Shown: positions 1 to 55,960 of the stretch, in pieces
How positions within the stretch are numbered: the stretch's first letter is position 1
How the letters are laid out: every line of letters begins with the position of its first letter
Virus record (IMG/VR): IMGVR_UViG_3300029893_000010
Span: 1 to 55,960 of that record
Length of the DNA stretch: 55,960 nucleotides
Reading direction: 5' to 3' (one strand)
Source: a virus
Taxonomy: Duplodnaviria > Caudoviricetes
Made by a program: the position numbers and the translations under genes
Notes under the pieces: generated by a model
The model's database searches: none
Told to the model about the DNA's origin: nothing
Seen by the model: the letters and a program-made list of their open reading frames with translations, nothing else

Positions 1-368
1 TGCGGGCGGTCGTTGAGTTATGCGGCACACAAAACACACGCCCATCGGGCAACAATACCCCACCGGCGAACGCATTACTTCCCGGGTAGGTTCCGGTCGG
101 GGTGGAAAGGGTGTCGGTTGTCGGATCGTAAATGCGGGCGGTCGTGGAATCTCTTGGCACACAAAAGACCCGCCCGTCTGGTAACAACACACCTCCATAC
201 ATCGCACCAACGCCGGGGTAGGTTCCGGTCGGGGTGGAAAGGGTGTCGGTTGTCGGATCGTAAATGCGGGCAGATGTGGAGTTTCTTGGCACACAAAAGA
301 CGCGCCCGTCTGGAAGAAGAACTCCTCCTAAAAAGGCATTACTTCCCGGGTAGGTTCCAGTCGGGGTG
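1..368. repeat. 132-bp tandem coding repeats (about 2.8 units)
   Basis: GGGTAGGTTCC recurs at exact 132-bp spacing (T at 87, 219, 351). Confidence 0.95.
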
Positions 369-622
369 ACAACTGCACAAGATGGCAGGCCTCTGTCTCT
401 GTTTTGATCCACAAGGTTTTGTAATGACGCGAAGAATGAAGGATTATCTATCTGCTCATTCGGGTCATCGCGCCAATTGGCAAACGAAATGAACGCTCCT
501 GCGCTGCCCTGTGCGTGAAAAACACTGCGGTGGTCGCGCACGAATGCCTCAAGGTCTCCTATCTTCCTGACAAGTTCGGAGGTCAATCCTCCGTTTTTGA
601 CATCGTCCATGATGTTTGACAT
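1..622 (-). CDS. Tail-tip / receptor-binding protein with 44-aa kelch-like beta-propeller repeats, 5' part (runs off the contig start)
   Basis: Manual translation from ATG 622 gives MSNIMDDVKNGG...TPTGTYPGSNAFLGGVLLPDGRVFCVPRNSTSARIYDPTTDTLS..., open to position 1. Directly follows the Tal-like gene. Absent from the ORF track because it has no stop in the window. Confidence 0.75.
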   Translation of the reverse strand, partial: MSNIMDDVKNGGLTSELVRKIGDLEAFVRDHRSVFHAQGSAGAFISFANWRDDPNEQIDNPSFFASLQNLVDQNRDRGLPSCAVVTPTGTYPGSNAFLGGVLLPDGRVFCVPRNSTSARIYDPTTDTLSTPTGTYPGVGAMYGGVLLPDGRVFCVPRDSTTARIYDPTTDTLSTPTGTYPGSNAFAGGVLLPDGRVFCVPHNSTTAR

Positions 623-623
623 G

Positions 624-1757
624 CTATACTCCCAGGCTGTTCATGCCGGTAATGTTCTCCACGCCATCCGAATTGAAGGCGACATACACCACCAGAACTT
701 CCACATTGAATATCTTTCCTGCGTACCGAACAGGCAAAAGGTCTCCCAGATCCCAATCGATACCATACAGAGAACGGGGTTGTCTCGGACCTCCAGGCGA
801 ATTGACAAAGGTCACATTCAGCCTTTTTTCCGCAGAGCCCTTTTGCAATGACGAATGGGCCTTCCCAAGGTTTGCGCTGGCGTCCGCCACACTTGAGGTT
901 TCGGCGACCCGCGCGGTATTCCAACGGGACAGATACCTGTCCGGGCTTTCCGCTGTGGCGTTCGTGGCGGGCACGTTCTTGTTGACGACATCCTGCACAG
1001 TGGTCTTGTCGTTATAGTCCTCATAATAGGACGGGTCTTTGATGTTCCCGTTATCAAGCGAGAATGTAACTCCCTGGCTTCGATCCGCACCGTACAGTCC
1101 GGTCAGGGTGCGGAAGGTATATCCGAATCCGTTCGATACAAGCGCCTCGTTCTCCACAACATCAAAAAATACTTTCGGCTGGCTTTCATCCTCAAAGTGG
1201 CGCGATTCGGTCTCCTCCTGGATGGCCTTGAGCGCGTCGATCAGGTTGTTGAGCGAGAACGACTTGGTGATCTGCGGTCCGGCAGATACATCACCCTCGA
1301 CCGTAAACTCCCCCGATGGTACCGTTGCGTATCCTGCTGGAGCACCCAGCAGGTAATCCGACACCAGTTGTTTCATCAGGTCGTCGGCATATCCCGTATA
1401 GGTCGTATCCTCCGCCTCATCCACATACTGCCTGCGCACGATGTCGAGGGGAGTGCGCCCATACAGGGTCAACATCGTCACGCCATCATCGCGGGTCTGG
1501 ACATTGTATTTTCTCAGCAGGAAGGATTTTTCGCGTCGTGCAGGCACGCCCTCCAGAGGGCTGCGCCACACGTCCAGCCTCCAATCGACAGAAAACACCT
1601 GCGGCGCCACGGCCTGCATTTCTGCAAGGGGGATGCCAAGTTCGATGTATCCGTAGCCTTTTACGCTACGGGCGTACGAACAATAGGCAAGTTTGTTGAG
1701 CAGCGCCAGGCGTCTGCCATTATCCCCGCAAAGCCATACTTCGTATCGGGCTCCCAT
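624..1757 (-). CDS. Minor tail / baseplate hub (Tal-like, siphovirus Gp37-like) protein
   Basis: 377 aa directly after Dit; C-terminal YGIDWDLGDLL motif typical of this class. Confidence 0.65.
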   Translation of the reverse strand: MGARYEVWLCGDNGRRLALLNKLAYCSYARSVKGYGYIELGIPLAEMQAVAPQVFSVDWRLDVWRSPLEGVPARREKSFLLRKYNVQTRDDGVTMLTLYGRTPLDIVRRQYVDEAEDTTYTGYADDLMKQLVSDYLLGAPAGYATVPSGEFTVEGDVSAGPQITKSFSLNNLIDALKAIQEETESRHFEDESQPKVFFDVVENEALVSNGFGYTFRTLTGLYGADRSQGVTFSLDNGNIKDPSYYEDYNDKTTVQDVVNKNVPATNATAESPDRYLSRWNTARVAETSSVADASANLGKAHSSLQKGSAEKRLNVTFVNSPGGPRQPRSLYGIDWDLGDLLPVRYAGKIFNVEVLVVYVAFNSDGVENITGMNSLGV

Positions 1758-4207
1758 TATTCCTCCACTTCCGCGATGGCGTCCGCGCTCCAGTGACTAG
1801 GACTCCAGCGCAATTGGATCGAGGGCGTCACTTCGTTGTCCATCAGGATGGCAAACTCGTTGCTTCCAGGCAGCAGGTACACGGCACGAAGTTCCGAGCC
1901 GGGTTGAAGGCTGGAAAGCAGGCTTCCACGCGAGTAGGATTGTATCGTTCCGCGTGCGAAATCGATCTCCACTTCTTCGCCCTCGAAAATCGACAGGTTG
2001 AGGTAGATCGCCTGTTTGGTCGCAAGGTTTTCGATATACCTCACGGTCGCCTGCCCGAGCACATACAGGATCGGGAACACACCATACGAGCCGGAATTTG
2101 TGACCATGTTATAGGCAGAGGTGTAGGGGGCAAAGGCGGCATCCAAATCGGTAGCCACATAGAGGACGCCACGGATCTTCGAGAAAAGCAGCCTGCGGAC
2201 GTAGCCGCTCCCGAACAGGTTGCCTTCCAGGTTCGTCCATGCCCCGTTCGTGTATTTTGCCATTTTATAGAGCGCGCCGTATTGAGGCGAGGCGGTGAAG
2301 TTCCCGCCGATGTACAATTCTCCAAACTCTCCAATGTCCATGGTCAATGCGTAATTATCCGAGAGCGACAGGATCTCGAACCACGAGCCGCCTCGGTACT
2401 CCCAAATCTTTCCGAGCACATCCCCGCTTTGGACAGTGGAACAATAGGCGATGCCATCGTTGCGAACAATGATGCTGTGTCCACGGGATATTGAGGCGTC
2501 TGTCAGCCCATCCCCAAGCGGGGAGATCAAGTTGGTGGTCGTGTCTATCTGCGCAACATGTTCGTAGACGGGAGTTCCTCCAACCGCTCCGGTGAACCCG
2601 CCACAAACATACAGGATGTTCGGGTCGGTCGTTTTTGTGATCCAGTTTACTGACAAATTGAAACCGCTCACCGCGCCAACTGTCCGATATTGAGTTCCAT
2701 CCCAGCGTGCAATGCGATAATATGGGGTTGCTCCACTCCATAGTGTTGTAAAAGTTCCACCAATGTAGAGTTGTCCGTTGTCTGCAACACATAATGTGTT
2801 TACGGGACCGCCAAGTCCAACCCCTACGGCGCTCCAAACACCGGTGTTGAGGTTGTATTGGGCGATGCTTACGGAACTAACTGCACCATTGACCTGCGTA
2901 AAGTTTCCCGCCACATACAGGATGCCGAGAGGGTGAATGGCAAGGCATGTTCCGCCATTATTATTCACATATCCCAGCAGGGTGACGGTCTCGCCGTCAA
3001 ACGAGATGATGTTCGAGTTTCCGCCTGAATTGACGCTGGCATACAATGTTCCGTCTGGTCCCTCTACAATCGCCAGTACGTCACCAGTGATGTAGGACCG
3101 CAGGCTGGACCATTTGTCGTTCTGGTCACGCACCCAGATCGTGCCGTCGCTTACGGACGGGTAATTCGTTTTCCAGTTCAATTGCAGGACATCCTGGCTG
3201 TCCTCCTGCCAGTCCGGGTCAACCGCCAGAAAACGGACAGGCATGGAGTTCGTCCAGGCATTGCGCACATCCCATGATCCATCCAAGCCGCCGTCATAGC
3301 GCAGGCGGATGTACAAAGGCCGGTCGCCTTCGGTGTCCGAATATTCAAAGAGGAACGCTTCTCCGCCTACGGTGCGGTCCGGCTTGAACAGGTCGACCAA
3401 TTGCTGCCGGAGTGCGTGCAGGGGAGTGAGGTCTGGTTCGGGCTGGCGTTGTTGCGCCTCCTCCTTGACGTAGAAGTTCACGGTCATGACACGCGAGTTG
3501 ATCTTGGTGTTGTCGTACCAGGCGCCCGGAGCATTGCCCCACGATTGGGTGTTGTTGGTGATGGGCGCCATGCCGAAGCCGGTCAGGGCGGTTACGTAAA
3601 TATTGCTGTTCTGCCTGCATGGTCCAGCCAGGTCAACCCATTTGCCGCCAAGCCGCGTATCCCCGTCACGTCTGGAGGTGCTTGCGCCACGCGTGATGTT
3701 CCAGACACATCCGGGCTGGTCTCCATCACAGTAGGTGGTGGCATACGCCTTGCGCTCCAACTGCGCTCCATCCACGTAGAACGTTTCGATCTGTGGAGAC
3801 GCATCGGAAGTTTCCACATAGAGACGCAGGTCGTTCGTTCCGGTCGAGAACCCGGAAACGCTCAAGCGCGTCCATTGACGGTCGTTGACTGCCACGGCAT
3901 CCGATGAATACGAAGTTCCGCCACCGTCCCGCAGACGCACCCGCAATTTTCCCGTGCCGCGCACATATACACTGACCGTGATCGGCTCGCTGACCCCATT
4001 GAGACCGCTGACACGATAATATATGCCTTCGTTGACCGCCGATCCGGCTGTCACGACCCTGCCGCTTGCAATTCCAAATCGGGCGCGATCCAGCGAGCGG
4101 GTCAGGGTCGCCCCAGAGGTCGTCCAGCCGGTCGTGTTCTTTCCGAAGTTCGGGTTTTTGATGTAATTGATGGTGCTTTCAGGTACGAGTACGCGTAGAT
4201 TTATCAT
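1757..4207 (-). CDS. Evolved distal tail protein (Dit) with N-terminal carbohydrate-binding module and inserted beta-propeller
   Basis: Follows tape measure. NYIKNPNF...VDGAQLE CBM-like N-terminus, G-GGxFT propeller repeats, C-terminal LLPGSNE Dit motif. Confidence 0.7.
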   Translation of the reverse strand: MINLRVLVPESTINYIKNPNFGKNTTGWTTSGATLTRSLDRARFGIASGRVVTAGSAVNEGIYYRVSGLNGVSEPITVSVYVRGTGKLRVRLRDGGGTSYSSDAVAVNDRQWTRLSVSGFSTGTNDLRLYVETSDASPQIETFYVDGAQLERKAYATTYCDGDQPGCVWNITRGASTSRRDGDTRLGGKWVDLAGPCRQNSNIYVTALTGFGMAPITNNTQSWGNAPGAWYDNTKINSRVMTVNFYVKEEAQQRQPEPDLTPLHALRQQLVDLFKPDRTVGGEAFLFEYSDTEGDRPLYIRLRYDGGLDGSWDVRNAWTNSMPVRFLAVDPDWQEDSQDVLQLNWKTNYPSVSDGTIWVRDQNDKWSSLRSYITGDVLAIVEGPDGTLYASVNSGGNSNIISFDGETVTLLGYVNNNGGTCLAIHPLGILYVAGNFTQVNGAVSSVSIAQYNLNTGVWSAVGVGLGGPVNTLCVADNGQLYIGGTFTTLWSGATPYYRIARWDGTQYRTVGAVSGFNLSVNWITKTTDPNILYVCGGFTGAVGGTPVYEHVAQIDTTTNLISPLGDGLTDASISRGHSIIVRNDGIAYCSTVQSGDVLGKIWEYRGGSWFEILSLSDNYALTMDIGEFGELYIGGNFTASPQYGALYKMAKYTNGAWTNLEGNLFGSGYVRRLLFSKIRGVLYVATDLDAAFAPYTSAYNMVTNSGSYGVFPILYVLGQATVRYIENLATKQAIYLNLSIFEGEEVEIDFARGTIQSYSRGSLLSSLQPGSELRAVYLLPGSNEFAILMDNEVTPSIQLRWSPSHWSADAIAEVEE

Positions 4208-4216
4208 GGTTCCTCT

Positions 4217-6823
4217 TTATGAGTTCATCGCCTGCAACATCGCAAAGTCGGCAAGAATCGGTTCTATCGGCGCAGACGTATGGACGCTCAAGTTGTAATT
4301 TGACGTATTGTTGATCGTGGAGGATTGCGACGGTGCGGCGGTCGAGTACATGGCGGACGGGATCACGGACGCCTGCATCACTGCCGATGCTGCAATGGTT
4401 TTCATGGTGCTGGTCAACAGTCCACTGGTGTTGGCGATGCCTTCCACCATGCCAAGCATGGCGTTGCGCCCGATGCCATAAAACACCTTGGAGGGGGATC
4501 GGATGTTCCATAGTTTCATGATGGCGTTCGTGGCGCTGTTCGCGGCAGATGTAGCCGCGGACGCCAGCGATGCGCCCATGCTCTTGATGCCGTTGATGAT
4601 TCCGGTCACAACCTGGACACCCAATGCAAACCAGTTCACATCCCGCACAGCGGATTCCGCCTGCTTGAATTTGCTCGAGAATACACTTGAAAGTTCATCA
4701 AGTTTTGTAGTGGCCGCCTCGATCAGGGTGGTCAGAACAGTTCTAAGGGCTTCGATCAATACGTCCGCGGCATTCGTAACACCTTCGGCAAACCCGGTGA
4801 CAAGATCAATGCCTATGCCGATGAACACAGTGGACGGAGACGAGATCCCAAGTGCCGTTTTGACGGCGTCTATTGCATTCTGGACAAGTTGATACAACGC
4901 GTTGATGACAAGGTGCATGTTTATGATGATGCCGTTGTACATCCCATCGATGATCGCCTTGGCGGCTCCAAACCAGTCTCCGTTCTTGATCGATTCGACC
5001 GCTTGCGTAATCGTGTTCACGATATTCGATTTTATAAGGCTGAACCAGGTGATGACCGTTGTGGCAAATATCTGTACCGCGCCGATCACGGACCGAAAAC
5101 CTATTTCGAGAACTTTGAACATCATGATCGCGCCGACAATGGCAACGATCAACACCAGAAAAGCGGTTGACACACTTGTCATCAGAAGAGCCGAAAGCCA
5201 GTTGAAGGCAGTGTACACCAGCCCGATAACCTTTACGACAACGAGGAATACATTTTGCAGGATGGCAAATGGTGTAATCACTGCGGTAACAGCCAGAGCC
5301 AGGGCAAGAAGGACGCTAACCAGAACCTTGGCTATAAGATCAAGGATCGTCAAATATACGACAACCTTTGCGATGGCTTCTGTCCATTTGATGATCTCGT
5401 CCTTATTCTCGATCACGAAATCCATAAATGTTTTTAGACCATCCAGCAGGGCGCCCAAAGGATCTTCTCCCTCAAGCCCACTGGTTGCATCCGCAAAGAG
5501 TTGTCCAAATATCTCTCCAAGGGTGGAGAAGAATTCATCGATGGTTCCGCCATTTTCATCGACCCACTGGCTGATACGGTCAAACGCAGGAATGATCTTG
5601 TTTTCGATGAACGAAGAGATCTTGTCCGCCATTTCGCCAACCTTGGCAATGGCATCCTGCACCCAAACCACAATGTCATCCTTGTGTTCGATCAACCAGT
5701 CCGAGAATGCCCCAAGCCCATCCACCAAACTTTGGGCAAGGTCATCCGCAGACGGTCCAAGCCCGAGGATGTCCGCAACAATACCCTGAATGGTCTTGCC
5801 GATCTTCTCGGATGTTTCTACGATCTCCCCAAAGGGGTCGCGGAGTTCCACCCCTTCCATCTCCGCAACAACGCGTTCGGCTTCTGAGGGCACGCGTGTG
5901 AACACATCGAGGAAGTCGGCAATGTATCCGCCTACCGTGTCCATGACGGGCATAATCACGTCGAGCCCAACGATGGACGAAATAAAGTCCTTTACGTTGT
6001 CGGTGGCGCCCTTCCATGTGCGCGCCATGGCTTGTGTGCTTCCTGCAAAGCGGCGTCCGGTCAGGCTGTTGAATGCCTCCATAAAGGCCTGTACGCCTTC
6101 TCCCGAGTTGCGGAAGGCATCAAAGGCTTTTCCGGTCAATCCGGTCTGCTTTTGCATCTCGATGAGAACGTCATTGACAGGCACAAAGGCGCCACGTGCC
6201 AGGTCGTTCATTTCACGCTGGGTGACTTTGCCCTGTTGGACCATCTGGCCAAAGTTGACCACGATACGCTCGATCTCGGTTCCACCCAGCCCCATGCCCG
6301 CCGCAAAGTCGGCAATACTGGAGGTCAACTGGCGAGCCTCTTTGTCTGCAAAATTGTAGGAACGCGCAAGGGAGTACACATTGGAGATGTCGGTCAAGTC
6401 GTATGGGGTTGTGGCGGCCAGTTTTTGCAGCCACGTCATCTGTTCCTTGGTGGCTTTTGTGGCGAACTGCATGGCTTCCTGGAATCCCATCCCTGATTCT
6501 GTGGCGGCGTTGAAGTTGAAATTCTTGAGACGGATCTGCAATCGCTGGAATTCATTCCCAGCCTCGATGGCAGCCCCTATAAGTTCCTGTAAACTGGAGA
6601 CGACCTTTTGGATGGCACTGGCAAGCAAAGAACCGAGTGTGTATTCCAGTATCCTGAATACAGACCCGGTAAGCCATTGCACAACATTTCCAACGGCCTC
6701 AAATGCCTTGCCAAGCATTGAAGCTTTGGGGCTGAGATCTGTAATGCTTGAGTCTATTTTGTTCATACTGGAAAGGAATTGAACCAATCCAGTTACGATT
6801 GCCTCGACACCGATCTTCTCCAT
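4217..6823 (-). CDS. Tail tape measure protein
   Basis: 868 aa, Ala/Ile-rich helical sequence, AATTPYDL tape-measure domain, hydrophobic middle, ISSPS/IRSPSKVF motifs. Confidence 0.9.
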   Translation of the reverse strand: MEKIGVEAIVTGLVQFLSSMNKIDSSITDLSPKASMLGKAFEAVGNVVQWLTGSVFRILEYTLGSLLASAIQKVVSSLQELIGAAIEAGNEFQRLQIRLKNFNFNAATESGMGFQEAMQFATKATKEQMTWLQKLAATTPYDLTDISNVYSLARSYNFADKEARQLTSSIADFAAGMGLGGTEIERIVVNFGQMVQQGKVTQREMNDLARGAFVPVNDVLIEMQKQTGLTGKAFDAFRNSGEGVQAFMEAFNSLTGRRFAGSTQAMARTWKGATDNVKDFISSIVGLDVIMPVMDTVGGYIADFLDVFTRVPSEAERVVAEMEGVELRDPFGEIVETSEKIGKTIQGIVADILGLGPSADDLAQSLVDGLGAFSDWLIEHKDDIVVWVQDAIAKVGEMADKISSFIENKIIPAFDRISQWVDENGGTIDEFFSTLGEIFGQLFADATSGLEGEDPLGALLDGLKTFMDFVIENKDEIIKWTEAIAKVVVYLTILDLIAKVLVSVLLALALAVTAVITPFAILQNVFLVVVKVIGLVYTAFNWLSALLMTSVSTAFLVLIVAIVGAIMMFKVLEIGFRSVIGAVQIFATTVITWFSLIKSNIVNTITQAVESIKNGDWFGAAKAIIDGMYNGIIINMHLVINALYQLVQNAIDAVKTALGISSPSTVFIGIGIDLVTGFAEGVTNAADVLIEALRTVLTTLIEAATTKLDELSSVFSSKFKQAESAVRDVNWFALGVQVVTGIINGIKSMGASLASAATSAANSATNAIMKLWNIRSPSKVFYGIGRNAMLGMVEGIANTSGLLTSTMKTIAASAVMQASVIPSAMYSTAAPSQSSTINNTSNYNLSVHTSAPIEPILADFAMLQAMNS

Positions 6824-7110
6824 TATTTTCGTCCTTTACCTTTCGCGGCTTTGATCTCGGCTTCCATTTGTAGATTCTGCATGGCGTTGCCGATCCTGCG
6901 TACCGCGATCACCATGGCGCGCTCGAGCGGGTCAAGCGCATACCACGCGTCCATGGTGTAGTGCGCCTCGATCCGCGCCACCTGCTCCTCGTAGAGAGGG
7001 ACAAATTCACCGGATATGGCGCCCCAGCGGATCCCCGCCGAAACCGTATTCGCAGGCTCGATCTTCGTCACCGTCTCTTCGGTGTACCCAATCGATTTAG
7101 TTACCCGCAA
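6823..7110 (-). CDS. Tail assembly chaperone frameshift extension (gpT-like)
   Basis: Overlaps the end of the chaperone ORF in the +1 frame, has no good start of its own, and lies just before tape measure. Confidence 0.6.
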   Translation of the reverse strand: MRVTKSIGYTEETVTKIEPANTVSAGIRWGAISGEFVPLYEEQVARIEAHYTMDAWYALDPLERAMVIAVRRIGNAMQNLQMEAEIKAAKGKGRK

Positions 7111-7666
7111 GAAAGTTCTCCCCGTTCCGCACGTCCGCCTCCTTGACGCCAGAGAGTGCCATTACGGCTTCGGATATTTTTTGCGTATCATCAGTGGTAG
7201 GCGCGGCGATATACATCACCCATGTGATGTACCTCCATGCGGGGGAGGTGGGGATTGTCGGAAGTCCGTACGAGGCATATTCTCTAATCCAGTTCGGCAT
7301 TTCGCCACCCTTCTTTGGGTGCGGTCCTTCAATGCCCTTCGGGATCGATTCCAGTTCGGTTCCCAACCCGACCAGTACATTGAGCATGGCGCTGGAATAT
7401 TCCATTTGCCATGCCCGCTTACGGGCAATGTAATCCGGGTCGTCCGGGTTTTCGATCTCACGCCCCATCTCCTTGGAGTGGAACGTGGGTACTTTTGGCG
7501 CCGGATGCGCTGTCATGGCGCGGATCAACACGTTCGGGTTCGCCAGCTTTGCACGCAGGATGACGCCGGAGGACAGGCGGATCAGTCCATCATTCGCCTG
7601 TCCCATTTTGTCAATTTGCTTGGCGATATTTTCGTCAACGTCGGTAATTCTCGGTTGTTCTTCCAT
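7097..7666 (-). CDS. Tail assembly chaperone (gpG-like)
   Basis: Lies between the major tail and tape measure genes; GAGG RBS. Confidence 0.65.
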   Translation of the reverse strand: MEEQPRITDVDENIAKQIDKMGQANDGLIRLSSGVILRAKLANPNVLIRAMTAHPAPKVPTFHSKEMGREIENPDDPDYIARKRAWQMEYSSAMLNVLVGLGTELESIPKGIEGPHPKKGGEMPNWIREYASYGLPTIPTSPAWRYITWVMYIAAPTTDDTQKISEAVMALSGVKEADVRNGENFLAGN

Positions 7667-7690
7667 TGCTTCCTCTTTGCTTCCTTTTTT

Positions 7691-9193
7691 TTATCCAGCC
7701 ATCTTGACAGCGATGCCGGATGTTCCGTTCTGTGCAAGACCGGCAGCGTAGGCGGTGTTCGCGTACTTGCTGCACACAGCGATGTCGCGCAGGTATGAAT
7801 TGGCGACCGGAGTACCCTTCTTGCCCTGCGGCAGGACGGTCCACTCGCTACCGGCAGTGATCGTGCGGAGGATGTACGACTGACCACCACCGCGCGCCGA
7901 GATATACCCTTCGGCGTCACTGACAAAAACGATCCTGTCGATGCGGTTGTAGGTGGCGGGCAGTCCGATCTGTGACCAGGACGAGCCAGCATTGACGGTC
8001 AGCCAAAGTTTTCCGCTTCCGCCAGCGCCTTCACCGACAAGCCATGTTTTTGCGTCCCACATCCAGCACGCCTCGAGGTTGATACCAACCGCCGGACCAG
8101 TCACACTTTCCCATGTCAAGCCGCCGTTTGAGGTGACGATCACACTGTTGGAATTTCCAACCGCAAGGACATTCTGCGTGTCATGCGCATGGACGGCATT
8201 GAGGTTCTGTGTGGTCGCCACGCCAGCATCCTGCACGGTCACACCGCTTTTGAAATTCTGAGAGTAGTAGATGTAACCACCATCCCCGACGATCCAGACG
8301 TGCCGGATGTCCAGAGCCGCCATGGCGTTCGGACCCTTCGCGGCGACAAAGCCGGAGACAACCTCCTGCCAGGTGTTTGCACCGACCAGCAGGTCATCGA
8401 TCTGCGTCCAGTGGATCGAGTTGGATGTGTTCGACACAAGCGCGAACACTCCAGCAAATGCCGCGGCATCCGAGATGGTTTCGTTGGAGAACAGGCTGTC
8501 AATCGTGTCGCTGCTCCATGTCTTGCCGCCATCCTGCGAGTAGAGCAATGCAGGCTGCGTACCGGGAGTGGCACTTGCGCCCAGCATGGTCATAAAGACA
8601 CGCTCACAGGGGTTGTCACAATCTTCACACGCGTCACCCTGGTAGGTATCGATGGTGCGGATCTCGCGGGTGGTGGAAGATGACGCGATCTGATCCTGCC
8701 GCATGTAGCGGAATTCCCAGTAATCTTCGGCTGTCATGTCCACCATTTCGTTGGTGGCATTGTTCTCATCGCGCCCATACGCACCAAAGTTCTCGTAACT
8801 GTGGCTGGAGATGCGCCCGTCACGGAAGAACACCCATTTTTCACCGCCTTCGGTAAAATCCTGCGGGTTGCCGCACTTGCCGGAAAGGGCAAAGATGTCC
8901 ACGCGGCAACGACGGTTCGCCCAATCCAGCAGGGTGGACATTTCAGATGTTGAGCGACTGCCAATGCCAAGCGTGGCGCGTTCGGTCTCTCCCGGAACAG
9001 TCCCAACCTGTATATCGCGGTCGAAATTGTTCGGGTCTGGTGCGCTGATGCGCGTCTCCTCTCCGAGGGTCTTGCTCGGGTCATCGGAGAATTTCGCCAA
9101 CGGCATAAATTGAGGAACGCGGGAGGGATGCACACCTCCAACAACGTGCCAAACTCGTTGGTTCAGGGCAGTAAGGGCTTTCAAATCGGTCAT
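7691..9193 (-). CDS. Major tail tube protein with C-terminal BNR/Asp-box beta-propeller
   Basis: Synteny; repeated SxDGGxTW / SNGGLTW / NAGSSW Asp-box motifs; GGAGG RBS. Confidence 0.65.
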   Translation of the reverse strand: MTDLKALTALNQRVWHVVGGVHPSRVPQFMPLAKFSDDPSKTLGEETRISAPDPNNFDRDIQVGTVPGETERATLGIGSRSTSEMSTLLDWANRRCRVDIFALSGKCGNPQDFTEGGEKWVFFRDGRISSHSYENFGAYGRDENNATNEMVDMTAEDYWEFRYMRQDQIASSSTTREIRTIDTYQGDACEDCDNPCERVFMTMLGASATPGTQPALLYSQDGGKTWSSDTIDSLFSNETISDAAAFAGVFALVSNTSNSIHWTQIDDLLVGANTWQEVVSGFVAAKGPNAMAALDIRHVWIVGDGGYIYYSQNFKSGVTVQDAGVATTQNLNAVHAHDTQNVLAVGNSNSVIVTSNGGLTWESVTGPAVGINLEACWMWDAKTWLVGEGAGGSGKLWLTVNAGSSWSQIGLPATYNRIDRIVFVSDAEGYISARGGGQSYILRTITAGSEWTVLPQGKKGTPVANSYLRDIAVCSKYANTAYAAGLAQNGTSGIAVKMAG

Positions 9194-9195
9194 GG

Positions 9196-9498
9196 TCAAC
9201 CTCCTACGGTTTCCGTTTCATAAGCGGAAAACTTCTCCGCTAATTTCTGTGCGTCTACATTCAACGCTTCCTGCAATGCGCCAAAGGCGGCGCCGGGACG
9301 CGAGATGTCCTTGTATGTGAATAGCCTGCGCGCGTATAGGATGTTGTGCAGGCGTGTGGCTGTCTCGGGTGGAAGCCCAAGTTCATCCACGAGCCCTGCG
9401 GGAGGTCCGATGATAATGGTCGCTCCCGGTGTTCCAGCCTCGGGCGAGACGTGCGCAAGATACTTCCTGCCTTCGATCTCTATTTCCTGTTTTTCCAT
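9196..9498 (-). CDS. Putative virion morphogenesis protein
   Basis: MEKQEIE start with GAGG RBS, inside the structural operon. Confidence 0.55.
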   Translation of the reverse strand: MEKQEIEIEGRKYLAHVSPEAGTPGATIIIGPPAGLVDELGLPPETATRLHNILYARRLFTYKDISRPGAAFGALQEALNVDAQKLAEKFSAYETETVGG

Positions 9499-9505
9499 TG
9501 CTTCC

Positions 9506-10714
9506 TCATTTGATAACTCGCACACCGTTCTGGTTGATGCGTCTCCATGCGTAGAGAGCACCCATTGAAGTCCCGAGTCGGTTTGCGGCGATTTCTGCGG
9601 TGACGGTAAATCCGCCTTCTTCCTGGGATGCGAATGCGCTGTCCCTGCGCCACTTCTCGATGAACTGATTGACGTTGCTGCATCCACACACAGGGCGCTC
9701 GAACTTCGATGCGGCGAAGTATGCGATGGCTGTTTTCCAGTAATTTGACAGGTCTGCGTAAGGACGTTCGTCTGACGGATCCATGTATCCCGAGACGTAC
9801 CAAAACCTCGCCTGATCCGGCTCACGGCAAACGCTCCACTCCTGAGATTCCCAAACGCCATTCGCATAGGTGGCAGGGGAGGGAACTACATACCCAAGCC
9901 GCTGGTCACGGATGTGGAAACATCCAGCCTGTGTTCCGAGTTGGCAGGCGGTACACGTGCCGCAGTTGCAAAAGTTTGGTTCACTTTCCCAAAGGAACTG
10001 GACCTGCGTAGAGGGGTCATTGTAGACACGATAGATGTCAACGGTCGTTTCGTAGGACGAAGCGGCCGCATGGTCAAGAGGGGAGGGGTTAAGCGAGTCC
10101 AACTGGTTGGCTGCGACAATCTGCCATGCCTTGAACGTAATGATGGCATTGCCACCGCTGAAACGGACTTTGATCGGTCGTATCTCCCATCCGTCCGCGC
10201 CATTCTTGCCGGGGTAGTAAGCGCGCACCTCGTTTGCGTCCGTCAACGACGACACAACAGTTACCGTGCATGTTTCCGCATAGTTGTCCGTATCCTCATC
10301 GGTTCGCTCGATGGTTGCGCCAGCCTCGATCAAACTCTTTGATCGAACACCGCCATAACGCACGTACGCCTTGTTGAGTTCGAGGCTCTTGAGTTGAAAG
10401 CGGACATTGACACCCATGCCGTATACCTCGGGCACACCGGGTCGCGGATAGGGCAATCTCTCCTCGACAGTCCAGTCAGGCATGAGGTTGAATCCAGCCT
10501 CGCGCGCCATTTCCTGTTCTGCGTCCTGGATCGCCTGCGCGATGGTATCTCTCCCGATCCTGTCAGAGTGTTGCCAGTCTGACTGGAAGAAGATGTCACT
10601 ACACACGTTATTGTTAGACAACGGAGTAAGTTGGTTGAATACTAAGGGCGAAATTCCAATGATGCGGGCAAATTCATCCAGAGACAACCAGGTTTTGATG
10701 TCGGAGCGAGCCAT
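9506..10714 (-). CDS. Putative head-tail adaptor / neck protein
   Basis: About 400 aa from MARSDIKT, upstream of tail tube; AIAYFAA motif. Confidence 0.5.
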   Translation of the reverse strand: MARSDIKTWLSLDEFARIIGISPLVFNQLTPLSNNNVCSDIFFQSDWQHSDRIGRDTIAQAIQDAEQEMAREAGFNLMPDWTVEERLPYPRPGVPEVYGMGVNVRFQLKSLELNKAYVRYGGVRSKSLIEAGATIERTDEDTDNYAETCTVTVVSSLTDANEVRAYYPGKNGADGWEIRPIKVRFSGGNAIITFKAWQIVAANQLDSLNPSPLDHAAASSYETTVDIYRVYNDPSTQVQFLWESEPNFCNCGTCTACQLGTQAGCFHIRDQRLGYVVPSPATYANGVWESQEWSVCREPDQARFWYVSGYMDPSDERPYADLSNYWKTAIAYFAASKFERPVCGCSNVNQFIEKWRRDSAFASQEEGGFTVTAEIAANRLGTSMGALYAWRRINQNGVRVIK

Positions 10715-10988
10715 CGGTATCCATTCCGCGCTTCTGGATGTCCTGCGCACGCTTGATCGCCTTCAAAAAGTGCCAGGCGAACGATGCATGACGCGGAGGC
10801 ATGGATTCCAGTTTGCGCAACGCCTCCTCAAGGAGGCGGTTGGAGTACCAGCAGGGCTTCCACCGATTACATTGCTGGCATGTATATCCCTCCACCCAAA
10901 TGACCTTGGAGAGTGGCCTTCTCTCCAATTTCGTCCAGTCAATCATGTTGACCGTCCCGCAATGCGGGCAGATGTCGGGAATGTCCAT
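10674..10988 (-). CDS. Zinc-finger protein
   Basis: MDIPDICPHCG...CQQC (two CxxC pairs). Confidence 0.55.
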   Translation of the reverse strand: MDIPDICPHCGTVNMIDWTKLERRPLSKVIWVEGYTCQQCNRWKPCWYSNRLLEEALRKLESMPPRHASFAWHFLKAIKRAQDIQKRGMDTDGSLRHQNLVVSG

Positions 10989-11034
10989 AAATGGATTATA
11001 ACCCGAAAAAAAACGGTCGTGGTAAGATTCGGGG

Positions 11035-11337
11035 ATGATACCTCTTATTTCCGCAGAAACCATAGCGGGGCTGGCGTTGTTGGCTGGCGCGTTGTGCCTG
11101 TTGACGTTCCGAAAAGTCCCGAACATGACCAGATCGTCCATTGTGACCATGTTCCAGATCGGCATGGCCATCATCGGTCCAGGATGTGTGGTGGTCGGGT
11201 TCGTATATGCGTATTTCGGTATCATAAATCCACCAGAGATCATTCGGCAAAGCATGGTCCGGCTTTTCCTTTCGTACCTGCTTTGCGGCATAAATCTCTG
11301 GCAAATCATCCTTCTCTGGAAAGGCAAGAGCCTATGA
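11035..11337 (+). CDS. Multi-TM membrane protein (holin-like?)
   Basis: Three hydrophobic segments; ATGA overlap with the next gene. Confidence 0.5.
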   Translation: MIPLISAETIAGLALLAGALCLLTFRKVPNMTRSSIVTMFQIGMAIIGPGCVVVGFVYAYFGIINPPEIIRQSMVRLFLSYLLCGINLWQIILLWKGKSL

Positions 11338-11654
11338 CACCCGAAGCCGCAGACATCATCATCCCTCTGATCGTATCAAGCCTGGTGTCGTTGACGGGGA
11401 TATTTGCCGTCTACTACAACCAGAAATCAAGGAACAAAAGCCAGAACTTCCACGACGACATGGACACCGCCAAGAACGCGCTGGAGATCGCAGAGCGCGC
11501 TACGAAAAAGAACCTTGAACTCTCCAGGGAGGTGGAGAGCCTCAAATCCATTCTGAAAGACAAACACTACAAGGTGACGGTAGTGTTTACGCTGGGGGAA
11601 ACACCGCACATCCTCTCCTCGACAATCGAGGCGATCCCATCACACACAAAATAA
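11334..11654 (+). CDS. Protein with N-terminal TM and coiled coil
   Basis: MTPEAADIIIPLIVSSLVSLTG... followed by a coiled coil. Confidence 0.55.
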   Translation: MTPEAADIIIPLIVSSLVSLTGIFAVYYNQKSRNKSQNFHDDMDTAKNALEIAERATKKNLELSREVESLKSILKDKHYKVTVVFTLGETPHILSSTIEAIPSHTK

Positions 11655-11684
11655 GAGTGGGGGATGAATTTTCTCATAATTCCC

Positions 11685-11712
11685 TTGACCTTTCAAAATA
11701 GGTAGATATAAT
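11685..11712 (+). promoter_or_regulatory. Sigma70-type promoter for the recombinase operon
   Basis: TTGACC-N16-TATAAT. Confidence 0.6.
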
Positions 11713-11750
11713 TACAACTATATGGAACTATTCAAGAAAAGGAAAACATC

Positions 11751-11915
11751 ATGAGAACAGCAATATTTTTAGGACTTTTGTACGTTGGCGATGCAATAAG
11801 AACCATATCAGGAGTCTCCACAACATCTCTGGCGTACGCAATACTTATCGTAATTGTCCTTGCGGTTTGTATTGTCATGGACATTGGCGATTTTTTTGAA
11901 ATCCAAAAACGATGA
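11751..11915 (+). CDS. Small membrane protein (54 aa)
   Basis: Manual translation MRTAIFLGLLY...; AAGGA RBS; ATGA overlap with the recombinase. Confidence 0.5.
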   Translation: MRTAIFLGLLYVGDAIRTISGVSTTSLAYAILIVIVLAVCIVMDIGDFFEIQKR

Positions 11916-12790
11916 ACATCCAATCCTTCCTTTCCTCTCTCAATCGCTCCCCTCGCACCATCCGTGCCTACGGTTACGCATTGCTGCGTTTCGAGGCCAT
12001 TGTCGGCGCGGATGCCGAGTTGACAGAGGATACCTATACGAAGTTCCTGAAAGCCATCAAGAACTTCTCCCCTTCCACGCAACAGCAGTGGACGACAGCC
12101 GTGCGGACGTTCTACCGTTTCCACCGTGCAGGAAATGATAGCGTTATGAAGGATCTGTCACGGCATTACCTTCGCAGGAAGGGGAAAAACACGCAAGAGC
12201 CCAACATGGAGAGTGTACAAAAGGTCATCGATTATTGCTCCACATTGCAGGGCGATCTGGCTGCCCTGCGCGACAAGGCATTTGTTCTCACCGTGTCGGA
12301 TTCAGGATTGCGCATTTCGGAGGCTTGTGCGTTATTGCGCGGTGATGTGGACTGGAAACGAAAACTGGCGAACATCGTCGGCAAGGGAGAAAAACGGGCA
12401 ACAGTTCACTTCTCCGACAGGGCGATGGATGCCATACAGCAGTATCTTGCAGCCAGATCCGCGGTCGAGCCGGATTCTCGAAAACCATTGTCCTCACAAC
12501 CTCTCTTTGCACGACACGACATCTCCGCCAGCAAGCGTATTCTTCCTGTGCGTTCTGGCGGGATGTGGAAGTCTATAAAATCCAGAATAAAAGAGGCTGG
12601 GGTTGAAAAAACGATCCGTATCCACGATTTCAGGCACTACTTCGTCTCGCGTCTCTACAACGCGACACGAGATATGATGATAACAAAAGAGGGCGCGCGC
12701 CATGAGTCCATCCAGACTACCGCAAGGTATACTCACCTTGACGAGACGTTTGGAGATGTATACAACAAGGTTTTCAATGATGGAGGTTGA
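11912..12790 (+). CDS. XerC/XerD-like tyrosine recombinase (not IntI-type)
   Basis: Catalytic residues in GLRISE, KGEK, HDFRH, RHESIQTTARY. No integron-integrase I2 insertion visible. Confidence 0.9.
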   Translation: MNIQSFLSSLNRSPRTIRAYGYALLRFEAIVGADAELTEDTYTKFLKAIKNFSPSTQQQWTTAVRTFYRFHRAGNDSVMKDLSRHYLRRKGKNTQEPNMESVQKVIDYCSTLQGDLAALRDKAFVLTVSDSGLRISEACALLRGDVDWKRKLANIVGKGEKRATVHFSDRAMDAIQQYLAARSAVEPDSRKPLSSQPLFARHDISASKRILPVRSGGMWKSIKSRIKEAGVEKTIRIHDFRHYFVSRLYNATRDMMITKEGARHESIQTTARYTHLDETFGDVYNKVFNDGG

Positions 12791-12909
12791 TGTGGATTGG
12801 GAAAGCAAATACCATAAGGCATCTCGTTTTTTGACGAAACTATCGTTCCCTCTTGAATTGTTTGTTTCTGGAGCAGGGATCGTTTGTGGAATTGTTTTGG
12901 GAGGCTTCT

Positions 12910-13074
12910 ATGGATAGTGCGGGATTCTTCGCAAAGCGATCCAGGTATTACAGAGATCTGTACTACAAAACCGTTCTCAAGGTTTTGATACGTCTCGTGA
13001 CTCTGGTTCTGTTTTTTGTCGTGTTCTTCGGTTTAGGTGTGATTATTTCGTCACTCCTATTAGGAGTGCTATGA
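12910..13074 (+). CDS. Small membrane protein
   Basis: MDSAGFF... with GGAGG RBS and a hydrophobic C-terminus. Confidence 0.45.
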   Translation: MDSAGFFAKRSRYYRDLYYKTVLKVLIRLVTLVLFFVVFFGLGVIISSLLLGVL

Positions 13075-13484
13075 AAGCAAAAAAAGGTAAACACTTCCCG
13101 ATAGTTGGTGGCAATATTGCAGATGAATGTCCTGTTTGCAGTAGCGTCATCGTTGGCATAGGGCACAATCGCGGTATTTGCCCATCATGTGCACGTGAAG
13201 AAATTATTGCATTGCGCAAAGAAGTAGCACGCCTCCATATTGTGGATAAAGAAAAGGTACGAAAAGAATTGCATGAAAAGGTAAATAAGTGGTTCTCGGA
13301 ACAACCGCAACGCCCTATCGCTCAATTCATGCTTGAAACAATGTGGCAATACATTGAATCCGCCCCAAAAAGCGTGCAGGCGGACGAAACTAACTGCACT
13401 TGCAAAGATGGTTACGGTAGTGTTTTAGATGTTGGTAATTGTGGTCGTTGCGGCAAACCGTTTCGCCGTAACGCAAACCGTTAG
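13071..13484 (+). CDS. Cassette-encoded Cys-rich protein (cassette C1)
   Basis: CPVC, CPSC, CTC and CGRC motifs; the ORF reads through an attC and stops in its core GTTAG. Confidence 0.7.
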   Translation: MKAKKGKHFPIVGGNIADECPVCSSVIVGIGHNRGICPSCAREEIIALRKEVARLHIVDKEKVRKELHEKVNKWFSEQPQRPIAQFMLETMWQYIESAPKSVQADETNCTCKDGYGSVLDVGNCGRCGKPFRRNANR

Positions 13485-13486
13485 GT
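13362..13486 (+). other. attC-like site C1
   Basis: GCCCCAAAAAGCGTGCAGGCGGACGAAAC...GTTTCGCCGTAACGCAAACCGTTAGGT; inverse core is degenerate. Confidence 0.75.
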
Positions 13487-13492
13487 GCTTAT

Positions 13493-13729
13493 ATGCGTAT
13501 TCTTGATCTGTTCGCTGGCAAGGGGTTACAGCGCAAAGATAAAAGCGTTCCGCGTTTGATCGTTGCCCCGCGTGGTCGTCATTCCGCAAAGCCGATTGAA
13601 GCCTATGAAAGAATTGAGAGGCTTTTCGGTAATGTAAGCAGGGTTGAATTATTTGCCCGCAATAATCGTCAAGGCTGGTCAGCGTTTGGTAATCAGGTAG
13701 AAGGTTCTATACACCTTCCAACAAGTTGA
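13493..13729 (+). pseudogene. Chimeric methyltransferase relic: C5-MTase N-terminus fused to MT-A70-like C-terminus
   Basis: MRILDLFAG (C5 motif I) joined to HSAKP...ELFAR...GWSAFGNQ (MT-A70 C-terminal motifs). Ends in a truncated inverse core TTCCAAC. Confidence 0.65.
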
Positions 13730-13736
13730 AGTCTCG

Positions 13737-14069
13737 TTACCGTTTCAATCTGCCAAATATGAACGCATCGATCATGAGTGCCCCTGCACTCATCGCAAAT
13801 GGAACCGCAAACCTCAACGCAAATTCATGATCGATCAACCATAGCCCCGTAAACCAAAACGCCACCCATACGGACGAACACCACAAGCACGATAGCACTT
13901 GCGAGAAAAATCCATCCGGTATCTCGACGGAAACACCCTCTTCGTCAACACTGTGACCCGCTGCGACACGGAGTTTTGAAAATACATCGAAAGGACCGCG
14001 CTCGTTCACAAAAAGGTTTGCAATTCGCCATACGGCAAGAATGTAGATGATGAGTTCTGTAAGTGACAT
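13737..14069 (-). CDS. DUF1360-like membrane protein
   Basis: LAVWRIA...ERGPF...LSCLWCSSVW pattern; TATAAT 6 nt before ATG suggests a leaderless transcript. Confidence 0.65.
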   Translation of the reverse strand: MSLTELIIYILAVWRIANLFVNERGPFDVFSKLRVAAGHSVDEEGVSVEIPDGFFSQVLSCLWCSSVWVAFWFTGLWLIDHEFALRFAVPFAMSAGALMIDAFIFGRLKR

Positions 14070-14083
14070 GTAATTATTATAAC

Positions 14084-14115
14084 AAAATAGGACTGGAGAA
14101 ATCCAGTCCTATTTT
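14084..14115. terminator. Bidirectional intrinsic terminator
   Basis: AAAATAGGACTGGA-GAAA-TCCAGTCCTATTTT perfect stem with A/T tails. Confidence 0.8.
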
Positions 14116-14132
14116 TATTTCCTTGTGATATT

Positions 14133-14435
14133 TCAATTCTTCAACGGCTTGGTCGCCTTGTGGAAGCCGTACATGACGGCGACGGCAAGGACAATGCCGT
14201 AGAACAGATCCCAGCCGCTCTTGACATCACATACCAGGTTTGTCTGGAACAAACCATAGCATTGCGCGGCGAAAGAGGCGGCGCCAAGCACGACGGCAAG
14301 ACCGACCGTGATGATACGCTTGTGTTCAATGGCAAGGGCGTCGAAACGCTGCGCGACACCGGGAAGGTAGTCAAAGACAAGCGACATCGCCGCCAGCACG
14401 ACCATCAGTACAATATCGGGGGTGATCTCAAACAT
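14133..14435 (-). CDS. Putative holin (3 TM)
   Basis: 100 aa, hydrophobic helices, basic C-terminus, AAGGAG RBS. Confidence 0.55.
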   Translation of the reverse strand: MFEITPDIVLMVVLAAMSLVFDYLPGVAQRFDALAIEHKRIITVGLAVVLGAASFAAQCYGLFQTNLVCDVKSGWDLFYGIVLAVAVMYGFHKATKPLKN

Positions 14436-14579
14436 GTGAATTCTCCTTTTCTGCATTATACAACAAAAAGCCAGAAGGGGTTGCGAACCTTTCTTCTGGC
14501 ACAAAAGCGTCACACTCGGCTGTCAAGTCCGGTCGCCACGTTCGGATGTTATAGGACGCTTTATGATTTCAAAATTCTA

Positions 14580-17396
14580 CTACGCGACTAGCGGTTCTCC
14601 CAAAAATGACGAAACATCATTGCTCTCCCCCACCGCCGCATTGGAGATAACGCGGTAGGTAGGATCGCCATCCGAATTCACAATGCCGAGCAGGTACGCA
14701 GCATCCCCCACAAACACGGTTTTTAGTCTGTGATAATCGTTGTTGGCGAAACGATACGTCACACTCGGGTCCACACGAGACCGTATCGAGAACGGCTCGC
14801 CACGATCTCCGATGTATTCAATAGTCACCATCACGCTCTTGTCGTTGGTTTCAATGGCAGCCTTGAGGCTTTCCATCGTGAAATTCCCAGACGATTTTAG
14901 CAGTGATGCCGGGACGGTGGTCACTGGTGTTTTTGGTTGAGAACATCCACACATGATCTGTTTTTCTCCTCTCCGATATACACTCCACTTTTCGTCAATA
15001 TATCGGACGATCTCATCTATTTTATCATGGTCTTTTTCTCGTTTTGTAGATGTGTTCATTCGATAAACAAAAAGAGGCTCCGGTATCCTATATGCACAAT
15101 ATCCAAGATGGTGCACACCGATCTGGAAATCCCAATCCTCCATTCCAGGAATGCGCTCATCAAAGCCACCCTGCATTTCCATCATCGATTCTACAATGGC
15201 TCTTGGAAAAAGGATGGATGATCCAGGATACTGCATGGTATGGATAACAAGGGTTGAGTCAAATTCATTGTACGAATTTATCCTGGTTCCTTCCAGTGTT
15301 GAAAGTACAATGTCTGAAAAGATCACTCCGTAATTATGTTCCGCAGTGGACACCATTCTCTCAAGGAACCATGGCATCCAATAATCATCGGCGTCCATCC
15401 AGACAATATATCTTCCTCTGGTGTGCTTGAAACCTTCGTTTCTGGCTGCCGAAGCGCCTCGGTTTCCGTCCATGTTTATGACGCGCGCCCACGGTGCGCC
15501 CATGATGTCGTTTTCCCATGCTTCTCCTGTATCGTTCACCACTACAACCTCCCAATCAGGGTAGGTCTGCGCCTGAATGGAGTCCAGCGCATCGATCAGA
15601 TATTTTCTGTGACCTGGTCCGCATGTCACAACGATGGAAACAATCGGGTTGGCGTAGTCGTGGACATACCAAAAACCGAGGTTTCTTGGTGGGTTTCCCT
15701 GCGCGCCAAATGGAACAAGATACGAATTCCTCGGGCTCTCTCCACGCTGACGAAGTACATCCCGCGCCTGATCGAAGTTTGTAGCGCCCATCCGCCAGGG
15801 GAACCAGGCTGTCCAATCCGGTTCGGCGACTTCGTTCTGCCACTCGGTCGCGCCCTTGCTGTCGTGGCGCTCCCGGTGATAATAGGTTACGGCTTCTGTG
15901 AACTTATGTGCCCGAAACCCCAATGAGGTCACGCGGCACCAAAATTCCGCATCTTCATTGCGCTTCATGCGTTCCCGATAGCCGCCAGAGCGTTCGTAGA
16001 CCTCCCGTCGTGCCATCACACAGGATGGAAGTTGGTTGAGGTGCGCCATCTGATGATACCAATTGTATTTTGCTGGAGGCCACCCGCCTCTTACCGGCTC
16101 TCCATGCTCAAGAACTCTGCTTCCATCTGTACGGACGACCTCGAGATGACCATAGACAATATCAACAGAACGGTTGGTGTCCAGTTCATGCGTCTCAAGT
16201 TCAAGAGCGGACGGGGAAAGAAAATCGTCAGCGTCCAGATGTCGAACATACCGTCCGCTTGACAGCGATAGCCCGTAATTCCGAGCACCGGGAAGTCCAA
16301 GATTTTCCGGGGTTGGAGCGTAACGGATACGTTGATCTGTTTTTGCATGGGTTTCCACGATCTTTCTGGTGGACGCAAGGTTGGCGTCATCCACCACGAT
16401 GCACTCAAAATCCCTGAATGTCTGCTCCTGAACACTGTCCAGGCATTGATCGATGTATTCATCCAGTTTGTATGCGGTCACGATCACGGACACCTTCGGC
16501 GCAGGCGTGTTCCATTTCCGATACACATCCATAAAGAGTTCGGCATACTGCTGGATGCGCGGTTCCCAACTCCAGTTTTTTCTGGCATCCTCCACACAAT
16601 TGGCAGATAGTCGGTCACGCTCCGACAGACAGAGTTGTATGCACTCCCTGAGTGCCCTGTAGTCTCCGGGAGGGGCAAGGTATCCGGTTTCGCCCTGTAC
16701 GATGATCTCAGATTGGCCTCCCCAATTCCAGCCAGCCACAGGCACACCGCTTGCCAGCGCCTCGAGCGTTCCAATACCAAATGTTTCCCGTGCAGTGGCA
16801 AGGTACACTCCCGCTCCTGCAACGACAGGTTTCATCTGCTCGTATGGCTTGACACCGATGATCTTCACGTTCGGTGTGTGGGTGTACATTTTGTTTTGTG
16901 AACCAATCGTGGTTCGGAATTCTACGTCCTGTGTCATTTCCGCGATACGGATCATGTCTCCGGGATCAGAAACATAATCGGCGCGAGCCTTGTTCCACAA
17001 GACATAGTTTCCATGATCTTTGGACGGCTTGAACTCATCGGCGTTGACACCGTGATATATGACCTTCGGATACCAAAATCCGCCGCGGCGGATGGCGCGT
17101 GCCACCCATTCGCTCGGAGCGGTATGTGCCGTGGCGGTGTGCATCGCTTCCACGACCTGCCGGTTCACTTCCATGAACCCATCTCCCCACGGCTGCCTGC
17201 TCCACATGAACCCGTGCCCGACATGCACGACAGGAATTCCAGGGAGGTGCTCGTTTGCACTTCCATGGTTGCAGATCACGTCGGCGGATCGAATGTCGTC
17301 CACAACCTCGACTCCGAACGATGGCAGGTAGCGCACCTGCGCATCGATCACGCGCCGGATGCCGTCAATGGCCTTCTTATTGATATAAACTTTCAT
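14580..17396 (-). CDS. Multidomain glycosyltransferase (GT4 + GT2 + GT2 + C-terminal domain)
   Basis: ETFGIGTLEALASG (GT4 Ex7E), two VSxIV...VVDD/VVND...DADD GT2 domains; start MKVYINKK with GAGG RBS. Confidence 0.9.
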   Translation of the reverse strand: MKVYINKKAIDGIRRVIDAQVRYLPSFGVEVVDDIRSADVICNHGSANEHLPGIPVVHVGHGFMWSRQPWGDGFMEVNRQVVEAMHTATAHTAPSEWVARAIRRGGFWYPKVIYHGVNADEFKPSKDHGNYVLWNKARADYVSDPGDMIRIAEMTQDVEFRTTIGSQNKMYTHTPNVKIIGVKPYEQMKPVVAGAGVYLATARETFGIGTLEALASGVPVAGWNWGGQSEIIVQGETGYLAPPGDYRALRECIQLCLSERDRLSANCVEDARKNWSWEPRIQQYAELFMDVYRKWNTPAPKVSVIVTAYKLDEYIDQCLDSVQEQTFRDFECIVVDDANLASTRKIVETHAKTDQRIRYAPTPENLGLPGARNYGLSLSSGRYVRHLDADDFLSPSALELETHELDTNRSVDIVYGHLEVVRTDGSRVLEHGEPVRGGWPPAKYNWYHQMAHLNQLPSCVMARREVYERSGGYRERMKRNEDAEFWCRVTSLGFRAHKFTEAVTYYHRERHDSKGATEWQNEVAEPDWTAWFPWRMGATNFDQARDVLRQRGESPRNSYLVPFGAQGNPPRNLGFWYVHDYANPIVSIVVTCGPGHRKYLIDALDSIQAQTYPDWEVVVVNDTGEAWENDIMGAPWARVINMDGNRGASAARNEGFKHTRGRYIVWMDADDYWMPWFLERMVSTAEHNYGVIFSDIVLSTLEGTRINSYNEFDSTLVIHTMQYPGSSILFPRAIVESMMEMQGGFDERIPGMEDWDFQIGVHHLGYCAYRIPEPLFVYRMNTSTKREKDHDKIDEIVRYIDEKWSVYRRGEKQIMCGCSQPKTPVTTVPASLLKSSGNFTMESLKAAIETNDKSVMVTIEYIGDRGEPFSIRSRVDPSVTYRFANNDYHRLKTVFVGDAAYLLGIVNSDGDPTYRVISNAAVGESNDVSSFLGEPLVA

Positions 17397-17413
17397 GCTT
17401 CCTCGTTGATGAT

Positions 17414-18136
17414 CTAATATACAGGATAGGTCTTTGGTGGAACAACATGAGAACGGGTGTGGATGACCCCGTTCAGCCACACATTTCCATCTCCATGGAA
17501 TTCCCAATCCATCTCCCTGCCTCCCTCGAGCGGCACGACCCGGCTCTTTTGTATCCAGAACTCGGAAGGTTCCGGTTCTTCGATGGCGGGTTGAAGGATC
17601 GGGATATACACATCCCATGCCCGACCCGGGTTGATGATCTCGGTTCCGTTCCGAAGAATTGCGACAGCCTTCCAGAAACGATACGGTCGAAAGAACCAAT
17701 TATCGATACGGGGGTCAAGCAAATCCGTGTTCTGCTCGTTCGGGTAGGTGAGAACCTTGTAGTGTGTTGCTGTTTCTCCGGTAATGGCAATGATTCCGCC
17801 TCCACACACAACAGGTTCCGCCCGGCCGGTGGTGTATCTGTCATCGGGACGATACGCCCCATCCCCATCCACATTGATCCACATCAGATCGACACTGCGA
17901 GCATACCGAAATCCATCCTCATTGTTGATCTTCTCGATGTATCTCCACCAGTTCGCCTTTACGGAAAACCGGTCTCCTTTTTGCTCTCCATATCCATAAT
18001 TTTGCATACGGATGACATCCGGGAAATATGTGAGTTGAGGAAAACCCGTGCGGTTCGGGTCGTGCTTGACAAGCGCAAGACGAAGGCGTTCACGAACGAT
18101 CCTTTTTCTGGTGTAACGCACCTGGATGGTCTGCAT
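17414..18136 (-). CDS. Hypothetical protein
   Basis: 240-aa ORF in operon with coupled neighbours. Confidence 0.6.
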   Translation of the reverse strand: MQTIQVRYTRKRIVRERLRLALVKHDPNRTGFPQLTYFPDVIRMQNYGYGEQKGDRFSVKANWWRYIEKINNEDGFRYARSVDLMWINVDGDGAYRPDDRYTTGRAEPVVCGGGIIAITGETATHYKVLTYPNEQNTDLLDPRIDNWFFRPYRFWKAVAILRNGTEIINPGRAWDVYIPILQPAIEEPEPSEFWIQKSRVVPLEGGREMDWEFHGDGNVWLNGVIHTRSHVVPPKTYPVY

Positions 18137-18139
18137 TGC

Positions 18140-18565
18140 CTACTCCATGCCGTACGGTTTTCCGTCCACGAATATTTCCCAATCTTTCAGGTCGATCCCG
18201 GTGGGAGATTGGAGATTAATCTGCTTCGCGTCCGGGTCGATCATGAAACCAAAAATAACAGTGGAACCAATTGGAGCAGGAGGCTCCGGCTGTTCTTCAC
18301 CCGCGGGCAGAGGAAGATCACCAGACAACGAAGTGGCAAACCATTCGGGGTGCGGCTTCGTTCCGCGATATTTGACCGCAACATAACGCCCTGGAAACAC
18401 CGAAGTGAGTTGAACCCACATCTCATCTGCGGTGTTCTTGACGATGATGCCTGAGAATTTTTGAAGCGATGAAAGGGTTCCAACCTGGTCAAGGGCAGCC
18501 ACCTGCGCAGCCTTTCGCACGGTGATCTTTGCTCCGGCATTCACCTGAAATTGATAGTCAGTCAT
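18140..18565 (-). CDS. Hypothetical protein (SH3-like N-terminus plus Pro-rich linker)
   Basis: ITVRK...VGTL...W pattern and PEPPAP linker; AGGAG RBS. Confidence 0.55.
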   Translation of the reverse strand: MTDYQFQVNAGAKITVRKAAQVAALDQVGTLSSLQKFSGIIVKNTADEMWVQLTSVFPGRYVAVKYRGTKPHPEWFATSLSGDLPLPAGEEQPEPPAPIGSTVIFGFMIDPDAKQINLQSPTGIDLKDWEIFVDGKPYGME

Positions 18566-18568
18566 GTT

Positions 18569-19480
18569 TCACTCTCCTTTTTTCTGCCACCAGTCTATCG
18601 TTTTTTTCAATCCATCACGCAGGGGTGTGAACTTCATTCCCGTGCATGTTCGGATCGCCCAATTATCCATGTACACGCTTCCGCGTGGGTCATGCGAGTT
18701 TGTGTGTTCCCATTTATAACCCCGAACATCACAAAGATCTGCAATCTCGTCAACAACCTCGTTGACAGAATGGCTTTTTCCGGTCGCAAGGTTCATCGTT
18801 CCGTCCAAATCGTCCACGGTGGCTAATAGGTGTGCATACGCAACATCCTCGACGAACACAAAGTCCCGTTCCTGCCGTCCGTCACCCACGATTTTGAAGT
18901 CTGTTCCGTTGAAAAAATGGGACAATGAGCGGGCGATCACCTGGTTTTCACCAATGGACACCTGTTTCGGACCATAGACATTAGCGTAGCGAAAGATGCA
19001 ATGCGGAACATCGCTTTGCCGGATATACCATTCGGCAGCCAGTTTGCTGATGCCATACGGGCTGTCAGGCATAAGGGTCGAGTGCTCCTTCAATCGCCCC
19101 CAACGCTTCCGACCATACACTGCCGAGGTGCTCGAGAACACGAACCGTCTCACATTGTATCTTTTTGCCATGGCAAGCAGGTTGAGGGTCCCGACGATGT
19201 TGACCCGTGCGTCCTGCGCCGGGTTTTTCTCGGATACGGATATTGCGGACTGTGCTGCAAGATGGTGGATGATGTCCGGCTTGTAGATCGAGAATTTCCG
19301 CTGGAGCAATTGGTTGTCGGCAACATCGCAGATCTCGATGCTTCCGCGAAATCCTTTCAGGTTCTCGGTTCGTCCGGTGACAAAATTGTCGATCACTACG
19401 ACCTTATGACCATATTCTTCCAATGTTTTGGCGACATGGCTTCCGATAAAGCCAGCGCCACCAGTAACCATGATGTTCAT
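18569..19480 (-). CDS. NAD-dependent nucleotide-sugar epimerase/dehydratase (GalE-like SDR)
   Basis: GGAGFIG, SSTSAVYG, YGISK, RYANVYGP, RDFVFVED. Confidence 0.9.
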   Translation of the reverse strand: MNIMVTGGAGFIGSHVAKTLEEYGHKVVVIDNFVTGRTENLKGFRGSIEICDVADNQLLQRKFSIYKPDIIHHLAAQSAISVSEKNPAQDARVNIVGTLNLLAMAKRYNVRRFVFSSTSAVYGRKRWGRLKEHSTLMPDSPYGISKLAAEWYIRQSDVPHCIFRYANVYGPKQVSIGENQVIARSLSHFFNGTDFKIVGDGRQERDFVFVEDVAYAHLLATVDDLDGTMNLATGKSHSVNEVVDEIADLCDVRGYKWEHTNSHDPRGSVYMDNWAIRTCTGMKFTPLRDGLKKTIDWWQKKGE

Positions 19481-19884
19481 AGCGGTTTTCCGTTCGTATC
19501 GTAAGTCATATTTTCCTTCTCGTAAACGATGGTGTCTTTGAACACCTCGAAGCCAAGAGCCTTCAAGCGGACGATCATCAGGTGTGCGGCGAAAATGTTG
19601 CTGGAGTGGACGCGCATGACCGGCTTTTTCTTTCCGAACGGCCAGCCTGTCTTTTCAATATAACGCACGATCTCCATCCCGCAGGTTGGCGTGTCAGGGT
19701 CCTGAAAGTCATGCCCATTCAGGTCGTGGTCAAGAGAGACAAAGTCCCAATCGCTGCTGGACATCTGCTGAAGCGCCTCGGGTACGCAGGTGGCAATCGT
19801 CACATCGTAACCCTTGAGGTTCTCCAGCGCCCAATGAATTCGCTTTGTGCGGTCATCCACGAAGAGGAGTTTCTTCATCATCAC
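19477..19884 (-). CDS. Receiver-like domain protein (cyclic-phosphate-processing REC type)
   Basis: LFVDD, VSLDHDL, VHSSN motifs. Confidence 0.7.
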   Translation of the reverse strand: MMMKKLLFVDDRTKRIHWALENLKGYDVTIATCVPEALQQMSSSDWDFVSLDHDLNGHDFQDPDTPTCGMEIVRYIEKTGWPFGKKKPVMRVHSSNIFAAHLMIVRLKALGFEVFKDTIVYEKENMTYDTNGKPL

Positions 19885-20117
19885 ATCTCACCTCTCATCC
19901 TTGCCATCGTCCGAAGGTAACGACGACGGTGGCGATTTTTCCTTATCTGCCTTTCTATGCTTTCCGGGTCGTTCATGAAATCGAATATATCAGGGTGCAT
20001 TACCGAGAACAATTTCATTCCGTTCTGTGTGGATTCTTTGGCGGCGTCCGCGGCTTTTTTGAAAGCGTTCCCAAGTTCCTGCAATGCCTTCACTAGGGAT
20101 TCCATATCAATTTCCAT
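19881..20117 (-). CDS. Hypothetical protein
   Basis: Overlapping starts and stops within the operon. Confidence 0.5.
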   Translation of the reverse strand: MEIDMESLVKALQELGNAFKKAADAAKESTQNGMKLFSVMHPDIFDFMNDPESIERQIRKNRHRRRYLRTMARMRGEM

Positions 20118-21078
20118 AGATGATTTTACTTCCTTCCATTTCTATTCCAAAATCGACCTTACGCAGACCTGTTTCGCGCAGAATGTCACGGTGGGTTGAC
20201 ACAGGCGCCAAAACGAACATAAATCCGCCTCCTCCGGCGCCAAGAAGTTTTGCGCCCCATCCTCCGCATCGCAAAATGTCCTTATGCCATTTGTCAACAT
20301 TGGGGTTGGTGATTCCGGATGCAAATGTGCGCTTGAGACGCCAGCCCTCATCCATGATGGCTGCAAGATATTTTATGGAAGCACCGCTGACCATGGCTTG
20401 ATGGAATTCCTGCGCAAGTTCTGTCATCTTTTTCATGGACGAAACCGAACGCCCTTCATGGGCATTGAGAGACTGTTCCTTGAGGATTTCGTTCGCAGAA
20501 CGTCCACTGCCTGTCCATAGAAGAAGGGCATGTCTTTCAAAGTCGTCCACCCACTCCTGTGAGACGTTCAACCTGCGTATGCAAACGTTCCGCTTTCCAA
20601 AGGTGATGTAGTTTACGCCACCGTAAGCGGCCGCATATTGATCCTGCTTTCCAACCGATGCGCCGCACTCTGTCTCGACCGTCCATGCCCGTTCCGCAAG
20701 GATGGCGCGCGGGTCAAGATCTTCGGGGTCTTTCAGGAGAGCCTTGAGGAGTCCAACCGTGAAGGAACTTGAAGATCCCAGCCCGCTGCCATGCCCCGGG
20801 ATGTCCGCCACGGACGTGATCTCAAGATGGTTGAATATTTTCGTCATACCAAGCGCGGTACGGACCAGATCGTGCTGGATCTGGTTGCGGCTTTCCACGT
20901 CCTCGGTCTTGGAGTACGAAATGCGAAACCCATCCTCGAAGCGTTTGTTGCATGAAACATACACATATTTCTTGATTGCAAAGTTCACGACCGCGCCAAG
21001 GTGTTTTTCGTAGAACGACGGAATGTCCGTTCCGCCTCCGATCAGGGAGATCCGCAGGGGTGTGCGTGTGATTATCAT
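20107..21078 (-). CDS. hddA: GHMP kinase, D-glycero-alpha-D-manno-heptose-7-phosphate kinase-like
   Basis: RTPLRISLIGGGTD, GSGLGSSS, GKQDQYAAAYGG, GAKLLGAGGGG. Confidence 0.85.
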   Translation of the reverse strand: MIITRTPLRISLIGGGTDIPSFYEKHLGAVVNFAIKKYVYVSCNKRFEDGFRISYSKTEDVESRNQIQHDLVRTALGMTKIFNHLEITSVADIPGHGSGLGSSSSFTVGLLKALLKDPEDLDPRAILAERAWTVETECGASVGKQDQYAAAYGGVNYITFGKRNVCIRRLNVSQEWVDDFERHALLLWTGSGRSANEILKEQSLNAHEGRSVSSMKKMTELAQEFHQAMVSGASIKYLAAIMDEGWRLKRTFASGITNPNVDKWHKDILRCGGWGAKLLGAGGGGFMFVLAPVSTHRDILRETGLRKVDFGIEMEGSKIIYGN

Positions 21079-21767
21079 TGCCAACTCTTTTCTGTGCCAA
21101 TGTGCTTCCAGGCGCCCCACACAGAAATTCCAGCCGGTCTCCATATCCACGGACCCGTATTCAGGCGGTACTGGTCATCCATGTGCAGTTCGATATTCCC
21201 TGGATTCCTGTCCTCCGCAAACCATCCGTATGCTTTTGTAAATCTTGCATGACGGATATAGGGATTGCCAGAGTAGGCATATTGGGTACTTTCCATGTAT
21301 TGCAGGAACATTTCGCCGTTACAGCCTACGGTGTGGACATCGGCTCCAGACGAAAGGATGCGATAGGTGATCGCTCCAACATCCTCCCGATCCGAAAGGA
21401 TGCGCATGTGCCGGGTGATGTCAAGAGTCTCGTCAAGGTTCCAGTCGTCCTCCAGCCAAAGTACATAATCGCTGAATTGATGGCAGATACCGAGCCCTTT
21501 GTTCCAGCCAATCCCGGCGTTGTGAGTATCCTCTTCGCCTTCATTGCGTATCCTGGCACTATGGAATCCGATGATGCGTTCGTTATTCTTCTCTAGCAGT
21601 TCCATGATTGACGCCATGTGATCCTGCGGGGATCCATCGTCCGCAATGTACCATCCGCGATTTTCCTTTGGATAACAAAGGTTTTCGCATGTCGATTTTA
21701 TTGTTTTCAGCGCCACTTCGGTGCGCTTGTATGTTGCAATGCAGATCGCAAGGTTAGGCGATGTCAT
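21075..21767 (-). CDS. GT2-like glycosyltransferase
   Basis: ICIATYKR, IADDGS, WLEDD. Confidence 0.8.
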   Translation of the reverse strand: MTSPNLAICIATYKRTEVALKTIKSTCENLCYPKENRGWYIADDGSPQDHMASIMELLEKNNERIIGFHSARIRNEGEEDTHNAGIGWNKGLGICHQFSDYVLWLEDDWNLDETLDITRHMRILSDREDVGAITYRILSSGADVHTVGCNGEMFLQYMESTQYAYSGNPYIRHARFTKAYGWFAEDRNPGNIELHMDDQYRLNTGPWIWRPAGISVWGAWKHIGTEKSWQ

Positions 21768-22701
21768 TCTTCAACAACTCCGCAAGTTCTTCCCTGGTAA
21801 GCCGCTCTGCGTTCTCGCTCGTGAACGGGATTCCCAATTCTGTTACGACCCTCTGTGTCGTTGTCGGTCGGACGACAAAGAAATCGTCGTGACTGCGAAC
21901 GAACTCAGCCTCCTCGAGAGACACAAGCGTTTCGTGTTTCTTCTCTCCGGGACGCATCGGAACCTGCCGATTGCCATGTTCTCCAATGGTGTAATCGAAT
22001 AACTGCTGGATGGACAATGACTTGAGTTTCGGAACGTAGATCTCACCGCTCTCCAATTCCAAACAATCCTCCACGATCTTTGCGGCGTGTGCAGGGGAAA
22101 GCCAGAAGCGGGTCATCTCCGGGTCTGTGATGGTCGGGGTTTCACCGCGCTCGATCTGCGCCTTCCACACCTCAATGACAGAGGCGGTGGACTCCAGTAC
22201 ATTCCCATACCGGACAAGGTGAAACTTTGTGTGAACAGGCAGGCGCGAGTATTCCTGAAAGATCTTCTCCATCAGATACTTTGTGGCGCCGTAGGCATTG
22301 GCTGGATGACAGGCTTTGTCGGTCGAGATGCCGATCACGCGATCAATTCCATGCTGGATGGCTGCGTTGGCAACATTGATTGACCCTTCTACATTGATAT
22401 GGTATGTGTCAATTGAGTTGTATTCACTTGTTGGGATCTCTTTCACTGCCGCAGCGTGAATAACGATGTCGTGTCCCGCCATTGCGTTATAAAGCGTGGT
22501 GTAGTCCCTTACATCACCAACAACTGTATGTATAAATGGAAAAAACCTTTTTATCCGAGCGTGCTTTGTTGGATCTGTTGAGAAAATGGTTATGTGATTC
22601 CCGTAATCCCTCTCTATACACCTTCTTATTATTTCCGTTCCAAGGGTGCCACACCCTCCAGTCACGAAAAGTCTTGCGTTATTGAAAGCATTTTTACTCA
22701 T
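21754..22701 (-). CDS. UDP-GlcNAc 4,6-dehydratase-like SDR (PseB/FnlA/CapD family)
   Basis: TGGCGTLG, HAAAVK, ISTDKA, YGATK, RYGNVL, RPGEKKHE. Confidence 0.9.
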   Translation of the reverse strand: MSKNAFNNARLFVTGGCGTLGTEIIRRCIERDYGNHITIFSTDPTKHARIKRFFPFIHTVVGDVRDYTTLYNAMAGHDIVIHAAAVKEIPTSEYNSIDTYHINVEGSINVANAAIQHGIDRVIGISTDKACHPANAYGATKYLMEKIFQEYSRLPVHTKFHLVRYGNVLESTASVIEVWKAQIERGETPTITDPEMTRFWLSPAHAAKIVEDCLELESGEIYVPKLKSLSIQQLFDYTIGEHGNRQVPMRPGEKKHETLVSLEEAEFVRSHDDFFVVRPTTTQRVVTELGIPFTSENAERLTREELAELLKNDIA

Positions 22702-22749
22702 TACATTATCCTTTCTTTAATATTATAATAACAGGTGGAAGGAGAAAAA

Positions 22750-23613
22750 ATGACACCTGGTATATATATGTTCACATGCTCTAAAAATGGAGATAGATAC
22801 ATAGGCTCATCGTCAAACATTGAAAACAGAAGGCGGAATCATGTTATTTTACTTAAAAATAAGAAGCATCACAACAAACACTTCCAAAATATATGGAATA
22901 AATACGGAGAAGATTCGTTTTCGTTTGAACTAATTGAGGTGGTTGATGACTTATCAAAGTTAATAGAGAGAGAGCAATTCTGGATTGATTTGTGGAAACC
23001 AGAAATAAATAAGGCAATAAAAGCAGAAAGTGGATTTCTTGGATTGAAACATAAGAAAGAAACAAAGGAGATGTTGAAAAATATTCAAAAAAACAGACTA
23101 AAATCACAGGAGTTAATTGAAGCCTTACGGAGAGCCGCCATAGAACAAAATAAAAAGCACCCAAACCCAATGAAGGGAAGATCTTTATCGGAAGATCAGA
23201 AAAAACATTTACGCGAGATGGGGAAAAGGCAATTCGAGAGCGAAGAATCGAGAAAAAAGCATTCTGACTTGATGAAAAAATGGATGACACCAGAAATGCG
23301 AAAACGAATAAGTAAAGCGAAAATAGGAAAGAAGCAATCCGAAGAAACAAAGAAAAAAAGGAGTAAGTCTCTTCAAAGAGCCTGGAATAATTATACAAAT
23401 GAACAAAAAGAAAACAGAATAAATAAAACAAAAGAAAAAGTAGTGTCAGCGAGGGCGAAATTATACGAAGGATTTGTTTCTCCGAGCGGAGAAGTGTACG
23501 AAAATGTTTATAACATGGCTGAGTTTTGCAGAATTCACGGATTAACTCATTCAAGTATGATACGCCTTGATAAAGGATTTTCAAAAACGCATAAGGGATG
23601 GAAAAAAATATAG
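22750..23613 (+). CDS. Free-standing GIY-YIG homing endonuclease with NUMOD3-like repeats
   Basis: GIY...YIGSS...R..H; K(H/Q)SEET-type repeats; AT-rich; antisense to the surrounding operon. Confidence 0.9.
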   Translation: MTPGIYMFTCSKNGDRYIGSSSNIENRRRNHVILLKNKKHHNKHFQNIWNKYGEDSFSFELIEVVDDLSKLIEREQFWIDLWKPEINKAIKAESGFLGLKHKKETKEMLKNIQKNRLKSQELIEALRRAAIEQNKKHPNPMKGRSLSEDQKKHLREMGKRQFESEESRKKHSDLMKKWMTPEMRKRISKAKIGKKQSEETKKKRSKSLQRAWNNYTNEQKENRINKTKEKVVSARAKLYEGFVSPSGEVYENVYNMAEFCRIHGLTHSSMIRLDKGFSKTHKGWKKI

Positions 23614-23736
23614 ACATACTTCCTCTTTCGCTTCCCATAAGGGTGACATAGGAACGCAGGAGCGGGGAAGCGGCGCCATTTCGTCAGAGGCCAGGACTGA
23701 CGATACCTTTTGCTCCTATGCCACCATTATACAACG

Positions 23737-23766
23737 AAAAAAGGGAGTGCCGCGAACGGCACTCCC
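23737..23766 (-). terminator. Intrinsic terminator after the capsid gene
   Basis: GGGAGTGCCG-TTCG-CGGCACTCCC followed by T6 on the minus strand. Confidence 0.85.
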
Positions 23767-23777
23767 AATCGTTATCG

Positions 23778-25274
23778 TTAGGCGCCTGAACCGGGTCCGC
23801 TCAGATTGTACTCACTGAACGGGCTGGGGAACGGGCGTCCGGTCTTGACACCGCCATTGACGTGGTAATACTGCGAGGGCAGCGGGTCATCGGTGTGCTG
23901 GAGCGGGACGTAGACAACATCGGTCAGACGACCGGCCAACTGCGGGGTGCGCAGGATCAGGCGCGGTTCGGTCTTGGCGATGGCTTCCATACACCAGTTG
24001 TCAGGGGCTTTCATCGACCAGAGGAATGCGCCGTTGTCGCTCCAGTACCAGGTCGGGAGACCGCTCATCTGCGGGATGACATCGTTGCGATAGTCATAAT
24101 ACTCCCAATACAGGGTGCGAAGCGATCCGCCGCGGGCGGTCAACGGGACGATGTAGATGTCGGAGGCGAATCCGCCGATAGGCATGGCGGCGTTGGCGGA
24201 ATGGTTCTCTTCCATGATACAGTCGTCGAGGACGACCTGGTACGGTTTGCTGTTGATGAGCAGGTAATTCCCTTCACGCATCGCATCACGCATACGAACA
24301 TTCTCAAGGTAGAGGGAGTCGTAAGCAGCGGAGGTCACACCCGTGCCGTCCGTGTTGTACTGGACAGGCCAGAATCGGGTGAGTTCCCAGAACAATTGCG
24401 AGCGCATGACGAGCGCAAACTTCACAGGCGAGAGGTTCTGTTGTTTCGCCTTGTTCTCAAGGATATACATCATCGTGGAGAGGGTGCGGTAGATGTCCGG
24501 GTCGGTGGAGGATGAGATGTTCTTGTACCCAAAGGACTTGATGTCCGAGTACAGCGACGGACAGGCAGCGCCGGTCAGCGCATCCACCTTGGTGCGCGAG
24601 ATCAACAGGTCAAGACCCATGAACTCTTTGTAACCACCGCCAGCCGAGGAGTTCGCCGGATTGCCGGTGTAGACCTGCGGGCAATACCACCGCTGGAACG
24701 CCACAGCCACTTCGACCATGCGCATGGCGATCTCGTTACCGGCAAGGATGGAGTTCTGTGCATTGAGGTTGAAGGCGCCCTGCATGAGACCCGCCATGCC
24801 GTTCACAAGCGGACCATTCACGAGGCGCAGATCGGTAAACTCACCACGGTTGATTCGTTGTCCGATCTTGTTCACCTCGACCTGACGCGTTTTGAATTCC
24901 TTGCGCCCGAACACAGTGGTCTGGATACAGGTCTTGAAGTTCCCGGCTTCTTCCGGGTCATCACAGACACCGTTCTTTTCCTGCTGGTCACTGCGGAGGA
25001 ATCCGGTGATGTACGGGAAAAGCGGGTTGGTGTCACTGGACTCAACGATGGGGAGCATTTCGCCCAGAGAGCCGGTGATCTGCGTGAAGGTCGAAATGAC
25101 ATCACGCTCAAGACCACGGACACCGAACAGACCGCCAGGACCGTGAACATACGGACCGACAGGAGCGCCGACCGTTTGTGCCTTCTGGATGGTTCCGCCC
25201 CCCGCTTCTGCAAGCGCGCGGGCAAAGGCCTCACCAAAGGCAGCGGGATCAATATTTTGAGTCTTAGGGAACAT
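23778..25274 (-). CDS. Major capsid protein
   Basis: 498 aa after the scaffold/protease, strong AGGAGG RBS, followed by a terminator; EFMGLD motif. Confidence 0.75.
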   Translation of the reverse strand: MFPKTQNIDPAAFGEAFARALAEAGGGTIQKAQTVGAPVGPYVHGPGGLFGVRGLERDVISTFTQITGSLGEMLPIVESSDTNPLFPYITGFLRSDQQEKNGVCDDPEEAGNFKTCIQTTVFGRKEFKTRQVEVNKIGQRINRGEFTDLRLVNGPLVNGMAGLMQGAFNLNAQNSILAGNEIAMRMVEVAVAFQRWYCPQVYTGNPANSSAGGGYKEFMGLDLLISRTKVDALTGAACPSLYSDIKSFGYKNISSSTDPDIYRTLSTMMYILENKAKQQNLSPVKFALVMRSQLFWELTRFWPVQYNTDGTGVTSAAYDSLYLENVRMRDAMREGNYLLINSKPYQVVLDDCIMEENHSANAAMPIGGFASDIYIVPLTARGGSLRTLYWEYYDYRNDVIPQMSGLPTWYWSDNGAFLWSMKAPDNWCMEAIAKTEPRLILRTPQLAGRLTDVVYVPLQHTDDPLPSQYYHVNGGVKTGRPFPSPFSEYNLSGPGSGA

Positions 25275-25289
25275 AGTCTGGTTCCTCCT

Positions 25290-27002
25290 TTATTGGGAAG
25301 TCTCAAGAGGCTCAACACCAACCGCTTCGGCGAACCAATTTGCCTGCGGTTTCTGCTTGACGAGTTTGTCGTCCTCTGAAACAACGTTATCTTTGGATGT
25401 GGACGGGCGCGTCCACGCCATTTTCTGCGTGACAGGAGGCGAGATCTTTTCCGCGAGTTTTTCGTCCGCATTGCTGGAAAGCGATTTCACCAGATTTTCC
25501 AGAACCTCGACCTTCTCAAGGGCGTCCTTCGCTTCTGCAACAAATTGGTTCAAGCCGGGAACATCAAGATGCTCGCTGACCGCTTTGATGATGGCTTCCA
25601 TGTCCGGCAAAGGCGCAGGTGCATCCTGTTTCTGGTGCGTCTCGGAAGCGGGCGCAGGCGTTTCTTCCTGCGGCTTCTTTTCCTTTTCCTCCACGCCAGC
25701 GGCGCGAAGGTCAGCCTGCTTGAGTCCCGAAGCCTCGTAGTATTCCTCAGCCCGTTCGTCGCCAAGCAGTGACGCGATATATTTCTTCTTATCCATATCA
25801 GCCTCCTTGCTAATTACGGAAATATCTGTGAACGGATTGGCGGCGTTTTCAAGCGGCAAATCCGATACTTCAACCATTCTGTATTTCGTGATCTGTTTTG
25901 GATCGTTCCGGTCACGTTCCAGGACGATGGTGCCGTGGGACATGCCAAGGTCGGTTTCCTTTTCAACGCGCATCAAGGCGGCAGCCTCTTCCGGCTCCAA
26001 GGGAGCGGACATCAGCATGAATCCATTCGTAAAATCAACGAAATCCACCTGATGCTTGCGTACCAGGCCTGCTTCATGCCATGTCGTAAAAACAGGCGCA
26101 AGGTGCATGTGTTCGTTGACCCATCCGGCATATTCCTCGTGCGCTTCCTTTGTCAGGATCTCGCCGTCCGTATCCTTGAAATTGTTCGTAGGCCACATCA
26201 CAGCCCGCCATGACCCGGACGAATCCTTTTCGATCATGATCGCCCCAGCGGTTTTCTCCATTTTTCCAATACCCATCTTCTTCGCGGCGGAACGGATCTT
26301 TGGGAGCGCCGCTTTTGCATCTGACGCCCCTTCCCCACCCTCTTCGATCTGTTGCGCCGCACGGGCGAGCGCGTTGCGTACATGTGCCTTGTCGTGGATG
26401 GGGTACTTGCGAACCTTTTTTCCATCACGTTCCACAACAAAAGCAAAGTCGGCATCGGAAAGTTTTTGTTCAGCGGCGTAGGTGAGTTTCGCCTTGGAGA
26501 TAAAATCCGTAAACCGTTCAAATGTGGATGTGTGGCGGGCGTCCTTTGCAAGCAACGATGAGATCTGGAGAACCTCCAATTCATCGTCGGTAATGGACTT
26601 TTCCATCCTGCCGGTTATTTTTTTTACGCGTTCTGAGTACCCACTGCCAACACTTGCGATGGCTTTCCCCTTTTCCTCTGGTGGCATCTCGCTGTAAAGA
26701 ATGTTGCTGACAAGATCGGACACCTTCCAGGATTCGCGGCGAACCTTGTCCGCCTTGATGGTGGCTTCCTCAAGAGCGTCCATTTCCTTCCACGAGGTTG
26801 GAATATTTGCGGATTGCCGGACAAGATCCTCTTCGGCATAATATTTTTCAACAACGTCCTGATCTTCTTGAGAATCAGAATCCTTGAGAATGGAATCCTC
26901 TTCATCACTCTCAAGTTCAAGTTCATTGCTTTTGATTTTGTCTCGTTCCGTGTGGCGCTGGCGTGTAGCGCGTCGTTTTTCGCGGAGTTTCTTGTTTGCC
27001 AT
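25290..27002 (-). CDS. Prohead protease / scaffold protein
   Basis: LSDADFA...RKYPIHDKAHVRNALAR segment, DTDGEI...GMSHG...EVSDLP..AANP protease-like motifs, acidic scaffold tail. Confidence 0.75.
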   Translation of the reverse strand: MANKKLREKRRATRQRHTERDKIKSNELELESDEEDSILKDSDSQEDQDVVEKYYAEEDLVRQSANIPTSWKEMDALEEATIKADKVRRESWKVSDLVSNILYSEMPPEEKGKAIASVGSGYSERVKKITGRMEKSITDDELEVLQISSLLAKDARHTSTFERFTDFISKAKLTYAAEQKLSDADFAFVVERDGKKVRKYPIHDKAHVRNALARAAQQIEEGGEGASDAKAALPKIRSAAKKMGIGKMEKTAGAIMIEKDSSGSWRAVMWPTNNFKDTDGEILTKEAHEEYAGWVNEHMHLAPVFTTWHEAGLVRKHQVDFVDFTNGFMLMSAPLEPEEAAALMRVEKETDLGMSHGTIVLERDRNDPKQITKYRMVEVSDLPLENAANPFTDISVISKEADMDKKKYIASLLGDERAEEYYEASGLKQADLRAAGVEEKEKKPQEETPAPASETHQKQDAPAPLPDMEAIIKAVSEHLDVPGLNQFVAEAKDALEKVEVLENLVKSLSSNADEKLAEKISPPVTQKMAWTRPSTSKDNVVSEDDKLVKQKPQANWFAEAVGVEPLETSQ

Positions 27003-27058
27003 CTTTCTCTCCATTTTTGGCATTGTAACGTAGAAATGGAGATTTTTGTCAAAATACG

Positions 27059-27093
27059 CAAAATGCACCCGCGAAAGGGACGGGTGCATTTTG
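27059..27093. terminator. Stem-loop between the cassette array and the head genes
   Basis: CAAAATGCACCCG / CGGGTGCATTTTG 13-bp inverted repeat. Confidence 0.55.
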
Positions 27094-27130
27094 TCTGAGT
27101 GGAGCAGGCACGAAGCGAACTTCCTGATTT

Positions 27131-27139
27131 ATTATAGCA
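27131..27139 (-). promoter_or_regulatory. Extended -10 promoter element
   Basis: TGCTATAAT upstream of the scaffold gene. Confidence 0.5.
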
Positions 27140-27143
27140 TAAT

Positions 27144-27317
27144 TTACGGTCTTTGCCTTGAAATGTTTATGACATCTTTTTGGTATTGAACGGTCAATAC
27201 CATTGCGTCTTTATGGGAGAATCCGCTTTCTATCAAAGCATCATAATAAGCACGAACCAAAGTAGCGAACTGGCTGACACCTTGAACAAGTTTTTCAAAA
27301 TCTGTAAGTTCTTCCAC
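27144..27317 (-). CDS. Small hypothetical protein (57 aa)
   Basis: GTG start with GGAGG RBS; MEELTDFEKL...YYDALIESGFS. Confidence 0.6.
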   Translation of the reverse strand: MEELTDFEKLVQGVSQFATLVRAYYDALIESGFSHKDAMVLTVQYQKDVINISRQRP

Positions 27318-27343
27318 TTTTGATACCTCCGCCAGTATGGGGC

Positions 27344-27451
27344 TGGCTACGGGCTTGCGCTACCTGCCGTATTTTGTGGATTTGCGCTGGGTAGTGGATG
27401 ACGACTTTTGAACCGTAGACTTGGCGATGTCAGGTGGACGCTTTGTTTGGC
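27344..27451 (-). other. attC A7 (terminal, non-canonical core GTAGCCA)
   Basis: GCCAAACAAAGCGTCCACCTGAC...GCAGGTAGCGCAAGCCCGTAGCC. Confidence 0.65.
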
Positions 27452-27560
27452 GGCGCTCTGGAATAAAAGATACCACCAAAAACAACAAGACTGAAACACA
27501 AAGACCAATTGCCGACTCAATAATTTTTACTTGTCTGTAATTCTCAAGGAACCAATCCAT
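27360..27560 (-). CDS. Cassette A7 small membrane protein
   Basis: One TM segment; AAAGG RBS; stop lies in the attC L' box. Confidence 0.65.
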   Translation of the reverse strand: MDWFLENYRQVKIIESAIGLCVSVLLFLVVSFIPERRQTKRPPDIAKSTVQKSSSTTQRKSTKYGR

Positions 27561-27592
27561 CGTTTTACCTTTCTCTCGGATGGCAAGGAAGC

Positions 27593-27727
27593 CGCCAACG
27601 GTTATGCTTTACCTGCGAATGCCGCAGTTTTCGCATTCCAACATTTCTGGCGTATCCAACGTACCATCCCATTTGAAAACATGAGGAAGCCCAGTGCGGC
27701 ATTTGTCAGGTGCAAGCGGTGTTAGAA
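27593..27727 (-). other. attC A6
   Basis: TTCTAACACCGCTTGCACCTGACAAATGCCGCA...TGCGGCATTCGCAGGTAAAGCATAACCGTTGGCG. Confidence 0.85.
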
Positions 27728-27866
27728 GGCGTTCTTGCTGGCAAGTTTTACACTGGCAATCTCTACCATGTAGGTGATTCGGATGCGTGAAGTATTCGCC
27801 ACATTTAGCGCAAAACCTGTTTTCAGGAAAGACAACATCAGGCAAGGTCATAAAATAATGTTTCAT
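27609..27866 (-). CDS. Cassette A6 second ORF, Cys/His-rich
   Basis: MKHYFM start, GAGG RBS, several CxxC; stop in L'. Confidence 0.65.
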   Translation of the reverse strand: MKHYFMTLPDVVFPENRFCAKCGEYFTHPNHLHGRDCQCKTCQQERLLTPLAPDKCRTGLPHVFKWDGTLDTPEMLECENCGIRR

Positions 27867-28066
27867 TTTTTTACCTCGTATTCGTAACAATCTTGGCATA
27901 CACCCTTTTTATACACAACACCTTCACCGCAAACAGAGCAAATAGCAGATTTCTTACAATTTTCACACTTATACACGCGCAAAACTACATTGCTATCAAT
28001 TACCTTCATGTAGAAATTTAGTTTTTCGTGGCAAGACGAGCATGTTAGTATTATTGACGTTTGCAT
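27863..28066 (-). CDS. Cassette A6 first ORF, zinc-finger protein
   Basis: Four CxxC motifs; ATGA overlap with the next ORF. Confidence 0.65.
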   Translation of the reverse strand: MQTSIILTCSSCHEKLNFYMKVIDSNVVLRVYKCENCKKSAICSVCGEGVVYKKGVCQDCYEYEVKK

Positions 28067-28073
28067 GATAGCC

Positions 28074-28190
28074 TTCTAACGGTTTGCGTTACCTGCGCTC
28101 ATTCTTCGCCCGAACACTCATGGCAAAGAGGGATAATTTCATCGCCACAACCTGTGCAGTAAATAGCGTCAGGTACACGCTTTGTTAGAA
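28074..28190 (-). other. attC A5
   Basis: TTCTAACAAAGCGTGTACCTGACGC...GCGCAGGTAACGCAAACCGTTAGAA. Confidence 0.9.
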
Positions 28191-28395
28191 GGCTTATTTC
28201 ACCTTCTGATACTACGCGAGTAAGACCATAACTAGGCTGATCCCATCTGAAGTGAATGCGAGTATGCCAGTTAGTGAGATTGCCAGCCGCATCCCAAGTT
28301 GCGTCAATATAATTTTCAAGGACATAACCTACTTCGGCGTTATCGTCTATGACTTCATCGCCGCGATTGAATGGGGGAAGTTGTTTATTTTGCAT
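28099..28395 (-). CDS. Cassette A5 hypothetical protein
   Basis: FNRGDEV KOW/SH3-like start; the C-terminal CTGC...CHEC is encoded in the attC loop. Confidence 0.7.
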   Translation of the reverse strand: MQNKQLPPFNRGDEVIDDNAEVGYVLENYIDATWDAAGNLTNWHTRIHFRWDQPSYGLTRVVSEGEISLLTKRVPDAIYCTGCGDEIIPLCHECSGEE

Positions 28396-28402
28396 GATAG
28401 CC

Positions 28403-28495
28403 TTCTAACGTACTTGCGTTACTGGTTTGCGGGTTGCGCCACGAGTGCCGAATTTGCGGACGAGTCTAGCAAATCCAGTGCACGCGTAGTTGTGC
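28403..28495 (-). other. attC A4
   Basis: GCACAACTACGCGTGCACTGGATTTGC...GCAAACCAGTAACGCAAGTACGTTAGAA. Confidence 0.85.
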
Positions 28496-28711
28496 CGCGC
28501 GTTTGTTGGCAAGTTCAACAGCCGCGCCATCGTGCGGGGCTGTAATCACAAACGATTTTCCTTGCGCCATGTGGACGGTATATTTTGAGTTACGCCCGAC
28601 GCGGCGTCGCCCAAATGAACGCCTGATATAAGACCCATCGGCAGCGGTGCAAACACGTTGCGCCAATGCCTGCTCAATTCGCTGACCTGTTTCTGTTGGC
28701 AAAGTAAACAT
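28466..28711 (-). CDS. Cassette A4 hypothetical protein
   Basis: MFTLPTE with GGAG RBS just after the core site. Confidence 0.6.
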   Translation of the reverse strand: MFTLPTETGQRIEQALAQRVCTAADGSYIRRSFGRRRVGRNSKYTVHMAQGKSFVITAPHDGAAVELANKRAAQLRVHWIC

Positions 28712-28726
28712 ATTTCTCCAAGAGCG

Positions 28727-28855
28727 GTACAACGGCTTACATTACCCGCTTATGGGCGGGACGAGACGAACTACGGGAGGAGTAAAATCTTCGGGCGTAG
28801 TCCACTGCATGGGAGCCGCAGACTCCCCATAAGTCGGGTGCATGTTTTGTTGGGC
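28727..28855 (-). other. attC A3
   Basis: GCCCAACAAAACATGCACCCGACTTATGGG...CCCATAAGCGGGTAATGTAAGCCGTTGTAC. Confidence 0.9.
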
Positions 28856-28969
28856 GGCTTGCCTGCCTGCCAGATACGCTGCGTGCGCGATTTCACGCAA
28901 ACCGACATCAACATTTTCCATCAGGCGAAATTTATTGATAGTCCACCATGTTTCAAATTCTTTATCCAT
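28742..28969 (-). CDS. Cassette A3 hypothetical protein
   Basis: MDKEFETWW...AYLAG; AAGGAG RBS; stop in L'. Confidence 0.7.
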   Translation of the reverse strand: MDKEFETWWTINKFRLMENVDVGLREIAHAAYLAGRQAAQQNMHPTYGESAAPMQWTTPEDFTPPVVRLVPPISG

Positions 28970-28994
28970 AAGACTCCTTCGTTGAGCGAGAGCC

Positions 28995-29107
28995 GCCCAA
29001 CGGTTTGCGTTACCCGCTTTCGGCAGGCAAGGCATTTTCAACTTTCACGAATTCGGGCAGGCTCAAAACGCCAGCCTTCAAAGAGTCGGGTACACGCGGT
29101 GTTAGGC
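28995..29107 (-). other. attC A2
   Basis: GCCTAACACCGCGTGTACCCGAC...GCGGGTAACGCAAACCGTTGGGC. Confidence 0.9.
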
Positions 29108-29669
29108 AACCTGCCCATTGCGCCGCAAATGCGTTTGCGATACCCTGATACGTGCGTGACCGCTCATGTGAACGGTTTTTACCAGGTGACATTTTATGTA
29201 TTCTTTGCTCTCTACCTTCCACGATATTTGTACTCTCCAAAAATGGCAAACCTTTTAGCCAAAGGCATGTAGCTTTTGTTTCACCATGCCCGAACTGATA
29301 CGGTTGTATTACTTGATCGTATTTTCTTCCAATGATTTCAACCGCGTATTTATGGGGTATAGGGTTTTCAACTGCAATCTTTGTGATAGGTGCGTTCAGA
29401 ATGAGTTTGAAAAACTCGGCTGCTTCCCGCATTTCCCGCCAAAGGTTTCTTTCTGCGAGCCAACGAACGCCCGAATTACATAACCTTGTGCAGGGAGGAT
29501 GTGCAACCATCAAATCCCACCCGCTGTATAGAATATCTCGGATGTCACCCTGATAGTGATTGCCTGGTATTTCCGTAGGCAATAAATCACACGACCAGGA
29601 TTCATGACCGAGCGCGGAGAACGCTTCACGAACCACACCACTGAACTCACAAGCTACAAGGATACGCAT
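29010..29669 (-). CDS. Cassette A2 phage-type DNA cytosine methyltransferase-like protein
   Basis: LVACEFSG, SCDL, AHPPCT, VENP, RSRTYQGIA..A.QW motifs. Confidence 0.8.
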   Translation of the reverse strand: MRILVACEFSGVVREAFSALGHESWSCDLLPTEIPGNHYQGDIRDILYSGWDLMVAHPPCTRLCNSGVRWLAERNLWREMREAAEFFKLILNAPITKIAVENPIPHKYAVEIIGRKYDQVIQPYQFGHGETKATCLWLKGLPFLESTNIVEGREQRIHKMSPGKNRSHERSRTYQGIANAFAAQWAGCLTPRVPDSLKAGVLSLPEFVKVENALPAESG

Positions 29670-29675
29670 AGGGTT

Positions 29676-29801
29676 GCCTAACGGTTTGCGTTAGCGGCGA
29701 GTGCCGCACTCTGAACAAATATCGGGATACGTTTGCTGGTCGGTGTACGCTGGCTTGGCGTGACAATGTGGGCACTCGTCCGCCTGCACGCTTTGTTCTA
29801 C
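29676..29801 (-). other. attC A1
   Basis: GTAGAACAAAGCGTGCAGGCGGACGAGTGCC...GGCACTCGCCGCTAACGCAAACCGTTAGGC. Confidence 0.9.
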
Positions 29802-29996
29802 CGCCTTCCTGCTATTGCGCATTACAACACGAGCGGCAAGGCGACCGATTGCAAGCAACTTCTGACGCTCAACCTTATCAGCCAGCGTAGATAATTCATT
29901 TGCCAATTTGCTGTTTTCGTAGCCATCATTCGCGCGGATGAAAAAAGCCGCTTTGCGTGCTGCTTCAATCAATTGATTTAATTCTTCGTTTGCCAT
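29691..29996 (-). CDS. Cassette A1 hypothetical protein
   Basis: AAGGAG RBS; CPHC...CSEC encoded in the attC; stop in L'. Confidence 0.7.
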   Translation of the reverse strand: MANEELNQLIEAARKAAFFIRANDGYENSKLANELSTLADKVERQKLLAIGRLAARVVMRNSRKAVEQSVQADECPHCHAKPAYTDQQTYPDICSECGTRR

Positions 29997-30019
29997 ATCA
30001 CTCCTTTTGCCAAGAGGCG

Positions 30020-30048
30020 GTAGAACTAGTGTTTAACCAGAATGTACA
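30020..30048 (-). other. attI-like site of array A
   Basis: TGTACATTCTGGTTAAACACTAG|TTCTAC; closely matches 43620-43648; TAAA-N5-GTT as in attI1. Confidence 0.7.
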
Positions 30049-30282
30049 TTATATTTCCAAGTCCTCTATCCGAACCTTGAGCATATCCAAGGCTTCCTGC
30101 GGTACCGATGTGTATCCAAGATGTCTGAAATAGTGGATGATGGCGTGGCGGGAAACATCCGTCGGGTTAATCGTAGTTGACAGAATTCCTTTATTCTTAT
30201 CGGATGCGATCTTTTCAAGAATCCAGTCAAATGGATCCCCATTTTGAATTCTCTTTCCTTGATTTTTGTGTATCTTCTTCAT
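30049..30282 (-). CDS. Hypothetical protein flanked by dif-like sites
   Basis: 77-aa ORF directly downstream of a promoter. Confidence 0.6.
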   Translation of the reverse strand: MKKIHKNQGKRIQNGDPFDWILEKIASDKNKGILSTTINPTDVSRHAIIHYFRHLGYTSVPQEALDMLKVRIEDLEI

Positions 30283-30289
30283 GCCATCT

Positions 30290-30318
30290 AGTGTATCGCA
30301 TAATGTACATTATGTCAA
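30290..30318 (-). promoter_or_regulatory. Sigma70 promoter (Pc-like) reading into array A
   Basis: TTGACA-N17-TACACT, 7 nt before ATG 30282. Confidence 0.65.
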
Positions 30319-30320
30319 CA
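30293..30320 (+). other. dif-like (Xer) site
   Basis: GTATCGCATAA-TGTACA-TTATGTCAACA; 21/28 identical to E. coli dif by manual comparison. Confidence 0.65.
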
Positions 30321-30321
30321 C

Positions 30322-30822
30322 TTACATCTTCCTTCTGGCAACTTCCGTAACAGCCTCCTGCATATCCATGGCAAATTCACTGGCGTATGTCTGAGCGATC
30401 TGTTCTGTGAAATTCCTTGCTTCAAACCCTGGATGATTTATCGAATACGCCACACGCGGTCGTCCAGATCGATACTTTCTGCTGGATTGCAACGATCCCG
30501 GTCGTGTGGCTGCTTTATACCCTGGTCTATACACCATTCTTGTGAACCCTGTTTTTGGAATGCGGTGCGGAGGAGAGCCAGCGTTTACCAAGTTCCATAT
30601 ATCTGCGCCCTCTCCACGTGGATATACGTTGATGGTGATCTCATCACTTCGGACGGTTTGTGCCCATCCGAAGTCGGGCTTCTTGCTCCATCCAAACACC
30701 GTCTTTTTAAATAACTCCCGAAGTTTCGGAAGAGACTTGGCGCGTTGTTTTGACGCAATGGCATTGAGCCATCCGCGTTTCGCAAATTCAACCTTTGGAA
30801 GTGAGACCTTGACGCTAATCAT
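30322..30822 (-). CDS. Putative head-tail / tail completion protein (HK97 gp10-like)
   Basis: GSPPHRI...INHPGFEARNF motif; follows portal. Confidence 0.6.
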   Translation of the reverse strand: MISVKVSLPKVEFAKRGWLNAIASKQRAKSLPKLRELFKKTVFGWSKKPDFGWAQTVRSDEITINVYPRGEGADIWNLVNAGSPPHRIPKTGFTRMVYRPGYKAATRPGSLQSSRKYRSGRPRVAYSINHPGFEARNFTEQIAQTYASEFAMDMQEAVTEVARRKM

Positions 30823-32281
30823 TTCCCATCAACACTTCCATCGCCTTGCGTAATCGTCCTCCAGCGTTCACTTCCTGACGACCGTTCTCAACACGTCTGG
30901 CATCCTCGCCAGCGGTCGATCCACCGACCTGTCCGATCTTATTCTTGCTGTCCGGGTCATTCTCTTCCTTCCAGAATTCTTCCGGGATGCCGTCCAGGGT
31001 CGGGAAGATCCCCCTTTCCACCAGCTGCTCGGCAATGAACCTGCGCGGGAAGATCTTTGCGCGCGACGCCATGACAGCCTCCTCCATGGCTTTTGTGCGC
31101 ACTTCCTGACGCTCCATTTCCTCCTGCTCGTTCTTGTCGTTGAACACCATCTTCACACCACGAGGAAGGACTCCGTAATTTCTGAATGCTTCCGTCAGGG
31201 AGTCCATCCAGTTGCGCGGACCTTTTCCGCTGGATTTTTTGTTGAGGATGACGGACTGTGAAGCCGACCCGATGTTGCCGCCCGGCAGCGGGGCGAGATC
31301 CTGATAATCAAGTCCAAAGTTCAATGCCAGACCGGATATATACCACTGCATGTCCTCATCCAGATTGTATCCATCTGGAAGAGAAGCCAATTCCACCGTG
31401 ACGAGAGAGACGGGTTTTTCAGGGTCAAGAGAGGCCAGCACTACGTTTTCGGTAAACCGTGCCTGTCCCTTATTGCCGGAGTTGTAACTTGTCCTCGAGA
31501 TCGCATCTGTGACAGATTTCTGCGAAACACCGCCGACAATGTGCAGATCCTTCGGATTGCGTCCTGAGATCTTTTCATCCTTGTAGATCAACAGGGAGCG
31601 CATGATCTGCGCCAGTCTCAGAGAGCGTGTCACGGAGCAATACCCAACCCCGTTCATGCGTTCTATTGGCGATGGAAATTCTGAAAACGGGATCACCTCC
31701 CACCACCGCATTTTGTGGATGCGGCCATCTCTGTCTGTGTAGAGGATGGGAGTTTCTGGATTTCCTGTGCGCTGACATTGATTGGAATCCAAATGCGCAA
31801 TTCCGATGACGGGCGCGTTCTGGTCCTTGAACCTCGAATTCGCATCAACGCCAGGGTCGCGGATAAGTTCGATGAAAGAGCCATTGTCCTGGGTCGATCC
31901 ATCCATTGAGAACTTCTTGACGAATTCGACCCATCCGATCTTGTCTCCGGCAATAGCCGTGTTCAACATTTCGGTGACGGCTTGTTCCACCCGATCCGAT
32001 CCGGCTTTGATCTCCCAATCGAACGCGGCATTGCGGGACGCGACGTTCGTGACCGCTCCAGCCAGGTATGGTTCGGTCGGCCAGAAATCACGCAACTCCC
32101 TGTCGCGCCGTGCCTGGTTCTTCCCCCACGGGGTTATGGCGTCCGCTGCCGTAGCAAGGAATAATGTAAATTCACTTCCCTGCCACGGGAGGTTTTGTAC
32201 TGGAGGTTGCACCTGCTTGCTCCCCGCCAGAGCCTCCGTTGGGAATTGTTCCTCCGGGATCAGTTTGGGTGTGTTTGCCAT
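30815..32281 (-). CDS. Portal protein
   Basis: 488 aa downstream of TerL; NGSFIELIR, GVGYCSV and ALNFG portal-like features. Confidence 0.75.
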   Translation of the reverse strand: MANTPKLIPEEQFPTEALAGSKQVQPPVQNLPWQGSEFTLFLATAADAITPWGKNQARRDRELRDFWPTEPYLAGAVTNVASRNAAFDWEIKAGSDRVEQAVTEMLNTAIAGDKIGWVEFVKKFSMDGSTQDNGSFIELIRDPGVDANSRFKDQNAPVIGIAHLDSNQCQRTGNPETPILYTDRDGRIHKMRWWEVIPFSEFPSPIERMNGVGYCSVTRSLRLAQIMRSLLIYKDEKISGRNPKDLHIVGGVSQKSVTDAISRTSYNSGNKGQARFTENVVLASLDPEKPVSLVTVELASLPDGYNLDEDMQWYISGLALNFGLDYQDLAPLPGGNIGSASQSVILNKKSSGKGPRNWMDSLTEAFRNYGVLPRGVKMVFNDKNEQEEMERQEVRTKAMEEAVMASRAKIFPRRFIAEQLVERGIFPTLDGIPEEFWKEENDPDSKNKIGQVGGSTAGEDARRVENGRQEVNAGGRLRKAMEVLMGND

Positions 32282-32759
32282 TTTTATTTTCCTTCTGGAA
32301 GTAGTAGCCGAGGATGACGCCGGTCAGGGTTCCATCCGGTTGAACCTCCTCGACCGCCATGACTTTTCCAAATATATCTTCAAGTCTGGATCGAATGAAT
32401 CCATTACGGTGGTAGACCCATTCCGCAAGTCTCGAGAACTTTGGCGGTTCTATCGGTGTGCGGATGCTTGGGTCGCAATCCGGGGTGTGAATAAAGGCAT
32501 TATGCCACAACACCATCGTTCCACCGCCTTTATGACATTTCGCGCATATCATCTTTTCGTTGTATTTCGCCTTGAAAACAGGCTGCTCGGCTGTGACGAC
32601 AACCCTTGTTCCGCATGGAGATGGAACGTAGGGCGACACCGGATGGGGTTCCGCGCAGAACGGACACATCAGGATGTTCGCTCCATGTTCGTCCTTTACG
32701 ACTTTTGGGACGGCTGTCCGTGTGCTCACCGGCGGTTTGACGTTGTTCTTTTTACTCAT
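32172..32759 (-). CDS. Cys-rich hypothetical protein
   Basis: CPFC, CG, CAKC motifs; overlaps the portal start by about 110 bp. Confidence 0.55.
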   Translation of the reverse strand: MSKKNNVKPPVSTRTAVPKVVKDEHGANILMCPFCAEPHPVSPYVPSPCGTRVVVTAEQPVFKAKYNEKMICAKCHKGGGTMVLWHNAFIHTPDCDPSIRTPIEPPKFSRLAEWVYHRNGFIRSRLEDIFGKVMAVEEVQPDGTLTGVILGYYFQKENKNGKHTQTDPGGTIPNGGSGGEQAGATSSTKPPVAGK

Positions 32760-32766
32760 GCTGACC

Positions 32767-35292
32767 TCACAAGTTCAATCTCATAACCATGTAACTTCCC
32801 ATGCTCGCCGTGACCGCAAGGTCAACCTTTAGGTTTTCGGCGCGCTTGACGATCCTTATGCGTGTGCTTTCCGTGTCGATCTTGGCGTCCGCGTTCTGAA
32901 AGTGTTCGCGGTCGAACGGTTCGCCGCGATGCCAGTATCTACGGTCACGGATCAAGTCCTTCATCTGGCTGTCCGCAAGGAGACGTAGAGACACCTGGTT
33001 GAACGAGAAGAACCATGCGAGACCTTCCTTCCGCAACCGTCCTGCCATATCATGTAACTGGAATGGATCGTACGCCACGCAGATGACATTATAATCTTTT
33101 ATCCACCTGCGTAACATCAATTCGGGTCCAGGGTTTTCCTCTGTTCCCTGGTAGTCGATCTTATTCCCTTTTGGGACCCACAACATCGACTGCAATTTAA
33201 CAACGTGTTCCGGTTCCTTTGGATGACGACATCCCATCCACATGCCGAACGAGTCGCCTGAGACAGAGGCGTCCATGGCGATCACAACGGGATGATCCTT
33301 TGGTATTTCAGGATACTCGCTTCTCTTGCAGGCGTCATACCACTCCATCGGCAAAAATGTCTCTGTGCTTGTCACCCACTGATTGCGGTGCATTCGCTGG
33401 AATTGATTGTCCTCAAGAATTGATGCCTCGGATTGATAGTATTCCTTTGTCTGCCAAGGGCAGCGTGGTTTCGTGTTCCATAAACAGATCATGCCTGCCT
33501 TTTTATTGACGTACACCTCCAGCGGGGCAGGTTCTCCATCGGTCACAGGGTACAACCGGTCAGGCCATAACATCTCACCTTGTTTGACGCCGAGGTCGTA
33601 CAGCGAATATAGCAGGTTACTCTCACCGGCGAAGCCTGCGTAACTTTCAACCCAGCGGAATGCTTTTCCGTATTTCGTTGGGGGTATGGTCATCTCCGAA
33701 TTTCCTGTCACAAACGGTCTACCTTCCCGTCGAGCGACGAATAATCCGCTTGAAACAGTTGGACACCATACTTTTCCCTTGTATTTTTTCAACTTCCAAT
33801 TGCTCTTATGTATTGATACCTGAACATTTCCAGTTGTGAGATTTACCCTCCACCATTTTTGATGAGGACGCACCGACGACCTGATCCCTCTCCGAAATGC
33901 AATTTCCTGCAAGTCATCAGCCATTCCCTTGGATGCACACGTTATCTGGAATGACCCGTCTTTTTTGATGTGCCCATCTCCAAGAATATACGAGTGAAGA
34001 AATATATCCAGTATCTCGCGGTCGGCATGAATTATTTCACGCGGGACACGTTTCTCGAAAGTCTTTCCAAACTTCTTCGTTATCGCCGCCAATTCCGTGC
34101 TGCTTATCTTGAATCCATCGCGTTTTGAAACCTTCACCCAATCCCCGAAAATATCCACCAAGATTGAGTGTATCTCGTCGTACTTCTCAGGATGTGGTTC
34201 CCGCAATTGAGATATTTTTACATGGCATGGTTTTCCTCTATAATCCGATGTGCTCCCTTCTGTCAGATACAGACCCAGAAACGCAGCCCACTTCTTGAAA
34301 GGAATATAGAGCGGTTCGTGGAATTTTGTTCGTTTGAGCCACACGCCCGGAGGATTTTCGGGAGAATGCGATACATAAAGCGGAGTTGTTACCGGGTGGT
34401 AATAACTGTATTTTGAATTTCTCAACTCCTCTGATGTCATCACAAAATTTTTCCCTTTTTCGTCATTCGCGCCAGAGAATGTGTAACCTCCATACAGACG
34501 GTGCTTGCTTGTACATGCAATTGAAAAAATCCTGTGCTCATACAGGTGAAGTTCCCCATCAAAATCAGACTTGAAGATGTTTTCCGGTTTCTCCCATTCT
34601 ACATATCCATTCCGATACGCGGCGATGTAATCATCATGCGTCAGGTCGATTCCTTTTTTCCATCCGTCGAACGTCAAAACGTCAGTTTCCTCATCAAGAC
34701 ACCACATATTTTGCTTCGCGGTTTCGTTCGCGCCCCACAACTCCGAGAAGGTAATCATGTCAGCATTCGAGCCAGCCTCGCCGCTCGGGTCAATAGGGAT
34801 GGCTTCAATGTACGATCCACTCGGGACGACGATCTTGTACCCGGTCATCTTGCACGACTTCTTGTGTTTATCGTTCAACTGGATGTTACGGCGGAGATAA
34901 TGCGCGACGCGGCTGTCCGCCTGCTTGAGATCGTTAGCGATCACATACAGCTCGCCAAATTCTGAGTGCGTGGCTATCGCAAAGTTGACCGCCGCGGCAA
35001 TCGTTGATTTTCCAGATTTCTTGATGTCAGACCACACCACGATGGAATATTTATAATTTCCGTTCTCGTCGGTCGTCAGGATCTCCCGCAGGACATCCTC
35101 CTGATATTTCTGGAGTCCGATCCTGCCTTTCAGCACCGGGTCATGTTTCGTCTCGGGGATGTAGAAGTTCCGTTTGATCCAGTCAACCAGATCCTTCCTC
35201 CCCTCGCTCCTCTTCGTCTGTTCCCCAATCATCTCCGCGATCTTCTTCTCCAGCAAGGTCGCTGCGGTCTCCGATGATCCTTGAGTATTCAT
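32767..35292 (-). CDS. terL: Terminase large subunit containing an intein
   Basis: KKSGKST Walker A, ITFSE Walker B variant, AMDAS...D, AYDP and VDLAV nuclease motifs. Confidence 0.9.
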   Translation of the reverse strand: MNTQGSSETAATLLEKKIAEMIGEQTKRSEGRKDLVDWIKRNFYIPETKHDPVLKGRIGLQKYQEDVLREILTTDENGNYKYSIVVWSDIKKSGKSTIAAAVNFAIATHSEFGELYVIANDLKQADSRVAHYLRRNIQLNDKHKKSCKMTGYKIVVPSGSYIEAIPIDPSGEAGSNADMITFSELWGANETAKQNMWCLDEETDVLTFDGWKKGIDLTHDDYIAAYRNGYVEWEKPENIFKSDFDGELHLYEHRIFSIACTSKHRLYGGYTFSGANDEKGKNFVMTSEELRNSKYSYYHPVTTPLYVSHSPENPPGVWLKRTKFHEPLYIPFKKWAAFLGLYLTEGSTSDYRGKPCHVKISQLREPHPEKYDEIHSILVDIFGDWVKVSKRDGFKISSTELAAITKKFGKTFEKRVPREIIHADREILDIFLHSYILGDGHIKKDGSFQITCASKGMADDLQEIAFRRGIRSSVRPHQKWWRVNLTTGNVQVSIHKSNWKLKKYKGKVWCPTVSSGLFVARREGRPFVTGNSEMTIPPTKYGKAFRWVESYAGFAGESNLLYSLYDLGVKQGEMLWPDRLYPVTDGEPAPLEVYVNKKAGMICLWNTKPRCPWQTKEYYQSEASILEDNQFQRMHRNQWVTSTETFLPMEWYDACKRSEYPEIPKDHPVVIAMDASVSGDSFGMWMGCRHPKEPEHVVKLQSMLWVPKGNKIDYQGTEENPGPELMLRRWIKDYNVICVAYDPFQLHDMAGRLRKEGLAWFFSFNQVSLRLLADSQMKDLIRDRRYWHRGEPFDREHFQNADAKIDTESTRIRIVKRAENLKVDLAVTASMGSYMVMRLNL
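33700..34701 (-). mobile_element. Intein with LAGLIDADG endonuclease (334 aa)
   Basis: NMW|CLDEETDVLT...WCPTV...VTGN|SEM; FLGLYLTEG and FLHSYILGDG LAGLIDADG-like helices. Confidence 0.9.
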
Positions 35293-35965
35293 ATTGCAAC
35301 CTCTTTAGTTTTTTTGCGTCGTCGCCAATAACGTTCATGCTCGCTGCCAGTAATTTCGCCGCCAGTTCCATGGCGTCCTCGGCGGTGATGATGGCTTTGA
35401 TCTCTTTCAAAACCTTCATCTCGCTTTCCACCATTTTCCGCCGTACGTCCAGTGCGCCAAATATCTGCTCCCATGCCTTGTAGTCATGGTACACATCCTC
35501 AAAGGCGCTGTCGATCTGGACACGCAATATCATCTCTTCGTCTGTGCGCCCGGACGCCTGCGCTTCCCGATACTCCTGCCACAGTCCGTACAGTTTTCCA
35601 ACCCTGTCCGGTGCCTCTCCAATGTCCACACGCTCCAACAACTGCCTGACGCGCGTATCCACAATATCTATGGCGGCTCGGTTCGACAGGACACTTCCGT
35701 TATTTTGAACCTCCCTGTACTTCGACGCCAACCTGGTGATCTGGAACGATGAAGAGGCTCCACTGCTCATTGTGCCCGACCCATAATAATTGTTCTCAGG
35801 ATTCGGTCCACCATGGAACTTGCAACGCGCGTACCCAGCCACAGGATAGTTCCCGCAACGAAGATCAACGCCGCAATTCGGACAATTTCTCTCCCGCTCG
35901 GGATTGTCGGTGTTGCAAGACTTACACTTCTTTTTGATGTATGTGCATTTTGGTCTGCCATTCAT
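35183..35965 (-). CDS. terS: Terminase small subunit (zinc ribbon plus HGG motif)
   Basis: CKSC...CPNC...RCKFHGG; directly upstream of TerL. Confidence 0.7.
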   Translation of the reverse strand: MNGRPKCTYIKKKCKSCNTDNPERERNCPNCGVDLRCGNYPVAGYARCKFHGGPNPENNYYGSGTMSSGASSSFQITRLASKYREVQNNGSVLSNRAAIDIVDTRVRQLLERVDIGEAPDRVGKLYGLWQEYREAQASGRTDEEMILRVQIDSAFEDVYHDYKAWEQIFGALDVRRKMVESEMKVLKEIKAIITAEDAMELAAKLLAASMNVIGDDAKKLKRLQYEYSRIIGDRSDLAGEEDRGDDWGTDEEERGEEGSG

Positions 35966-36504
35966 GCCATCCCCTGTAACTGCCGTACCACCGCATGTGC
36001 CACCATCAGGTGCAGATCCTCCTGCACCCGGATGTCGTCCGCCATCACATGCACCAGCGCGTTCAGCCCAATATTGTTGATCTCACTGGACAGCGACGGT
36101 CCAGTCATCCCAACCGACAGGATGCCCTCGTCAACCCCATACGACAACGTACGAAGAACGTTCTCAGAATTTCCTGAACACGAGATGCCCACCAATCCGT
36201 CCTTCGGACGAACCAGACCACGCACCAGATCCGAGAACATGTTCCGCCACCCATTGTCATTCCCATACGCGAATACAGAACTGCTCATATCCCCCACGCA
36301 CATTGCCTTCACCTTCGCCACCTTCACAAGGTCGTTCGCCAGATGACTCGCTGTGGCATGACTCCCTCCGTTCCCGAACAGGTACACCGTGCCTCCGTTC
36401 CGCTTTACCACTTCCAACATCATCACCATCTGGTCGATCTCGTCCATGTTCAACAATGTCATCGCTTCGCTGACTTCCGATAGATGCTTCCTGATCTGTG
36501 TCAT
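35962..36504 (-). CDS. gmhA: Phosphoheptose isomerase (SIS domain)
   Basis: FGNGGS, AYGND, GISCSGNSENV, VQEDLH. Confidence 0.85.
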   Translation of the reverse strand: MTQIRKHLSEVSEAMTLLNMDEIDQMVMMLEVVKRNGGTVYLFGNGGSHATASHLANDLVKVAKVKAMCVGDMSSSVFAYGNDNGWRNMFSDLVRGLVRPKDGLVGISCSGNSENVLRTLSYGVDEGILSVGMTGPSLSSEINNIGLNALVHVMADDIRVQEDLHLMVAHAVVRQLQGMA

Positions 36505-36636
36505 ATTATTCTCCTTTTGATGTGCATTATACCGTTTTATTCCTGTTAGGTAATGGGGTTTGGATTGAAATTTGAGATATTTTTTATTTCAGGTAGTGCG
36601 TGTTGGAGAGAAAAGAAAAGAATAATTTTCGTTTTT

Positions 36637-36650
36637 AGAACATTTGTTCA
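36637..36650. promoter_or_regulatory. LexA-type SOS box
   Basis: AGAAC-ATTT-GTTCA (GAAC-N4-GTTC) in the divergent intergenic region. Confidence 0.5.
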
Positions 36651-36716
36651 TTCCAGGGGTTGACCAGGGGATTTTTTTCTGCAATGTTTCTGCAATGAAA
36701 TTGCAATGAAAAACAC

Positions 36717-36744
36717 TTGCAATTTATATCATTTGTGCTAAAAT
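36717..36744 (+). promoter_or_regulatory. Early promoter
   Basis: TTGCAA-N16-TAAAAT with an extended TG. Confidence 0.6.
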
Positions 36745-36878
36745 ACATACAGATAAGAAAAACAGCACACTGACAACTGAATAACCTGTACTGAAAAAGG
36801 AACGATCTATGATTGACTAGCAAGATTGAGCGAGCGGATCATAAATCGGAGATGCAAAACCTACCAGTGATAACAGGA

Positions 36879-36937
36879 TGATAGTCTGGTGAATAAATCA
36901 CCACTGAGGAGCGGTAGCACGATCCGCGAAACTATCA
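36879..36937 (+). ncRNA. Type III hammerhead ribozyme
   Basis: TGATAG-TC | TGGTGA-ATAAA-TCACCA | CTGAGGA | GCGG-loop-CCGC | GAAA-CTATCA. All three stems are perfect, the core is complete, and the GUC cleavage site follows 36886. Confidence 0.9.
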
Positions 36938-36952
36938 AACAAAGGATACCCA

Positions 36953-37117
36953 ATGAACCGATACACAACCGAGATCCTCCCTAATGGCTATATCCGCATA
37001 TACGACCGCCGCAGCCAGTGGGCGGGGCTGTACACCACAGACGGAAAGTACCAAAACGGGAACCTACGCCTTTCATGGGCGGATGCTATCAAGATCATTA
37101 TGGGAGTCGTGAGATGA
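36953..37117 (+). CDS. Small early protein
   Basis: AAAGGA RBS; manual translation MNRYTTEIL... Confidence 0.6.
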   Translation: MNRYTTEILPNGYIRIYDRRSQWAGLYTTDGKYQNGNLRLSWADAIKIIMGVVR

Positions 37118-37290
37118 CAATCACTCTCTTTGGCTATCGCGTAACTATTTTCAAGTTTGAAAAACTGGAAAAATTCGCAGCAAGCATTGACACTGCCGGC
37201 GCCCGCCGTGACGCAGAACAGATCAAGAATTCGGCGCAATTCGCCGACCTCAAAGCAAAGGCCGCAGCGATCCGCGCGGCGAGAGGATAA
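37114..37290 (+). CDS. Small early protein
   Basis: ATGA coupling; GGAG RBS. Confidence 0.55.
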   Translation: MTITLFGYRVTIFKFEKLEKFAASIDTAGARRDAEQIKNSAQFADLKAKAAAIRAARG

Positions 37291-37293
37291 ACC

Positions 37294-37446
37294 ATGAAAA
37301 AAAATACTTATTACCCTACAAATAAAGGCACGACATTACAAGAAAAGCGGGCGATCCGGCGCGGGTGGATCAACTATGTTTTGCAAAGTGGCAAGTACTC
37401 ACTGTCAGAGATCAAAAAAGCCGTCAGATTTTACGAAATGCGATAG
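37294..37446 (+). CDS. Small early protein
   Basis: GAGGA RBS; MKKNTYYP... Confidence 0.55.
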   Translation: MKKNTYYPTNKGTTLQEKRAIRRGWINYVLQSGKYSLSEIKKAVRFYEMR

Positions 37447-37471
37447 TTTGTCATAACGAAAGGAAAAAATC

Positions 37472-37684
37472 ATGAACCAAGTAAGCCGCCTTTGTTGGAT
37501 TATTGAACAGCATATCGGACACACTCGAAAATTCACATCCACAAAAAGAACCATTGAACTGTACCGCTTTGTTGGGACCCGTATACAAAGCGTCTCACTT
37601 GTTGTAGACCTAAAAAACCCGCGACTATTATCACTGCGCCGTGAAGTTAGGCGCATGGTAAAAGCGGGGTGGAGAGTTTACTAA
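37472..37684 (+). CDS. Small early protein
   Basis: GAAAGGA RBS. Confidence 0.55.
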   Translation: MNQVSRLCWIIEQHIGHTRKFTSTKRTIELYRFVGTRIQSVSLVVDLKNPRLLSLRREVRRMVKAGWRVY

Positions 37685-37787
37685 TTTTATCCCCTGCTCG
37701 TGACTATCACCCGCGTGATAGTCATCATGGAAGGGATAAACCCGACCCGCCGAAAGGCGCAAACCTAACCCCGAAAGGATAAAGATC

Positions 37788-38174
37788 ATGTTTCAAAAGA
37801 ACTACAAAAAAGCCCTACGCGCAGAGATTATCGCCCGCATCAACTTTGACGGCTATCTCTCCACCGACGAACAGCCAAAGACCGCCGACGAAAAAATCAT
37901 CCTGCTTGTCAACACCGCCAAGGCAGAAGTTGGTCACGAATTCGAGCGACATGGAACCCATGCCGGCCTCAAATATTGGTTGTCTGGTCTCCCGTCTGTG
38001 ATCGACCTGCCGGTTTATAACGGCGAAGTTGTAGAATTTGCCGAGAAAATCGGGTCCGTTGTCAATCCGACCGAAAAAGAAGCCGAAAAAATCACCGAGA
38101 ATTTCTACGGCTTTATGGCTTCGGCTATTTACCAGATGTACTATGAAGCGACCCGCCGAATGTCTCGCAAATAA
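37788..38174 (+). CDS. Early hypothetical protein
   Basis: GAAAGGA RBS; WLSGLPSVID motif. Confidence 0.7.
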   Translation: MFQKNYKKALRAEIIARINFDGYLSTDEQPKTADEKIILLVNTAKAEVGHEFERHGTHAGLKYWLSGLPSVIDLPVYNGEVVEFAEKIGSVVNPTEKEAEKITENFYGFMASAIYQMYYEATRRMSRK

Positions 38175-38275
38175 TTTGCCCCGTGCTAGTGCCTATAATC
38201 TCCCGCCGATTGTAGGCATTATGGACCGGACAAACATCCGCCACTAACCCCTAACCCCGAAAGGAAAAAAAGATC

Positions 38276-38554
38276 ATGAGAGACCGAGTCAAGCAATCCG
38301 ACCTTGAAGCCCTTGTATACACGATCAACCAACTGACAGGATCGCCTACCGAATACTCAACCAAGCAATCAGACGGCACGCATAAGACCAACGTTGGCCA
38401 CTACTGCCTTTCATACGCCTATGGTGGTGTGAATCTTCATCGCGTCGTGTCTGACGGCGGCGGCGTCACCACCCCTTTGGGCGGCGGTTATCACACCAAG
38501 CGTGAACTTTACTACCGCCTGCAATCCTTCATCAACGGATTGACCGCCCGATAA
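38276..38554 (+). CDS. Early hypothetical protein
   Basis: GAAAGGA RBS; AYGGV.L...GG motif. Confidence 0.7.
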   Translation: MRDRVKQSDLEALVYTINQLTGSPTEYSTKQSDGTHKTNVGHYCLSYAYGGVNLHRVVSDGGGVTTPLGGGYHTKRELYYRLQSFINGLTAR

Positions 38555-38646
38555 TCTGACAGGATAACCCGCCCGGCGCAAGATCGCGCACTCGAAAAGC
38601 CGGGCGGCATTCCTGAATTATTCCCAAACCCGAAAGGATAACCACC

Positions 38647-38865
38647 ATGACCACCCAGACCACCAAAGTTATTTTCAAACGCTGCCCCGAAGGGGATGTG
38701 ATCGCCCTCTTCCCCACCCTGCCGGGCACTCGTGACCCGTACTCGACCTGCATGTCCTACATGCACACCGGACAACACGGTCACGCATCCACCGACCTCT
38801 TCACCCTCCCGCCCGCACAACCCGCCGAATACGCCGACCTCGCCGCACGCAAGAACGCCCTCTAA
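38647..38865 (+). CDS. Early hypothetical protein
   Basis: GAAAGGA RBS; VIALFP...SYMHTGQHG. Confidence 0.7.
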   Translation: MTTQTTKVIFKRCPEGDVIALFPTLPGTRDPYSTCMSYMHTGQHGHASTDLFTLPPAQPAEYADLAARKNAL

Positions 38866-38874
38866 GGAGACATC

Positions 38875-39168
38875 ATGAGAGGCTTATTGACCCTACTCTA
38901 CACCCTGCAAGCCCTTGGCAATGCCTACCTCGCTGGACAGAAAAAACAGCGAGAGATCGACCGGCATAACCAGGAACGCATCATCCGCGACCAACGCATC
39001 CAGCAGGAACACAACCGCACGCTCGTCTCCGATATGAACATCGAAGAACGCGCCCTCGTCCTGAAGGAACGCGAACTCGAATTGCGTAAACGCGAACTGG
39101 AGATCATCAAGGCGGAACGCGCCCTCGGTCTCAATGGCACCGAATTTACCCCGGATAACTACGATTAG
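38875..39168 (+). CDS. Coiled-coil hypothetical protein
   Basis: AAGGAG RBS. Confidence 0.6.
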   Translation: MRGLLTLLYTLQALGNAYLAGQKKQREIDRHNQERIIRDQRIQQEHNRTLVSDMNIEERALVLKERELELRKRELEIIKAERALGLNGTEFTPDNYD

Positions 39169-39182
39169 TTTGCGCCCTGCTA

Positions 39183-39440
39183 TCACCCTGCTTTGATCGC
39201 CCGCTCCATGTTGCGCTTGACACGCACATTGCCAAGGATCTCATCAAAGCGTTTTCGTTCGGCGGGAGTGAGACGTGCCAGCCACTCCCGCACGTAGGAT
39301 GCGCACGCATCCCGCACCGGACCCGCATACGATCCGCCATCCCCGCGAAAATAGGCAATGGCCGTCAACGCCTCTTTCGTCCCATCATCGCGCAACAACA
39401 CCGTGATCTGCTCCGTAAAATCTTGACCCTTCTTTGGCAT
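39183..39440 (-). CDS. Putative small DNA-binding regulator (divergent switch gene)
   Basis: Single leftward gene with GGAGG RBS, back-to-back with a rightward promoter. Confidence 0.5.
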   Translation of the reverse strand: MPKKGQDFTEQITVLLRDDGTKEALTAIAYFRGDGGSYAGPVRDACASYVREWLARLTPAERKRFDEILGNVRVKRNMERAIKAG

Positions 39441-39512
39441 GACATCCTCCAGTTTGGTACGTATCGGAATTACGCCCCAATTATAACCTCGTAACCCTGT
39501 CATTTTCTGCTA

Positions 39513-39541
39513 TTGACAGTTTAGACTATATATGCTAATAT
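39513..39541 (+). promoter_or_regulatory. Sigma70 promoter
   Basis: TTGACA-N17-TAATAT with TG extension. Confidence 0.65.
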
Positions 39542-39561
39542 ACACAACGAAAGGATACACC

Positions 39562-40020
39562 ATGGCACGCACACGCAATAACCAATTCATCGGCATGGCA
39601 GCCCATTACGAAAAACGCGATCAACGCGATCTTATCGACTGGCAGAACCGTCTCGCACGCAAACGCGCCGAAGAACGGGAGTGCGTCCGCGAACGCAAGA
39701 TCATGCAGGGATGCGTCAACGTCTTTGGCGACCTGTTCGTCCAGTGGTATGACTCCCCTGCCGTCCCGGATGAGGGATACGCCCGCGACCGCATCGCCCT
39801 CATCCGCGCATGGGCGCGTGAACAGTTGCGCATCGCGCACTCCATCACCCCGCAAATGGAAGAGGATATGGACATCATTCACGAACTGGTCCGGGCGTCG
39901 GCGTATTCGGACGCCCAAACCTCCTATGACCAGCCCGACCCGCACGCCGTCATCGAATCGTATCTGATCGACCGCCAGATCACGGACGCCTGGGCGGACA
40001 TCCCGGAGATCGAACTATGA
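39562..40020 (+). CDS. Hypothetical protein
   Basis: GAAAGGA RBS. Confidence 0.65.
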   Translation: MARTRNNQFIGMAAHYEKRDQRDLIDWQNRLARKRAEERECVRERKIMQGCVNVFGDLFVQWYDSPAVPDEGYARDRIALIRAWAREQLRIAHSITPQMEEDMDIIHELVRASAYSDAQTSYDQPDPHAVIESYLIDRQITDAWADIPEIEL

Positions 40021-40550
40021 CCGCCATCGTCCAGGACATCCCGTTTGCCATTGTCCTCGACACCGACCATTCCTTCACGCCCGCCGAAGTGCAGCCCGTG
40101 ATCGACGGCTACGTCTGCGCGATCTGCCACGCCGAACTCGTTGAGGTGCAGGTGCCGAACGAACAGCGCCGTCTCATCGTCTGTCCCGAACACGGCAACG
40201 TCTGCGACTGCGGACGCGTCACCCGCGCCACGGTTTCCATCGAATACGAACGCGCGTACAGGTCCTACCATGAGGTCATCCGAAACCTCTCCGATCTGTG
40301 GGGTCATCTCGCAGATCAGGGCTTCGACCGCAACAAGGCGTCCATCATCACCAAAAATTACGTCTGCGCCGTCTGCGGAGGAACCCTGTATATGTTCATC
40401 CGCTCCGATGATCGCTTCGGCGACATCATCGACATCAAGTGCTCGTCTCACGGCAATATCAACCTTTGCGGGCACACCAAGAAATCCGAATTCGTCTATG
40501 ACTTCCAGCGCATCCGCGCATGGGAGCGAGAAAACAGAAAAAGGAGATAA
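40017..40550 (+). CDS. Double zinc-finger protein
   Basis: Two YVCAxC...CxxHGN repeats. Confidence 0.7.
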   Translation: MTAIVQDIPFAIVLDTDHSFTPAEVQPVIDGYVCAICHAELVEVQVPNEQRRLIVCPEHGNVCDCGRVTRATVSIEYERAYRSYHEVIRNLSDLWGHLADQGFDRNKASIITKNYVCAVCGGTLYMFIRSDDRFGDIIDIKCSSHGNINLCGHTKKSEFVYDFQRIRAWERENRKRR

Positions 40551-40552
40551 TC

Positions 40553-41608
40553 ATGCCTATCGCAAACCTCACCACCGGAACCAATCAGACCTTTATGAAA
40601 CTCGGAAAGATCCGCAAAGGCGACCGCGGCGGAAAGAACGGCGCTCCGCGCGACCTCGACCACTTCCGCGTCACCTTCATGGACGGCGCCAAGGCGAAGG
40701 AACTGGAGGATGCCTTCCGCTCCATCTACGGACCGGAACCCACCGAGATCAACGTGCGTGTCCCGTACAACGACATTCCCCGCTTCTGGGACGCCAATTA
40801 CGAATGCTACAAGCAGGGCGGACTCGTGGCGCAGGCTGGATCGACCGCGGATGGGGATTACTGGATCTTCTACCGAGACCCCGAATCCTCCGAGGTGCTC
40901 GTGCGCAACGGTCAGTCGGTTGGAGAGGCGGGACGCATGTTCCTTGCCAACAACCCATGCGACGTGACCAAGCCGATCTACTACAACGCCGCCAACGAAC
41001 CCGTCATGATGAAACCTGCCGGACGCCTGCAAGTCGTGATCCCCGAACTGGCGGGAATCGAGGTCGGGTACTTCGAGTTCACTCCCACCTCCCCACGCGA
41101 CATCCGTACCCTCTCCGCCGAACTGGCAGCCTTTGACGCCATCGCCAAGTCGTTCGGCAAGGGCTTGGCGGGTGTGCCGTTCAAACTCATCCGTCGCAGG
41201 GAGACCGTCACCAAGAAGATCAAGGATAAACTCACACAGGGCGAATCATGGGTCGTGCATATCACGACCGGCGGAGATTGGGGCACAAAAGCCCTGGAAG
41301 CCGTGGAACGCATGGCGCTCCCGGACGTGGTGGACGTGGAGCCGGAGGACATCACCGACTACGAAACGACCGACATCATTGACATCACTCCCCCGCAGAT
41401 CCCTCCCACGGTCGGCGCACTCACTCCCATGCCGTACGAACAGGCAGTGAAGGTCACGATCCAAGGCAGGGATAAGACCGTCAAGCGCATCGCGGACCTG
41501 GACCGCACCAAGATGGAGTGGATCGTCCGCAACCCGGACAAAACCTCAAAGGAACAGCAGGACGCCGCCCGCACCATCTTGATCGTCGATCATGGAGTGC
41601 AACTCTAA
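40553..41608 (+). CDS. Putative recombination / ssDNA-annealing protein (Gp3-like family)
   Basis: LGKIRKG...DLDHFRV...GRLQVVIPEL...GVPFKLIRR motifs. Confidence 0.6.
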   Translation: MPIANLTTGTNQTFMKLGKIRKGDRGGKNGAPRDLDHFRVTFMDGAKAKELEDAFRSIYGPEPTEINVRVPYNDIPRFWDANYECYKQGGLVAQAGSTADGDYWIFYRDPESSEVLVRNGQSVGEAGRMFLANNPCDVTKPIYYNAANEPVMMKPAGRLQVVIPELAGIEVGYFEFTPTSPRDIRTLSAELAAFDAIAKSFGKGLAGVPFKLIRRRETVTKKIKDKLTQGESWVVHITTGGDWGTKALEAVERMALPDVVDVEPEDITDYETTDIIDITPPQIPPTVGALTPMPYEQAVKVTIQGRDKTVKRIADLDRTKMEWIVRNPDKTSKEQQDAARTILIVDHGVQL

Positions 41609-41934
41609 TGTCCACCGTCTACCTCATCCACTTTGAGCGCCCCATTGGCAGCAAACGCCATCACGCGCAGCACTACGTCGGATTCACGACGCGTCCCATC
41701 GAGGAGCGAATGGCGGAACATCGCGCGACACGCTGGCAGCCGACCAGAGAATGCAACGGCGCCCACCTGGTCGGCGCAGCCAATTACAACAACATCCCCT
41801 TCCACGTCTGGGCGACATGGAAGGGGGGAAGGAGTCTCGAACGCAAACTCAAATCAACACGAAACCTCAAACGATACTGCCCGATCTGCTCGAACAAACC
41901 CCGCATCTATACCCCAAAAGGAGACACGGAATGA
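41608..41934 (+). CDS. GIY-YIG family nuclease
   Basis: VYLIHF...HYVGFT...ER..EH...ERKLK. Confidence 0.7.
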   Translation: MSTVYLIHFERPIGSKRHHAQHYVGFTTRPIEERMAEHRATRWQPTRECNGAHLVGAANYNNIPFHVWATWKGGRSLERKLKSTRNLKRYCPICSNKPRIYTPKGDTE

Positions 41935-42134
41935 CCAACCCCCCTATTGTCCGATTTACCCCAGACGAAACTCTGGACCTCTCTGATGTGCGCCAGATGA
42001 CCTACAACGAACCGAATGACGCCCTGCACATCACGTTCAAGAACGGCGACACATTCGACATCTCGCTCTCCAGTGGCGGGCAACGCATCTGGGACGCCTA
42101 CCTGCTTTACACGTTCCTGATCGTGGAGGAATAA
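41931..42134 (+). CDS. Hypothetical protein
   Basis: AAGGAG RBS; ATGA coupling. Confidence 0.55.
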   Translation: MTNPPIVRFTPDETLDLSDVRQMTYNEPNDALHITFKNGDTFDISLSSGGQRIWDAYLLYTFLIVEE

Positions 42135-42463
42135 TGCCGCAGCCGCTCACTCATATCTCCGAGGGCGAAGAATATCCAGCCCACCTTGAGAGGATGTACG
42201 CCTGGATGCAGGCGTACATAGAAAATAACGGATTCCCGCCCACCACCCACGAACTCGTCGATGCCGGGTTTGCTCGATCCACCAGCGTGGTGGTCTACTA
42301 CCTGAAAAAAATGCAGGAATTCGGGATGCTCGCCCGCACGCACCGCATCGTCCGCGGCATCCGCCTGCATCCGCGAAAGGTGTGGAAAAAACACGCCACC
42401 TCCGTCCCGCACGTGTACCAACAGACCCCAGAAAGGAAACCGAAATATGCAAACACTGATTGA
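42134..42463 (+). CDS. LexA-like winged-HTH DNA-binding protein (no peptidase domain)
   Basis: YIENNGFPPTTHEL...STSVV.YYL...RGIRL. Confidence 0.75.
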   Translation: MPQPLTHISEGEEYPAHLERMYAWMQAYIENNGFPPTTHELVDAGFARSTSVVVYYLKKMQEFGMLARTHRIVRGIRLHPRKVWKKHATSVPHVYQQTPERKPKYANTD

Positions 42464-42890
42464 CCTGCTGAAACATCTGCACAACGCCCGCCGTGACGCC
42501 GAAAAGGCAAAGGAAACCATGAAAGCCGTCCTCGACGCCGCGAAGGAGGGAGATGTGTACCGAAGCGCCGACCTGGTGCGCGAAATGGCAGAGAAAGACA
42601 TCCAGACCCTTGAGGAACGCATCCACCAACAGGGTCTCGCTGCCTATCTCGAGACCGGAGAAAAGACGGTCAACAAATTCGTGAAAGTCCGCGAAGAGTC
42701 TGTGTTCACCATCACCGACGCCGCAGCCATGCGGACATTCGTCGAAACACGACTGCCCGACGCACTCATCGTGGATGAAAAGAAGGTCAAAAACTACGCG
42801 ACCAAGATCGGCGCGGTGGACGGAACGACCGTCACGAAAGAGCCGAAGGTCACAATCGCCACCGACCTGTCCGAGGTGGAAAATGAGTAA
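42447..42890 (+). CDS. Hypothetical coiled-coil protein (Gam/Gp157-like)
   Basis: GAAAGGA RBS; VDEKKVK...VDG..V..E C-terminus. Confidence 0.55.
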   Translation: MQTLIDLLKHLHNARRDAEKAKETMKAVLDAAKEGDVYRSADLVREMAEKDIQTLEERIHQQGLAAYLETGEKTVNKFVKVREESVFTITDAAAMRTFVETRLPDALIVDEKKVKNYATKIGAVDGTTVTKEPKVTIATDLSEVENE

Positions 42891-43176
42891 CGACAATACC
42901 CTCCACCTTTTGACCCAGCAGGACATCCACCCCACCGCAGAGGATTATCCCTATGTGCGCCTGCTCGAATTGGATGACCTGCTCGAATTGGATGACCTGC
43001 TCGCGGAACTCAACCTGTGCGCAAAATCGTATGGATATTTGGATCTGACCGCAAAAGAGAAACAGCAACGCGCATTGCTGGATTATCGCCAGCAGATCGA
43101 GGCGGACGGGCGAACCTTCGTCCCGCTTGCCGAGCCGGATGAGGTCAGCGGGCTGTATTTTGAGGTGGTGTCATGA
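42883..43176 (+). CDS. Hypothetical protein
   Basis: GAGGT RBS; contains an 18-bp tandem duplication. Confidence 0.55.
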   Translation: MSNDNTLHLLTQQDIHPTAEDYPYVRLLELDDLLELDDLLAELNLCAKSYGYLDLTAKEKQQRALLDYRQQIEADGRTFVPLAEPDEVSGLYFEVVS

Positions 43177-43397
43177 GATTCCAACACATGCGTCAGCCAA
43201 CCCCGCTCGAGAACCGCGTCCTGCGATACATCTCCGAGAATCCGCGCTGCAATGCCGAGGACGTGTGCAACCACTTCGAGAGTGAGATCGACCGATCCGT
43301 TACCGCGCACGCCTGTGGCTATTTGATAGCCGACTTCTGGGTGGACAGCAACCCGGACACCGACCAGTTGACCGTCATCGAGGAGGTGCCATCATGA
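43173..43397 (+). CDS. Small winged-HTH-like protein
   Basis: VLRYISENP.C...V pattern; ATGA coupling. Confidence 0.5.
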   Translation: MRFQHMRQPTPLENRVLRYISENPRCNAEDVCNHFESEIDRSVTAHACGYLIADFWVDSNPDTDQLTVIEEVPS

Positions 43398-43576
43398 CCC
43401 TGCAAGAGAAGGTGGACTATCTCATGAAAAACACCGACAAACTCTCCGGCTACATGGTCGGGATCGTCCAGAACGCAGCCGAATGTATCAGGACCGGACG
43501 GATCGGGTCCATCGGGTACAATACCACCAGATTTATCGACCGCGCCTGCAACAACATCAGGTATGGTCGGAAATAA
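43394..43576 (+). CDS. Hypothetical protein
   Basis: GGAGG RBS. Confidence 0.55.
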   Translation: MTLQEKVDYLMKNTDKLSGYMVGIVQNAAECIRTGRIGSIGYNTTRFIDRACNNIRYGRK

Positions 43577-43619
43577 CGAGACGTATCGGTATTGGGAGGG
43601 TGCGATCCTCTCAATATCG

Positions 43620-43648
43620 TGTACATTCTGTATAAACCCTAGTTCGGC
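43620..43648 (+). other. attI-like site of array B
   Basis: TGTACATTCTGTATAAACCCTAG|TTCGGC; closely matches the array A site. Confidence 0.7.
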
Positions 43649-43674
43649 GCTTACTTGCAAAAGGAGATAAAAAC

Positions 43675-44199
43675 ATGCCCGACACAATCGAAGATATTGA
43701 AGCCGATATTATGTGGCTTGAAGAAGCAATCGGCGAAAATGAAGAAAGGCTTGAAGAACTTACCAGCGAAAATTACAAGCCAGAAGAAAATGCGGATGAT
43801 GAATACCGTGAAAAAGACATCGAAGAACTCACCGAAGGTATTGCGGAATACCGCCGTGAGATTGCAAAGTGTCAAAGAAAAATCGAAAGGCTGAAACGCG
43901 CCGAGCGTGAACGCCAAAATAAAAAGTGGGGTGAGCAAAACCACGATGATTATCGTTGGCTTGCTATCCTCACAGAAGAAGTAGGTGAATTGGCACAGGC
44001 TATTTTGCATGATGAGTTTGGCGGTTCGCACGCTGGCACTGCTAAAACTGAACTCGTTCACGTCGCCGCTGTTGCGGTTCAATGGTTGGAGTGCATGGAA
44101 AGGCGGCAACTAACACAGCGTGCACCGGACGCTACGCCACAGCCGCCATTGCGTGGCGAGGTATGGCGTAGCGATGAAGAATTGCCAACAGGCGTCTAG
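43675..44199 (+). CDS. Cassette B1: acidic coiled coil fused to a MazG-like NTP pyrophosphohydrolase domain
   Basis: ERERQNKKWG...ILTEEVGELAQA...ELVHVAAVA. Confidence 0.7.
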   Translation: MPDTIEDIEADIMWLEEAIGENEERLEELTSENYKPEENADDEYREKDIEELTEGIAEYRREIAKCQRKIERLKRAERERQNKKWGEQNHDDYRWLAILTEEVGELAQAILHDEFGGSHAGTAKTELVHVAAVAVQWLECMERRQLTQRAPDATPQPPLRGEVWRSDEELPTGV

Positions 44200-44226
44200 T
44201 CGCGCCAGTAACGCAAACCGTTAGCC
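44108..44226 (+). other. attC B1
   Basis: AACTAACACAGCGTGCACCGGACGC...GCGCCAGTAACGCAAACCGTTAGCC. Confidence 0.85.
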
Positions 44227-44252
44227 TGCTCCGCGCTTTTGAAAGGTGTCTT

Positions 44253-44771
44253 ATGGAAAAAGACGAACACGAAAGATTAGTAAATCTTGCAATGCAAGTA
44301 GTTAAAGGATTAATGGAAATGCCGCCTGTAAATATAAATTGCAAATGTGGTCATAGTGCTTTTGACCATTCCGACGATACTGGATGCGACGCAAAGGGAT
44401 GCTCCTGCTCAGAAGGGTTTGAGGAGGTCGCCAGCGGTGCGTTGACAAAACTTGAAACAGAGATTGACAATTTACACAGAGAAATCAATCTACTCAAAGC
44501 AACAAATCATCGCCTACGCACAGAGAAGGATAACGACTACGATGCCGCGCTTGAATGGGCGGCGGATTGGGTCACTGGGGCACAGTTATCTGGTCACAGT
44601 GATGAAGTCCAAGAATATGCTCGCAACATGGCAATGTCCATTCGGGCAGCAAAGCGCGGGCTAACAAAGCGTGCACTGGACGGGGCTTGCGAGTCTTGCA
44701 AATTAGAACTCACCCCGTCATGTCCAATCCGCACTGGTAATGGCTGTGATTTATTCCAGCCCCGCCAGTAA
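44253..44771 (+). CDS. Cassette B2 Cys/His-rich protein
   Basis: CKCGH...H...C...CSC.F motif; stop in L'. Confidence 0.7.
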   Translation: MEKDEHERLVNLAMQVVKGLMEMPPVNINCKCGHSAFDHSDDTGCDAKGCSCSEGFEEVASGALTKLETEIDNLHREINLLKATNHRLRTEKDNDYDAALEWAADWVTGAQLSGHSDEVQEYARNMAMSIRAAKRGLTKRALDGACESCKLELTPSCPIRTGNGCDLFQPRQ

Positions 44772-44786
44772 CGCAATCCGTTCGGC
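44659..44786 (+). other. attC B2
   Basis: GGCTAACAAAGCGTGCACTGGACGGGG...CCCCGCCAGTAACGCAATCCGTTCGGC. Confidence 0.9.
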
Positions 44787-44816
44787 GGACTGCTCAACAG
44801 CATAAAGGAGATTTCA

Positions 44817-45086
44817 ATGAGTGAATTAGAAAAATTATTACAGGCTATCGAACAAGAAGTTGAGGATGGGAATCTTCCTCGCGGTTATCTTGCTAACGTT
44901 GATCGTGTGCGCGAAGAAGCCGCCCAGCGAAACACGCACCCTGATGGAAAATGGAAATGTCGTGCCTGTAAATCTGTCTGGGATGGATCGCAATTGGTTC
45001 TTGATCCGATGTCCACGGAAGTCAAGTGGACGTGTGGAGATTATTTTTGTGGCGGCTCTTGTGATCGTATTGTAATCGGCGAGTGA
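44817..45086 (+). CDS. Cassette B3 zinc-finger protein (eroded attC)
   Basis: AAGGAG RBS; decayed left arm AAGCCGCCCAGCGAAACACGCACCCTGA at about 44917-44944. Confidence 0.65.
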   Translation: MSELEKLLQAIEQEVEDGNLPRGYLANVDRVREEAAQRNTHPDGKWKCRACKSVWDGSQLVLDPMSTEVKWTCGDYFCGGSCDRIVIGE

Positions 45087-45113
45087 AGGCACAAAGCCCA
45101 GAAGAGTGATCGA

Positions 45114-45159
45114 TTTTTGAACTGGAGGTCAAGATCAACCCCGATCTCCAGTTCAAAAA
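45114..45159. terminator. Stem-loop after array B
   Basis: TTTTTGAACTGGAG / CTCCAGTTCAAAAA 14-bp inverted repeat. Confidence 0.5.
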
Positions 45160-45175
45160 TTCGTCGTCAAAATTC

Positions 45176-45204
45176 TTGACTTTTACGCGGAAAAAGCGTA
45201 GAAT
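45176..45204 (+). promoter_or_regulatory. Promoter of the replication module
   Basis: TTGACT-N17-TAGAAT. Confidence 0.65.
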
Positions 45205-45378
45205 AATTGAGTGATGGCGATAAAGCCACGCCCGCTGAGGCAGAGCGGAAATATACGAAACCAGACAGAATCACCATTTTTGATGTGTTTCTGTCAAAGT
45301 TAAGGCACTCGTACCTGGTTTCACGAGCCTGCCCCCGCCAAGACAGAGACAGAGGCACATCAAAGAAGGTGATTTTTT

Positions 45379-45573
45379 ATGTCCAAATACATCCTCAAGC
45401 GAAAAAACAAATATCTCAACGAACGCTATAAGTGGACACCGATTCCATGCCTGTTCCCATGGTGGCACTTCAAGGACATATTACCTGTGGCAATGCAGTA
45501 TAGAGACCGTCCGCTTGAGATCGGGGAGACGCAGGACGCCACACTCAAGAATACGATCTGGACAAAAGCGTAG
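45379..45573 (+). CDS. Hypothetical protein
   Basis: AAGGTG RBS. Confidence 0.5.
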   Translation: MSKYILKRKNKYLNERYKWTPIPCLFPWWHFKDILPVAMQYRDRPLEIGETQDATLKNTIWTKA

Positions 45574-45582
45574 GAGATCAAC

Positions 45583-46494
45583 ATGAGCGAAAAGAACACA
45601 AACTACACAACCGACGACGACGTGCGCGAAGCAATGGAAATGCTCGGGAGGGGATATAACACAGACCCGGTGCGGACTGAATTTGTTTCAGTTATGAGCG
45701 GTTTTACTCCCGTTCCCGATGTGATTGTTAGGGAACTTGGTTATGTTACCGCCCTTGTTTGGGGGAGGGTGTGGAGATATTGCCAGATGTCAGACGGAGT
45801 TTGCCGCGCGTCTTTGGAAAAGATTTCATCCAGTGTCGGCATGTCCGAGCGGACGATAATCAGGCACCTGGAAATCCTTTGTGACGGCGGTTATTTGTAC
45901 GACACAACGCCAGAACTGAAAAACAAACCTCATATCTACGCCGACACAGGCAAGGTGCGCGTCAGAGTTAGTGTAGAGGCTGGGGTGACAGAGAGTCAAC
46001 GTGCTATGACAGAGAGTCAACGTCAGGGTGACAGAGAGTCAGTTGAAGAAAGTATTAAGAAACAAAATAAGAAAGATTCAAAACCCGACCTTGTAGACCT
46101 CGAACTGCAAAAGAAGGCAAGGCGTGATGAATTTGAACCTGCTTTGCTTGCCTTTGAGAGGGACATGCGAACCCCTGGAAACTGGACATGGTATCCATCC
46201 AAGACTACTCAGGAACCCGAATGGCGTGCTCTACGGAACTTTATTGTCAAACTCTATGCAGAGGACGAAAAATGCTTTGAGAAATACAACACGTGGCGCA
46301 CACAGCCATACGTCAAGGGTGCCATGTCAAACCGCCAGATCAAGAACTATCCTGCCGATTTTGAGGCATCCTGGTCGGACTACGTTGCGCACTCCACGAT
46401 GTACCCGCCGAAGAGTAAGGCGGCCGAACCGATAGTCCGACGCGACCCACAACCCATCCGCGAAAGTGAGAGCGGGATACCCATCTCGTATTAG
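45583..46494 (+). CDS. Replication initiator (HTH, lambda O-like organisation)
   Basis: GFTPVPD...ASLEKI...GMSERTIIRHL HTH; internal iterons; precedes the helicase. Confidence 0.75.
   Translation: MSEKNTNYTTDDDVREAMEMLGRGYNTDPVRTEFVSVMSGFTPVPDVIVRELGYVTALVWGRVWRYCQMSDGVCRASLEKISSSVGMSERTIIRHLEILCDGGYLYDTTPELKNKPHIYADTGKVRVRVSVEAGVTESQRAMTESQRQGDRESVEESIKKQNKKDSKPDLVDLELQKKARRDEFEPALLAFERDMRTPGNWTWYPSKTTQEPEWRALRNFIVKLYAEDEKCFEKYNTWRTQPYVKGAMSNRQIKNYPADFEASWSDYVAHSTMYPPKSKAAEPIVRRDPQPIRESESGIPISY
45986..46085. repeat. Putative replication origin: three iterons plus an A-rich tract
   Basis: TGACAGAGAGTCA at 45986, 46007 and 46029, followed by an A-rich stretch. Confidence 0.75.
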
Positions 46495-46496
46495 CC

Positions 46497-47483
46497 ATGT
46501 ACACGAACACATTCAACCCTGCTCATTACGTCCTTACCGCCCGCCAGACGTGGGACAAACGCGAGGAGTTCCTTGCCTACATCCAGGCGAACCGGCACCT
46601 GGCACTCCCCTTCCACGTGGAGGGACTGCAAAAGGACATACCGCCTGTCTATCCCGGCGAATGCGCCGTCATCCTTGCCAGAGGGCACCACGGAAAATCC
46701 ACTGTCATGAAGGACATCGTCTGGAAGGCGCAGCAACTCGTTGAGGGGAGAAGCGGATACGCCGTTGCATTGGTTTCGCACGAGGATGTCGCCGAGCGCA
46801 CCGCTGGTCAAATGGCGCGACGGTACAAGTCCGAACTTGAGTATCAGGACGACCAGTTCATCCACATCGGACGCTCGTTCGGCATGAAGTCGGAACAGGT
46901 AGCCGACCTGCACATGACGAACATCATTACGGCACTTGAATACGGACAGCGCCGGTTTGGGGAGGACCTGCGTTATTCGTTGATCGCAAACGACTACATC
47001 CAGATCCAGCCTCCCGATCCATGGCGGCGAGAAATGACCAACAAGGAACAGCGCCGGTTGCAGATCGCCGATGATGTCAAACGCTGGTGTGATGTGGCTG
47101 TCCAATTCTCATCCCCTGTATACTTGGCATCCCAAGCCTTGATGAAAACTCAAAAAATGAACTATACCGAGACCATGAAGATCCCAGGGGCGGCGGACGT
47201 GGAAGAGGCGAAGGAGATATATAACTATCCCGATGTCGTTTATGCCTACTGGCAGCCGAAGCACGATTATCCGGTCTGGTCGTGGGTGGAGGATGGATCG
47301 TGGAATTTTCAGGTCCTTCCCAATCTGGCTTTTGTGCGCATCCTCAAGCGCCGTTACGCCGAGGAACTTGGATACAACGAGGTCGTTGGACGTGTGTTCC
47401 CGCTGCTCATCCAGCCCGATGGAGATTTTGTGTACGACAAGGACTATCATCAAAAGATACTCGTCAGAAAGGAAACCGAATAA
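46497..47483 (+). CDS. DnaB-like replicative helicase
   Basis: ARGHHGKST Walker A, VSHE, NDYIQ Walker B, LASQ. Confidence 0.8.
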   Translation: MYTNTFNPAHYVLTARQTWDKREEFLAYIQANRHLALPFHVEGLQKDIPPVYPGECAVILARGHHGKSTVMKDIVWKAQQLVEGRSGYAVALVSHEDVAERTAGQMARRYKSELEYQDDQFIHIGRSFGMKSEQVADLHMTNIITALEYGQRRFGEDLRYSLIANDYIQIQPPDPWRREMTNKEQRRLQIADDVKRWCDVAVQFSSPVYLASQALMKTQKMNYTETMKIPGAADVEEAKEIYNYPDVVYAYWQPKHDYPVWSWVEDGSWNFQVLPNLAFVRILKRRYAEELGYNEVVGRVFPLLIQPDGDFVYDKDYHQKILVRKETE

Positions 47484-47514
47484 TGGACATCAAGCAGAAA
47501 AGGAGAAAAAAGCG

Positions 47515-47895
47515 ATGATTATCATAAATAGAAACTCAACAAATCATAATTTCGAGAAGCAAAACCTTGTCACTCAGTTCGACAGGCGTGGGCAATACGA
47601 TGTATATAAATGCTCGCTTTGCGGTCTTTCTGGAAAGTCGCGCGACTTGGTAAATGTCGTTGTCGGAAGCAATAATAAAAAACGGGCGCACAACTGCCCG
47701 AAGGCAGGAGCGATTCGGCGCGTTCGAATTACCAAATGTCAGGCGGTTGGTAAATTGTTCGAGAACCTAAAGCCTGGAAGTTTACACGATGTAATTCCCG
47801 CTCCCGCTGGTCACGATAACTCGCGTGGCGTTTGGGTTATGGGAGTCGGTGAGCCCGTAAAGGTGCTTTTTGAAGAATTTGAATTTGTTGAATAA
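47515..47895 (+). CDS. Hypothetical protein
   Basis: AGGAG RBS; GVWVMGVGEPVK motif. Confidence 0.6.
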   Translation: MIIINRNSTNHNFEKQNLVTQFDRRGQYDVYKCSLCGLSGKSRDLVNVVVGSNNKKRAHNCPKAGAIRRVRITKCQAVGKLFENLKPGSLHDVIPAPAGHDNSRGVWVMGVGEPVKVLFEEFEFVE

Positions 47896-47910
47896 ACTGC
47901 CATAAAAATC

Positions 47911-48102
47911 ATGCACAAGACGATTGACGATTCAATTGAAAAAGCAATTTGCACGGAAATTGCGAAAAGAAGCCCGTTCTCTGTGGATCAGGTTTATTTT
48001 GCGTACAAAGCGTACAAATCTTTTGATGCGCTTATCAAGGCGGTTGATTTTTGCGCTACGATTGGGATAAGTCAGATCATTATTTTTCCAAAGGAAAATT
48101 AG
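47911..48102 (+). CDS. Hypothetical protein
   Basis: 63-aa ORF within the operon. Confidence 0.45.
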   Translation: MHKTIDDSIEKAICTEIAKRSPFSVDQVYFAYKAYKSFDALIKAVDFCATIGISQIIIFPKEN

Positions 48103-48104
48103 AC

Positions 48105-49100
48105 ATGGACATGCTACCCATTGAATTTCAGGCGCTTGCAGGGAAGGTGAGTTTTGTAAAACAGATCAACGAGAATGAATGGCATTCCTCGTGCCCGAAC
48201 TGCGGTGGAGAGATGCACCAGGATGGTTCCTACCCGGACCGTTTCATCATGTGGCGCGTCAGCCATCGCGGAACACCGTTCGGGATGTGCGTCCGAAAAT
48301 GCGGATACAAGTGGTCTCCAGAAAAAGCCGACGCCGAATGGACCCCCGAGGAACGTGCAGAATTCGCCCGCAAACAGGCGTTGATCGAGGCGGAGTGGAT
48401 GGCTGGCGAGGCGGAGCGCCTGCGGAAATTGACGGAATTGGTCGAGGCGCAATTGGTGTGGAAGCGATGTCACGAAGGCATGAGCGCCGCGGACAGGGAA
48501 TATTACGAACAAAAACGATACATCCCGCGCGAGTGGCAGGATAGTTTTATGCTCGGTGTGATGCCAGACTACACTGTCCGCAATCACCTCACGACCTACA
48601 AATCAAAGGCGTACACGGTGCCTGTGTTCGGACTGCATGGCGGGATCGAGAATATCACATTGCGCGTGGCAAATCCGATTGACTCCAATGATCGCTACCG
48701 CAGATTGTACAAGTCCAAAATGCAGCACCTCTACAACCCCGAACGCCGCAAGGCGAACAAGGTTGTTCTCATGGAAGGAGAGTTCAAGGCGCAGATCGGA
48801 TCGATCTATGGATGGCTGCCGAACGACCATGTGATCTATGGCGTGCAATCCAAGTCGCCGGAACGGCGCATCCTGAAAATGCTTGACTTTGCAGAAGTGG
48901 TCTATCTCGCCTTTGACCCGGATGCCTACATCCCCGACCCGAAGTCTGGACGGGTTGCCGTGGTGGAAGCCGCAAAACAGATCGGCATGGAACGAGCCCG
49001 ATATGTTGTCCCTCCCAAGAACCATAAATTTGACGACGCCATCATTCGTGGGTACAAATTCAGGAATGCCATAAATCTGGCAGTAAAGAGCCTGTCATGA
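48105..49100 (+). CDS. Primase (zinc finger plus TOPRIM)
   Basis: EWHSSCPNCGG...DRF...C.RKCG; LMEGEFKA; LAFDPD. Confidence 0.75.
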   Translation: MDMLPIEFQALAGKVSFVKQINENEWHSSCPNCGGEMHQDGSYPDRFIMWRVSHRGTPFGMCVRKCGYKWSPEKADAEWTPEERAEFARKQALIEAEWMAGEAERLRKLTELVEAQLVWKRCHEGMSAADREYYEQKRYIPREWQDSFMLGVMPDYTVRNHLTTYKSKAYTVPVFGLHGGIENITLRVANPIDSNDRYRRLYKSKMQHLYNPERRKANKVVLMEGEFKAQIGSIYGWLPNDHVIYGVQSKSPERRILKMLDFAEVVYLAFDPDAYIPDPKSGRVAVVEAAKQIGMERARYVVPPKNHKFDDAIIRGYKFRNAINLAVKSLS

Positions 49101-49273
49101 ACGATATGGAGGAACTTGCCGAGGAAGCAAAGCAAATCCTTGTCAACAAACGCAAGGCGTATGAAGCCGGATATTTGACGTATGAGCAATATGTTGAGTT
49201 GAGAAGCCAGACTCTACGAGATGTCGGCTATCAAATGGAAATTATTACAGAACCCACAATGGAGGAAGTATGA
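49097..49273 (+). CDS. Small hypothetical protein
   Basis: ATGA-coupled at both ends. Confidence 0.5.
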   Translation: MNDMEELAEEAKQILVNKRKAYEAGYLTYEQYVELRSQTLRDVGYQMEIITEPTMEEV

Positions 49274-49518
49274 AGGTCGTTGCAGTGTTGCCAACACAGG
49301 TGGTGCAACCCGGTGTAGAGTTCTACGCCTACTCCAGCAATTTGCAGGTTGGAGATGAGGTCAATATTTGCCGGAGCATCGGTGTGTACGTCGGAAAGCC
49401 CATCGCCCGCGGACGCGTCGTGGCGGCAGGGTCGCAGGATGCCCGCGCCAGCGTGGAGCATTCCTCCAACGGTAATGCCAGAGCGTGGGCGAATTACTGG
49501 AAAGTGAAGGTGCTGTGA
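49270..49518 (+). CDS. Hypothetical protein
   Basis: GGAGG RBS. Confidence 0.55.
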   Translation: MKVVAVLPTQVVQPGVEFYAYSSNLQVGDEVNICRSIGVYVGKPIARGRVVAAGSQDARASVEHSSNGNARAWANYWKVKVL

Positions 49519-49997
49519 TGGGAAAACTGAAAACGTCAGTAATATATCTTCCGCGCCCAGCCGCAAAATATCACGGTTGTTATCCTGCGCATTTTGAGAA
49601 AAGACTCCCGTCCATCCTTGAGACAGAAAAGTATGTCCACTTCTTCGCAGGACTATCTGTCACCGGTTTCAGGATAGATTGCAACCCGTCCACAAGACCG
49701 GATATGGTCGCTAATGTCGAAAAAACACCCATTGCCTCCGAGACGTTTGAAGGCGGAATGGCAGATCCTCCATACACGCCAGAGTTTGCGGAAAAACTGT
49801 ACGGAACCCCGTATCCAAGATGGTCTATGTGGACGCAGGAACTTGTCCGTGTGGTAAAGATTGGAGGTCGTATCGCTATTATGCAAAATTACATTGTCCC
49901 AAGACTTCCAAAATGCAGAATGGAGGAGATTATTGTCATCCTTACCAGAATCAAACAGTACCCAAAGATTGTGACTGTTCAACGGAGGATCCAATGA
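49518..49997 (+). CDS. Small amino-DNA methyltransferase (N6A/N4C)
   Basis: HFFAG, ADPPY, ELVRVVK.GG. Confidence 0.75.
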   Translation: MGKLKTSVIYLPRPAAKYHGCYPAHFEKRLPSILETEKYVHFFAGLSVTGFRIDCNPSTRPDMVANVEKTPIASETFEGGMADPPYTPEFAEKLYGTPYPRWSMWTQELVRVVKIGGRIAIMQNYIVPRLPKCRMEEIIVILTRIKQYPKIVTVQRRIQ

Positions 49998-50248
49998 ACC
50001 GTGGAACATGGCGAGAACGGGCACGTCCCGTCATCCAGCGTGTCCTGAAAGAGACAGCCGGACAGCCTGAGAATGTCATCCGCGCGGCACTTCGGGATGC
50101 CTATCCGTTCGGACCACGCGAATACTATCCCTATCAGGTCTGGCTGGACGAGATCAAGGCTCAACGCGGATCAAAGAAAAAGAAACCGCGCAAACCGAGA
50201 AATAAAAAGACCGTTCCTGCGCAGGAAAAACAACCCGTTTTGTTTTGA
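49994..50248 (+). CDS. Hypothetical protein
   Basis: GGAGG RBS; AYPFGPR..YPY..W motif. Confidence 0.65.
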   Translation: MNRGTWRERARPVIQRVLKETAGQPENVIRAALRDAYPFGPREYYPYQVWLDEIKAQRGSKKKKPRKPRNKKTVPAQEKQPVLF

Positions 50249-50262
50249 AAGGAGAATAAACC

Positions 50263-50604
50263 ATGAAACATCTGGACGCGCAAGCCATTATTGCTGCATT
50301 CCATCATCGCGTGGATTCGTTCATTTCCGGCGAGACATTCCACCGCGGCACGATCATCGGTGTCCTCAAAAAGGCCTGCCGCAATGACGCACGGTATCGT
50401 CAGGTTCTCAAGATACTCACCGGACGCACCACCTCGAAACTTCTCAACGAGGCGCAGTGGTACGCCCTGTTCCGCTTCGTGCATCCGGTCAAACCGGAAG
50501 GTGGTCACTGGCAGAGCGGACACGGGGATGATGTCCTGGACGCCTGGTGCAACACGCTGGTTCGACATGCCGACAGCCTGAACGGACAGATGGTGATGGC
50601 ATGA
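50263..50604 (+). CDS. Hypothetical protein
   Basis: AAGGAG RBS. Confidence 0.6.
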   Translation: MKHLDAQAIIAAFHHRVDSFISGETFHRGTIIGVLKKACRNDARYRQVLKILTGRTTSKLLNEAQWYALFRFVHPVKPEGGHWQSGHGDDVLDAWCNTLVRHADSLNGQMVMA

Positions 50605-51692
50605 AAACATTCGCAACCATGTTCTCAGGAGGGGAGTTGTTCGGGATCGGCGCGGAACAGGCAGGATACAAACACCTGTGGGGCATTGAATACGAGGACA
50701 AGATTGCCTCTGTCGCGCGGCTCAATGGGTTCAATGTCCTGACTGGAAGTGTTTTGGATGCCACCCTTCTGGAAGGGCTTCCTTCCCCGGAACATCTTCA
50801 TGCCTCCCCTCCCTGCCCAAACTTTTCCGTCGCAAAGACGAACAATGGCGAAACCGAACATGATATTGCATTGGCGCAAGCCGTATGCAACGCCATCCTT
50901 ACACACAAACCGGCAACATTCTCACTGGAGAACGTGCGCGGATACGTCAAATCAGAATCCTACAAAATGATCCTTGCAACCCTTGAGGGTTCCGGCTATA
51001 TGGTGGATGTGCAGGTTCTTGATGCCGCGGACTTTGGCGTCCCGCAGAACAGGATCCGCCTGTTCATGCGCGCCAGAAAAGATGGACGGGTGGTCGGTGC
51101 GTTGCCTCAACCTGTCAAATGGGTTGGATGGTACTCGGCTATTGAAGATCTTCTGGGAACGCTCCCGGAAACGGAATTCGCTCCATGGCAGATGGAACGG
51201 CTTCCGCAGGAATACCGCGAATTCCTGATCGGTCAGGGGTCTAGGTCAAGCCCAAAAGAAAAAGACGAACCCGCAGATACGGTCACTGCGAACAGCAACC
51301 AAACAGGGATGAAGGCGTTTGTTGTGAACGTGAAAGATCCACACGGAGACACACAACGCTTCACTGTCCCGGACAGTGAAGCACCGATATACACGATTCT
51401 CGCAGGTGCTACGGAAGCAAGAACAAAAGCCTTCATCGTGGACGGACAACCTACCAATTACGGAAAGACGATGACCATCCGGGATGGTCACGAGCCGATG
51501 ATGACCGTGCAATCCTCGCAGGACAAAAAACCGCTCAGAGCCTACGCAACCGGACGGGTCGTGAAGATGACCGTGCAGGCACTTGGAAGGTTCCAGACGG
51601 TGCCGGATACATACAAAGGTCTTACTACAAAGATCAACGGGAATGGCGTTCCCTGCCTTATGGCTAGGCGGATCATGGAGTCATTGATATAA
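50601..51692 (+). CDS. C5 cytosine DNA methyltransferase
   Basis: FSGG, SPPC, ENV, GVPQNRIR, RFQ, GNGV motifs. Confidence 0.9.
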   Translation: MKTFATMFSGGELFGIGAEQAGYKHLWGIEYEDKIASVARLNGFNVLTGSVLDATLLEGLPSPEHLHASPPCPNFSVAKTNNGETEHDIALAQAVCNAILTHKPATFSLENVRGYVKSESYKMILATLEGSGYMVDVQVLDAADFGVPQNRIRLFMRARKDGRVVGALPQPVKWVGWYSAIEDLLGTLPETEFAPWQMERLPQEYREFLIGQGSRSSPKEKDEPADTVTANSNQTGMKAFVVNVKDPHGDTQRFTVPDSEAPIYTILAGATEARTKAFIVDGQPTNYGKTMTIRDGHEPMMTVQSSQDKKPLRAYATGRVVKMTVQALGRFQTVPDTYKGLTTKINGNGVPCLMARRIMESLI

Positions 51693-51795
51693 ATCGCCCA
51701 GACCCCCTGTTTTTTTCGTTCTGGGGCATTCTGGAGGCGTCTCGGAAACTCATAAAAACCTTGACACGCACAAATATTCCTAGTATATACGTTTC

Positions 51796-52032
51796 ATGCC
51801 AAGAAAATTACACAAACCACGGGACGACGGAACGGAACGACGCGATGCGATCATGCAATATTTGAAGGAGCATTCCGATATGATCGCATCCGTCTCCATC
51901 CGCGAACTTGCCGACCATATCGGAACTTCCACGTCAGTCATCACGTTTCACCTGGACCGCCTGGAGCGGGAGGGAAAAATATCGCGTGAACGCGAGAAGG
52001 CACGCAGCATCCGAATTTTGGAGGAAGAATGA
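51796..52032 (+). CDS. LexA-like winged-HTH regulator
   Basis: SIRELADHIGTSTSVI.FHL..LE.EGKI.R...ARSIRI; TTGACA upstream. Confidence 0.75.
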   Translation: MPRKLHKPRDDGTERRDAIMQYLKEHSDMIASVSIRELADHIGTSTSVITFHLDRLEREGKISREREKARSIRILEEE

Positions 52033-52180
52033 GCAACGTATTGGAATATTTCATCGTCGTTCTTGCGGCTGCGTTCGTGGCGTTCCTTTTGGTTTTTGTG
52101 CGTGTCAAGATCGGATGGACGCACCTTTCCATCGTCGTCGGGAAATGGCAACTTGTCGTCTTTGATGTGAGGAAGCAGTA

Positions 52181-52489
52181 ATGCCTCCACGTTTTGCAAG
52201 AGGGAACAGGGACAAGAACGAGCCGCAGATCACCGAGGTCTTGCGCCGGATGAACGTCCGCTACGTCCTTTTACCGGAGGGCGCAGGCGCCGACATCCTG
52301 GTCTACCTCTCCCCTCTCATGCTGGTGGAGGTCAAGAACCCGAACGTGCCGAAATCGGATCAGGAACTCAGTTCGCTGGAAAAGGAGGTGCAGGAATATT
52401 GCAAAGAAAGGAACATCCCGTATCATGTCGTAAAGCAGCCGGAGGAAATGGCTGCCATTGTCAATGAATGGATCGAAAGGAATTCATAA
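52181..52489 (+). CDS. PD-(D/E)XK nuclease (VRR-NUC / resolvase-like)
   Basis: RDKNE..I...GADILV...LVEVKNP. Confidence 0.7.
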   Translation: MPPRFARGNRDKNEPQITEVLRRMNVRYVLLPEGAGADILVYLSPLMLVEVKNPNVPKSDQELSSLEKEVQEYCKERNIPYHVVKQPEEMAAIVNEWIERNS

Positions 52490-52762
52490 TGAACCAATAC
52501 AACATATACATCCTCGCTGACGGTCAACACCATCATTTGACCGTGTTGGAAGCGGAAAGCAAGGAAAAAGCGGAACAGTTGGCATACGAACTGTATCCGT
52601 CTGGAAATACATATGTCGCAAAACGCGCGGACGGGGTGGTGGAAGAATGAAAAAGATCGAAGGTTTGCTCCTGCTCGTGCTTATCATCCTGCTTCTCGTC
52701 GCCGTGATTTTTGTCCTTGGCGAAAACCCTGCTGGGCTCAAGTGCCTGGATGTGTGGTGCTT

Positions 52763-53071
52763 ATGAACGCATATCGTCAGCGCCGCCAAAAGGAGCGCCA
52801 ACAGGAACAGGAATGGGAGGCGCAATACTGGAAGGATTACGCCGCATCCGAACAACTGGACAGATTCGGGAACGCCTTGGGAGTTATCGCCATCGTTCTG
52901 CTCGTCATCGGCGTTTTTCCGGCTTTTCACTTCCTGTTCTCCGCCCCCGCCGTTACCATCTGGGACAGGCTGCATGGGCTGTGGTTTCTTCTCCCTGGAG
53001 CGATTTTTGCAACCGCAAGCCTTGCGATTTCAACGCGGTACATCGAAGGAAGCGAAGGGACGCAGTTATGA
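52763..53071 (+). CDS. Membrane protein
   Basis: Two hydrophobic segments. Confidence 0.5.
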   Translation: MNAYRQRRQKERQQEQEWEAQYWKDYAASEQLDRFGNALGVIAIVLLVIGVFPAFHFLFSAPAVTIWDRLHGLWFLLPGAIFATASLAISTRYIEGSEGTQL

Positions 53072-53159
53072 ATAAGCGCCTGATTATCATACTGGCATGG
53101 CTCGTCACGGTCGGCACCATGTTGTGCGCGACTACAATCCTACTTGAAAGAGGTGCATC

Positions 53160-53855
53160 ATGAATGATATTGAAGAACTTGAGAAACTTGTAACAGAGGA
53201 AGCCCCCGAACCGCCCCCCTCTCGATCTGAATTGACCCGCGCCAAGATCGCATATCATGCGGCCGTTGTTCTGATCGATCTTGTTACCGCCTACACGGTC
53301 GGCATGTTGACGTTCTGGTATTACGGGGTCATCTGGTTCATCGGCAATGCGGTTGTATTCTTCCTGCATCACGGCAATTGGGAGCGCCCCGAGAGCAACG
53401 ACAATCAAAGCAAGACCTCGATTGTCGGCATGATCGTTGCAGTTTCCTCGATGTTTGTTCTGGCGATCTTTTCTGGTGCAATGGCGCTGGTTGGAAACAC
53501 GAAAACCTGGGTGCAACTGACCATTGAGATCTTCTCGGTGGTTGTGTTTTTCTTCCACGCCGTCTCTTTTGCGGTTTATTATTTCCAGGATGACGAATGG
53601 AAGATCAATCGTCAAATCGCAAAGGCGAAGGCGAACGCCAGAAAGAAGGTTCAGATCGCCAAGGCGGCAGGGAAGGTCATTGAAGCCAACAAAGACGCCC
53701 TGCGTGAGCGCAATACCCAATACGGCAAACACGGACAAAAGGTCGTCGATGCCGCTCTAGCCAAGGTGGAAAATCGTCAAATTCAGCCATCCCATCAATT
53801 CGGGTCGGAAACCAAGACGCCCGAAAACCCTACCAAGGGCGGGAGTGGCAACTAG
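53160..53855 (+). CDS. Multi-TM membrane protein with basic coiled coil
   Basis: Four TM segments; GAGG RBS. Confidence 0.65.
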   Translation: MNDIEELEKLVTEEAPEPPPSRSELTRAKIAYHAAVVLIDLVTAYTVGMLTFWYYGVIWFIGNAVVFFLHHGNWERPESNDNQSKTSIVGMIVAVSSMFVLAIFSGAMALVGNTKTWVQLTIEIFSVVVFFFHAVSFAVYYFQDDEWKINRQIAKAKANARKKVQIAKAAGKVIEANKDALRERNTQYGKHGQKVVDAALAKVENRQIQPSHQFGSETKTPENPTKGGSGN

Positions 53856-53904
53856 CCCCGCCCGAAAGAGAGCCAGCCTTGAAAGAGGCTGGCGTTTTGG
53901 CTGC

Positions 53905-54528
53905 GACAACACCGACAACACTGTTGTCGGAAGTGGAATTATCACTGGAGGACGAAGAAAATGAGTACGACACCCTTATCCAAGGCTCCGACAGAGCCTA
54001 CCCAGCCATTGTCCTCCGTAGAAAAAGTCGCGGAGTCGGAGCCACCATCAAAACCATCAGCAAGTTCGGAAAATATTCCGAACTCTACAAGGACTACCAG
54101 GAAGTCATCGATGCCTACCTTGCACGGAAGCGTAAGCGACAAGAGCAGGGATCACGCATTGCTCATGAAGGCCTCATTGTTGCAACTAAAGAAGGCTGGC
54201 TTGGTGAAGTTGCTAGCAGTGTTGTCGGAGGACGGACAGGTGAAGGAAATGAAGGCGGTCTTTGACCCGAGTATATGGACAAAAAATCTGGAGTTGATCG
54301 AACATGAAGCGCACGAATCGTAGTGTTGTCAGTGTTGTCATGACTGTTGTCGGTGTTATCGTCATGGCTTGTTCCATCATGGGAACTGTTGTCGGGGATG
54401 GCGCATTGGAAAAAGAGCACGAAAAAACGCCGACAACAGTGGATTCTCCGGTGAAAAAGACCGACAACACTGTTGTCCTCGGGGATGTGAACATCCGTTC
54501 GTGCCCTTCAACCGCCTGCGGTGTTGTC
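53905..54528. repeat. Dispersed TGTTGTC/GACAACA heptamer array (12 exact copies)
   Basis: Copies at 53905, 53914, 53922, 54220, 54324, 54333, 54345, 54387, 54432, 54463, 54471 and 54522. Confidence 0.8.
53961..54323 (+). CDS. Hypothetical protein
   Basis: GGAGG RBS; overlaps the next gene. Confidence 0.45.
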   Translation: MSTTPLSKAPTEPTQPLSSVEKVAESEPPSKPSASSENIPNSTRTTRKSSMPTLHGSVSDKSRDHALLMKASLLQLKKAGLVKLLAVLSEDGQVKEMKAVFDPSIWTKNLELIEHEAHES

Positions 54529-54660
54529 GGATGGCTGTATGCAGGTCAGCACGTGGAGGTTTCGGGCTGTCTCGGAAACTGGTGCGAAGTGGTGGTAGAA
54601 GAGCAGGAATATTACATTTATGCTCCCTGCGTCGGGCAGGGAAAAGGAGTCTGCAAATGA
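54304..54660 (+). CDS. SH3b-domain putative lipoprotein
   Basis: Signal-like N-terminus with VMAC; VNIRSCPST...VVGWL..G..VEV...NWC. Confidence 0.65.
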   Translation: MKRTNRSVVSVVMTVVGVIVMACSIMGTVVGDGALEKEHEKTPTTVDSPVKKTDNTVVLGDVNIRSCPSTACGVVGWLYAGQHVEVSGCLGNWCEVVVEEQEYYIYAPCVGQGKGVCK

Positions 54661-54815
54661 AATTGTTTGTGCAATATTCGTCATGGATTTCGATTGTGGC
54701 GATCCTGTGGCTTCGGATGACAGGAGTGCTTCCGAATGACTTGTTCATCTGGTTCGCGTTCTTGTTCTTCTGCCTGATCGGGCTTGCCGCATGGGGAACG
54801 GGATACAGACGATGA
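54657..54815 (+). CDS. Small membrane protein
   Basis: AAGGAG RBS; ATGA coupling. Confidence 0.5.
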   Translation: MKLFVQYSSWISIVAILWLRMTGVLPNDLFIWFAFLFFCLIGLAAWGTGYRR

Positions 54816-55390
54816 CCCCCATTGTCGATCTACATCGCGTTCGTGTCCAGCAGGTCATCAAGGCCGAGGGCAAGGCGAATAAAGAGACATGGAAATCATG
54901 TCTCTTTTGCTGGCAGGTGGCGGGCAATTATACAAAGGACGCCGTCAAGGGGTTGGCTTCCGATATTGGAAAATCGGACGACACGGTCTATGACCGCGCC
55001 CATGCCTACGAGATGTTTCACGACATCTGCAAGTTTGATGACGGTCAGTACAGGCAGTTCGCATTCATGGCGCGCAGGGCGCCGTACATCACCTGGTCAC
55101 ACTTCCGTGCCCTGTGGGACATCCGCAAATCGACCAATGCGCACATGGCGCAGATCATTTCCCTGCTCATGGACATTGTGCAGGGAGAGGGAGAACTATC
55201 ATCTCGCAATCTGGCAGATCATGCCCGCAGCCGCTACGGGCTGGACAGAACTTGGGAATACTACATATCCAGGTCAATGTCTCCGCTCGAGCGTGCGATG
55301 TCCGACCCGAACATTCCGATTGAGATCCAGCGGGACGCAAAGGAGTTCCGCGAAAAGATCATCGCACGGATGAGTGAAAGGCACAAATAG
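54812..55390 (+). CDS. Hypothetical DNA-binding-like protein
   Basis: LASDIGKSDDTVY..A HTH-like segment and ITWSHF motif. Confidence 0.6.
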   Translation: MTPIVDLHRVRVQQVIKAEGKANKETWKSCLFCWQVAGNYTKDAVKGLASDIGKSDDTVYDRAHAYEMFHDICKFDDGQYRQFAFMARRAPYITWSHFRALWDIRKSTNAHMAQIISLLMDIVQGEGELSSRNLADHARSRYGLDRTWEYYISRSMSPLERAMSDPNIPIEIQRDAKEFREKIIARMSERHK

Positions 55391-55391
55391 G

Positions 55392-55416
55392 AAGCACCCG
55401 AAAGGGTGCTTTTTTT
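55392..55416 (+). terminator. Intrinsic terminator between convergent modules
   Basis: AAGCACCC-GAAA-GGGTGCTT followed by a T run. Confidence 0.85.
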
Positions 55417-55421
55417 GTTTC

Positions 55422-55960
55422 CTACAACTTGTTGACGAACGGAGACATCGTCAGATTGGAGTCCAGCCAGAGATGGGATCTTGAGAAAATGATCCTTGCA
55501 GTCGTGGAACTAAAAGGCACACAAAACACACGCCCGTCGGGCAACAATACTCCTCCAGCGAACGAAGCGCTCGCCGGGTAGGTTCCAGTCGGGGTGGAAA
55601 GGGTATTGGTTTCTGGGTCGTAGATGCGGGCGCTTGCAGAACTAAAAGGCACACAAAAGACGCGCCCGTCTGGAAGAAGAACTCCTCCTAAAAAGGCATT
55701 ACTTCCCGGGTAGGTTCCGGTCGGGGTGGAAAGGGTGTCGGTTGTCGGATCGTAAATGCGGGCGGTCGTTGAGTTATGCGGCACACAAAACACACGCCCA
55801 TCGGGCAACAATACCCCACCGGCGAACGAAGTGCTCGCCGGGTAGGTTCCAGTCGGGGTGGAAAGGGTATTGGTTTCTGGGTCGTAGATGCGGGCGCTTG
55901 CAGAACTAAAAGGCACACAAAAGACGCGCCCGTCTGGAAGAAGAACTCCTCCTAAAAAGG
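55422..55960 (-). CDS. 3' part of the propeller-repeat receptor-binding protein (continues from 1-622)
   Basis: Same 44-aa repeat with 132-bp period (T at 55579, 55711, 55843); open to the contig end. Confidence 0.75.
   Translation of the reverse strand, partial: FLGGVLLPDGRVFCVPFSSASARIYDPETNTLSTPTGTYPASTSFAGGVLLPDGRVFCVPHNSTTARIYDPTTDTLSTPTGTYPGSNAFLGGVLLPDGRVFCVPFSSASARIYDPETNTLSTPTGTYPASASFAGGVLLPDGRVFCVPFSSTTARIIFSRSHLWLDSNLTMSPFVNKL

Follow-up and report, generated by a model that had tools for sequence, protein, structure and literature searches.

Cassette genes of a tailed phage appear to run in frame into integron-type attC sites and to end mostly on the L' box

In an integron cassette, as it is taught, a gene is followed by a recombination hairpin that does not code for protein. 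In resistance cassettes, the attC site overlaps the stop codon in most cases, and extension of translation up to attC increased downstream expression two-fold, according to the sections of PMC11511950 used here. The ORF touches attC in those cassettes as well, but in the same sections the overlap is confined to a stop codon where the site begins, whereas the phage cassettes described below have 25–40 codons inside the site and stop at its far end. A recombination site that is translated is also known from attI1, which contains ORF-11, ORF-17 and ORF-18 and in which a core-site stop couples translation to the next cassette (sections of the review PMC8876359). These attI1 ORFs, as described there, are short leader peptides in attI, whereas the phage sequences are the C-termini of cassette proteins in attC. 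Synthetic in-frame attC sites that encode a linker were proposed for the shuffling of protein modules in the relevant sections of Nivina et al. 2020 (PMC7439510). Those sites were designed with loops of 3–21 nt and inserted into lacZ or at the junction of two enzyme halves, whereas the phage sites are natural, have domain-coding loops of tens of nucleotides, are always C-terminal and carry the stop in L'. Finally, attC sites and CALINs, likewise without an integron integrase, have been described in phage genomes by Qi et al. 2023 (PMC9892861); the passages of that paper used here contain nothing on ORFs that read through attC and make no mention of Chloroflexota. Overlap of the stop codon with attC, attC sites in phages and synthetic in-frame attC sites are already in print. 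Natural full embedding of attC in a gene was not found in the passages of the literature covered.

The window, that is, the whole stretch of 55,960 nucleotides analysed (positions 1 to 55,960 of the IMG/VR record IMGVR_UViG_3300029893_000010, Caudoviricetes), is a 56-kb tailed-phage genome. It contains 10 attC-type sites at three places, with seven sites in array A, two in array B and the single site C1 (Table 1). Array A has the portal gene on one side and the capsid genes on the other. Neither a portal query nor an A5 query found close relatives of the phage among viral contigs, and a nucleotide search against cultured phages gave a match limited to part of the methyltransferase gene.

Table 1. 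Positions of cassette ORFs, attC-type sites and the tyrosine recombinase in the window.
Feature	Positions	Strand	Details
Cassette ORF A1	29691..29996	-	101 aa; helical N-domain, then attC-coded CxxC...CxxC tail; L' TAA stop
Cassette ORF A2	29010..29669	-	DNA methyltransferase, 219 aa; L' TAA stop
Cassette ORF A3	28742..29041	-	L' TAA stop; internal ATG near 28970 is the likely start
Cassette ORF A4	28466..28732	-	88 aa; reads through 5' box; TAG stop inside site
Cassette ORF A5	28099..28395	-	98 aa; CxxC...CxxC tail; TGA stop 10 nt before L'
Cassette ORF A6	27609..27899	-	96 aa; L' TAA stop
Cys-rich ORF	27863-28066		67 aa; upstream of ORF A6, same cassette
Cassette ORF A7	27360..27560	-	66 aa; TAG stop at L' position
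Cassette ORF B1	43675..44199	+	174 aa; family match to residue 149-150; TAG stop 12 nt before L'
Cassette ORF B2	44253..44771	+	172 aa; Cys-rich tail; L' TAA stop
Cassette ORF C1	13071..13484	+	137 aa; CxC...CxxC tail; stop is the R' TAG
Xer-like tyrosine recombinase	11912..12790	+	just upstream of C1; Phage_integrase match, 1e-29
attC-type site A1	29676..29801	-	R'' GAAC for TAAC; hairpin fold, z -1.7
attC-type site A2	28995..29107	-	box alignment, hairpin fold
attC-type site A3	28727..28855	-	box alignment
attC-type site A4	28404..28495	-	short; no canonical fold, z +0.5
attC-type site A5	28074..28190	-	hairpin with two bottom-strand bases unpaired, z -2.3
attC-type site A6	27594..27727	-	box alignment; fold z -2.8
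attC-type site A7	27345..27451	-	array end; R' and L' boxes degenerate; z +0.5
attC-type site B1	44108..44226	+	box alignment
attC-type site B2	44659..44786	+	box alignment; fold z -2.4
attC-type site C1	13362..13486	+	R'' degenerate; no canonical fold, z -0.1

When aligned, all 10 sites matched one consensus at both ends, a 5' box (R''/L'') and a 3' box (L'/R'), and a 17-mer from the 3' box was present in six copies in the window, with 0.11 expected. Folding gave hairpins closed by the boxes for A1, A2, A3, A5, A6 and B2; the canonical hairpin was absent in A4, A7 and C1, which may be dead as sites. R'' is degenerate in A1 and C1, and the change in A1 removes an in-frame stop. The unpaired bases of attC sites are usually T and G, and in the bottom-strand folds of A5 and A6 the single unpaired bases in the 3' arm are T and C. 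The 6 nt flanking R'' and R' paired no better with each other than with shuffled partners (3.59 versus 3.58), a comparison that is uninformative because that portion of R' belongs to the next cassette. The possibility that the repeats reflect conservation of a protein motif and not of a DNA site was rejected because the conservation extends beyond the stop codon, because the sequence does not code for protein in bacterial arrays and because the box is read in three frames.

Arrays of this site family were found in at least 120 genome stretches, mostly from Anaerolineales/Chloroflexota, and a scan of metagenomes for the family yielded a single locus (L213). An IntI above the TIGR02249 cut-off (445 bits versus 265) was detected in four of five Anaerolineales genomes tested and in none of 14 controls, within about 1–11 kb of the arrays. 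The phage sites share with the attC sites of sedentary chromosomal integrons the imperfect R''/L''...L'/R' palindrome, putatively with unpaired bottom-strand bases, the arrangement in arrays with an upstream ORF in the same orientation, and membership of the same sequence family that stands beside IntI in Anaerolineales. By these sequence features the ten repeats are assigned to the integron-type attC sites of the Anaerolineales chromosomal-integron family, and Anaerolineales (Chloroflexota) are the probable hosts of the phage. Unlike in chromosomal integrons, the sites are distributed over three places among the genes of the phage, and no integron integrase was found on it, the Xer-like protein being the only tyrosine recombinase detected in the window. 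That protein scores 52.7 bits against TIGR02249 (cut-off 265), with its C-terminal part alone matched, and its homologs adjoin arrays at two other loci (L010 and L016). Since IntI is absent from the phage, its arrays are best described as CALIN-like.

An earlier note, made from the letters of the window, had claimed that cassette ORFs read through the inverse core and that six of ten take the TAA or TAG of the L' box as their stop. Both claims held: an ORF with 54–196 open codons upstream enters each of the 10 sites, and the same six ORFs (A1, A2, A3, A6, A7 and B2) stop exactly at the L' triplet, the remaining stops being listed in Table 1. Among the seven window ORFs that reach the L' region, six stop there (binomial test against one third, p = 0.007). 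The recurrent C-terminal peptides to which the note drew attention are produced by the 5' box in two of its three frames. An alternative genetic code was considered and dropped, as nothing in the data called for one.

The same analysis was extended to viral contigs, for which "viral" is IMG/VR's own calling. An ORF runs into the site in 192 of 250 evaluable viral sites, and 128 of the 192 entering ORFs stop on the L' TAA; among the 136 that extend as far as the L' region, these 128 are in the TAA frame, where one third would be expected (p = 8e-51). In bacterial arrays, by contrast, 218 of the 262 sites among the matches listed either lack an ORF or have one that ends no later than the inverse core. 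Among these listed bacterial matches, 44 of 262 sites are entered and 19 of 262 have a stop on the L' TAA (Fisher p = 1e-44 for entry and 8e-30 for the stop, viral versus bacterial), p-values that, like the others for sites, treat sites as independent, the 128 viral sites forming 120 upstream-gene clusters and 76 interior clusters. The gene's reading frame continues without a stop through the interior in 65 of 82 sites, whereas the remaining sense frames do so in 67 of 164 cases and the antisense frames in 103 of 246. Reading through attC appears, from the predicted ORFs, to be the rule on viral contigs.

It had further been proposed that the DNA is dual-coded for compaction, and this stood in part. 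For the conserved boxes and the stem it was upheld, as the arms covary: across 128 translated viral sites, pairing of a variable 20-nt arm with its own partner amounts to -18.1 kcal/mol, compared with -11.6 kcal/mol for arms taken from other sites. For the centre of the site it was not, as the interior shows no more folding than shuffled sequence does (z of -0.09 for viral sites and 0.0 for the window; -1.1 for bacterial sites). The centre of the site is plain coding sequence, with its self-complementarity lost. Packing is tight: in 83 of 125 cases, 20–49 nt separate the L' stop from the start of the next ORF. Compaction is a plausible cause of the arrangement.

The tails encoded by the interiors show signs of shaping as protein sequence. 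Of 82 gene frames, 13 contain the pattern CxxC..CxxC; among the remaining sense frames it is present in 2 of 164, and among antisense frames in 5 of 246. In the window, the tails that the note had called Cys-rich do carry such motifs, with two Cys pairs in A1, A5 and C1, a CxxC and two further cysteines in B2, and one cysteine and a CxxC in A6; the window's own tails are Cys4 ribbons of kinds other than NZF/RanBP2. A profile of six tails of related cassettes (33–48% identity to the first aligned tail) matches NZF/RanBP2 fingers of solved structure over the whole domain, with Npl4 (1nj3) as best match (E = 1.8e-5) and further matches to the fingers of HOIP, TAB2, ZRANB2 and Nup153 (E of 1.8e-5 to 1e-3 overall). 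These tails share the pattern W-x-C-x2-C...N...C-x2-C-x2-PR with that family, but single tails score below the cut-off of Pfam PF00641 (18.6–18.8 bits, cut-off 27), and all matches of tails to Pfam zinc-ribbon families are under the gathering cut-offs. In an AlphaFold model of the A1 protein from its single sequence, the helices are confident and the tail is of low confidence (pLDDT of 55–75). The outcome that the note had named as refuting its claim was not observed: homologs continue into attC instead of ending before it, and the cysteines of shared tails are kept. The A1 tail retains 27–28 of 28 residues across 20 unrelated proteins, in a constant frame although the preceding box is read in two different frames.

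The restriction of the zinc-finger motifs to the frame of the gene and the match of the tails to a solved domain family count against a neutral alternative, in which ORFs without a stop of their own run on into attC, selection acts only for the L' TAA and the tails are idle. The same is true of the Cys-rich tail that almost always follows the A1 N-domain (about 17 of about 20 tail types, as counted from listings) and of an A6-type tail that retains KWDGTL and ECExCG on a different N-domain. On the other side, all three frames of the box are in use across sites, and codon differences between homologous pairs of tails that derive from the standard attC interior are mostly non-synonymous (e.g. 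2 synonymous versus 12), because of which many tails may be neutral. The family matches of the A2 methyltransferase and of B1 stop at the box, and their tails are therefore add-ons; in A2, the match to phrog_757 (1e-59) covers residues 1–190 and the last 29 aa are attC-coded. Also in favour of neutral run-on, the attC DNA of A2 is more conserved than the gene in run X4, where two of the differences listed fall in attC and the others in the gene. For homologous interiors overall, differences by codon position number 34/25/38, and 20 are synonymous and 42 non-synonymous, a weak signal from few independent pairs; between B2 and its homolog in L062, the interior codons show six synonymous and three non-synonymous differences. 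Weighing these points, neutral run-on is considered an unlikely account of the tails as a whole. The tails appear instead to be shaped at the protein level and may have a function.

Genes, tails and cassettes were found in many combinations. The A5 N-domain, whose residues 1–70 are invariant at most positions, occurs in 12 proteins with 10 different tails, and the A5 tail was found on four unrelated N-termini; among 33 homologs of the A1 N-domain there are about 20 tails other than that of A1. At the DNA level, the break comes directly after the L'' stem and homology returns at the L' stem. On contigs of other runs, either the gene or the interior is present while the other is missing, and in runs X3 and X6 the A4 gene is present without the A4 interior of the window. 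In a pairwise comparison of sites, the upstream gene alone was common to 9 pairs, gene and interior to 3, and only downstream sequence to 15, with no pairs having the interior and the downstream gene in common. Cassette A2 (28994-29686) was recovered at 93% identity in run X4 and the whole of cassette A6 (27595-28080) at 100% identity in run X6, both with unlike flanks. Runs that shared about a quarter of the sequence words were drawn on only where their contigs had been aligned. Joints derived from reads were not counted as excision events, because they extend only about 20 nt to either side and represent cross-matches between conserved boxes. Taken together, gene and tail reassort at the 5' box and whole cassettes at R'.

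Such reassortment, along with the spread of the A1 tail over unrelated proteins, is what would be expected if the purpose of the boxes were to act as in-frame joints for swapping C-terminal modules such as zinc fingers and membrane anchors. Canonical exchange at R', however, keeps a gene together with its own attC, and another process would therefore be needed; single crossovers at the 5' box would be expected to give pairs with interior and downstream gene in common, of which there were none. Similar interiors on different genes are also normal inside one attC family, and the reassortment may be a by-product of two 25–30-nt homologies in phages. Tail shuffling as the purpose of the arrangement is accordingly regarded as quite improbable. 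It is a tentative possibility, doubtful on balance, that in Chloroflexota phages the attC boxes work as in-frame joints, with the loop as a portable exon-like module, such as a zinc finger, membrane anchor or basic tail, swapped among small phage proteins and whole cassettes swapped at R'. The swapping might proceed by top-strand attC recombination or through the phage Xer-like recombinase. If true, phages would possess a two-level shuffling system of natural origin, a counterpart to the synthetic in-frame attC idea.

The recovery of whole R'-bounded cassettes in other contexts at 93–100% identity, together with the 15 pairs that share downstream sequence only, also argues against the suggestion that the sites are dead relics, that is, decayed attC sites that no longer recombine and have been overrun by ORFs. 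That suggestion draws on the missing canonical fold of A4, A7 and C1, the lack of IntI on the phage and the lack of self-complementarity in the interiors, but the boxes are conserved and the stems covary, and it is judged to be very improbable.

The overall explanation that we favour, and hold to be probable although well short of certain, is that phage cassette ORFs are fused in frame to an attC site of this family and use the L' TAA as their stop. The 5' arm (R''/L'' box) would encode a short linker, read as LT[KQP]R..D in one frame and QSVQ.. in another, and the stem arms would be base-paired and coding at the same time. The variable centre would form a C-terminal extension: roughly between one site in six and one in three is predicted to encode a zinc finger, and the rest a tail of basic, disordered or hydrophobic character. 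As stop codon, the TAA that is invariant in the L' box would be used, and selection would restrict the centre to lengths that leave this TAA in frame. Several benefits may follow from such a fusion. A cassette would bring its own stop whatever follows downstream, would save about 100 nt and could gain a small domain through its tail. Gapless translation to within 20–50 nt of the next start would keep the mRNA hairpin melted, and the melted hairpin would free the purine-rich R' box just upstream of that start, which could be relevant in a phage operon.

In this explanation, the phage cassettes regularly break the taught rule, as the hairpin would lie inside the gene, its stem would be paired yet coding, its loop would encode genuine domains, and a triplet of the box would be the stop codon. 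Nature would then show the in-frame embedded attC that has so far only been engineered. Annotation that expects attC between genes may miss such genes or assign them a wrong end. Gene, attC loop and neighbour reassort separately in these sequences, which makes them a data set with a bearing on how attC attaches to genes and on how small phage proteins diversify. The suggestion that the peptides could provide a simple sequence handle for the discovery of phage cassettes proved practicable: a DNA pattern of the two boxes returned 86 viral loci, and protein searches recovered the tails.

Ten stretches of 84–126 nt in the window (A1–A7, B1, B2 and C1, names that also serve for the ORFs of their cassettes) could be aligned such that one consensus fits both ends. 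Each opens with a 5' box (R''/L''), in which a YTAAC inverse core is followed by an inner box, and closes, after an interior or loop, with a 3' box (L'/R') composed of GTAAC, a spacer and the GTTAG core; one 17-mer from the 3' box has 6 copies in the window, where 0.11 would be expected. When folded as single-stranded DNA, A1, A2, A3, A5, A6 and B2 formed a hairpin closed by the boxes, with single unpaired bases on the bottom-strand arm in A5 and A6; A4, A7 and C1 did not form a box-closed hairpin. The earlier note had described such sites as being translated into protein C-termini, and this description of sites and ORFs was correct on each point that could be checked here. All ten are entered by an ORF with 54–196 open codons upstream, and six (A1, A2, A3, A6, A7 and B2) stop exactly on the TAA or TAG of L'; the remainder stop 10 nt (A5) or 12 nt (B1) before L', on the R' TAG (C1) or inside the site (A4). 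The recurrent peptides listed in the note are translations of the 5' box in two of its three frames; ORFs whose frame would turn the inverse core into a TAA have another base in place of the T (A1, A3 and C1). Of the C-terminal extensions encoded by attC, hereafter tails, five are Cys-rich as claimed, with two Cys pairs in A1, A5 and C1 and other Cys-rich patterns in B2 and A6.

Searches of bacterial genomes with the two-box DNA pattern returned at least 120 stretches, which, among the matches listed, came overwhelmingly from MAGs of Anaerolineales and other Chloroflexota and frequently included several sites per 8 kb. An integron integrase above the curated cut-off (445 bits versus 265) was found in 4 of 5 site-bearing genomes and 0 of 14 control genomes. 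It lies at 33.5 kb in one of these genomes (G001), where arrays span 1 to 32 kb, and about 1 kb from an array in another (G005). The presence of same-family sites in Anaerolineales/Chloroflexota, with an integrase beside arrays, argues that the window sites are, by their sequence, true integron attC sites. The phage host probably belongs to this group; integrons in Chloroflexi are already in print (PMC4889954, in excerpt).

The same pattern was found at 86 loci on viral contigs, and the ORF approaching each site was classified by its stop, with up to three mismatches allowed in each box. Evaluable were 262 of 274 bacterial sites (among the matches listed) and 250 of 260 sites from viral contigs plus L213, a 3.5-kb metagenome contig.

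Where the approaching ORF stops at bacterial sites (n = 262, among the matches listed) and at viral plus L213 sites (n = 250)
Stop class	Bacterial	Viral + L213
No ORF approaching	44	1
Before R''	149	26
R'' TAA	25	31
L'' box	2	8
Interior	13	44
12 nt or less before L'		4
L' TAA	19	128
R'	1	4
Beyond site	9	4

The classical arrangement, in which the ORF ends by the inverse core, as the earlier note took to be usual, or is absent, holds at 218 of the 262 bacterial sites among the matches listed. The ORF runs into the site in 192 of 250 viral cases (Fisher p 1e-44 versus bacterial), and of the 136 viral ORFs reaching the far end, 128 use the single frame, out of three, in which the L' TAA is a stop (p 8e-51), both tests counting sites as independent (the 128 L'-stop sites are spread over 64 loci and group into 120 clusters by upstream gene and 76 by interior). 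Site length is thus correlated with gene frame. In a stricter, earlier site set, the interior is open in the gene frame at 65 of 82 viral sites, compared with 67 of 164 for the other two sense frames and 103 of 246 for antisense frames, and bacterial interiors of the stricter set, among the matches listed, show no frame difference (128/181 versus 238/362). L213 has seven sites; five of the ORFs stop on the L' TAA and one on the R'' TAA, so the two arrangements coexist within one array. Across viral contigs, read-through is a general feature of this attC family.

The claim that the attC DNA is dual-coded was borne out for the boxes and stem and not for the loop. Whole sites of every set fold better than their shuffled versions (mean z -3.6 for bacterial, -2.6 for viral and -2.0 for window sites), and the interior alone is self-complementary in bacteria only (z -1.1 versus -0.09 viral and 0.0 window). 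At the 128 translated viral sites, the 20-nt variable arms beside the boxes reach -18.1 kcal/mol when paired with each other, compared with -11.6 with the arms of other sites (p 5e-41), much like bacterial arms (-19.9 own, -14.2 other). Because own-arm pairing is kept and the interior lacks self-complementarity, boxes and stem are doubly used, and the loop is plain coding sequence.

Translation in the gene frame yields CxxC...CxxC at 13 of 82 sites, versus 2 of 164 other sense frames and 5 of 246 antisense frames, and 32 of 220 entered sites have a looser Cys motif. Pfam matches in the tails are of zinc-ribbon, RanBP2 and DnaJ type, all below gathering cut-offs. Six tails from five contigs have W-x-C-x2-C...C-x2-C in common (33–48% identical to the first in the alignment), and their profile aligns along the entire domain with NZF/RanBP2 zinc fingers of known structure (Npl4, E 1.8e-5; also HOIP, TAB2, ZRANB2 and Nup153). 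Other tails, judged by eye, are basic and apparently disordered or consist of long hydrophobic stretches, and AlphaFold gives the A1 protein two confident helices and an unconfident tail. Differences between homologues are mostly non-synonymous in tails derived from the standard bacterial interior, and the B2 tail differs between the window and viral contig L062 by 6 synonymous and 3 non-synonymous codons, both being small samples. ORF and site are fused, with the L' TAA as preferred stop, the stem kept and the loop in part coding for putative zinc fingers.

Genes and tails also reassort, which the earlier note had missed. The A5 N-domain (the part of the protein upstream of the 5' box) is found in 12 proteins including that of the window, with most positions of residues 1–70 invariant and ten different tails behind the box, one NZF-like and one resembling the window A6 tail; the A5 tail is present on four unrelated N-termini. 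In the A5 DNA, the window and L213 agree at ~94% over a stretch that begins at the upstream R' and takes in the gene and 5' box, past which the interiors are unrelated, homology returns at the L' stem and is gone again after GTTAG. The A1 N-domain has 33 homologues (46–60 of 67 residues identical) with about twenty other, mostly Cys-rich tails. None of the 33 carries the A1 tail, which occurs (27–28 of 28 residues) on twenty unrelated proteins behind a box read in either of two frames. The box before the A1 tail reads QSVQ[AS]D in 12 of the proteins P0051–P0070 and LT[KE]RAAD or PTKRAAD in 8. As back-read from the codons, the two readings would differ by a single L''-box base, located close to or at the position assigned here to the hairpin's unpaired base, so that the tail stays in frame behind either.

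Contigs of other runs hold cassette A2 alone (93% identity) or A6 alone (100%), each with foreign flanks, as well as the A5 attC without its gene and the A4 and A5 genes without interiors. Each of the sequencing runs X4–X16 (thirteen, of rock, aquatic, wastewater and sludge origin, plus four without a recorded organism) contains roughly one in four of the words sampled from array A, so single cassettes or parts of them are distributed much more widely than the phage. At 80% identity, pairs of sites share the interior only (70), the downstream sequence only (15), the upstream gene only (9) or gene and interior (3), and none shares interior and downstream sequence. The same interior on different genes is normal within an attC family. 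Canonical integron exchange at R' does not predict shared genes with different interiors; candidate routes are homologous exchange via the two 25–30-nt boxes and top-strand recombination.

A fixed TAA would let each cassette bring its own stop wherever inserted. Ribosomes reading to L' could keep the hairpin from closing and expose the purine-rich R' box ahead of the next start, which lies 20–49 nt past the L' stop in 83 of 125 cases. An open hairpin would spare a phage operon from polarity; array A is flanked by the portal gene on one side and the capsid genes on the other. Compaction, the cause proposed earlier, is too narrow and may be a further gain, as may a small extra domain. In the excerpted text of PMC11511950, an untranslated stretch before attC lowers downstream expression, translation extended to attC raises it, and the stop codon overlaps attC in most resistance cassettes. 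Excerpts of other papers describe phages with attC sites (PMC9892861), the translation of leader ORFs within attI (PMC8876359) and designed attC sites in frame within genes, for which protein-module shuffling was proposed (PMC7439510). No report of natural cassette ORFs crossing the whole attC to the L' stop, or of domain-encoding loops, was found in the literature searched (excerpts, mostly main texts of non-subscription papers).

Coordinates of attC sites and other features (window unless a contig is named)
Feature	Position	Strand	Remark
Sites A1–A7	27345-29801	-	seven, head to tail
Array A, sampled words	27300-30050
Sites B1, B2	44108-44786	+	two
Site C1	13362-13486	+	single; entered by plus-strand ORF C1
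Tyrosine recombinase	11912-12790	+	adjoins C1
Recombinase homologue	L010:7167-8048		52% identity
Recombinase homologue	L016:2016-2918		38% identity
78-aa ORF	13493-13729	+	directly 3' of C1 R'
Sugar-chemistry gene block	14580-22701	-
GIY-YIG homing endonuclease	22735-23613	+	sole plus-strand gene there
Large terminase	32767-35292	-	841 aa
SIS-domain protein	35962-36504	-	farther on from sugar genes
27-nt motif, three copies	37764-37790, 38250-38276, 38623-38649
End repeats	6-437, 55498-55929		two overlapping 300-nt copies each
Contig L213	L213:1-3522		seven sites

The phage genome (55,960 bp, estimated 96% complete in its IMG/VR record) encodes a tape-measure protein, tail proteins, a large terminase, replication genes and several DNA methyltransferases, and a search of cultured phages found none close. 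Its tyrosine recombinase resembles Xer and scores below the cut-off of the IntI model (52.7 bits versus 265); the two homologues flank multi-site arrays on other viral contigs, and the enzyme could be the phage's own cassette recombinase. The similarity of the 78-aa ORF to MT-A70 methyltransferases is confined to their C-terminal end (positions 125–172 of 172 in the Pfam profile and 231–297 of 329 in phrog_359); the ORF is a truncated gene or else a fragment carried by a cassette. Within the large terminase, residues 431–478, between terminase parts, match LAGLIDADG_3, which may point to an intein or to a homing endonuclease inserted there. The sugar genes encode a 1039-aa multi-domain glycosyltransferase, two NAD-dependent epimerase/dehydratases, a GHMP kinase and a cREC receiver-like protein. 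The GIY-YIG gene lies between them and a 498-aa ORF without any family match that is taken for the major capsid gene. The repeats at the record ends, spaced by 132 nt and 67–79% alike between the two ends, could represent terminal repeats or an array that the assembly truncated. Two copies of the 27-nt motif end in ATG at or just before small plus-strand ORFs, and the motif may be a shared leader or regulatory element.

Follow-up and report, generated by a model that had tools for sequence, protein, structure and literature searches.

Integrons are usually viewed as devices of bacterial adaptation, and in recent work integron cassettes have been treated as stores of anti-phage defence. In phages, morons and the mobile promoter-stem-loop cassettes of T4 type have direct repeats, or a promoter plus a terminator, as their borders. 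A cluster of attC sites without an integron-integrase is called a CALIN (Cury et al. 2016, PMC4889954), and integrons in Chloroflexi are noted in the same account. It has been reported by Qi et al. 2023 (PMC9892861) that, among 10,705 phage genomes, 21 have integron parts, that 17 CALINs are included in these, and that methyltransferase cassettes are among their cargo; the authors also proposed that the cassette pool is within reach of phages. As presented in the part of that paper that deals with them, the phage CALINs lie in cultured phages, have at least two predicted attC each, and consist of attC-bounded, mostly co-oriented cassettes with DNA methyltransferase cargo and no nearby intI; no attI is described there. 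The opinion that integrons are largely absent from phages, held in an earlier sequence-only reading of the DNA studied here, is dated by these figures. In addition, IntI can insert cassettes outside att sites (10.1101/2022.09.11.507474), and such secondary-site insertion would, on that account, explain cassettes found outside a complete integron.

The window, that is, the whole stretch of 55,960 nt analysed here, is a linear phage record, 96% complete by CheckV. It contains ten attC-type imperfect inverted repeats at three loci: seven in array A, two in array B and one degenerate site, C1. Since CALINs in phages were already published in 2023, the window is a variant of them, namely an integrase-less attI-like site plus CALIN. 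Array A has the features of the phage CALINs listed above, but the window differs from that description (PMC9892861) in its ten sites at three loci, in two arrays that stand behind attI-like sites and in attC of Chloroflexota type.

Array A is composed of seven co-oriented attC-bounded cassettes, the minus strand of the window being their top strand, with seven attC sites within 2.5 kb. Seven repeats of attC geometry had been claimed at 27344-30048, and all are found there by both the repeat search and the covariance model. The position is also as given in that claim, but the accompanying label of a "head module" is backed by leads only; nor is this array the sole one, with three further sites at two other loci of the same genome. 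The repeats are 92-135 nt long when the 7-nt R boxes are counted. All lie on the minus strand, and their covariance-model scores are 79.9 bits for A1 (29805-29672), 86.8 for A2 (29111-28991), 91.0 for A3 (28859-28723), 65.7 for A4 (28499-28399, the shortest, 92-93 nt), 100.1 for A5 (28194-28070), 75.3 for A6 (27731-27589) and 78.3 for the last site, A7 (27455-27340). With RYYYAAC ... G|TTRRRY as the core criterion, the inverse core ends in AAC at nine of the ten sites (the exception is C1, with AAA), and the core starts with GTT at nine of the ten; the exception here is A7, whose degenerate core reads GTA and whose inverse core has one extra T, so that a core G|TT in all seven repeats, as had been stated, does not hold.

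The cassettes of array A follow one another on the minus strand. A1 (30025-29682) carries an ORF of 101 aa (29691-29996) that runs through its attC and ends in a CxxC...CxxC tail. A2 (29681-29001) encodes a DNA methyltransferase of 219 aa (29010-29669; phrog_757, E 1.3e-59), and A3 (29000-28733; ORF 28742-28972, 76 aa) and A4 (28732-28409; ORF 28466-28711, 81 aa) encode proteins with no function assigned. A5 (28408-28080) has an ORF of 98 aa (28099-28395) with a CxxC...CxxC tail inside the attC and a DZR match below threshold; A6 (28079-27599) has a Cys-rich ORF of 67 aa (27863-28066) and a second one of 96 aa (27609-27899); A7 (27598-27350) holds one of 66 aa (27360-27560). The sequence-only reading had described the cargo as a methyltransferase and zinc-finger proteins rather than resistance genes. 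The methyltransferase stands and no resistance genes were seen in the array cargo, but the "zinc-finger" proteins are small Cys-rich proteins whose zinc-ribbon family scores are all below threshold.

Array A appears to be transcribed along with the phage genes, in a self-contained unit made up of a promoter-like site, a 77-aa ORF, the cassettes, a 57-aa ORF and a terminator-like hairpin. The promoter-like site TTGACA-17-TACACT (30290..30318, minus strand) was found with 10/12 matches in a scan with a sigma-70-like consensus, which may not be valid for Chloroflexota; read as 30318-30290, it sits 5′ of the 77-aa ORF and of array A, and is a candidate Pc promoter. This ORF, the first gene of the unit (30049..30282, minus strand), gave no match in the family search. 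Around it lie two copies of the 10-nt palindrome AATGTACATT, at 30041-30050 and 30302-30311, the latter within the spacer of the promoter-like site. After the array come the 57-aa ORF (27144-27317, minus strand) and then a strong terminator-like hairpin (27059..27093, minus strand) with a 14-bp stem followed by a T run, which is predicted to close the transcription unit. Like morons and the T4-type cassettes, array A is a separate transcription unit of small accessory genes that stands between conserved modules; unlike them, it has attC hairpins with cassette-specific R boxes.

Array B forms a platform at 43.6-44.8 kb, directly upstream of phage replication genes, with two attC within 0.7 kb on the plus strand: B1 (44104..44230, 83.2 bits) and B2 (44655..44790, 82.5 bits). 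The B1 ORF (43675-44199, plus strand, 174 aa) matches phage families without assigned function, and the B2 ORF (44253-44771, plus strand, 172 aa) has no function assigned. The inverse core of B2 agrees with the 5′ end of its cassette at 9/10 positions, and that of B1 has no match with its own. B2 is followed by a further ORF of 89 aa without attC (44817-45086) and, near 45110-45165, by a hairpin that has a T run. The third locus holds the degenerate attC-like site C1 (13361..13489, plus strand), which scores 21.6 bits, with E 2e-4 when all of the window is searched. An ORF of 137 aa, Cys-rich, ends at it (13071-13484, plus strand), and a short methyltransferase-like ORF starts 3′ of it at 13493; by its sequence, the locus at 13.4 kb looks like a decayed single cassette. 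The core GTA of A7, the inverse core AAA of C1 and the mismatch at B1 therefore indicate that parts of the system are decaying.

The sites stand out clearly from the rest of the window. The repeat search gave the L′/R′ arm in seven copies; a two-arm pattern matched six times, against none in 100 dinucleotide shuffles; and the covariance model returned nine clear sites of 66-100 bits, then the site of 21.6 bits, with everything else at 12 bits or less. An Rfam search of the window gave 0 matches, Rfam being without an attC family. Taken over nine sites, 87% of the cells in the L box and in a portion of the R box are paired, compared with 22-33% in slid controls, and 7 of 15 pairs are changed on both sides, which none of 500 shuffles equalled. 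The two unpaired positions lie on the R″/L″ arm, the 5′ arm of the top strand, and the corresponding extrahelical bases, C and T on the bottom strand at a spacing of 6 bp, are, as we take it, like those of textbook attC sites.

The strongest internal signature is the cassette rule, according to which the inverse core is complementary to the 5′ end of its own cassette. Exact complementarity extends over 12/12 positions in A1 and 11/11 each in A2, A3 and A5. When positions 4-12 of each inverse core are compared with the core of the previous site, A1 to A7 match at 9, 8, 8, 7, 8, 7 and 3 of 9, the low value of A7 being due to a 1-nt indel. The sum for array A is 50/63, the same-site core control gives 27/63, and permuted core assignments average 28.6 and reach 50 in 32 of 200,000 cases; the earlier claim of this complementarity is thus borne out.

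In the folding of the bottom strands, the canonical shape was taken as R box, unpaired spacer, L box and two bulges on the R″/L″ arm. As they lie in the arrays, 4 of the 10 bottom strands have this shape in the MFE fold (A3 and A5 among them), and the z-scores of the ten sites are -2.7, -0.7, -0.8, -0.6, -2.9, -2.9, +0.1, -2.1, -2.75 and -0.4 (A5, -2.86; A6, -2.90; A7, +0.13); the thermodynamic signal is modest, since just five of the ten are at or below -2.1. When the sites are folded as in the excised circle, with the 5′ end of the same cassette supplying the rest of the core, six of seven form a single canonical hairpin with 10-12 of 12 R-box pairs; compared with 100 mononucleotide shuffles, these six have z-scores of -3.4 to -6.2 (A1, -6.15).

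Both main arrays begin at TAAAC-N3-TAG|TT. The site of array A, TGGTTAAACACTAG|TT (30024..30039, minus strand, crossover G at 30026), stands directly 5′ of cassette A1, the one whose start matches its inverse core 12/12. The site of array B, TGTATAAACCCTAG|TT (43629..43644, plus strand), is identical at 16/16 nt to a motif in genome locus L144, and differs at 1/16 from that of L239, which is 130 bp from intI. The pattern TAAAY-N1-3-TAGTT occurs twice in the window, in both cases exactly at an array head, as compared with 0.18 occurrences expected, and the docking motif also lies 60-210 bp from divergent intI in six distinct host loci. A de novo look at the 5′ ends of first cassettes gave TA|GTT in 20/30 viral and 11/22 genome cases, the background being 3.1%. 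The array-head motif is called attI-like because it adjoins intI in Anaerolineales integrons, and from this resemblance both array heads would be expected to act as attI. The insertion points thus share a 12-16-nt motif with host attI and are not an arbitrary GTT, unlike those of secondary-site insertion.

No IntI gene was found in the 55,960 nt, although one may lie in an end that the 96%-complete record lacks. The sole tyrosine recombinase there is a Xer-like protein of 292 aa (11912..12790, plus strand), co-oriented with C1 and 570 bp upstream of it, which scores 132 bits as XerA, 117 as XerC and 52.7 with the NCBIfam IntI model, whose cut-off is 265 bits. As a candidate integron integrase it was rejected on this score and on its lack of a block of about 28 residues that is found in 5/5 aligned IntI. 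We presume this block to be the part that contacts the extrahelical bases in the VchIntIA-attC structure. That is to say, the window has no intI with the IntI-specific domain, by which a complete integron is recognised, whereas arrays A and B are each clusters of at least two attC with no intI nearby, by which a CALIN is recognised. The sequence-only reading had the phage using integron chemistry: the attC family, the cassette rule and the attI-like heads speak for this, but the phage has no IntI of its own, so the statement needs an integrase acting in trans, and the phage, lacking its own integron integrase, probably borrows a host enzyme.

The same attC family is found in host and viral genomes. 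Model R1, a covariance model from the nine window sites only, was run on 80 of 108 viral loci and matched 304 sites in these 80; it also matched 20 sites of 45-65 bits near IntI in three 20-kb Anaerolineales (Chloroflexota) regions, whose IntI genes score 445, 438 and 336 bits (cut-off 265). In two of these three regions array and intI are divergent, with no more than about 1.5 kb between the gene and the beginning of the array. A strict pattern matches at least 120 genome stretches, and among the 80 matches listed for it 65 bear names of Chloroflexota lineages and 11 other names; related stretches occur in more than 100 uncultivated viral contigs. The cassette rule averages 6.56/9 in the 108 viral loci (n=271; controls 3.98 and 4.01) and 7.19 in the 120 genome loci (n=205; controls 4.5 and 4.3). 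By these sequence features the window attC sites belong to the family of Anaerolineales chromosomal integrons. Anaerolineales is the likely host lineage, as judged from the attC and attI types; 301 genomes from the order to which G001 belongs gave no match to the portal-like protein, and the search for a close relative of the phage returned none.

The sedentary chromosomal integrons of Chloroflexota share with the window the attC family, the cassette rule and the core of the attI motif, but there the arrays adjoin a divergent intI. Host and viral arrays also differ in attC length (10th-90th percentile 124-130 nt and 91-129 nt, respectively), in the median cassette (808 and 433 nt) and in the share of ORFs that run through the attC (17% and 62%), and the viral cassette ORFs that do so appear to stop at the conserved TAA of the L′ arm. 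In 6 of 50 other viral records with the window's attC family, an IntI of 395-405 bits is encoded, co-oriented with the array, which comes directly after it. These complete viral integrons resemble the window in attC family and in similarly short cassettes, with attC up to 93% identical to A5 and 89% to A3, but differ in having their own IntI and in their docking motif, ...GATAAGGATA|GTT about 50 nt after the intI stop, where the window has the host-type motif.

Some comparisons hint at movement of cassettes. Cassette A2 and positions 10440-11145 of viral locus L004 share 94.9% identity across 706 nt; on both sides the identity collapses once the conserved L′ arm and G|TT have been passed, and the cassettes next to the two copies are not the same. 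One cassette has thus been reused in a different array. The attC of A3 is 89% identical to L048:1336-1468, and in runs X4 and X6 the A4 body (28485-28733) has other surroundings. Logan contigs from another sample of the same study (X3) and from another study (X4) were searched for variants of array A. One X3 contig runs from the attI-like leader straight into the beginning of cassette A3, and two X4 contigs run from it into cassette A6; the flanks of the array are present in X4 with 0 differences over 27000-27146 and 9 over 30031-30400, and the methyltransferase and the A5 body are left uncovered there. At each of the three joints the shared letters are exactly the three of the crossover. The joints suggest that other cassettes stand behind this docking site in two other samples, but the sides of the joints are 25-27 letters long (the caution line is 30), the evidence is contigs rather than reads, and the metagenomes are rich in related attC arms.

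Taken as a whole, the window cassettes are very probably integron cassettes of the Anaerolineales-type family. The locus as such is probably an integrase-less integron platform, i.e., an attI-like site plus cassettes with Anaerolineales-type attC, recombined by IntI in trans, and that a trans-acting IntI is the enzyme serving the phage arrays is the answer we lean towards. In the proposed mechanism, IntI in trans would recombine attC with attC at G|TT, so that cassettes are released as circles, and would insert these at the attI-like sites of the phage; the IntI could come from a host chromosomal integron or from co-infecting IntI-encoding phages. The phage would in this way gain, lose and reorder small accessory genes, such as the DNA methyltransferase and the small Cys-rich proteins. 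We infer that recombination is still active in the phage, and the functions that the cassettes would have there are likewise inferred.

The arrays might instead be fossils, parts of a host or phage integron that were taken up on one occasion, whether by homologous, by illegitimate or by off-target insertion, and are now fixed phage genes with attC scars, and the degenerate terminal sites (A7 and C1), the broken cassette rule at B1, the genome without IntI and the reported capacity of IntI for insertion outside att sites (10.1101/2022.09.11.507474) would all fit. We consider this fairly unlikely: six of the seven inverse cores of array A still match at 7-9 of 9 positions, which drift would erode, an intact attI-like motif heads two separate arrays, the methyltransferase cassette sits at 95% identity in a different array, and contigs of two other samples suggest other cassette content at the docking site. 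A reading of the repeats as phage intergenic hairpins (terminators or REP-like elements), or of the record as an assembly chimera of phage and host, is highly improbable. It is true that every repeat is a hairpin at a gene 3′ end and that contigs break at repeats, but the model built from the window detects attC arrays beside bona fide IntI genes, and cassette-specific complementarity is left unexplained by terminators; as for a chimera, arrays A and B are both co-oriented with the phage genes on either side, and X3 records 1 and 8, from an independent sample, have flanks and array segments contiguous.

There is also the question of the enzyme, as the phage's own Xer-like recombinase (11912-12790) could act on the attC and attI-like sites and make the system self-sufficient by a non-IntI route. 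Its gene is close to the C1 cassette and co-oriented with it, as is the integrase in the viral loci with IntI, where the array likewise follows directly. In L010, whose record is 92% complete and has no IntI, the leader is of the same phage type, and a homologue of 52% identity sits 220 bp away from where an attC array ends; the homologues that adjoin arrays in L021 and L023 are weaker (38% and 32%). However, the protein scores as XerA, XerC or XerD and not as IntI, it is without the block of about 28 residues common to the aligned IntI, homologues above 30% identity occur in 3 of 108 viral loci only, and a phage integrase beside accessory genes is commonplace, all of which makes this route unlikely. 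An integrase-less platform served by IntI in trans is thus the preferred reading.

A near-complete phage genome with two docking sites, ten attC of presumed host type and no integrase, together with the occurrence of its attC family in over 100 viral contigs, of which some encode an IntI themselves, makes several questions testable: the flow of cassettes between host integrons and phages, attI as an orphan platform served in trans, and the shuffling by phages of anti-restriction and other counter-defence genes. The translated attC sites are in addition a natural case that bears on the origin of cassettes and on the sequence freedom of attC. As a tentative generalisation, many uncultivated phages, probably of Anaerolineales, may keep integrase-less attI docking sites in transcription units set aside for them, use the IntI of the host or of sister phages, and take from a common pool phage-specific cassettes that are miniaturised (median about 430 nt) and have the attC as part of the coding sequence. 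If this is true, the integron would be a device for shuffling counter-defence and accessory genes in viruses too, and not in bacteria alone.

On the minus strand, the region 30026–27340 (array A) is composed of seven units with a common layout, in which each unit opens with GTT followed by a cassette-specific sequence, contains one ORF (two in cassette 6) and ends in an imperfect inverted repeat of 92–135 nt (sites A1–A7). Each repeat runs from a specific stretch that closes with AAC through AAAGCGTGCACC.GAC, a variable loop and GC.GGTAACGCAAACC to GTT; the repeat search of array A returned seven copies of the 3′ arm and five to six copies of the 5′ arm, together with exact 11–12-nt complementarity of each inverse core to its own cassette's start. 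When positions 4–12 of the inverse core were compared with the core of the previous site, that is, the cassette's own 5′ end, A1 to A7 gave 9, 8, 8, 7, 8, 7 and 3 matches of 9, the low value of A7 being due to one extra T that shifts its inverse core. Summed over the array, the previous-site core matches at 50/63 positions versus 27/63 for the same-site core, and 50 was reached by 32 of 200,000 random assignments; the two-arm pattern has six matches in the window and none in 100 shuffles. The claim of the sequence-only reading that these are seven attC-type repeats with cassette-specific inverse cores is thus confirmed.

The structure scored on an alignment of nine sites has an R box of three pairs, then an unpaired spacer, then an L box of 12 pairs interrupted by two unpaired positions on the R″/L″ arm. 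It is paired in 87% of cells, 7 of its 15 pairs are altered on both sides (0/500 shuffles as high), and pairing falls to 22–33% when the partner is slid by 1–3 columns. Folding energy alone is less convincing: the in-array bottom strands have z-scores of −2.9 to +0.1, with 5/10 at or below −2.1, and the canonical shape is the minimum-energy fold in 4/10. Such a modest signal is expected, because each site's core there belongs to the next cassette. In the excised-circle form, in which each site is completed by the first 11 letters of its own cassette, six of the seven sites fold as single hairpins that form 10–12 of the 12 R-box pairs and have z-scores between −3.4 and −6.2 (mononucleotide shuffles, n = 100), and A7 gives −0.8. 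An Rfam scan of the whole window gave 0 matches, which is uninformative, since attC has no Rfam family. That the repeats are terminators or REP elements, non-integron in nature, or an assembly chimera is hardly credible and was rejected; terminators would leave the cassette-specific inverse cores unexplained.

Two more sites, B1 and B2 of array B, were found on the plus strand at 44104–44230 and 44655–44790 by the two-arm pattern and by R1, a covariance model built from the window sites only (83 and 82 bits). A lone degenerate site, C1 (13361–13489; 21.6 bits), has the inverse core AAA, not AAC, and sits 570 bp downstream of the recombinase gene; all remaining R1 matches in the window are at 12 bits or less. 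Cassette B1 (43642–44230) is an exception to the cassette rule: the 5′ end expected from its inverse core is like that of the first cassette in the viral locus L010 and unlike its own. What follows the last attC of array B is similar to the actual 5′ end of B1, and both start with GTTCGGCG. B1 may be a fusion of two cassettes. The short ORF that follows C1 (13493–13729) has MRIL as its first four residues, as in the A2 methyltransferase, and the rest, judged by eye, resembles an adenine methyltransferase C-terminus; the ORF has the look of a methyltransferase cassette reduced by deletion.

IMG/VR contigs contain the strict pattern in 108 stretches, and the genome collection does so in at least 120. 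Among the 80 genome matches listed, 65 are named as Anaerolineae, Anaerolineales or other Chloroflexota, 11 have other names and 4 are without a name, as counted from the titles. Three of five chosen genomes encode an integron integrase (445, 438 and 336 bits, NCBIfam cut-off 265), and in the 20 kb around these three genes R1, although trained on phage sites only, found 20 sites of 45–65 bits. In two of the three regions the sites form an array diverging from intI and starting about 1.5 kb or less away; an array diverging from a nearby intI is the textbook integron layout. Therefore, the phage repeats are of the attC family of bona fide Anaerolineales chromosomal integrons. The cassette rule was examined with position-weight matrices of both arms in all 108 viral and 120 genome loci, where the inverse core matches the 5′ end of its own cassette at 6.56 of 9 positions in viruses (n = 271) and 7.19 of 9 in genomes (n = 205), the controls being 3.98 and 4.5 for the same-site core and 4.0 and 4.3 for random cores. 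With arrays found beside IntI genes and the rule holding in both sets of loci, the reading of the units as integron cassettes is supported. A blastn search of the array against 50,697 cultured-phage records returned only methyltransferase genes (71–75% identity) and no attC arrays. The portal-like protein was not found in the 301 genomes searched in the order of genome G001, which is no evidence on the host either way.

Arrays A and B share a 33-nt leader at the head (27/33 identical) with TAAAC-N3-TAG|TT at its end; the window has two copies of this short motif, each exactly at an array head, versus 0.18 expected. In host integrons the docking motif is TGTATAAA(C/A)-N2-3-TAG|TTGGGC, and six distinct loci (L116, L152, L164, L203, L239 and L240) have it at a distance of 60–210 bp from the divergent intI; array B and the genome locus L144 have the same 16-mer. 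By an independent route, the first attC of each array was taken, the best upstream complement of its inverse core was sought, and matches of 8 or more of 9 were kept: TA precedes 20/30 viral and 11/22 genome first-cassette starts versus a background of 3.1%, and the consensus of these starts is ...TAAAC.(A/C)TA|GTT. In array A, the 5′ end of the first cassette matches its own inverse core at 12/12 positions, which is what attI × attC insertion predicts. From the array-head motif, the motif adjacent to host intI and this match, the leaders are therefore read as attI-like, and we infer that both function as attI. The exact 25-nt leader has no match in metagenome contigs or viral contigs, and the degenerate phage-type leader matches only the viral loci L009 and L010.

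Around the docking sites, several further features were observed. In many viral arrays (L009, L010, L013, L017, L035, L038, L041, L047, L048, L050, L060, L070, L082 and L091) the first attC lies only 147–169 nt past the docking crossover, hence the first cassette is tiny. A 10-nt palindrome, AATGTACATT, stands on either side of the 77-aa ORF before array A (30041–30050 and 30302–30311), with a near copy ahead of array B (43619–43628), and GTACAWTC likewise precedes the docking motif in L009, L010, L013, L027, L045, L050 and L091; this element could serve as an operator or form the left half of an attI of phage type.

As for cassette movement, the A2 methyltransferase cassette is 94.9% identical over 706 nt to positions 10440–11145 of the viral locus L004, where the copy comes third in line after an attI-like motif and has unrelated neighbours. 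In the global alignment, identity is 88–98% inside the cassette, 47% upstream of the conserved L′ arm, and 56%, then 32%, just past the downstream G|TT. Logan contigs of four runs were also compared with positions 27000–30400; these contigs break at attC arms, and uncovered array parts in runs X4–X6 were counted as absent only where a contig bridges them. In X3, a run from another sample of the same study, one contig (depth 16, side 27) connects the leader, at 30024, with the point where cassette A3 starts. Run X4, from another study, has both array flanks and no cover over the methyltransferase or the A5 body, and two of its contigs (side 25) connect the leader to cassette A6. Each of these three joints has exactly the three letters of the crossover in common. 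The A4 body (28485–28733) lies within a 3.4-kb X4 contig, in which the sequence past the 28733 crossover resembles an attI-type motif. With sides of fewer than 30 letters, in metagenomes full of related arms, the leader–A3 and leader–A6 joints are suggestive of cassette movement, not decisive. Most of the joints (e.g., 28186 to 28991 and 29014 to 29677) lie between conserved attC arms, have sides of 20–22 letters and were treated as cross-matches from other cassettes rather than excision products. In the search for close relatives, a peptide-pattern search with the portal-like protein gave no match in viral contigs, and when 26 proteins of the window were compared by tblastn with 108 viral and 131 genome loci, the array-flanking genes had no match and only TerL did (63% in L094).

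The single tyrosine recombinase of the window (11912–12790, 292 aa) is also its only match to the IntI model, at 52.7 bits; the XerA, XerC and XerD models score it at 112–132 bits, all below their own cut-offs. In an alignment with five IntI, taken from host and viral loci, the recombinase keeps the catalytic residues and lacks a block of about 28 residues common to all five. The earlier proposal that the phage uses integron chemistry is supported, with the qualification that the window is without IntI and the integrase must come from elsewhere. Under the IntegronFinder definitions (Cury et al. 2016), arrays A and B are CALINs, differing from that class as described there in their recognisable attI-like head. 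Full IntI of 395–405 bits is encoded in 6/50 other viral records of this attC family (G011, G024, G039, G045, G048 and G051; loci L242–L247, L024, L058, L073 and L096), some of which have terminal repeats and 100% estimated completeness. In these records, unlike the window, intI and the array point the same way, and another docking motif, ...GATAAGGATA|GTT, follows within about 50 nt after the intI stop. Against this background, two other explanations were weighed. Recombination of the sites by the phage's own Xer-like enzyme would fit the nearness of its gene to C1 and not the missing block, and is quite improbable. That the arrays are fossils might be argued from the window lacking IntI and from the degenerate C1; beside the near-identical A2 cassette in L004 and the leader joints, it is unlikely. 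An integrase supplied from outside the phage genome remains the preferred reading.

The only named cargo is a DNA methyltransferase (phrog_757), and the rest are small proteins of unknown function, several of them Cys-rich. The median G-to-G cassette length is 433 nt in viruses versus 808 nt in host arrays, and phage attC sites form length classes of about 90, 110 and 125 nt, against 124–130 nt for nearly all host sites. In the comparison of viral loci L003–L110 with genome loci L111–L230, an open frame of at least 60 codons reads across the complete attC to end at the conserved TAA of the L′ arm in 195/316 viral sites (62%), with 9% in the other two frames; host arrays give 17% versus 16% in the control, without bias. 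In the window, 5/8 sites are read through in this count; the pattern was noted at A1, A2, A3, A6, A7 and B2. Tails coded by attC with two or more CxxC motifs make up 14% of 169 viral cases versus 0% in other frames. From the frame bias and these tails, phage cassettes thus seem to use attC as coding sequence. Outside any cassette, the phage carries a second full-length DNA methyltransferase (50547–51692; phrog_116, E 5e-46), as well as sugar-metabolism genes for a nucleotide-sugar epimerase-like protein and a SIS-domain protein (21754–22701 and 35962–36504).

The window is a phage genome, given by CheckV as class 'linear' and 96% complete. It encodes a portal-like protein (30815–32281), near portal clusters in the Atlas; a large terminase (32767–35292), whose LAGLIDADG-type insert (Pfam PF14528 at residues 431–478) is probably an intein; and a replication initiator and DnaB-like genes (45583–47483), the replication genes lying directly downstream of array B. 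The array A unit consists, in order, of a promoter-like site (30318–30290), a 77-aa ORF, the attI-like site, seven cassettes, a 57-aa ORF and a terminator-like hairpin with a 14-bp stem (27093–27059), and the G+C content of the array is 43–49% versus 51–57% in the flanks. Its neighbours are the portal-like gene on one side and, on the other, a DUF6582 protein of 599 aa and, after it, one of 498 aa that has a weak capsid lead. The flanking 488-aa and 498-aa proteins fall into no family in Pfam, PHROGs, NCBIfam and PDB sequence searches, and the Atlas leads for the structural genes are portal-like at 0.96–0.97 and SU10_MCP on 13% of one cluster; the placement of array A inside the head module is plausible. 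At each of the three loci, sites and local genes are co-oriented.

The view that integrons are largely absent from phages, given at the outset, is dated, as phage integron parts were published in 2023. According to Qi et al. 2023 (PMC9892861), integron parts were present in 21 of 10,705 phage genomes scanned, including 17 CALINs and five methyltransferase cassettes, and IntI1 recombined 5/6 phage attC sites tested; therefore, phage-borne attC arrays are already known. In the literature covered (open journals, main texts), this was the only study found on integrons in phage genomes. Within the same scope, no Chloroflexota phages, orphan phage attI or large-scale integron scan of viral metagenome contigs were found, and several platforms per genome, a Chloroflexota attC family in phages and a phage-specific cassette form are unreported. 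Compared with that literature, the new elements are orphan attI-like sites, the presence of several platforms within a single genome, attC sites of a Chloroflexota family, their scale among uncultivated viral contigs, and a cassette form specific to phages, which is short and apparently attC-coding.

IntI most likely comes from the chromosomal integron of the host or from a phage that encodes IntI and shares the cell. IntI would act on the folded bottom strands of attC and release the cassettes as circles, the circles would go in at the attI-like sites of the phage, and phage promoters would then drive cassette expression. In other bacteria, the SOS signal triggers both IntI expression and prophage induction, and a common SOS response would bring enzyme and substrate together.

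Follow-up and report, generated by a model that had tools for sequence, protein, structure and literature searches.

Integrons are usually seen as devices by which bacteria capture genes. In phages, CALINs, clusters of attC sites with no integron integrase gene (intI) nearby, have been reported as rare and explained as stray pieces of host integrons. The phage genome analysed here raises the question of whether such arrays can have an entry site of their own. 'The window' denotes the whole stretch of DNA examined, an entire IMG/VR virus record of 55,960 bases with a CheckV completeness of 96%. It contains two arrays of cassettes, each of which starts behind nearly the same 25 nucleotides, referred to below as its 'head'. 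We think it likely that this shared motif is a composite, attI-like array entry site, in which a recombination core is combined with an accessory element, and that it would be acted upon by an integron integrase (IntI) supplied in trans.

The two heads

Head L, TGTACATTCTGGTTAAACACTAGTT, occupies 30048-30024 on the minus strand and heads array L; head R, TGTACATTCTGTATAAACCCTAGTT, occupies 43620-43644 on the plus strand and heads array R. An earlier, sequence-only reading of this DNA had described the two 25-mers as 22/25 identical and 13.6 kb apart, and direct read-out and a pattern search confirm both figures. The two heads are inverted relative to one another. A degenerate 25-mer pattern that spans both, with up to three mismatches allowed, matches the window at the two heads and nowhere else; in 100 dinucleotide shuffles it gave a mean of 0.00 matches, and in no shuffle two. 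A repeat search widens the similarity to 33 nt at 85% (30023-30055 and 43613-43645), head L resembling head R as far as 30055 and the resemblance of head R starting at 43613. The head profile matches head L at 30023-30066 (E 2.6e-8) and head R at 43605-43646 (E 5.2e-8). The crossover junction, marked here by an arrow (G↓TT), is placed between G 30026 and T 30025 on the minus strand in head L, and between G 43642 and T 43643 on the plus strand in head R. Past G↓TT the two have one C in common and then differ, which bears out the earlier statement that they diverge right after GTT.

The arrays and their attC sites

Array L (27350-30025, minus strand) consists of seven cassettes, read directly and marked by attC half-profile matches. 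Its internal G↓T junctions, also read directly, fall at 29682/29681, 29001/29000, 28733/28732, 28409/28408, 28080/28079 and 27599/27598. The final attC ends at G 27350, where the next bases are TA, not TT. A hairpin resembling an intrinsic terminator (27059-27093, minus strand) closes the unit, and a TTGACA-17-TACAAT promoter for the next gene follows it. Array R (43643-45090, plus strand), likewise read directly, consists of three cassettes: R1 (43643-44220), R2 (44221-44780) and R3 (from 44781, with an ORF at 44817-45086). The attC half-site profile matches array R at 44106-44133/44201-44230 and at 44655-44685/44761-44789. R3 has no complete attC, and a long hairpin follows it at about 45114-45159. 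Complete attC sites thus number seven in array L and two in array R, and with no intI in the record both arrays are CALINs by the usual definition (at least two attC sites, no intI nearby). A complete integron, with intI, attI and cassettes on one platform, does not occur in the window. Elsewhere in the genome, a solitary cassette-like ORF (13071-13490, plus strand) lies downstream of an Xer-like integrase gene and carries an attC of the array family, the 3' half of which (13468-13490) matches at E 5.9e-5 and the 5' half only at E 2. No head motif was found upstream of it.

The attC sites are imperfect palindromes of 85-125 nt that close the cassettes, with the consensus GCcGcCTAAC-AaAGCGTGCACCcGAC ... 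GCgGGTAACGCAAACCG↓TTaGGCgGc (189 paired sites from the viral loci listed). The attC at 28072-28198, folded on either strand, forms an outer stem of 9-10 bp, an unpaired spacer of 3 versus 5 nt, a variable loop and, between these two, an inner stem that has a single bulged base; the z-scores are -3.6 and -4.2. On folding, the arrays' own sites thus show in outline what defines an attC; their bulge pattern is, we presume, unlike that of canonical attC sites. The first bases of each cassette, moreover, are the reverse complement of the cassette's own inner arm: G↓TTCTACCGCC against GGCGGTAGAAC in L1, G↓TTAGGCAA against TTGCCTAAC in L2, and G↓TTGGGCGGC against GCCGCCCAAC in L3. This is as would be expected for circles recombined at G↓TT and, together with the attC folds, it marks the arrays as integron-type.

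The heads behave differently from attC sites. They fold no better than shuffles (dG -1.5 to -5.6, z about 0), and lack the imperfect palindrome (R''-L''...L'-R') with unpaired spacer and extrahelical bases that characterizes attC. A profile of the attC 3' half matches neither window head, even at E<=5. For these reasons we take the heads to behave as duplex sites without an attC-like hairpin, as attI sites do. A head might instead be the 3' half of an eroded attC, given that both kinds of site end in ...G↓TT and have (C/G)GTA about 11-13 nt before the junction in our own alignment of the consensus sequences. We give this idea almost no credence, since besides the failed profile match the heads have neither a pairing partner nor a fold, and their conserved 23 nt are missing from the 189-site attC consensus.

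Like attI sites, the heads stand at the promoter-proximal end of their arrays, with the cassettes joined at G↓TT. In head L, the junction is spanned by the 11 nt GTTCTACCGCC, an exact reverse complement of GGCGGTAGAAC, which is the inner arm of the L1 attC. In head R, the corresponding test against the first cassette failed at up to one mismatch. Within the R1 ORF, at 43890-43915 (plus strand), we noticed by eye a stretch that resembles a collapsed inner arm and is complementary to the 5' end of R1 (GCGCCGA...GCGTGAAC). Perhaps R1 consists of two cassettes that have fused, and the failure could be due to this.

The cassettes themselves appear to move between array positions. The product of L2 (29010-29669) has homologs in nine other loci, with 46-96% identity; in matching phage records the product is annotated as a DNA cytosine methyltransferase. 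One homolog, with 46% protein identity, is the first cassette in locus L103 and has the same start, TTAGGCAAC; closer copies (68-96%) sit in other arrays. When array L was compared by blastn with 50,697 phage records, the methyltransferase cassette was the sole match (71-75% identity).

Recurrence of the head in other records

A 15-mer from the 3' end of attC matched at least 119 viral stretches, single matches being expected by chance on simple arithmetic; among the 119 matches listed, about 50 loci have at least two attC sites on one strand. Among these attC loci, the head motif precedes the arrays of L012 (twice), L013, L056, L057, L076, L102 and L103. Further heads occur on a 6-kb contig of a metagenome-assembled genome (MAG) and in the phage record G007. 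The strict 25-mer pattern gave no matches in viral contigs, being too strict; a looser pattern gave 59 loci, of which 12 are new heads by profile and five were already known, the rest being due to chance. Among the matches listed, 21 viral or metagenomic records carry the motif TGTACATTCYG-N9-CATAG↓TT, at 24 places in all. The check proposed by the sequence-only reading, a search in front of the arrays of related phages, was thus positive, and in these records, too, cassettes start exactly at G↓TT.

A profile of 23 of these heads reads TGTACATTCcG.t.AAa.CATAG↓TT.G.C. Conservation runs from -23 to +2, with none upstream of about -26 and none past the R' box of the cassette, and is strongest in CATAG↓TT at the crossover, where it ends exactly at the start of the cassette. 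The distance from TGTACA to the junction is 23 nt (22 nt in three of the 23 heads). In 17 of the 23, the 10 nt across the junction (G↓TT plus seven) recur downstream as their reverse complement, in 15 cases exactly, and the attC inner-arm motif comes directly after the recurrence in every case. Shuffled targets matched in 66 of 1150 trials (5.7%). The six heads that fail are head R, L012b, L102, L146, L152 and L186 (for L186 the test covered only 488 nt downstream); no attC was detected behind L012b, L146, L152 or L186.

Where the flanks are homologous, the first cassettes can differ: five pairs of records (L165/L184, L148/L161, L102/L161, L149/L165 and L165/L201) are homologous upstream of the head (0.73-0.80) and at background level downstream of it (0.57-0.62; background median 0.57). 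We also looked for concerted similarity of the heads within single genomes, and draw no conclusion from it: heads of one genome are 0.80-0.84 similar versus a between-genome median of 0.72, yet 25% of the between-genome pairs reach 0.80.

Contigs from four public runs, representing three samples, end at 30024-30027, that is, at the junction of head L, which hints at a branch point there. The runs are stored as contigs, and joints between attC junctions with sides of only 20-29 nt were left out. Among 185,579 species genomes, a scan gave three loci, one of which is real, a 6.1-kb contig in an Ignavibacteriales MAG that has no IntI. We did not accept this single contig, from a MAG without IntI, as evidence of a host. 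On this distribution, the head is a phage-specific class of site.

The left half of the head, the small gene and site A

For the left half of the head, TGTACATTC in the window and TGTACATTCYG in the family (-23 to -13), the likelier role is that of an operator or accessory element, not of a piece of the crossover core. A small gene of 77 codons (30049-30282, minus strand) ends 3 nt before the TGTACA of head L. Genes of the same family (65-80 aa) lie directly upstream of 16 of the 24 TGTACA-type heads, ending 3-18 nt before TGTACA; three of these 16 copies are degraded. The family, which was found upstream of no other head type that we examined, is small: in a set of 1.84 billion proteins, 77 representative clusters belong to it at E<=0.001. 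Association with the head is not universal. There is no small gene upstream of head R, and none in G002 (which is 99% complete and has two heads), G015 or G016. The 77-aa protein of the window has no Pfam, PHROG or PDB match, and one of ten family members matches PF07704 weakly (E 0.0098). By our own reading of the sequence, the protein may be ribbon-helix-helix-like.

Before the small gene lies a promoter-like sequence of the form TTGACA-17-TACACT (30290-30318, minus strand; 10/12 in the promoter scan), which we call site A. Its spacer contains a perfect palindrome of 16 bp, CATAATGTACATTATG (30299-30314, minus strand; from the palindrome listing), which we propose is an operator. Site A and head L have ATAATGTACATT and ACACTAG in common. 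The arrangement of TTGACA, palindrome (ATAATGTACATTAT) and -10 box recurs before the small gene in four of 11 upstream regions (the window, L076, L158 and L155). In the heads the palindrome is asymmetric, only its right half being fixed, and eight of 23 heads have just the 6-bp core. The extended palindrome has no further copy in the window beyond site A, and none outside the heads in six relatives.

Might the head, then, be no more than a regulated promoter or roadblock that drives the arrays, without any part in recombination, and its place at the cassette boundary incidental? The linkage of the small gene to 16 of the 24 heads is what one would look for in that event, as is the presence of the same palindrome inside the good promoter of site A. 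Many heads, by our own reading, also have TATAAA- or TATAAT-like hexamers 6-7 nt past the palindrome, and in several relatives such a hexamer is accompanied, by eye, by a weak -35. Neither window head, however, is listed by the sigma-70 promoter scan, and the extended palindrome is not repeated, in the window or the six relatives, as it is in a typical set of operators. Conservation peaks at the crossover and stops exactly at the cassette start; the junction complement is present in 17 of 23 heads versus 5.7% of shuffles; first cassettes differ behind homologous flanks; and equivalent heads abut intI in other phages, as described below. Regulation as the whole explanation of the head is, on this evidence, improbable.

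Recombinases of the window and of related phages

The window contains a single tyrosine recombinase gene (11912-12790, plus strand), and its product is XerA/XerC/XerD-like rather than an integron integrase. It scores 52.7 bits against the IntI model TIGR02249, for which the cut-off is 265, and its best models are XerA, XerC and XerD. A second IntI search matches it in two pieces (29.5 and 23.9 bits) that skip model positions 186-242. Its PDB matches are XerA and XerD, with IntI4 matching over 59 residues only. No intI was found in the window, the best score in that search being 29.5 bits against the cut-off of 265, and tblastn with seven phage IntIs (E<=10) found no intI remnant, near the heads or elsewhere in it. 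With arrays headed at G↓TT in a genome of this kind, the description of the heads as attI sites without an adjacent intI is supported.

The Xer-like enzyme is probably the phage's own integrase. Record G007 carries, right after its last attC, a homolog of it (38% identity) in addition to an IntI-like gene, which argues that the Xer-like protein is a phage integrase and not the cassette enzyme. On this ground, together with its IntI scores, its PDB matches and the occurrence of heads in recombinase-free records, we ruled it out as the enzyme that moves the cassettes.

A related idea concerns the heads themselves. The core of a dif site comprises two recombinase-binding arms of 11 bp around a 6-bp centre, where crossover takes place, and site A, with two inverted arms around a 6-bp centre, presumably resembles it. 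The TGTACA-centred sequence could accordingly be a dif-like core for the Xer-like enzyme of the window or for the Xer proteins of the host. We consider this highly improbable. The cassette junction is outside TGTACA, 17 nt further to the right; G036 and G038, which are 96% and 100% complete, have such heads and no tyrosine recombinase match; G007 has an Xer-like gene in addition to its IntI-like one; and site A has been kept as the small-gene promoter in four phages. The dif reading of site A was dropped, the palindrome being conserved as a promoter or operator of the small gene and the junction lying elsewhere.

Where, then, are the integron integrases? Six of the 32 array-bearing viral records that share this attC family encode an IntI above the curated cut-off (395-421 bits), and these six (G004, G013, G018, G021, G024 and G026) carry complete integrons, with intI, attI and cassettes. 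In the six intI phages (loci L122-L127), intI points the same way as the cassettes, with the head junction 1-17 nt past its stop codon, as in ...gaatcaTGAG↓TTAGCTGGC and ...cagTAGactgataaggatag↓TTAGTTTGC. These heads have other upstream sequences, share the end ...(A/G)AG↓TT, and pass the junction-complement test. Two further records hold something less complete: G007 encodes an IntI-like protein of 257 bits in which, by our own reading, the IntI-type insertion is present, and G012 has a 94-aa 3' remnant of intI beside its head.

For the TGTACA head type the picture is different. Among 20 such records tested for IntI, only G007 has an IntI-like gene, and the same is true of the seven that are at least 83% complete (the window, G002, G003, G025, G036, G038 and G007). 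In G007 the gene, which is co-directional with the head, begins an upstream stretch of about 740 nt in which a 127-aa ORF and a disrupted small gene separate the two. The proposal that the motif would be found next to intI genes was thus upheld for equivalent heads, and for the TGTACA type itself in this one record alone. A viral scan with the G007 IntI returned itself and one relative with 34% identity. A metagenome scan returned four close homologs (L211-L214); each has its intI just behind the terminal attC of an array that lies upstream, and the DNA around them showed no TGTACA-type head. Throughout one IntI clade (G007, which is L128, at 840-880; L211-L214; and L026 at 1975-2000), intI starts 8-30 nt past an attC G↓TT, and the Xer-like integrase gene of G007 is placed likewise. 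These recombinase genes look as if they occupied cassette positions at the far end of an array, and the block in G007 comprising intI, the ORF, the small gene and the head could have entered by recombination between a head and an attC.

Genome context and mobility of the platform

The genome is siphovirus-like and temperate, with tail genes at 1-10 kb, TerL at 32.8-35.3 kb and replication genes from 45.6 kb; glycosyltransferase and epimerase genes lie at 14.5-22.7 kb. Array L is situated behind the portal/TerL block, and array R before the replication block. G038, the nearest relative with a complete genome (100%, with terminal repeats), has a portal-like protein that is 73% identical and is syntenic with the window over 14.5-36.5 kb. 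It has a TGTACA-type head and no tyrosine recombinase at all. At the locus of array L, G038 has just a terminator and a TTGACA-17-TACAAT promoter, homologous to the pair that follows array L in the window. The platform, that is, site A, small gene, head and seven cassettes (27114-30321), is therefore a 3.2-kb indel between the two genomes. The platform that G038 does possess is at another locus, between other genes. The portal-like protein of the window is shared by none of the seven intI-bearing records (the six above the cut-off and G007), so that the system as a whole crosses phage lineages.

These findings bear on a further alternative, namely that the head is a historic or secondary site, either a fortuitous attG-like GWT entry point or one beside which an array was assembled before the neighbouring intI was lost, and that it is disused now that the platform moves only as a block, by homologous or illegitimate recombination. 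The indel relative to G038, whose platform sits elsewhere, and the truncated intI beside the head of G012 fit such a history, and one preprint describes insertion by IntI at attG (5'-GWT-3') and suggests that small CALINs may arise in this way (bioRxiv 10.1101/2022.09.11.507474). Unless selection acts on the site, it is nevertheless difficult to see why a 23-nt motif should persist at 24 places in 21 records, in phages that have no portal-like protein in common. Near-identical heads, moreover, are followed by different first cassettes, and there is no intI remnant near either head of the window. We judge a disused site to be unlikely.

Several other features of the genome were noted in passing. 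The block at 11700-13730 (plus strand), which includes the Xer-like integrase gene, the solitary cassette and the C-terminal fragment of an MT-A70 adenine methyltransferase (13493-13729), is missing entirely from the syntenic relative G038. The large terminase (32767-35292, minus strand; 841 aa) contains a LAGLIDADG-like domain in mid-protein, which suggests an intein or a homing endonuclease insertion; its homolog in G038 aligns over 313 residues only, with 79% identity. A 362-aa protein (40520-41608, plus strand) has a Gp3-like recombination directionality factor domain (PF18897, E 8e-25), and no serine integrase was found among the larger ORFs of the window that were scanned. At 37764-38649 (plus strand), a 27-nt repeat, CCTAACCCCGAAAGGATAA..ATG, occurs in three copies before successive small plus-strand genes and appears to be a shared leader or ribosome-binding-site module. 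The region 14580-22701 (minus strand) encodes a multi-glycosyltransferase of 1039 aa and two nucleotide-sugar epimerase-like proteins, which are candidates for surface modification. The record closes with a 132-nt unit in three tandem copies (55498-55960; 71-94% identical), and this is probably why the assembly stops there.

Comparison with known systems

The attI1 site of plasmid R100, beside intI1, reads ...gccctaaaacaaag↓ttaaac. The parallel drawn earlier between this site and the heads holds, in that R100 attI1 and both window heads share the spacing TAAA-N5-GTT; identity over the last 13 nt is only 6-7/13. The resemblance is also one of arrangement. Both are double-stranded, non-folding sites that head an array; crossover is at G↓TT, the cassette's own TTRRRY comes next, and 4-5 nt in front of G↓TT there is a ...TAAA(A)C box rich in A (ctaaaacaaag↓tt in attI1). 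The likeness is greater in some relatives, such as L162 (cataaaacatag↓tt), which matches attI1 in 9 of the last 10 nt. There are differences as well. The window heads adjoin no intI of their own platform, and neither do 19 of the 20 head-type records tested. In R100, intI1 is divergent from the cassettes, whereas the phage intI genes are co-directional with theirs and the head abuts the stop codon. The GTTRRRY-type direct repeats of attI were not seen upstream of the heads, where the conserved TGTACATTCYG is found instead, and the head is linked to a small gene.

The phage CALINs of Qi et al. (2023, PMC9892861), as far as the accessible text describes them, resemble the arrays of the window in being phage-borne, integrase-less attC clusters with methyltransferase cassettes. 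They differ in that the window head type recurs in 21 records, including near-complete genomes without any IntI. One precedent for an attI that heads an intI-less array is given there, the Shewanella prophage M16-3, but its attI is of the host-genus type and an IntI is present in the same prophage (PMC9892861). In the literature that we consulted, a conserved attI-like head in intI-less phage arrays is not described beyond that paper, the supplementary tables of which may list more. Sites of the attG kind, according to the same preprint (bioRxiv 10.1101/2022.09.11.507474), likewise receive cassettes as double-stranded DNA outside the classical platform and offer a route to intI-less arrays; attG is GWT only, whereas the head is a conserved 23-nt site with a fixed distance of 23 nt (22 in three of 23) from TGTACA to the junction.

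The small gene invites comparison with another well-known system. Small phage repressors, such as the ribbon-helix-helix proteins Arc and Mnt of P22, bind palindromic operators inside promoters. The small gene similarly lies behind a -35/-10 promoter with a palindrome in its spacer, and a second, partial copy of the palindrome lies downstream. Here, in contrast to the P22 system, the second site is fused to a recombination junction, and DNA binding by the 77-aa protein is putative.

A model for the head and its significance

According to the explanation that we favour, an attI-like entry site with an accessory element, the right part of the head (about -13 to +2) would be a double-stranded attI-type core, YG-N-T-N-AAA-N-CATAG↓TT in the family and GGTTAAACACTAG↓TT and GTATAAACCCTAG↓TT in the window. 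The folded attC of an incoming circular cassette would be recombined into this core between G and TT, as a result of which each new cassette would land right behind ...TAG. The left part, TGTACATTCYG, would be an accessory element, most likely an operator or half-operator for the small protein encoded at 30049-30282, the gene for which bears the full palindrome ATAATGTACATTAT in its own promoter. Binding of the small protein would tie transcription of the array, and perhaps access to the site, to that protein. With no integron integrase of its own, the phage would have to rely on an enzyme supplied in trans, the source of which might be a co-infecting or resident intI phage, or an integron of the host. 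The phage thus probably collects accessory genes with an enzyme from another element. The motif and its place, the junction signature, the recurrence in other records and the counterparts beside intI are observations; that IntI acts on the head, that the small protein binds DNA and that a promoter is active there are inferred from sequence comparison.

The earlier claim that the arrays are more than orphan CALINs can be answered only in part: the attI-like heads that set them apart are supported, and the arrays are CALINs still by the usual definition. A bolder reading, which we offer tentatively and are inclined to doubt, is that they represent a portable, phage-specific, integrase-less integron platform, composed of a promoter-operator, a gene for a small DNA-binding protein and an attI core, by means of which recombinase-free phages stockpile and express cassettes with a borrowed IntI. 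The module would be 30024-30318, and 43613-43645 a bare core; IntI would be borrowed from co-infecting integron-bearing phages, and the small protein would gate expression or access. The cargo of the arrays, methyltransferases and many unknowns, plausibly consists of counter-defence genes. Since the two heads are inverted, IntI could also invert the 13.6-kb packaging and early block that lies between them.

What emerges is a single attC family, together with a family of head sites and several clades of IntI, spread across dozens of phage records from the environment. Some of these phages have an intI that runs into its own attI; others, the window among them, have no integron integrase and retain a conserved entry site. 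The head provides a concrete site of 25 nt, together with candidate enzymes and a candidate regulator. If it is active, phages would trade accessory genes cassette by cassette through an enzyme acting in trans, and headed CALINs would be working platforms rather than debris, which would bear on the origin of CALINs and on that of attI.

Follow-up and report, generated by a model that had tools for sequence, protein, structure and literature searches.

The stretch of DNA analysed here (the window) is 55,960 nt long, spans an entire virus record with an estimated completeness of 96%, and represents a tailed phage of ~56 kb. Its + strand carries a complete type III hammerhead of 59 nt at positions 36879-36937, and the structural definition of this type is confirmed by the core, the stems and the topology of the element. 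We consider it probable that this is a genuine hammerhead, probably constitutively active, which lies in the 5' leader and would cut that leader off the mRNA of the rightward operon. The motif, first proposed in a sequence-only reading, is confirmed as an observation; its interpretation is supported at the level of sequence, with cleavage as a prediction.

The RNA of the + strand can be written as UGAUAGU-C-UGGUGA-AUAAA-UCACCA-CUGAGGA-GCGG-UAGCACGAU-CCGC-GAA-ACUAUCA (36879-36937). Its two ends pair to form stem III (7 bp, UGAUAGU 36879-36885 with ACUAUCA 36931-36937), which is open, and the other two stems are closed by loops, as is typical of type III topology. Stem I consists of 6 bp (UGGUGA 36887-36892 with UCACCA 36898-36903) and is capped by the loop AUAAA, and stem II consists of 4 bp (GCGG 36911-36914 with CCGC 36924-36927) and is capped by the 9-nt loop UAGCACGAU. 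The CUGAGGA core box is found at 36904-36910 and the GAA of the core, located 5' of A15.1, at 36928-36930. All core positions agree with the consensus (C3 U4 G5 A6 N7 G8 A9, G12 A13 A14, A15.1-U16.1, and C as H17). Pairing is of the Watson-Crick type in 17 of 17 stem pairs, and the pairs adjacent to the core are intact (1.1-2.1 U-A, 10.1-11.1 G-C, and 15.1-16.1 A-U, the last formed by A36931 with U36885). The sequence-only reading had given the same coordinates, the same stem lengths with three perfect stems, and a full core. It had also placed the cut after 36886, which is where C17 of the GUC cleavage triplet is located; cleavage is predicted between C36886 and U36887.

Such ribozymes are often accelerated by a loop-loop pseudoknot, and tertiary contact between loops 1 and 2 is needed for fast cleavage at low Mg2+. 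Loops 1 and 2 of the window element display no complementarity (Watson-Crick or G-U) of more than 2 nt, a comparison that does not extend to non-canonical contacts, which cannot be judged from sequence. When folded alone, the hammerhead has a free energy of -17.2 kcal/mol (z -2.49), a value equalled by 7 of 200 shuffles, and the segment containing the stem I hairpin (36887-36908) has one of -6.7 kcal/mol. In the minimum free energy (MFE) fold of the 225-nt leader region (36751-36975), stems III and I are retained as a separate domain.

The fold of the leader also bears on whether cleavage might be conditional. GCGGAUC at 36834-36840 is perfectly complementary over 7 nt to GAUCCGC at 36921-36927, and pairing between the two would break stem II, in which case a signal or the speed of transcription would decide whether the RNA is cut. 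Regulated cleavage of phage hammerheads is raised as a possibility in PMC3088659. For the window element we consider it very improbable, as in both the MFE and the centroid fold of the entire leader the hammerhead stems are retained and 36834-36840 has other pairing partners. Furthermore, with a leader of 135 nt and an element of 59 nt, chance alone could by a rough estimate well produce a 7-mer match, and a comparison of conservation is impossible with relatives that lack the ribozyme.

A descriptor was defined as the hammerhead core with stems of at least 4/3/4 bp, and the only match in the window is 36879-36937. When 300 first-order Markov shuffles of the window were searched, 10 matches were obtained at 4/3/4 bp and none at 6/4/7 bp. 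No type I or type II hammerhead was found elsewhere in the window. A covariance model (R1) was generated from 24 other phage type III hammerheads, the window element being excluded; these were 24 of 27, with L016, L081 and L129 left out of the alignment as long-loop members misplaced by MAFFT. With filters off and both strands of the 55,960 nt searched, R1 aligned over its entire length (model positions 1-50 of 50) to the window element with 41.0 bits and a rough E-value of 1.3e-8. The runner-up among the 12 matches listed in the window scored 10.2 bits.

The sequence-only reading had proposed an Infernal search with Rfam Hammerhead_3 as a check, which succeeds only with relaxed filters. With 76 nt searched, RF00008 (Hammerhead_3) aligned in full (model positions 1-54 of 54) with 33.7 bits and an E-value of 2.5e-6 for that search, but this score is below the curated gathering score of 48.5, and thus below the Rfam annotation threshold. 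The larger scans were empty: there was no Rfam match in the whole window at the gathering score, nor in 401 nt at E-values up to 10. The blanks in these two scans are tentatively attributed to speed filters. Because its score is below gathering, standard Rfam annotation would not file the window element. The RF00008 seed comes mainly from viroids and plant satellite RNAs, whose type III hammerheads have the same topology and core as the window element, in keeping with the full-length RF00008 alignment. Those hammerheads process intermediates of rolling-circle RNA replication, whereas the window element is found in an mRNA leader of a DNA phage.

A blastn comparison of 36500-37500 with GenBank phages gave no match. 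With 36870-36950 as the query there were 3 short matches within genes, which were taken as chance, and an exact 17-mer search of viral contigs gave 2 matches in coding-like sequence with no hammerhead around either.

These searches also bear on the possibility that the motif is a hammerhead look-alike, arisen by chance or by decay and devoid of cleavage activity at physiological Mg2+, its hairpins serving as passive 5'-UTR structure. The Rfam score below gathering, the lack of orthologues (see below), the lack of a loop-loop pseudoknot and the long loop 2 would all fit a look-alike, and inactive hammerhead-like RNAs are listed in PMC3088659. Nevertheless, we regard this explanation as quite improbable. 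Agreement of all core positions with the consensus and intact core-adjacent pairs are the acceptance criteria of that same study, no comparable match arose in the 300 shuffled windows, the R1 score of the element stands far apart from that of the runner-up, and its position and orientation fit those of the class described below.

The window is organized in two opposed arms, as judged from PHROG matches (40 ORFs). Genes for the tape measure, tail, glycosyltransferase and large terminase are found on the - strand up to 36504, and small ORFs together with repressor-like, replication initiator, DnaB-like and methyltransferase genes are found on the + strand from 36953. This places the hammerhead in a divergent control region, in the sense orientation relative to the replication-side (rightward) operon, which appears from its gene content to be an early operon. 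Embedded in the structural arm is a cluster of genes for glycosyltransferase-like and nucleotide-sugar epimerase-like proteins (14580-22701, - strand). Among them are a 1039-aa multi-glycosyltransferase ORF (14580-17699) and epimerase-like ORFs (18569-19480 and 21754-22701). Such a cluster is an unusual cargo for a siphovirus-like phage.

According to the sequence-only reading the hammerhead is located downstream of a promoter, and a promoter-like site of the sigma-70 type in the sense orientation is present at 36717-36744 (+ strand; TTGCAA, 16 nt, TG-c-TAAAAT), as identified by a promoter scan and by alignment with relatives. The number of sites in the scan is not above that in shuffles (2 found, 1.8 expected); the window site aligns with the -35 and -10 boxes of four related loci (L143, L144, L145 and L002). 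Three direct TGCAATG repeats with 11-bp spacing (36680-36708, + strand) lie just 5' of the -35 hexamer, which itself falls inside a fourth TGCAAT copy. Similar copies are found in L002, and the repeats are likely operator sites. Based on the -10 box, transcription would start near 36751. The leader RNA 5' of the ribozyme would then comprise ~128 nt (36751-36878, + strand), and the RNA released by cleavage ~136 nt, close to the ~135 nt estimated previously.

The divergent control region also includes a GAAC-N4-GTTC inverted repeat at 36638-36649 (GAACATTTGTTC), and similar boxes are present in the corresponding region of both L002 and L143. The repeat resembles the LexA box (Cheo box) found in SOS systems of the Gram-positive type, and through it the switch might respond to DNA damage in the host.

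At its 3' end the ribozyme is separated by 4 nt from a Shine-Dalgarno-like AAGGA (36942-36946, + strand) and by 15 nt from the ATG at 36953, in agreement with the earlier claim that it ends just before the ribosome binding site (RBS) of the first ORF. The AAGGA is located 6 nt 5' of this ATG, which starts ORF1 (54 aa, 36953-37117, + strand), the first ORF of the rightward operon. No homologue of ORF1 beyond itself was found, and it has no PHROG match. ORF2 (58 aa, 37114-37290, + strand) starts with an ATG that overlaps the stop codon of ORF1 (ATGA). It is conserved in a relative from sequencing run X9, where it follows a different upstream sequence, and no relatives of it were found in viral contigs. 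Twelve sequencing runs were listed, all in the form of contigs and with shares of at most 0.22; habitat labels based on such small shares were set aside. Close relatives occur in runs X1, X7 and X9, and the contigs of runs X1, X9, X4 and X7 leave 36752-37103 uncovered. In the X9 relative, the last 30 letters before the position corresponding to 37114 contain CGAAAC twice and an AAAGGA RBS. This pair of CGAAAC motifs may mark the 3' portion of a further hammerhead or be no more than a repeated GAAAC.

The opposite strand offers another explanation, namely that the element acts there or as DNA, where it might for instance terminate antisense transcription. A weak terminator-like site (7 pairs, 3 of them G-C) can be recognized at 36916-36899 on the - strand, but it is the complement of stem I and the core. 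There is no promoter-like site on the - strand in 36400-37200, and this explanation gives no reason for a perfect hammerhead core on the + strand. We therefore consider this explanation barely conceivable.

In the preferred reading, that of an active hammerhead that trims the mRNA, the operon would be transcribed from the promoter at 36717-36744 and the 59-nt element would fold as a domain of its own. It would cut itself co-transcriptionally between C36886 and U36887. The detached leader RNA of ~136 nt would carry a 2',3'-cyclic phosphate at its 3' end. On the operon mRNA a 5'-OH would directly abut the stem I hairpin (36887-36903), and an open RBS would follow 55 nt further on. The outcome would be a defined, leader-independent and probably stabilized mRNA 5' end, comparable to a natural counterpart of the synthetic RiboJ. 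We infer the transcription start, the cleavage, the chemistry of the ends and the effects on stability and translation. Hairpins at the 5' terminus are protective for bacterial mRNAs; in hosts that have RNase J, an mRNA with a 5'-OH end can be destabilized rather than protected, as is known from the literature on the glmS ribozyme. The AAGGA at 36942-36946 is unpaired in the centroid folds of the uncleaved leader and of the cleaved mRNA alike. Since it is already unpaired before cleavage, exposure of the RBS does not need the cut.

Relatives of the locus were collected by means of a neighbouring 180-aa protein, which has 2 relatives in viral contigs, 56 in metagenome contigs and 14 in metagenome-assembled genomes (MAGs). 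An assignment of the host from the MAGs was dropped, as these 14 relatives display 28-40% identity (39-40% for the best) and come from several phyla. R1 gave no match at E-values up to 1 in 71 of the relatives' loci (259,117 nt; L212 left out). The descriptor gave 5 loose matches in 58 of the loci (in L181 and L192), which span 121-153 nt with huge loops and were rejected. The absence of the hammerhead from the 71 loci indicates that it is sporadic in this lineage and leaves no covariation between orthologues to draw on. Compensatory change among orthologues, a supporting criterion that is not part of the definition of the fold, was accordingly not found.

By contrast with the ribozyme, part of the leader is shared. 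An nhmmer search with 36762-36870 detected homology in the leaders of L143 (E-value 3.3e-4), L145 (0.028) and L144 (0.14). No ORF is conserved between the leader of the window and these three leaders. The consensus fold of the leader reaches only -5.46 kcal/mol, with no convincing shared fold, and the leader has no match in Rfam. In L143 and L145 the slot occupied in the window by the ribozyme, between the shared leader and an A-rich spacer with the RBS, contains a stable hairpin instead (-28.9 kcal/mol in L143 and -15.2 kcal/mol in L145), the stability of which is equalled by none of 200 shuffles in either case. The label 'terminator' was considered for this hairpin and dropped, as a terminator scan does not flag it. 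L002, which is the closest relative by the 180-aa protein (63%), has the promoter and the repeats and lacks both the leader and the ribozyme.

This distribution would also allow a different emphasis, in which the main job of the ribozyme would be to generate the 3' end of the conserved ~136-nt leader as a free small RNA with a cyclic-phosphate end and an action of its own, any effect on the mRNA being secondary. The retention of 36762-36870 in L143, L145 and L144 despite differing first ORFs is consistent with such a role, as is the start of the ribozyme 8 nt past the conserved part; the slot hairpin of L143 and L145 could likewise define the 3' end of an RNA. A free RNA of this kind would, however, be one that has neither a convincing conserved fold nor an Rfam match, that is missing from L002, and whose end in L143 and L145 would be set by a hairpin that a simple scan does not call a terminator. 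In addition, the rule followed by the class is proximity to a downstream start codon rather than to a conserved upstream RNA. Taken together, these points make the free-RNA role unlikely.

Two further differences between the related control regions were observed. At ~2215-2275 of L143 and ~2225-2275 of L145 (both - strand), palindromes of the TGACAAATGTCA type are found where the window has TGCAATG repeats (36680-36723). The operator-like repeats differ between relatives that have the promoter and leader in common, a pattern that looks like distinct immunity specificities built on one scaffold. Within the conserved leader, L143 (~2125-2063) and L145 (~2127-2068, both - strand) have a GTG-started ORF of 19-20 codons after AGGAACGG, and the homologous ATG of the window (36809-36820) starts a 3-codon ORF only (ATG ATT GAC TAG). 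The GTG-started ORF may encode a leader peptide that was lost in the window, or may be no gene at all.

Although the window element has no orthologue among its relatives, it resembles a class of compact type III hammerheads in other phages. A viral collection was searched with the degenerate pattern AGTC...CTGANGAG...CGAAACT, which gave at least 117 stretches, and among those listed there were 26 descriptor matches, one of which, L062, in which loop 2 has 24 nt, is doubtful. A pattern with stem I fixed gave a single match, L123, and one with stem II fixed gave 19 stretches; of these 20 loci, 7 fit the type III descriptor and not one is orthologous to the window element. The class is built of a stem I of 6-7 bp, a loop 1 of 4-8 nt and a stem II of 4 bp, in the frame AGUC...CUGANGAG...CGAAACU, and the window element is built alike. 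L056, L111 and L114 have the stem III of the window element and a 5-nt A/U-rich loop 1 (stem III of L056 is GAUAGUC/GAAACUAUC), and a group comprising L125, L127, L135, L137 and L138 has its stem II (GCGG/CCGC). The window element differs from the 24 model members at position 7, which is G rather than U, C or A, and in loop 2, which has 9 nt rather than 4-6 nt. Outside the core no relatedness was detected between it and the class members from IMG/VR, and orthology is not demonstrable. Within the class, 133 cells have changed on both sides of a pair; members were chosen for their pairing, so this covariation is circular and was not counted as evidence.

The match L123 is of a different kind. 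At 2996-3022 (- strand) it can be read as a type II hammerhead, open at stem II, ~35 nt 5' of AAGGAG and an ATG, and its stem I is that of the window element (UGGUGA/UCACCA with a 5-nt loop). The same stem I in different topologies suggests convergence or module shuffling.

The members of the class share a genomic position. Among the matches listed, 25 of 28 non-redundant members (that of the window included) are located outside ORFs of at least 100 aa on either strand. Placement was scored as a Shine-Dalgarno-like motif and a start codon, the latter opening an ORF of 40 aa or longer, no more than 40 nt from the 3' end. This was found for 18 of the 28 members (17 of 27 without the window; again among the matches listed), at distances of 8-31 nt. 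As controls, 1400 positions drawn at random gave 131 cases and 2800 drawn from non-coding sequence gave 231 (8.3-9.4%). The binomial probability is ~1e-12 with the window element excluded, a value to be read with the proviso that some members are related pairs and rows are not fully independent. The window element itself, intergenic and in the sense orientation with 15 nt to the ATG at 36953, displays the same placement.

A functional parallel is provided by RiboJ, a synthetic insulator based on the type III hammerhead of sTRSV, which carries an added downstream hairpin. Like the window element it is positioned between promoter or leader and RBS, where it cuts off the 5' leader; RiboJ is engineered, while the window element is natural and its cutting is predicted. 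In E. coli, RiboJ increases protein 2- to 10-fold and transcript ~2-fold (PMC6206723).

Natural precedents are described in the survey of Perreault et al. (2011; PMC3088659), which reports hundreds of bacterial hammerheads, many of them in prophages. Prophage hammerheads cleave in vitro and in E. coli, and it is suggested there that they process polycistronic phage RNAs, although the function of phage hammerheads is called unclear (PMC3088659). The closest counterpart is HHphage of the haloarchaeal viruses HF1 and HF2, which is located 13 nt 5' of the first early gene's start codon, compared with 15 nt here, and for which the mapped 5' end of the transcript is at most 3 nt from the cleavage site (PMC3088659). 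Both elements belong to tailed dsDNA viruses, are found in the early region and precede the first ORF of a polycistronic unit. HHphage has an atypical insertion in its core and is linked to high salt, whereas the core of the window element is fully canonical and its phage is bacterial; furthermore, the gene downstream of HHphage encodes a helicase and that of the window the 54-aa ORF1 without relatives. The three hammerheads around ardA in Agrobacterium tumefaciens and the hammerheads of PaP3 and Bcep176 are, like that of the window, DNA-encoded, intergenic and in the sense orientation (PMC3088659). One hammerhead of this group is found immediately 5' of a gene, and the group is proposed to process phage transcripts (PMC3088659). 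Hammerheads of this group are often multiple and flank genes, whereas the window has a single copy, which follows a conserved leader at the head of an operon.

Our confidence in an active, mRNA-trimming hammerhead derives from the perfect core, the R1 score of 41.0 bits as opposed to 10.2, the absence of equivalents in 300 shuffles and the placement shared with the class. Support is also lent by the HF1/HF2 precedent, the effect of RiboJ and an RBS that is unpaired in the cleaved mRNA. It is weakened by the missing loop-loop pseudoknot, the long loop 2, the Rfam score below gathering, the absence of an orthologous hammerhead and an ORF1 without relatives.

The window provides a clean hammerhead with a canonical core that heads a phage operon and that standard Rfam annotation would miss. 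Routine pipelines may under-annotate compact phage type III hammerheads. An arrangement of this kind was published in 2011 (PMC3088659), so the case described here is an incremental addition. In the literature consulted there was no general statement that phage hammerheads cluster before RBSs, and the supplements of PMC3088659 may list similar cases. The placement close to the RBS, together with the hairpin in the same slot of relatives, suggests a role in setting and capping the 5' ends of mRNAs. As a tentative generalization, about which we are more doubtful than confident, ribozymes and plain stable hairpins might, in the lineage of this phage, be interchangeable at one slot between the conserved leader and the first RBS, and hammerheads 8-31 nt before a start codon might represent a widespread phage 'RiboJ' device. 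If this is true, tailed phages would use compact hammerheads to provide operon mRNAs with promoter-independent, hairpin-capped 5'-OH ends.
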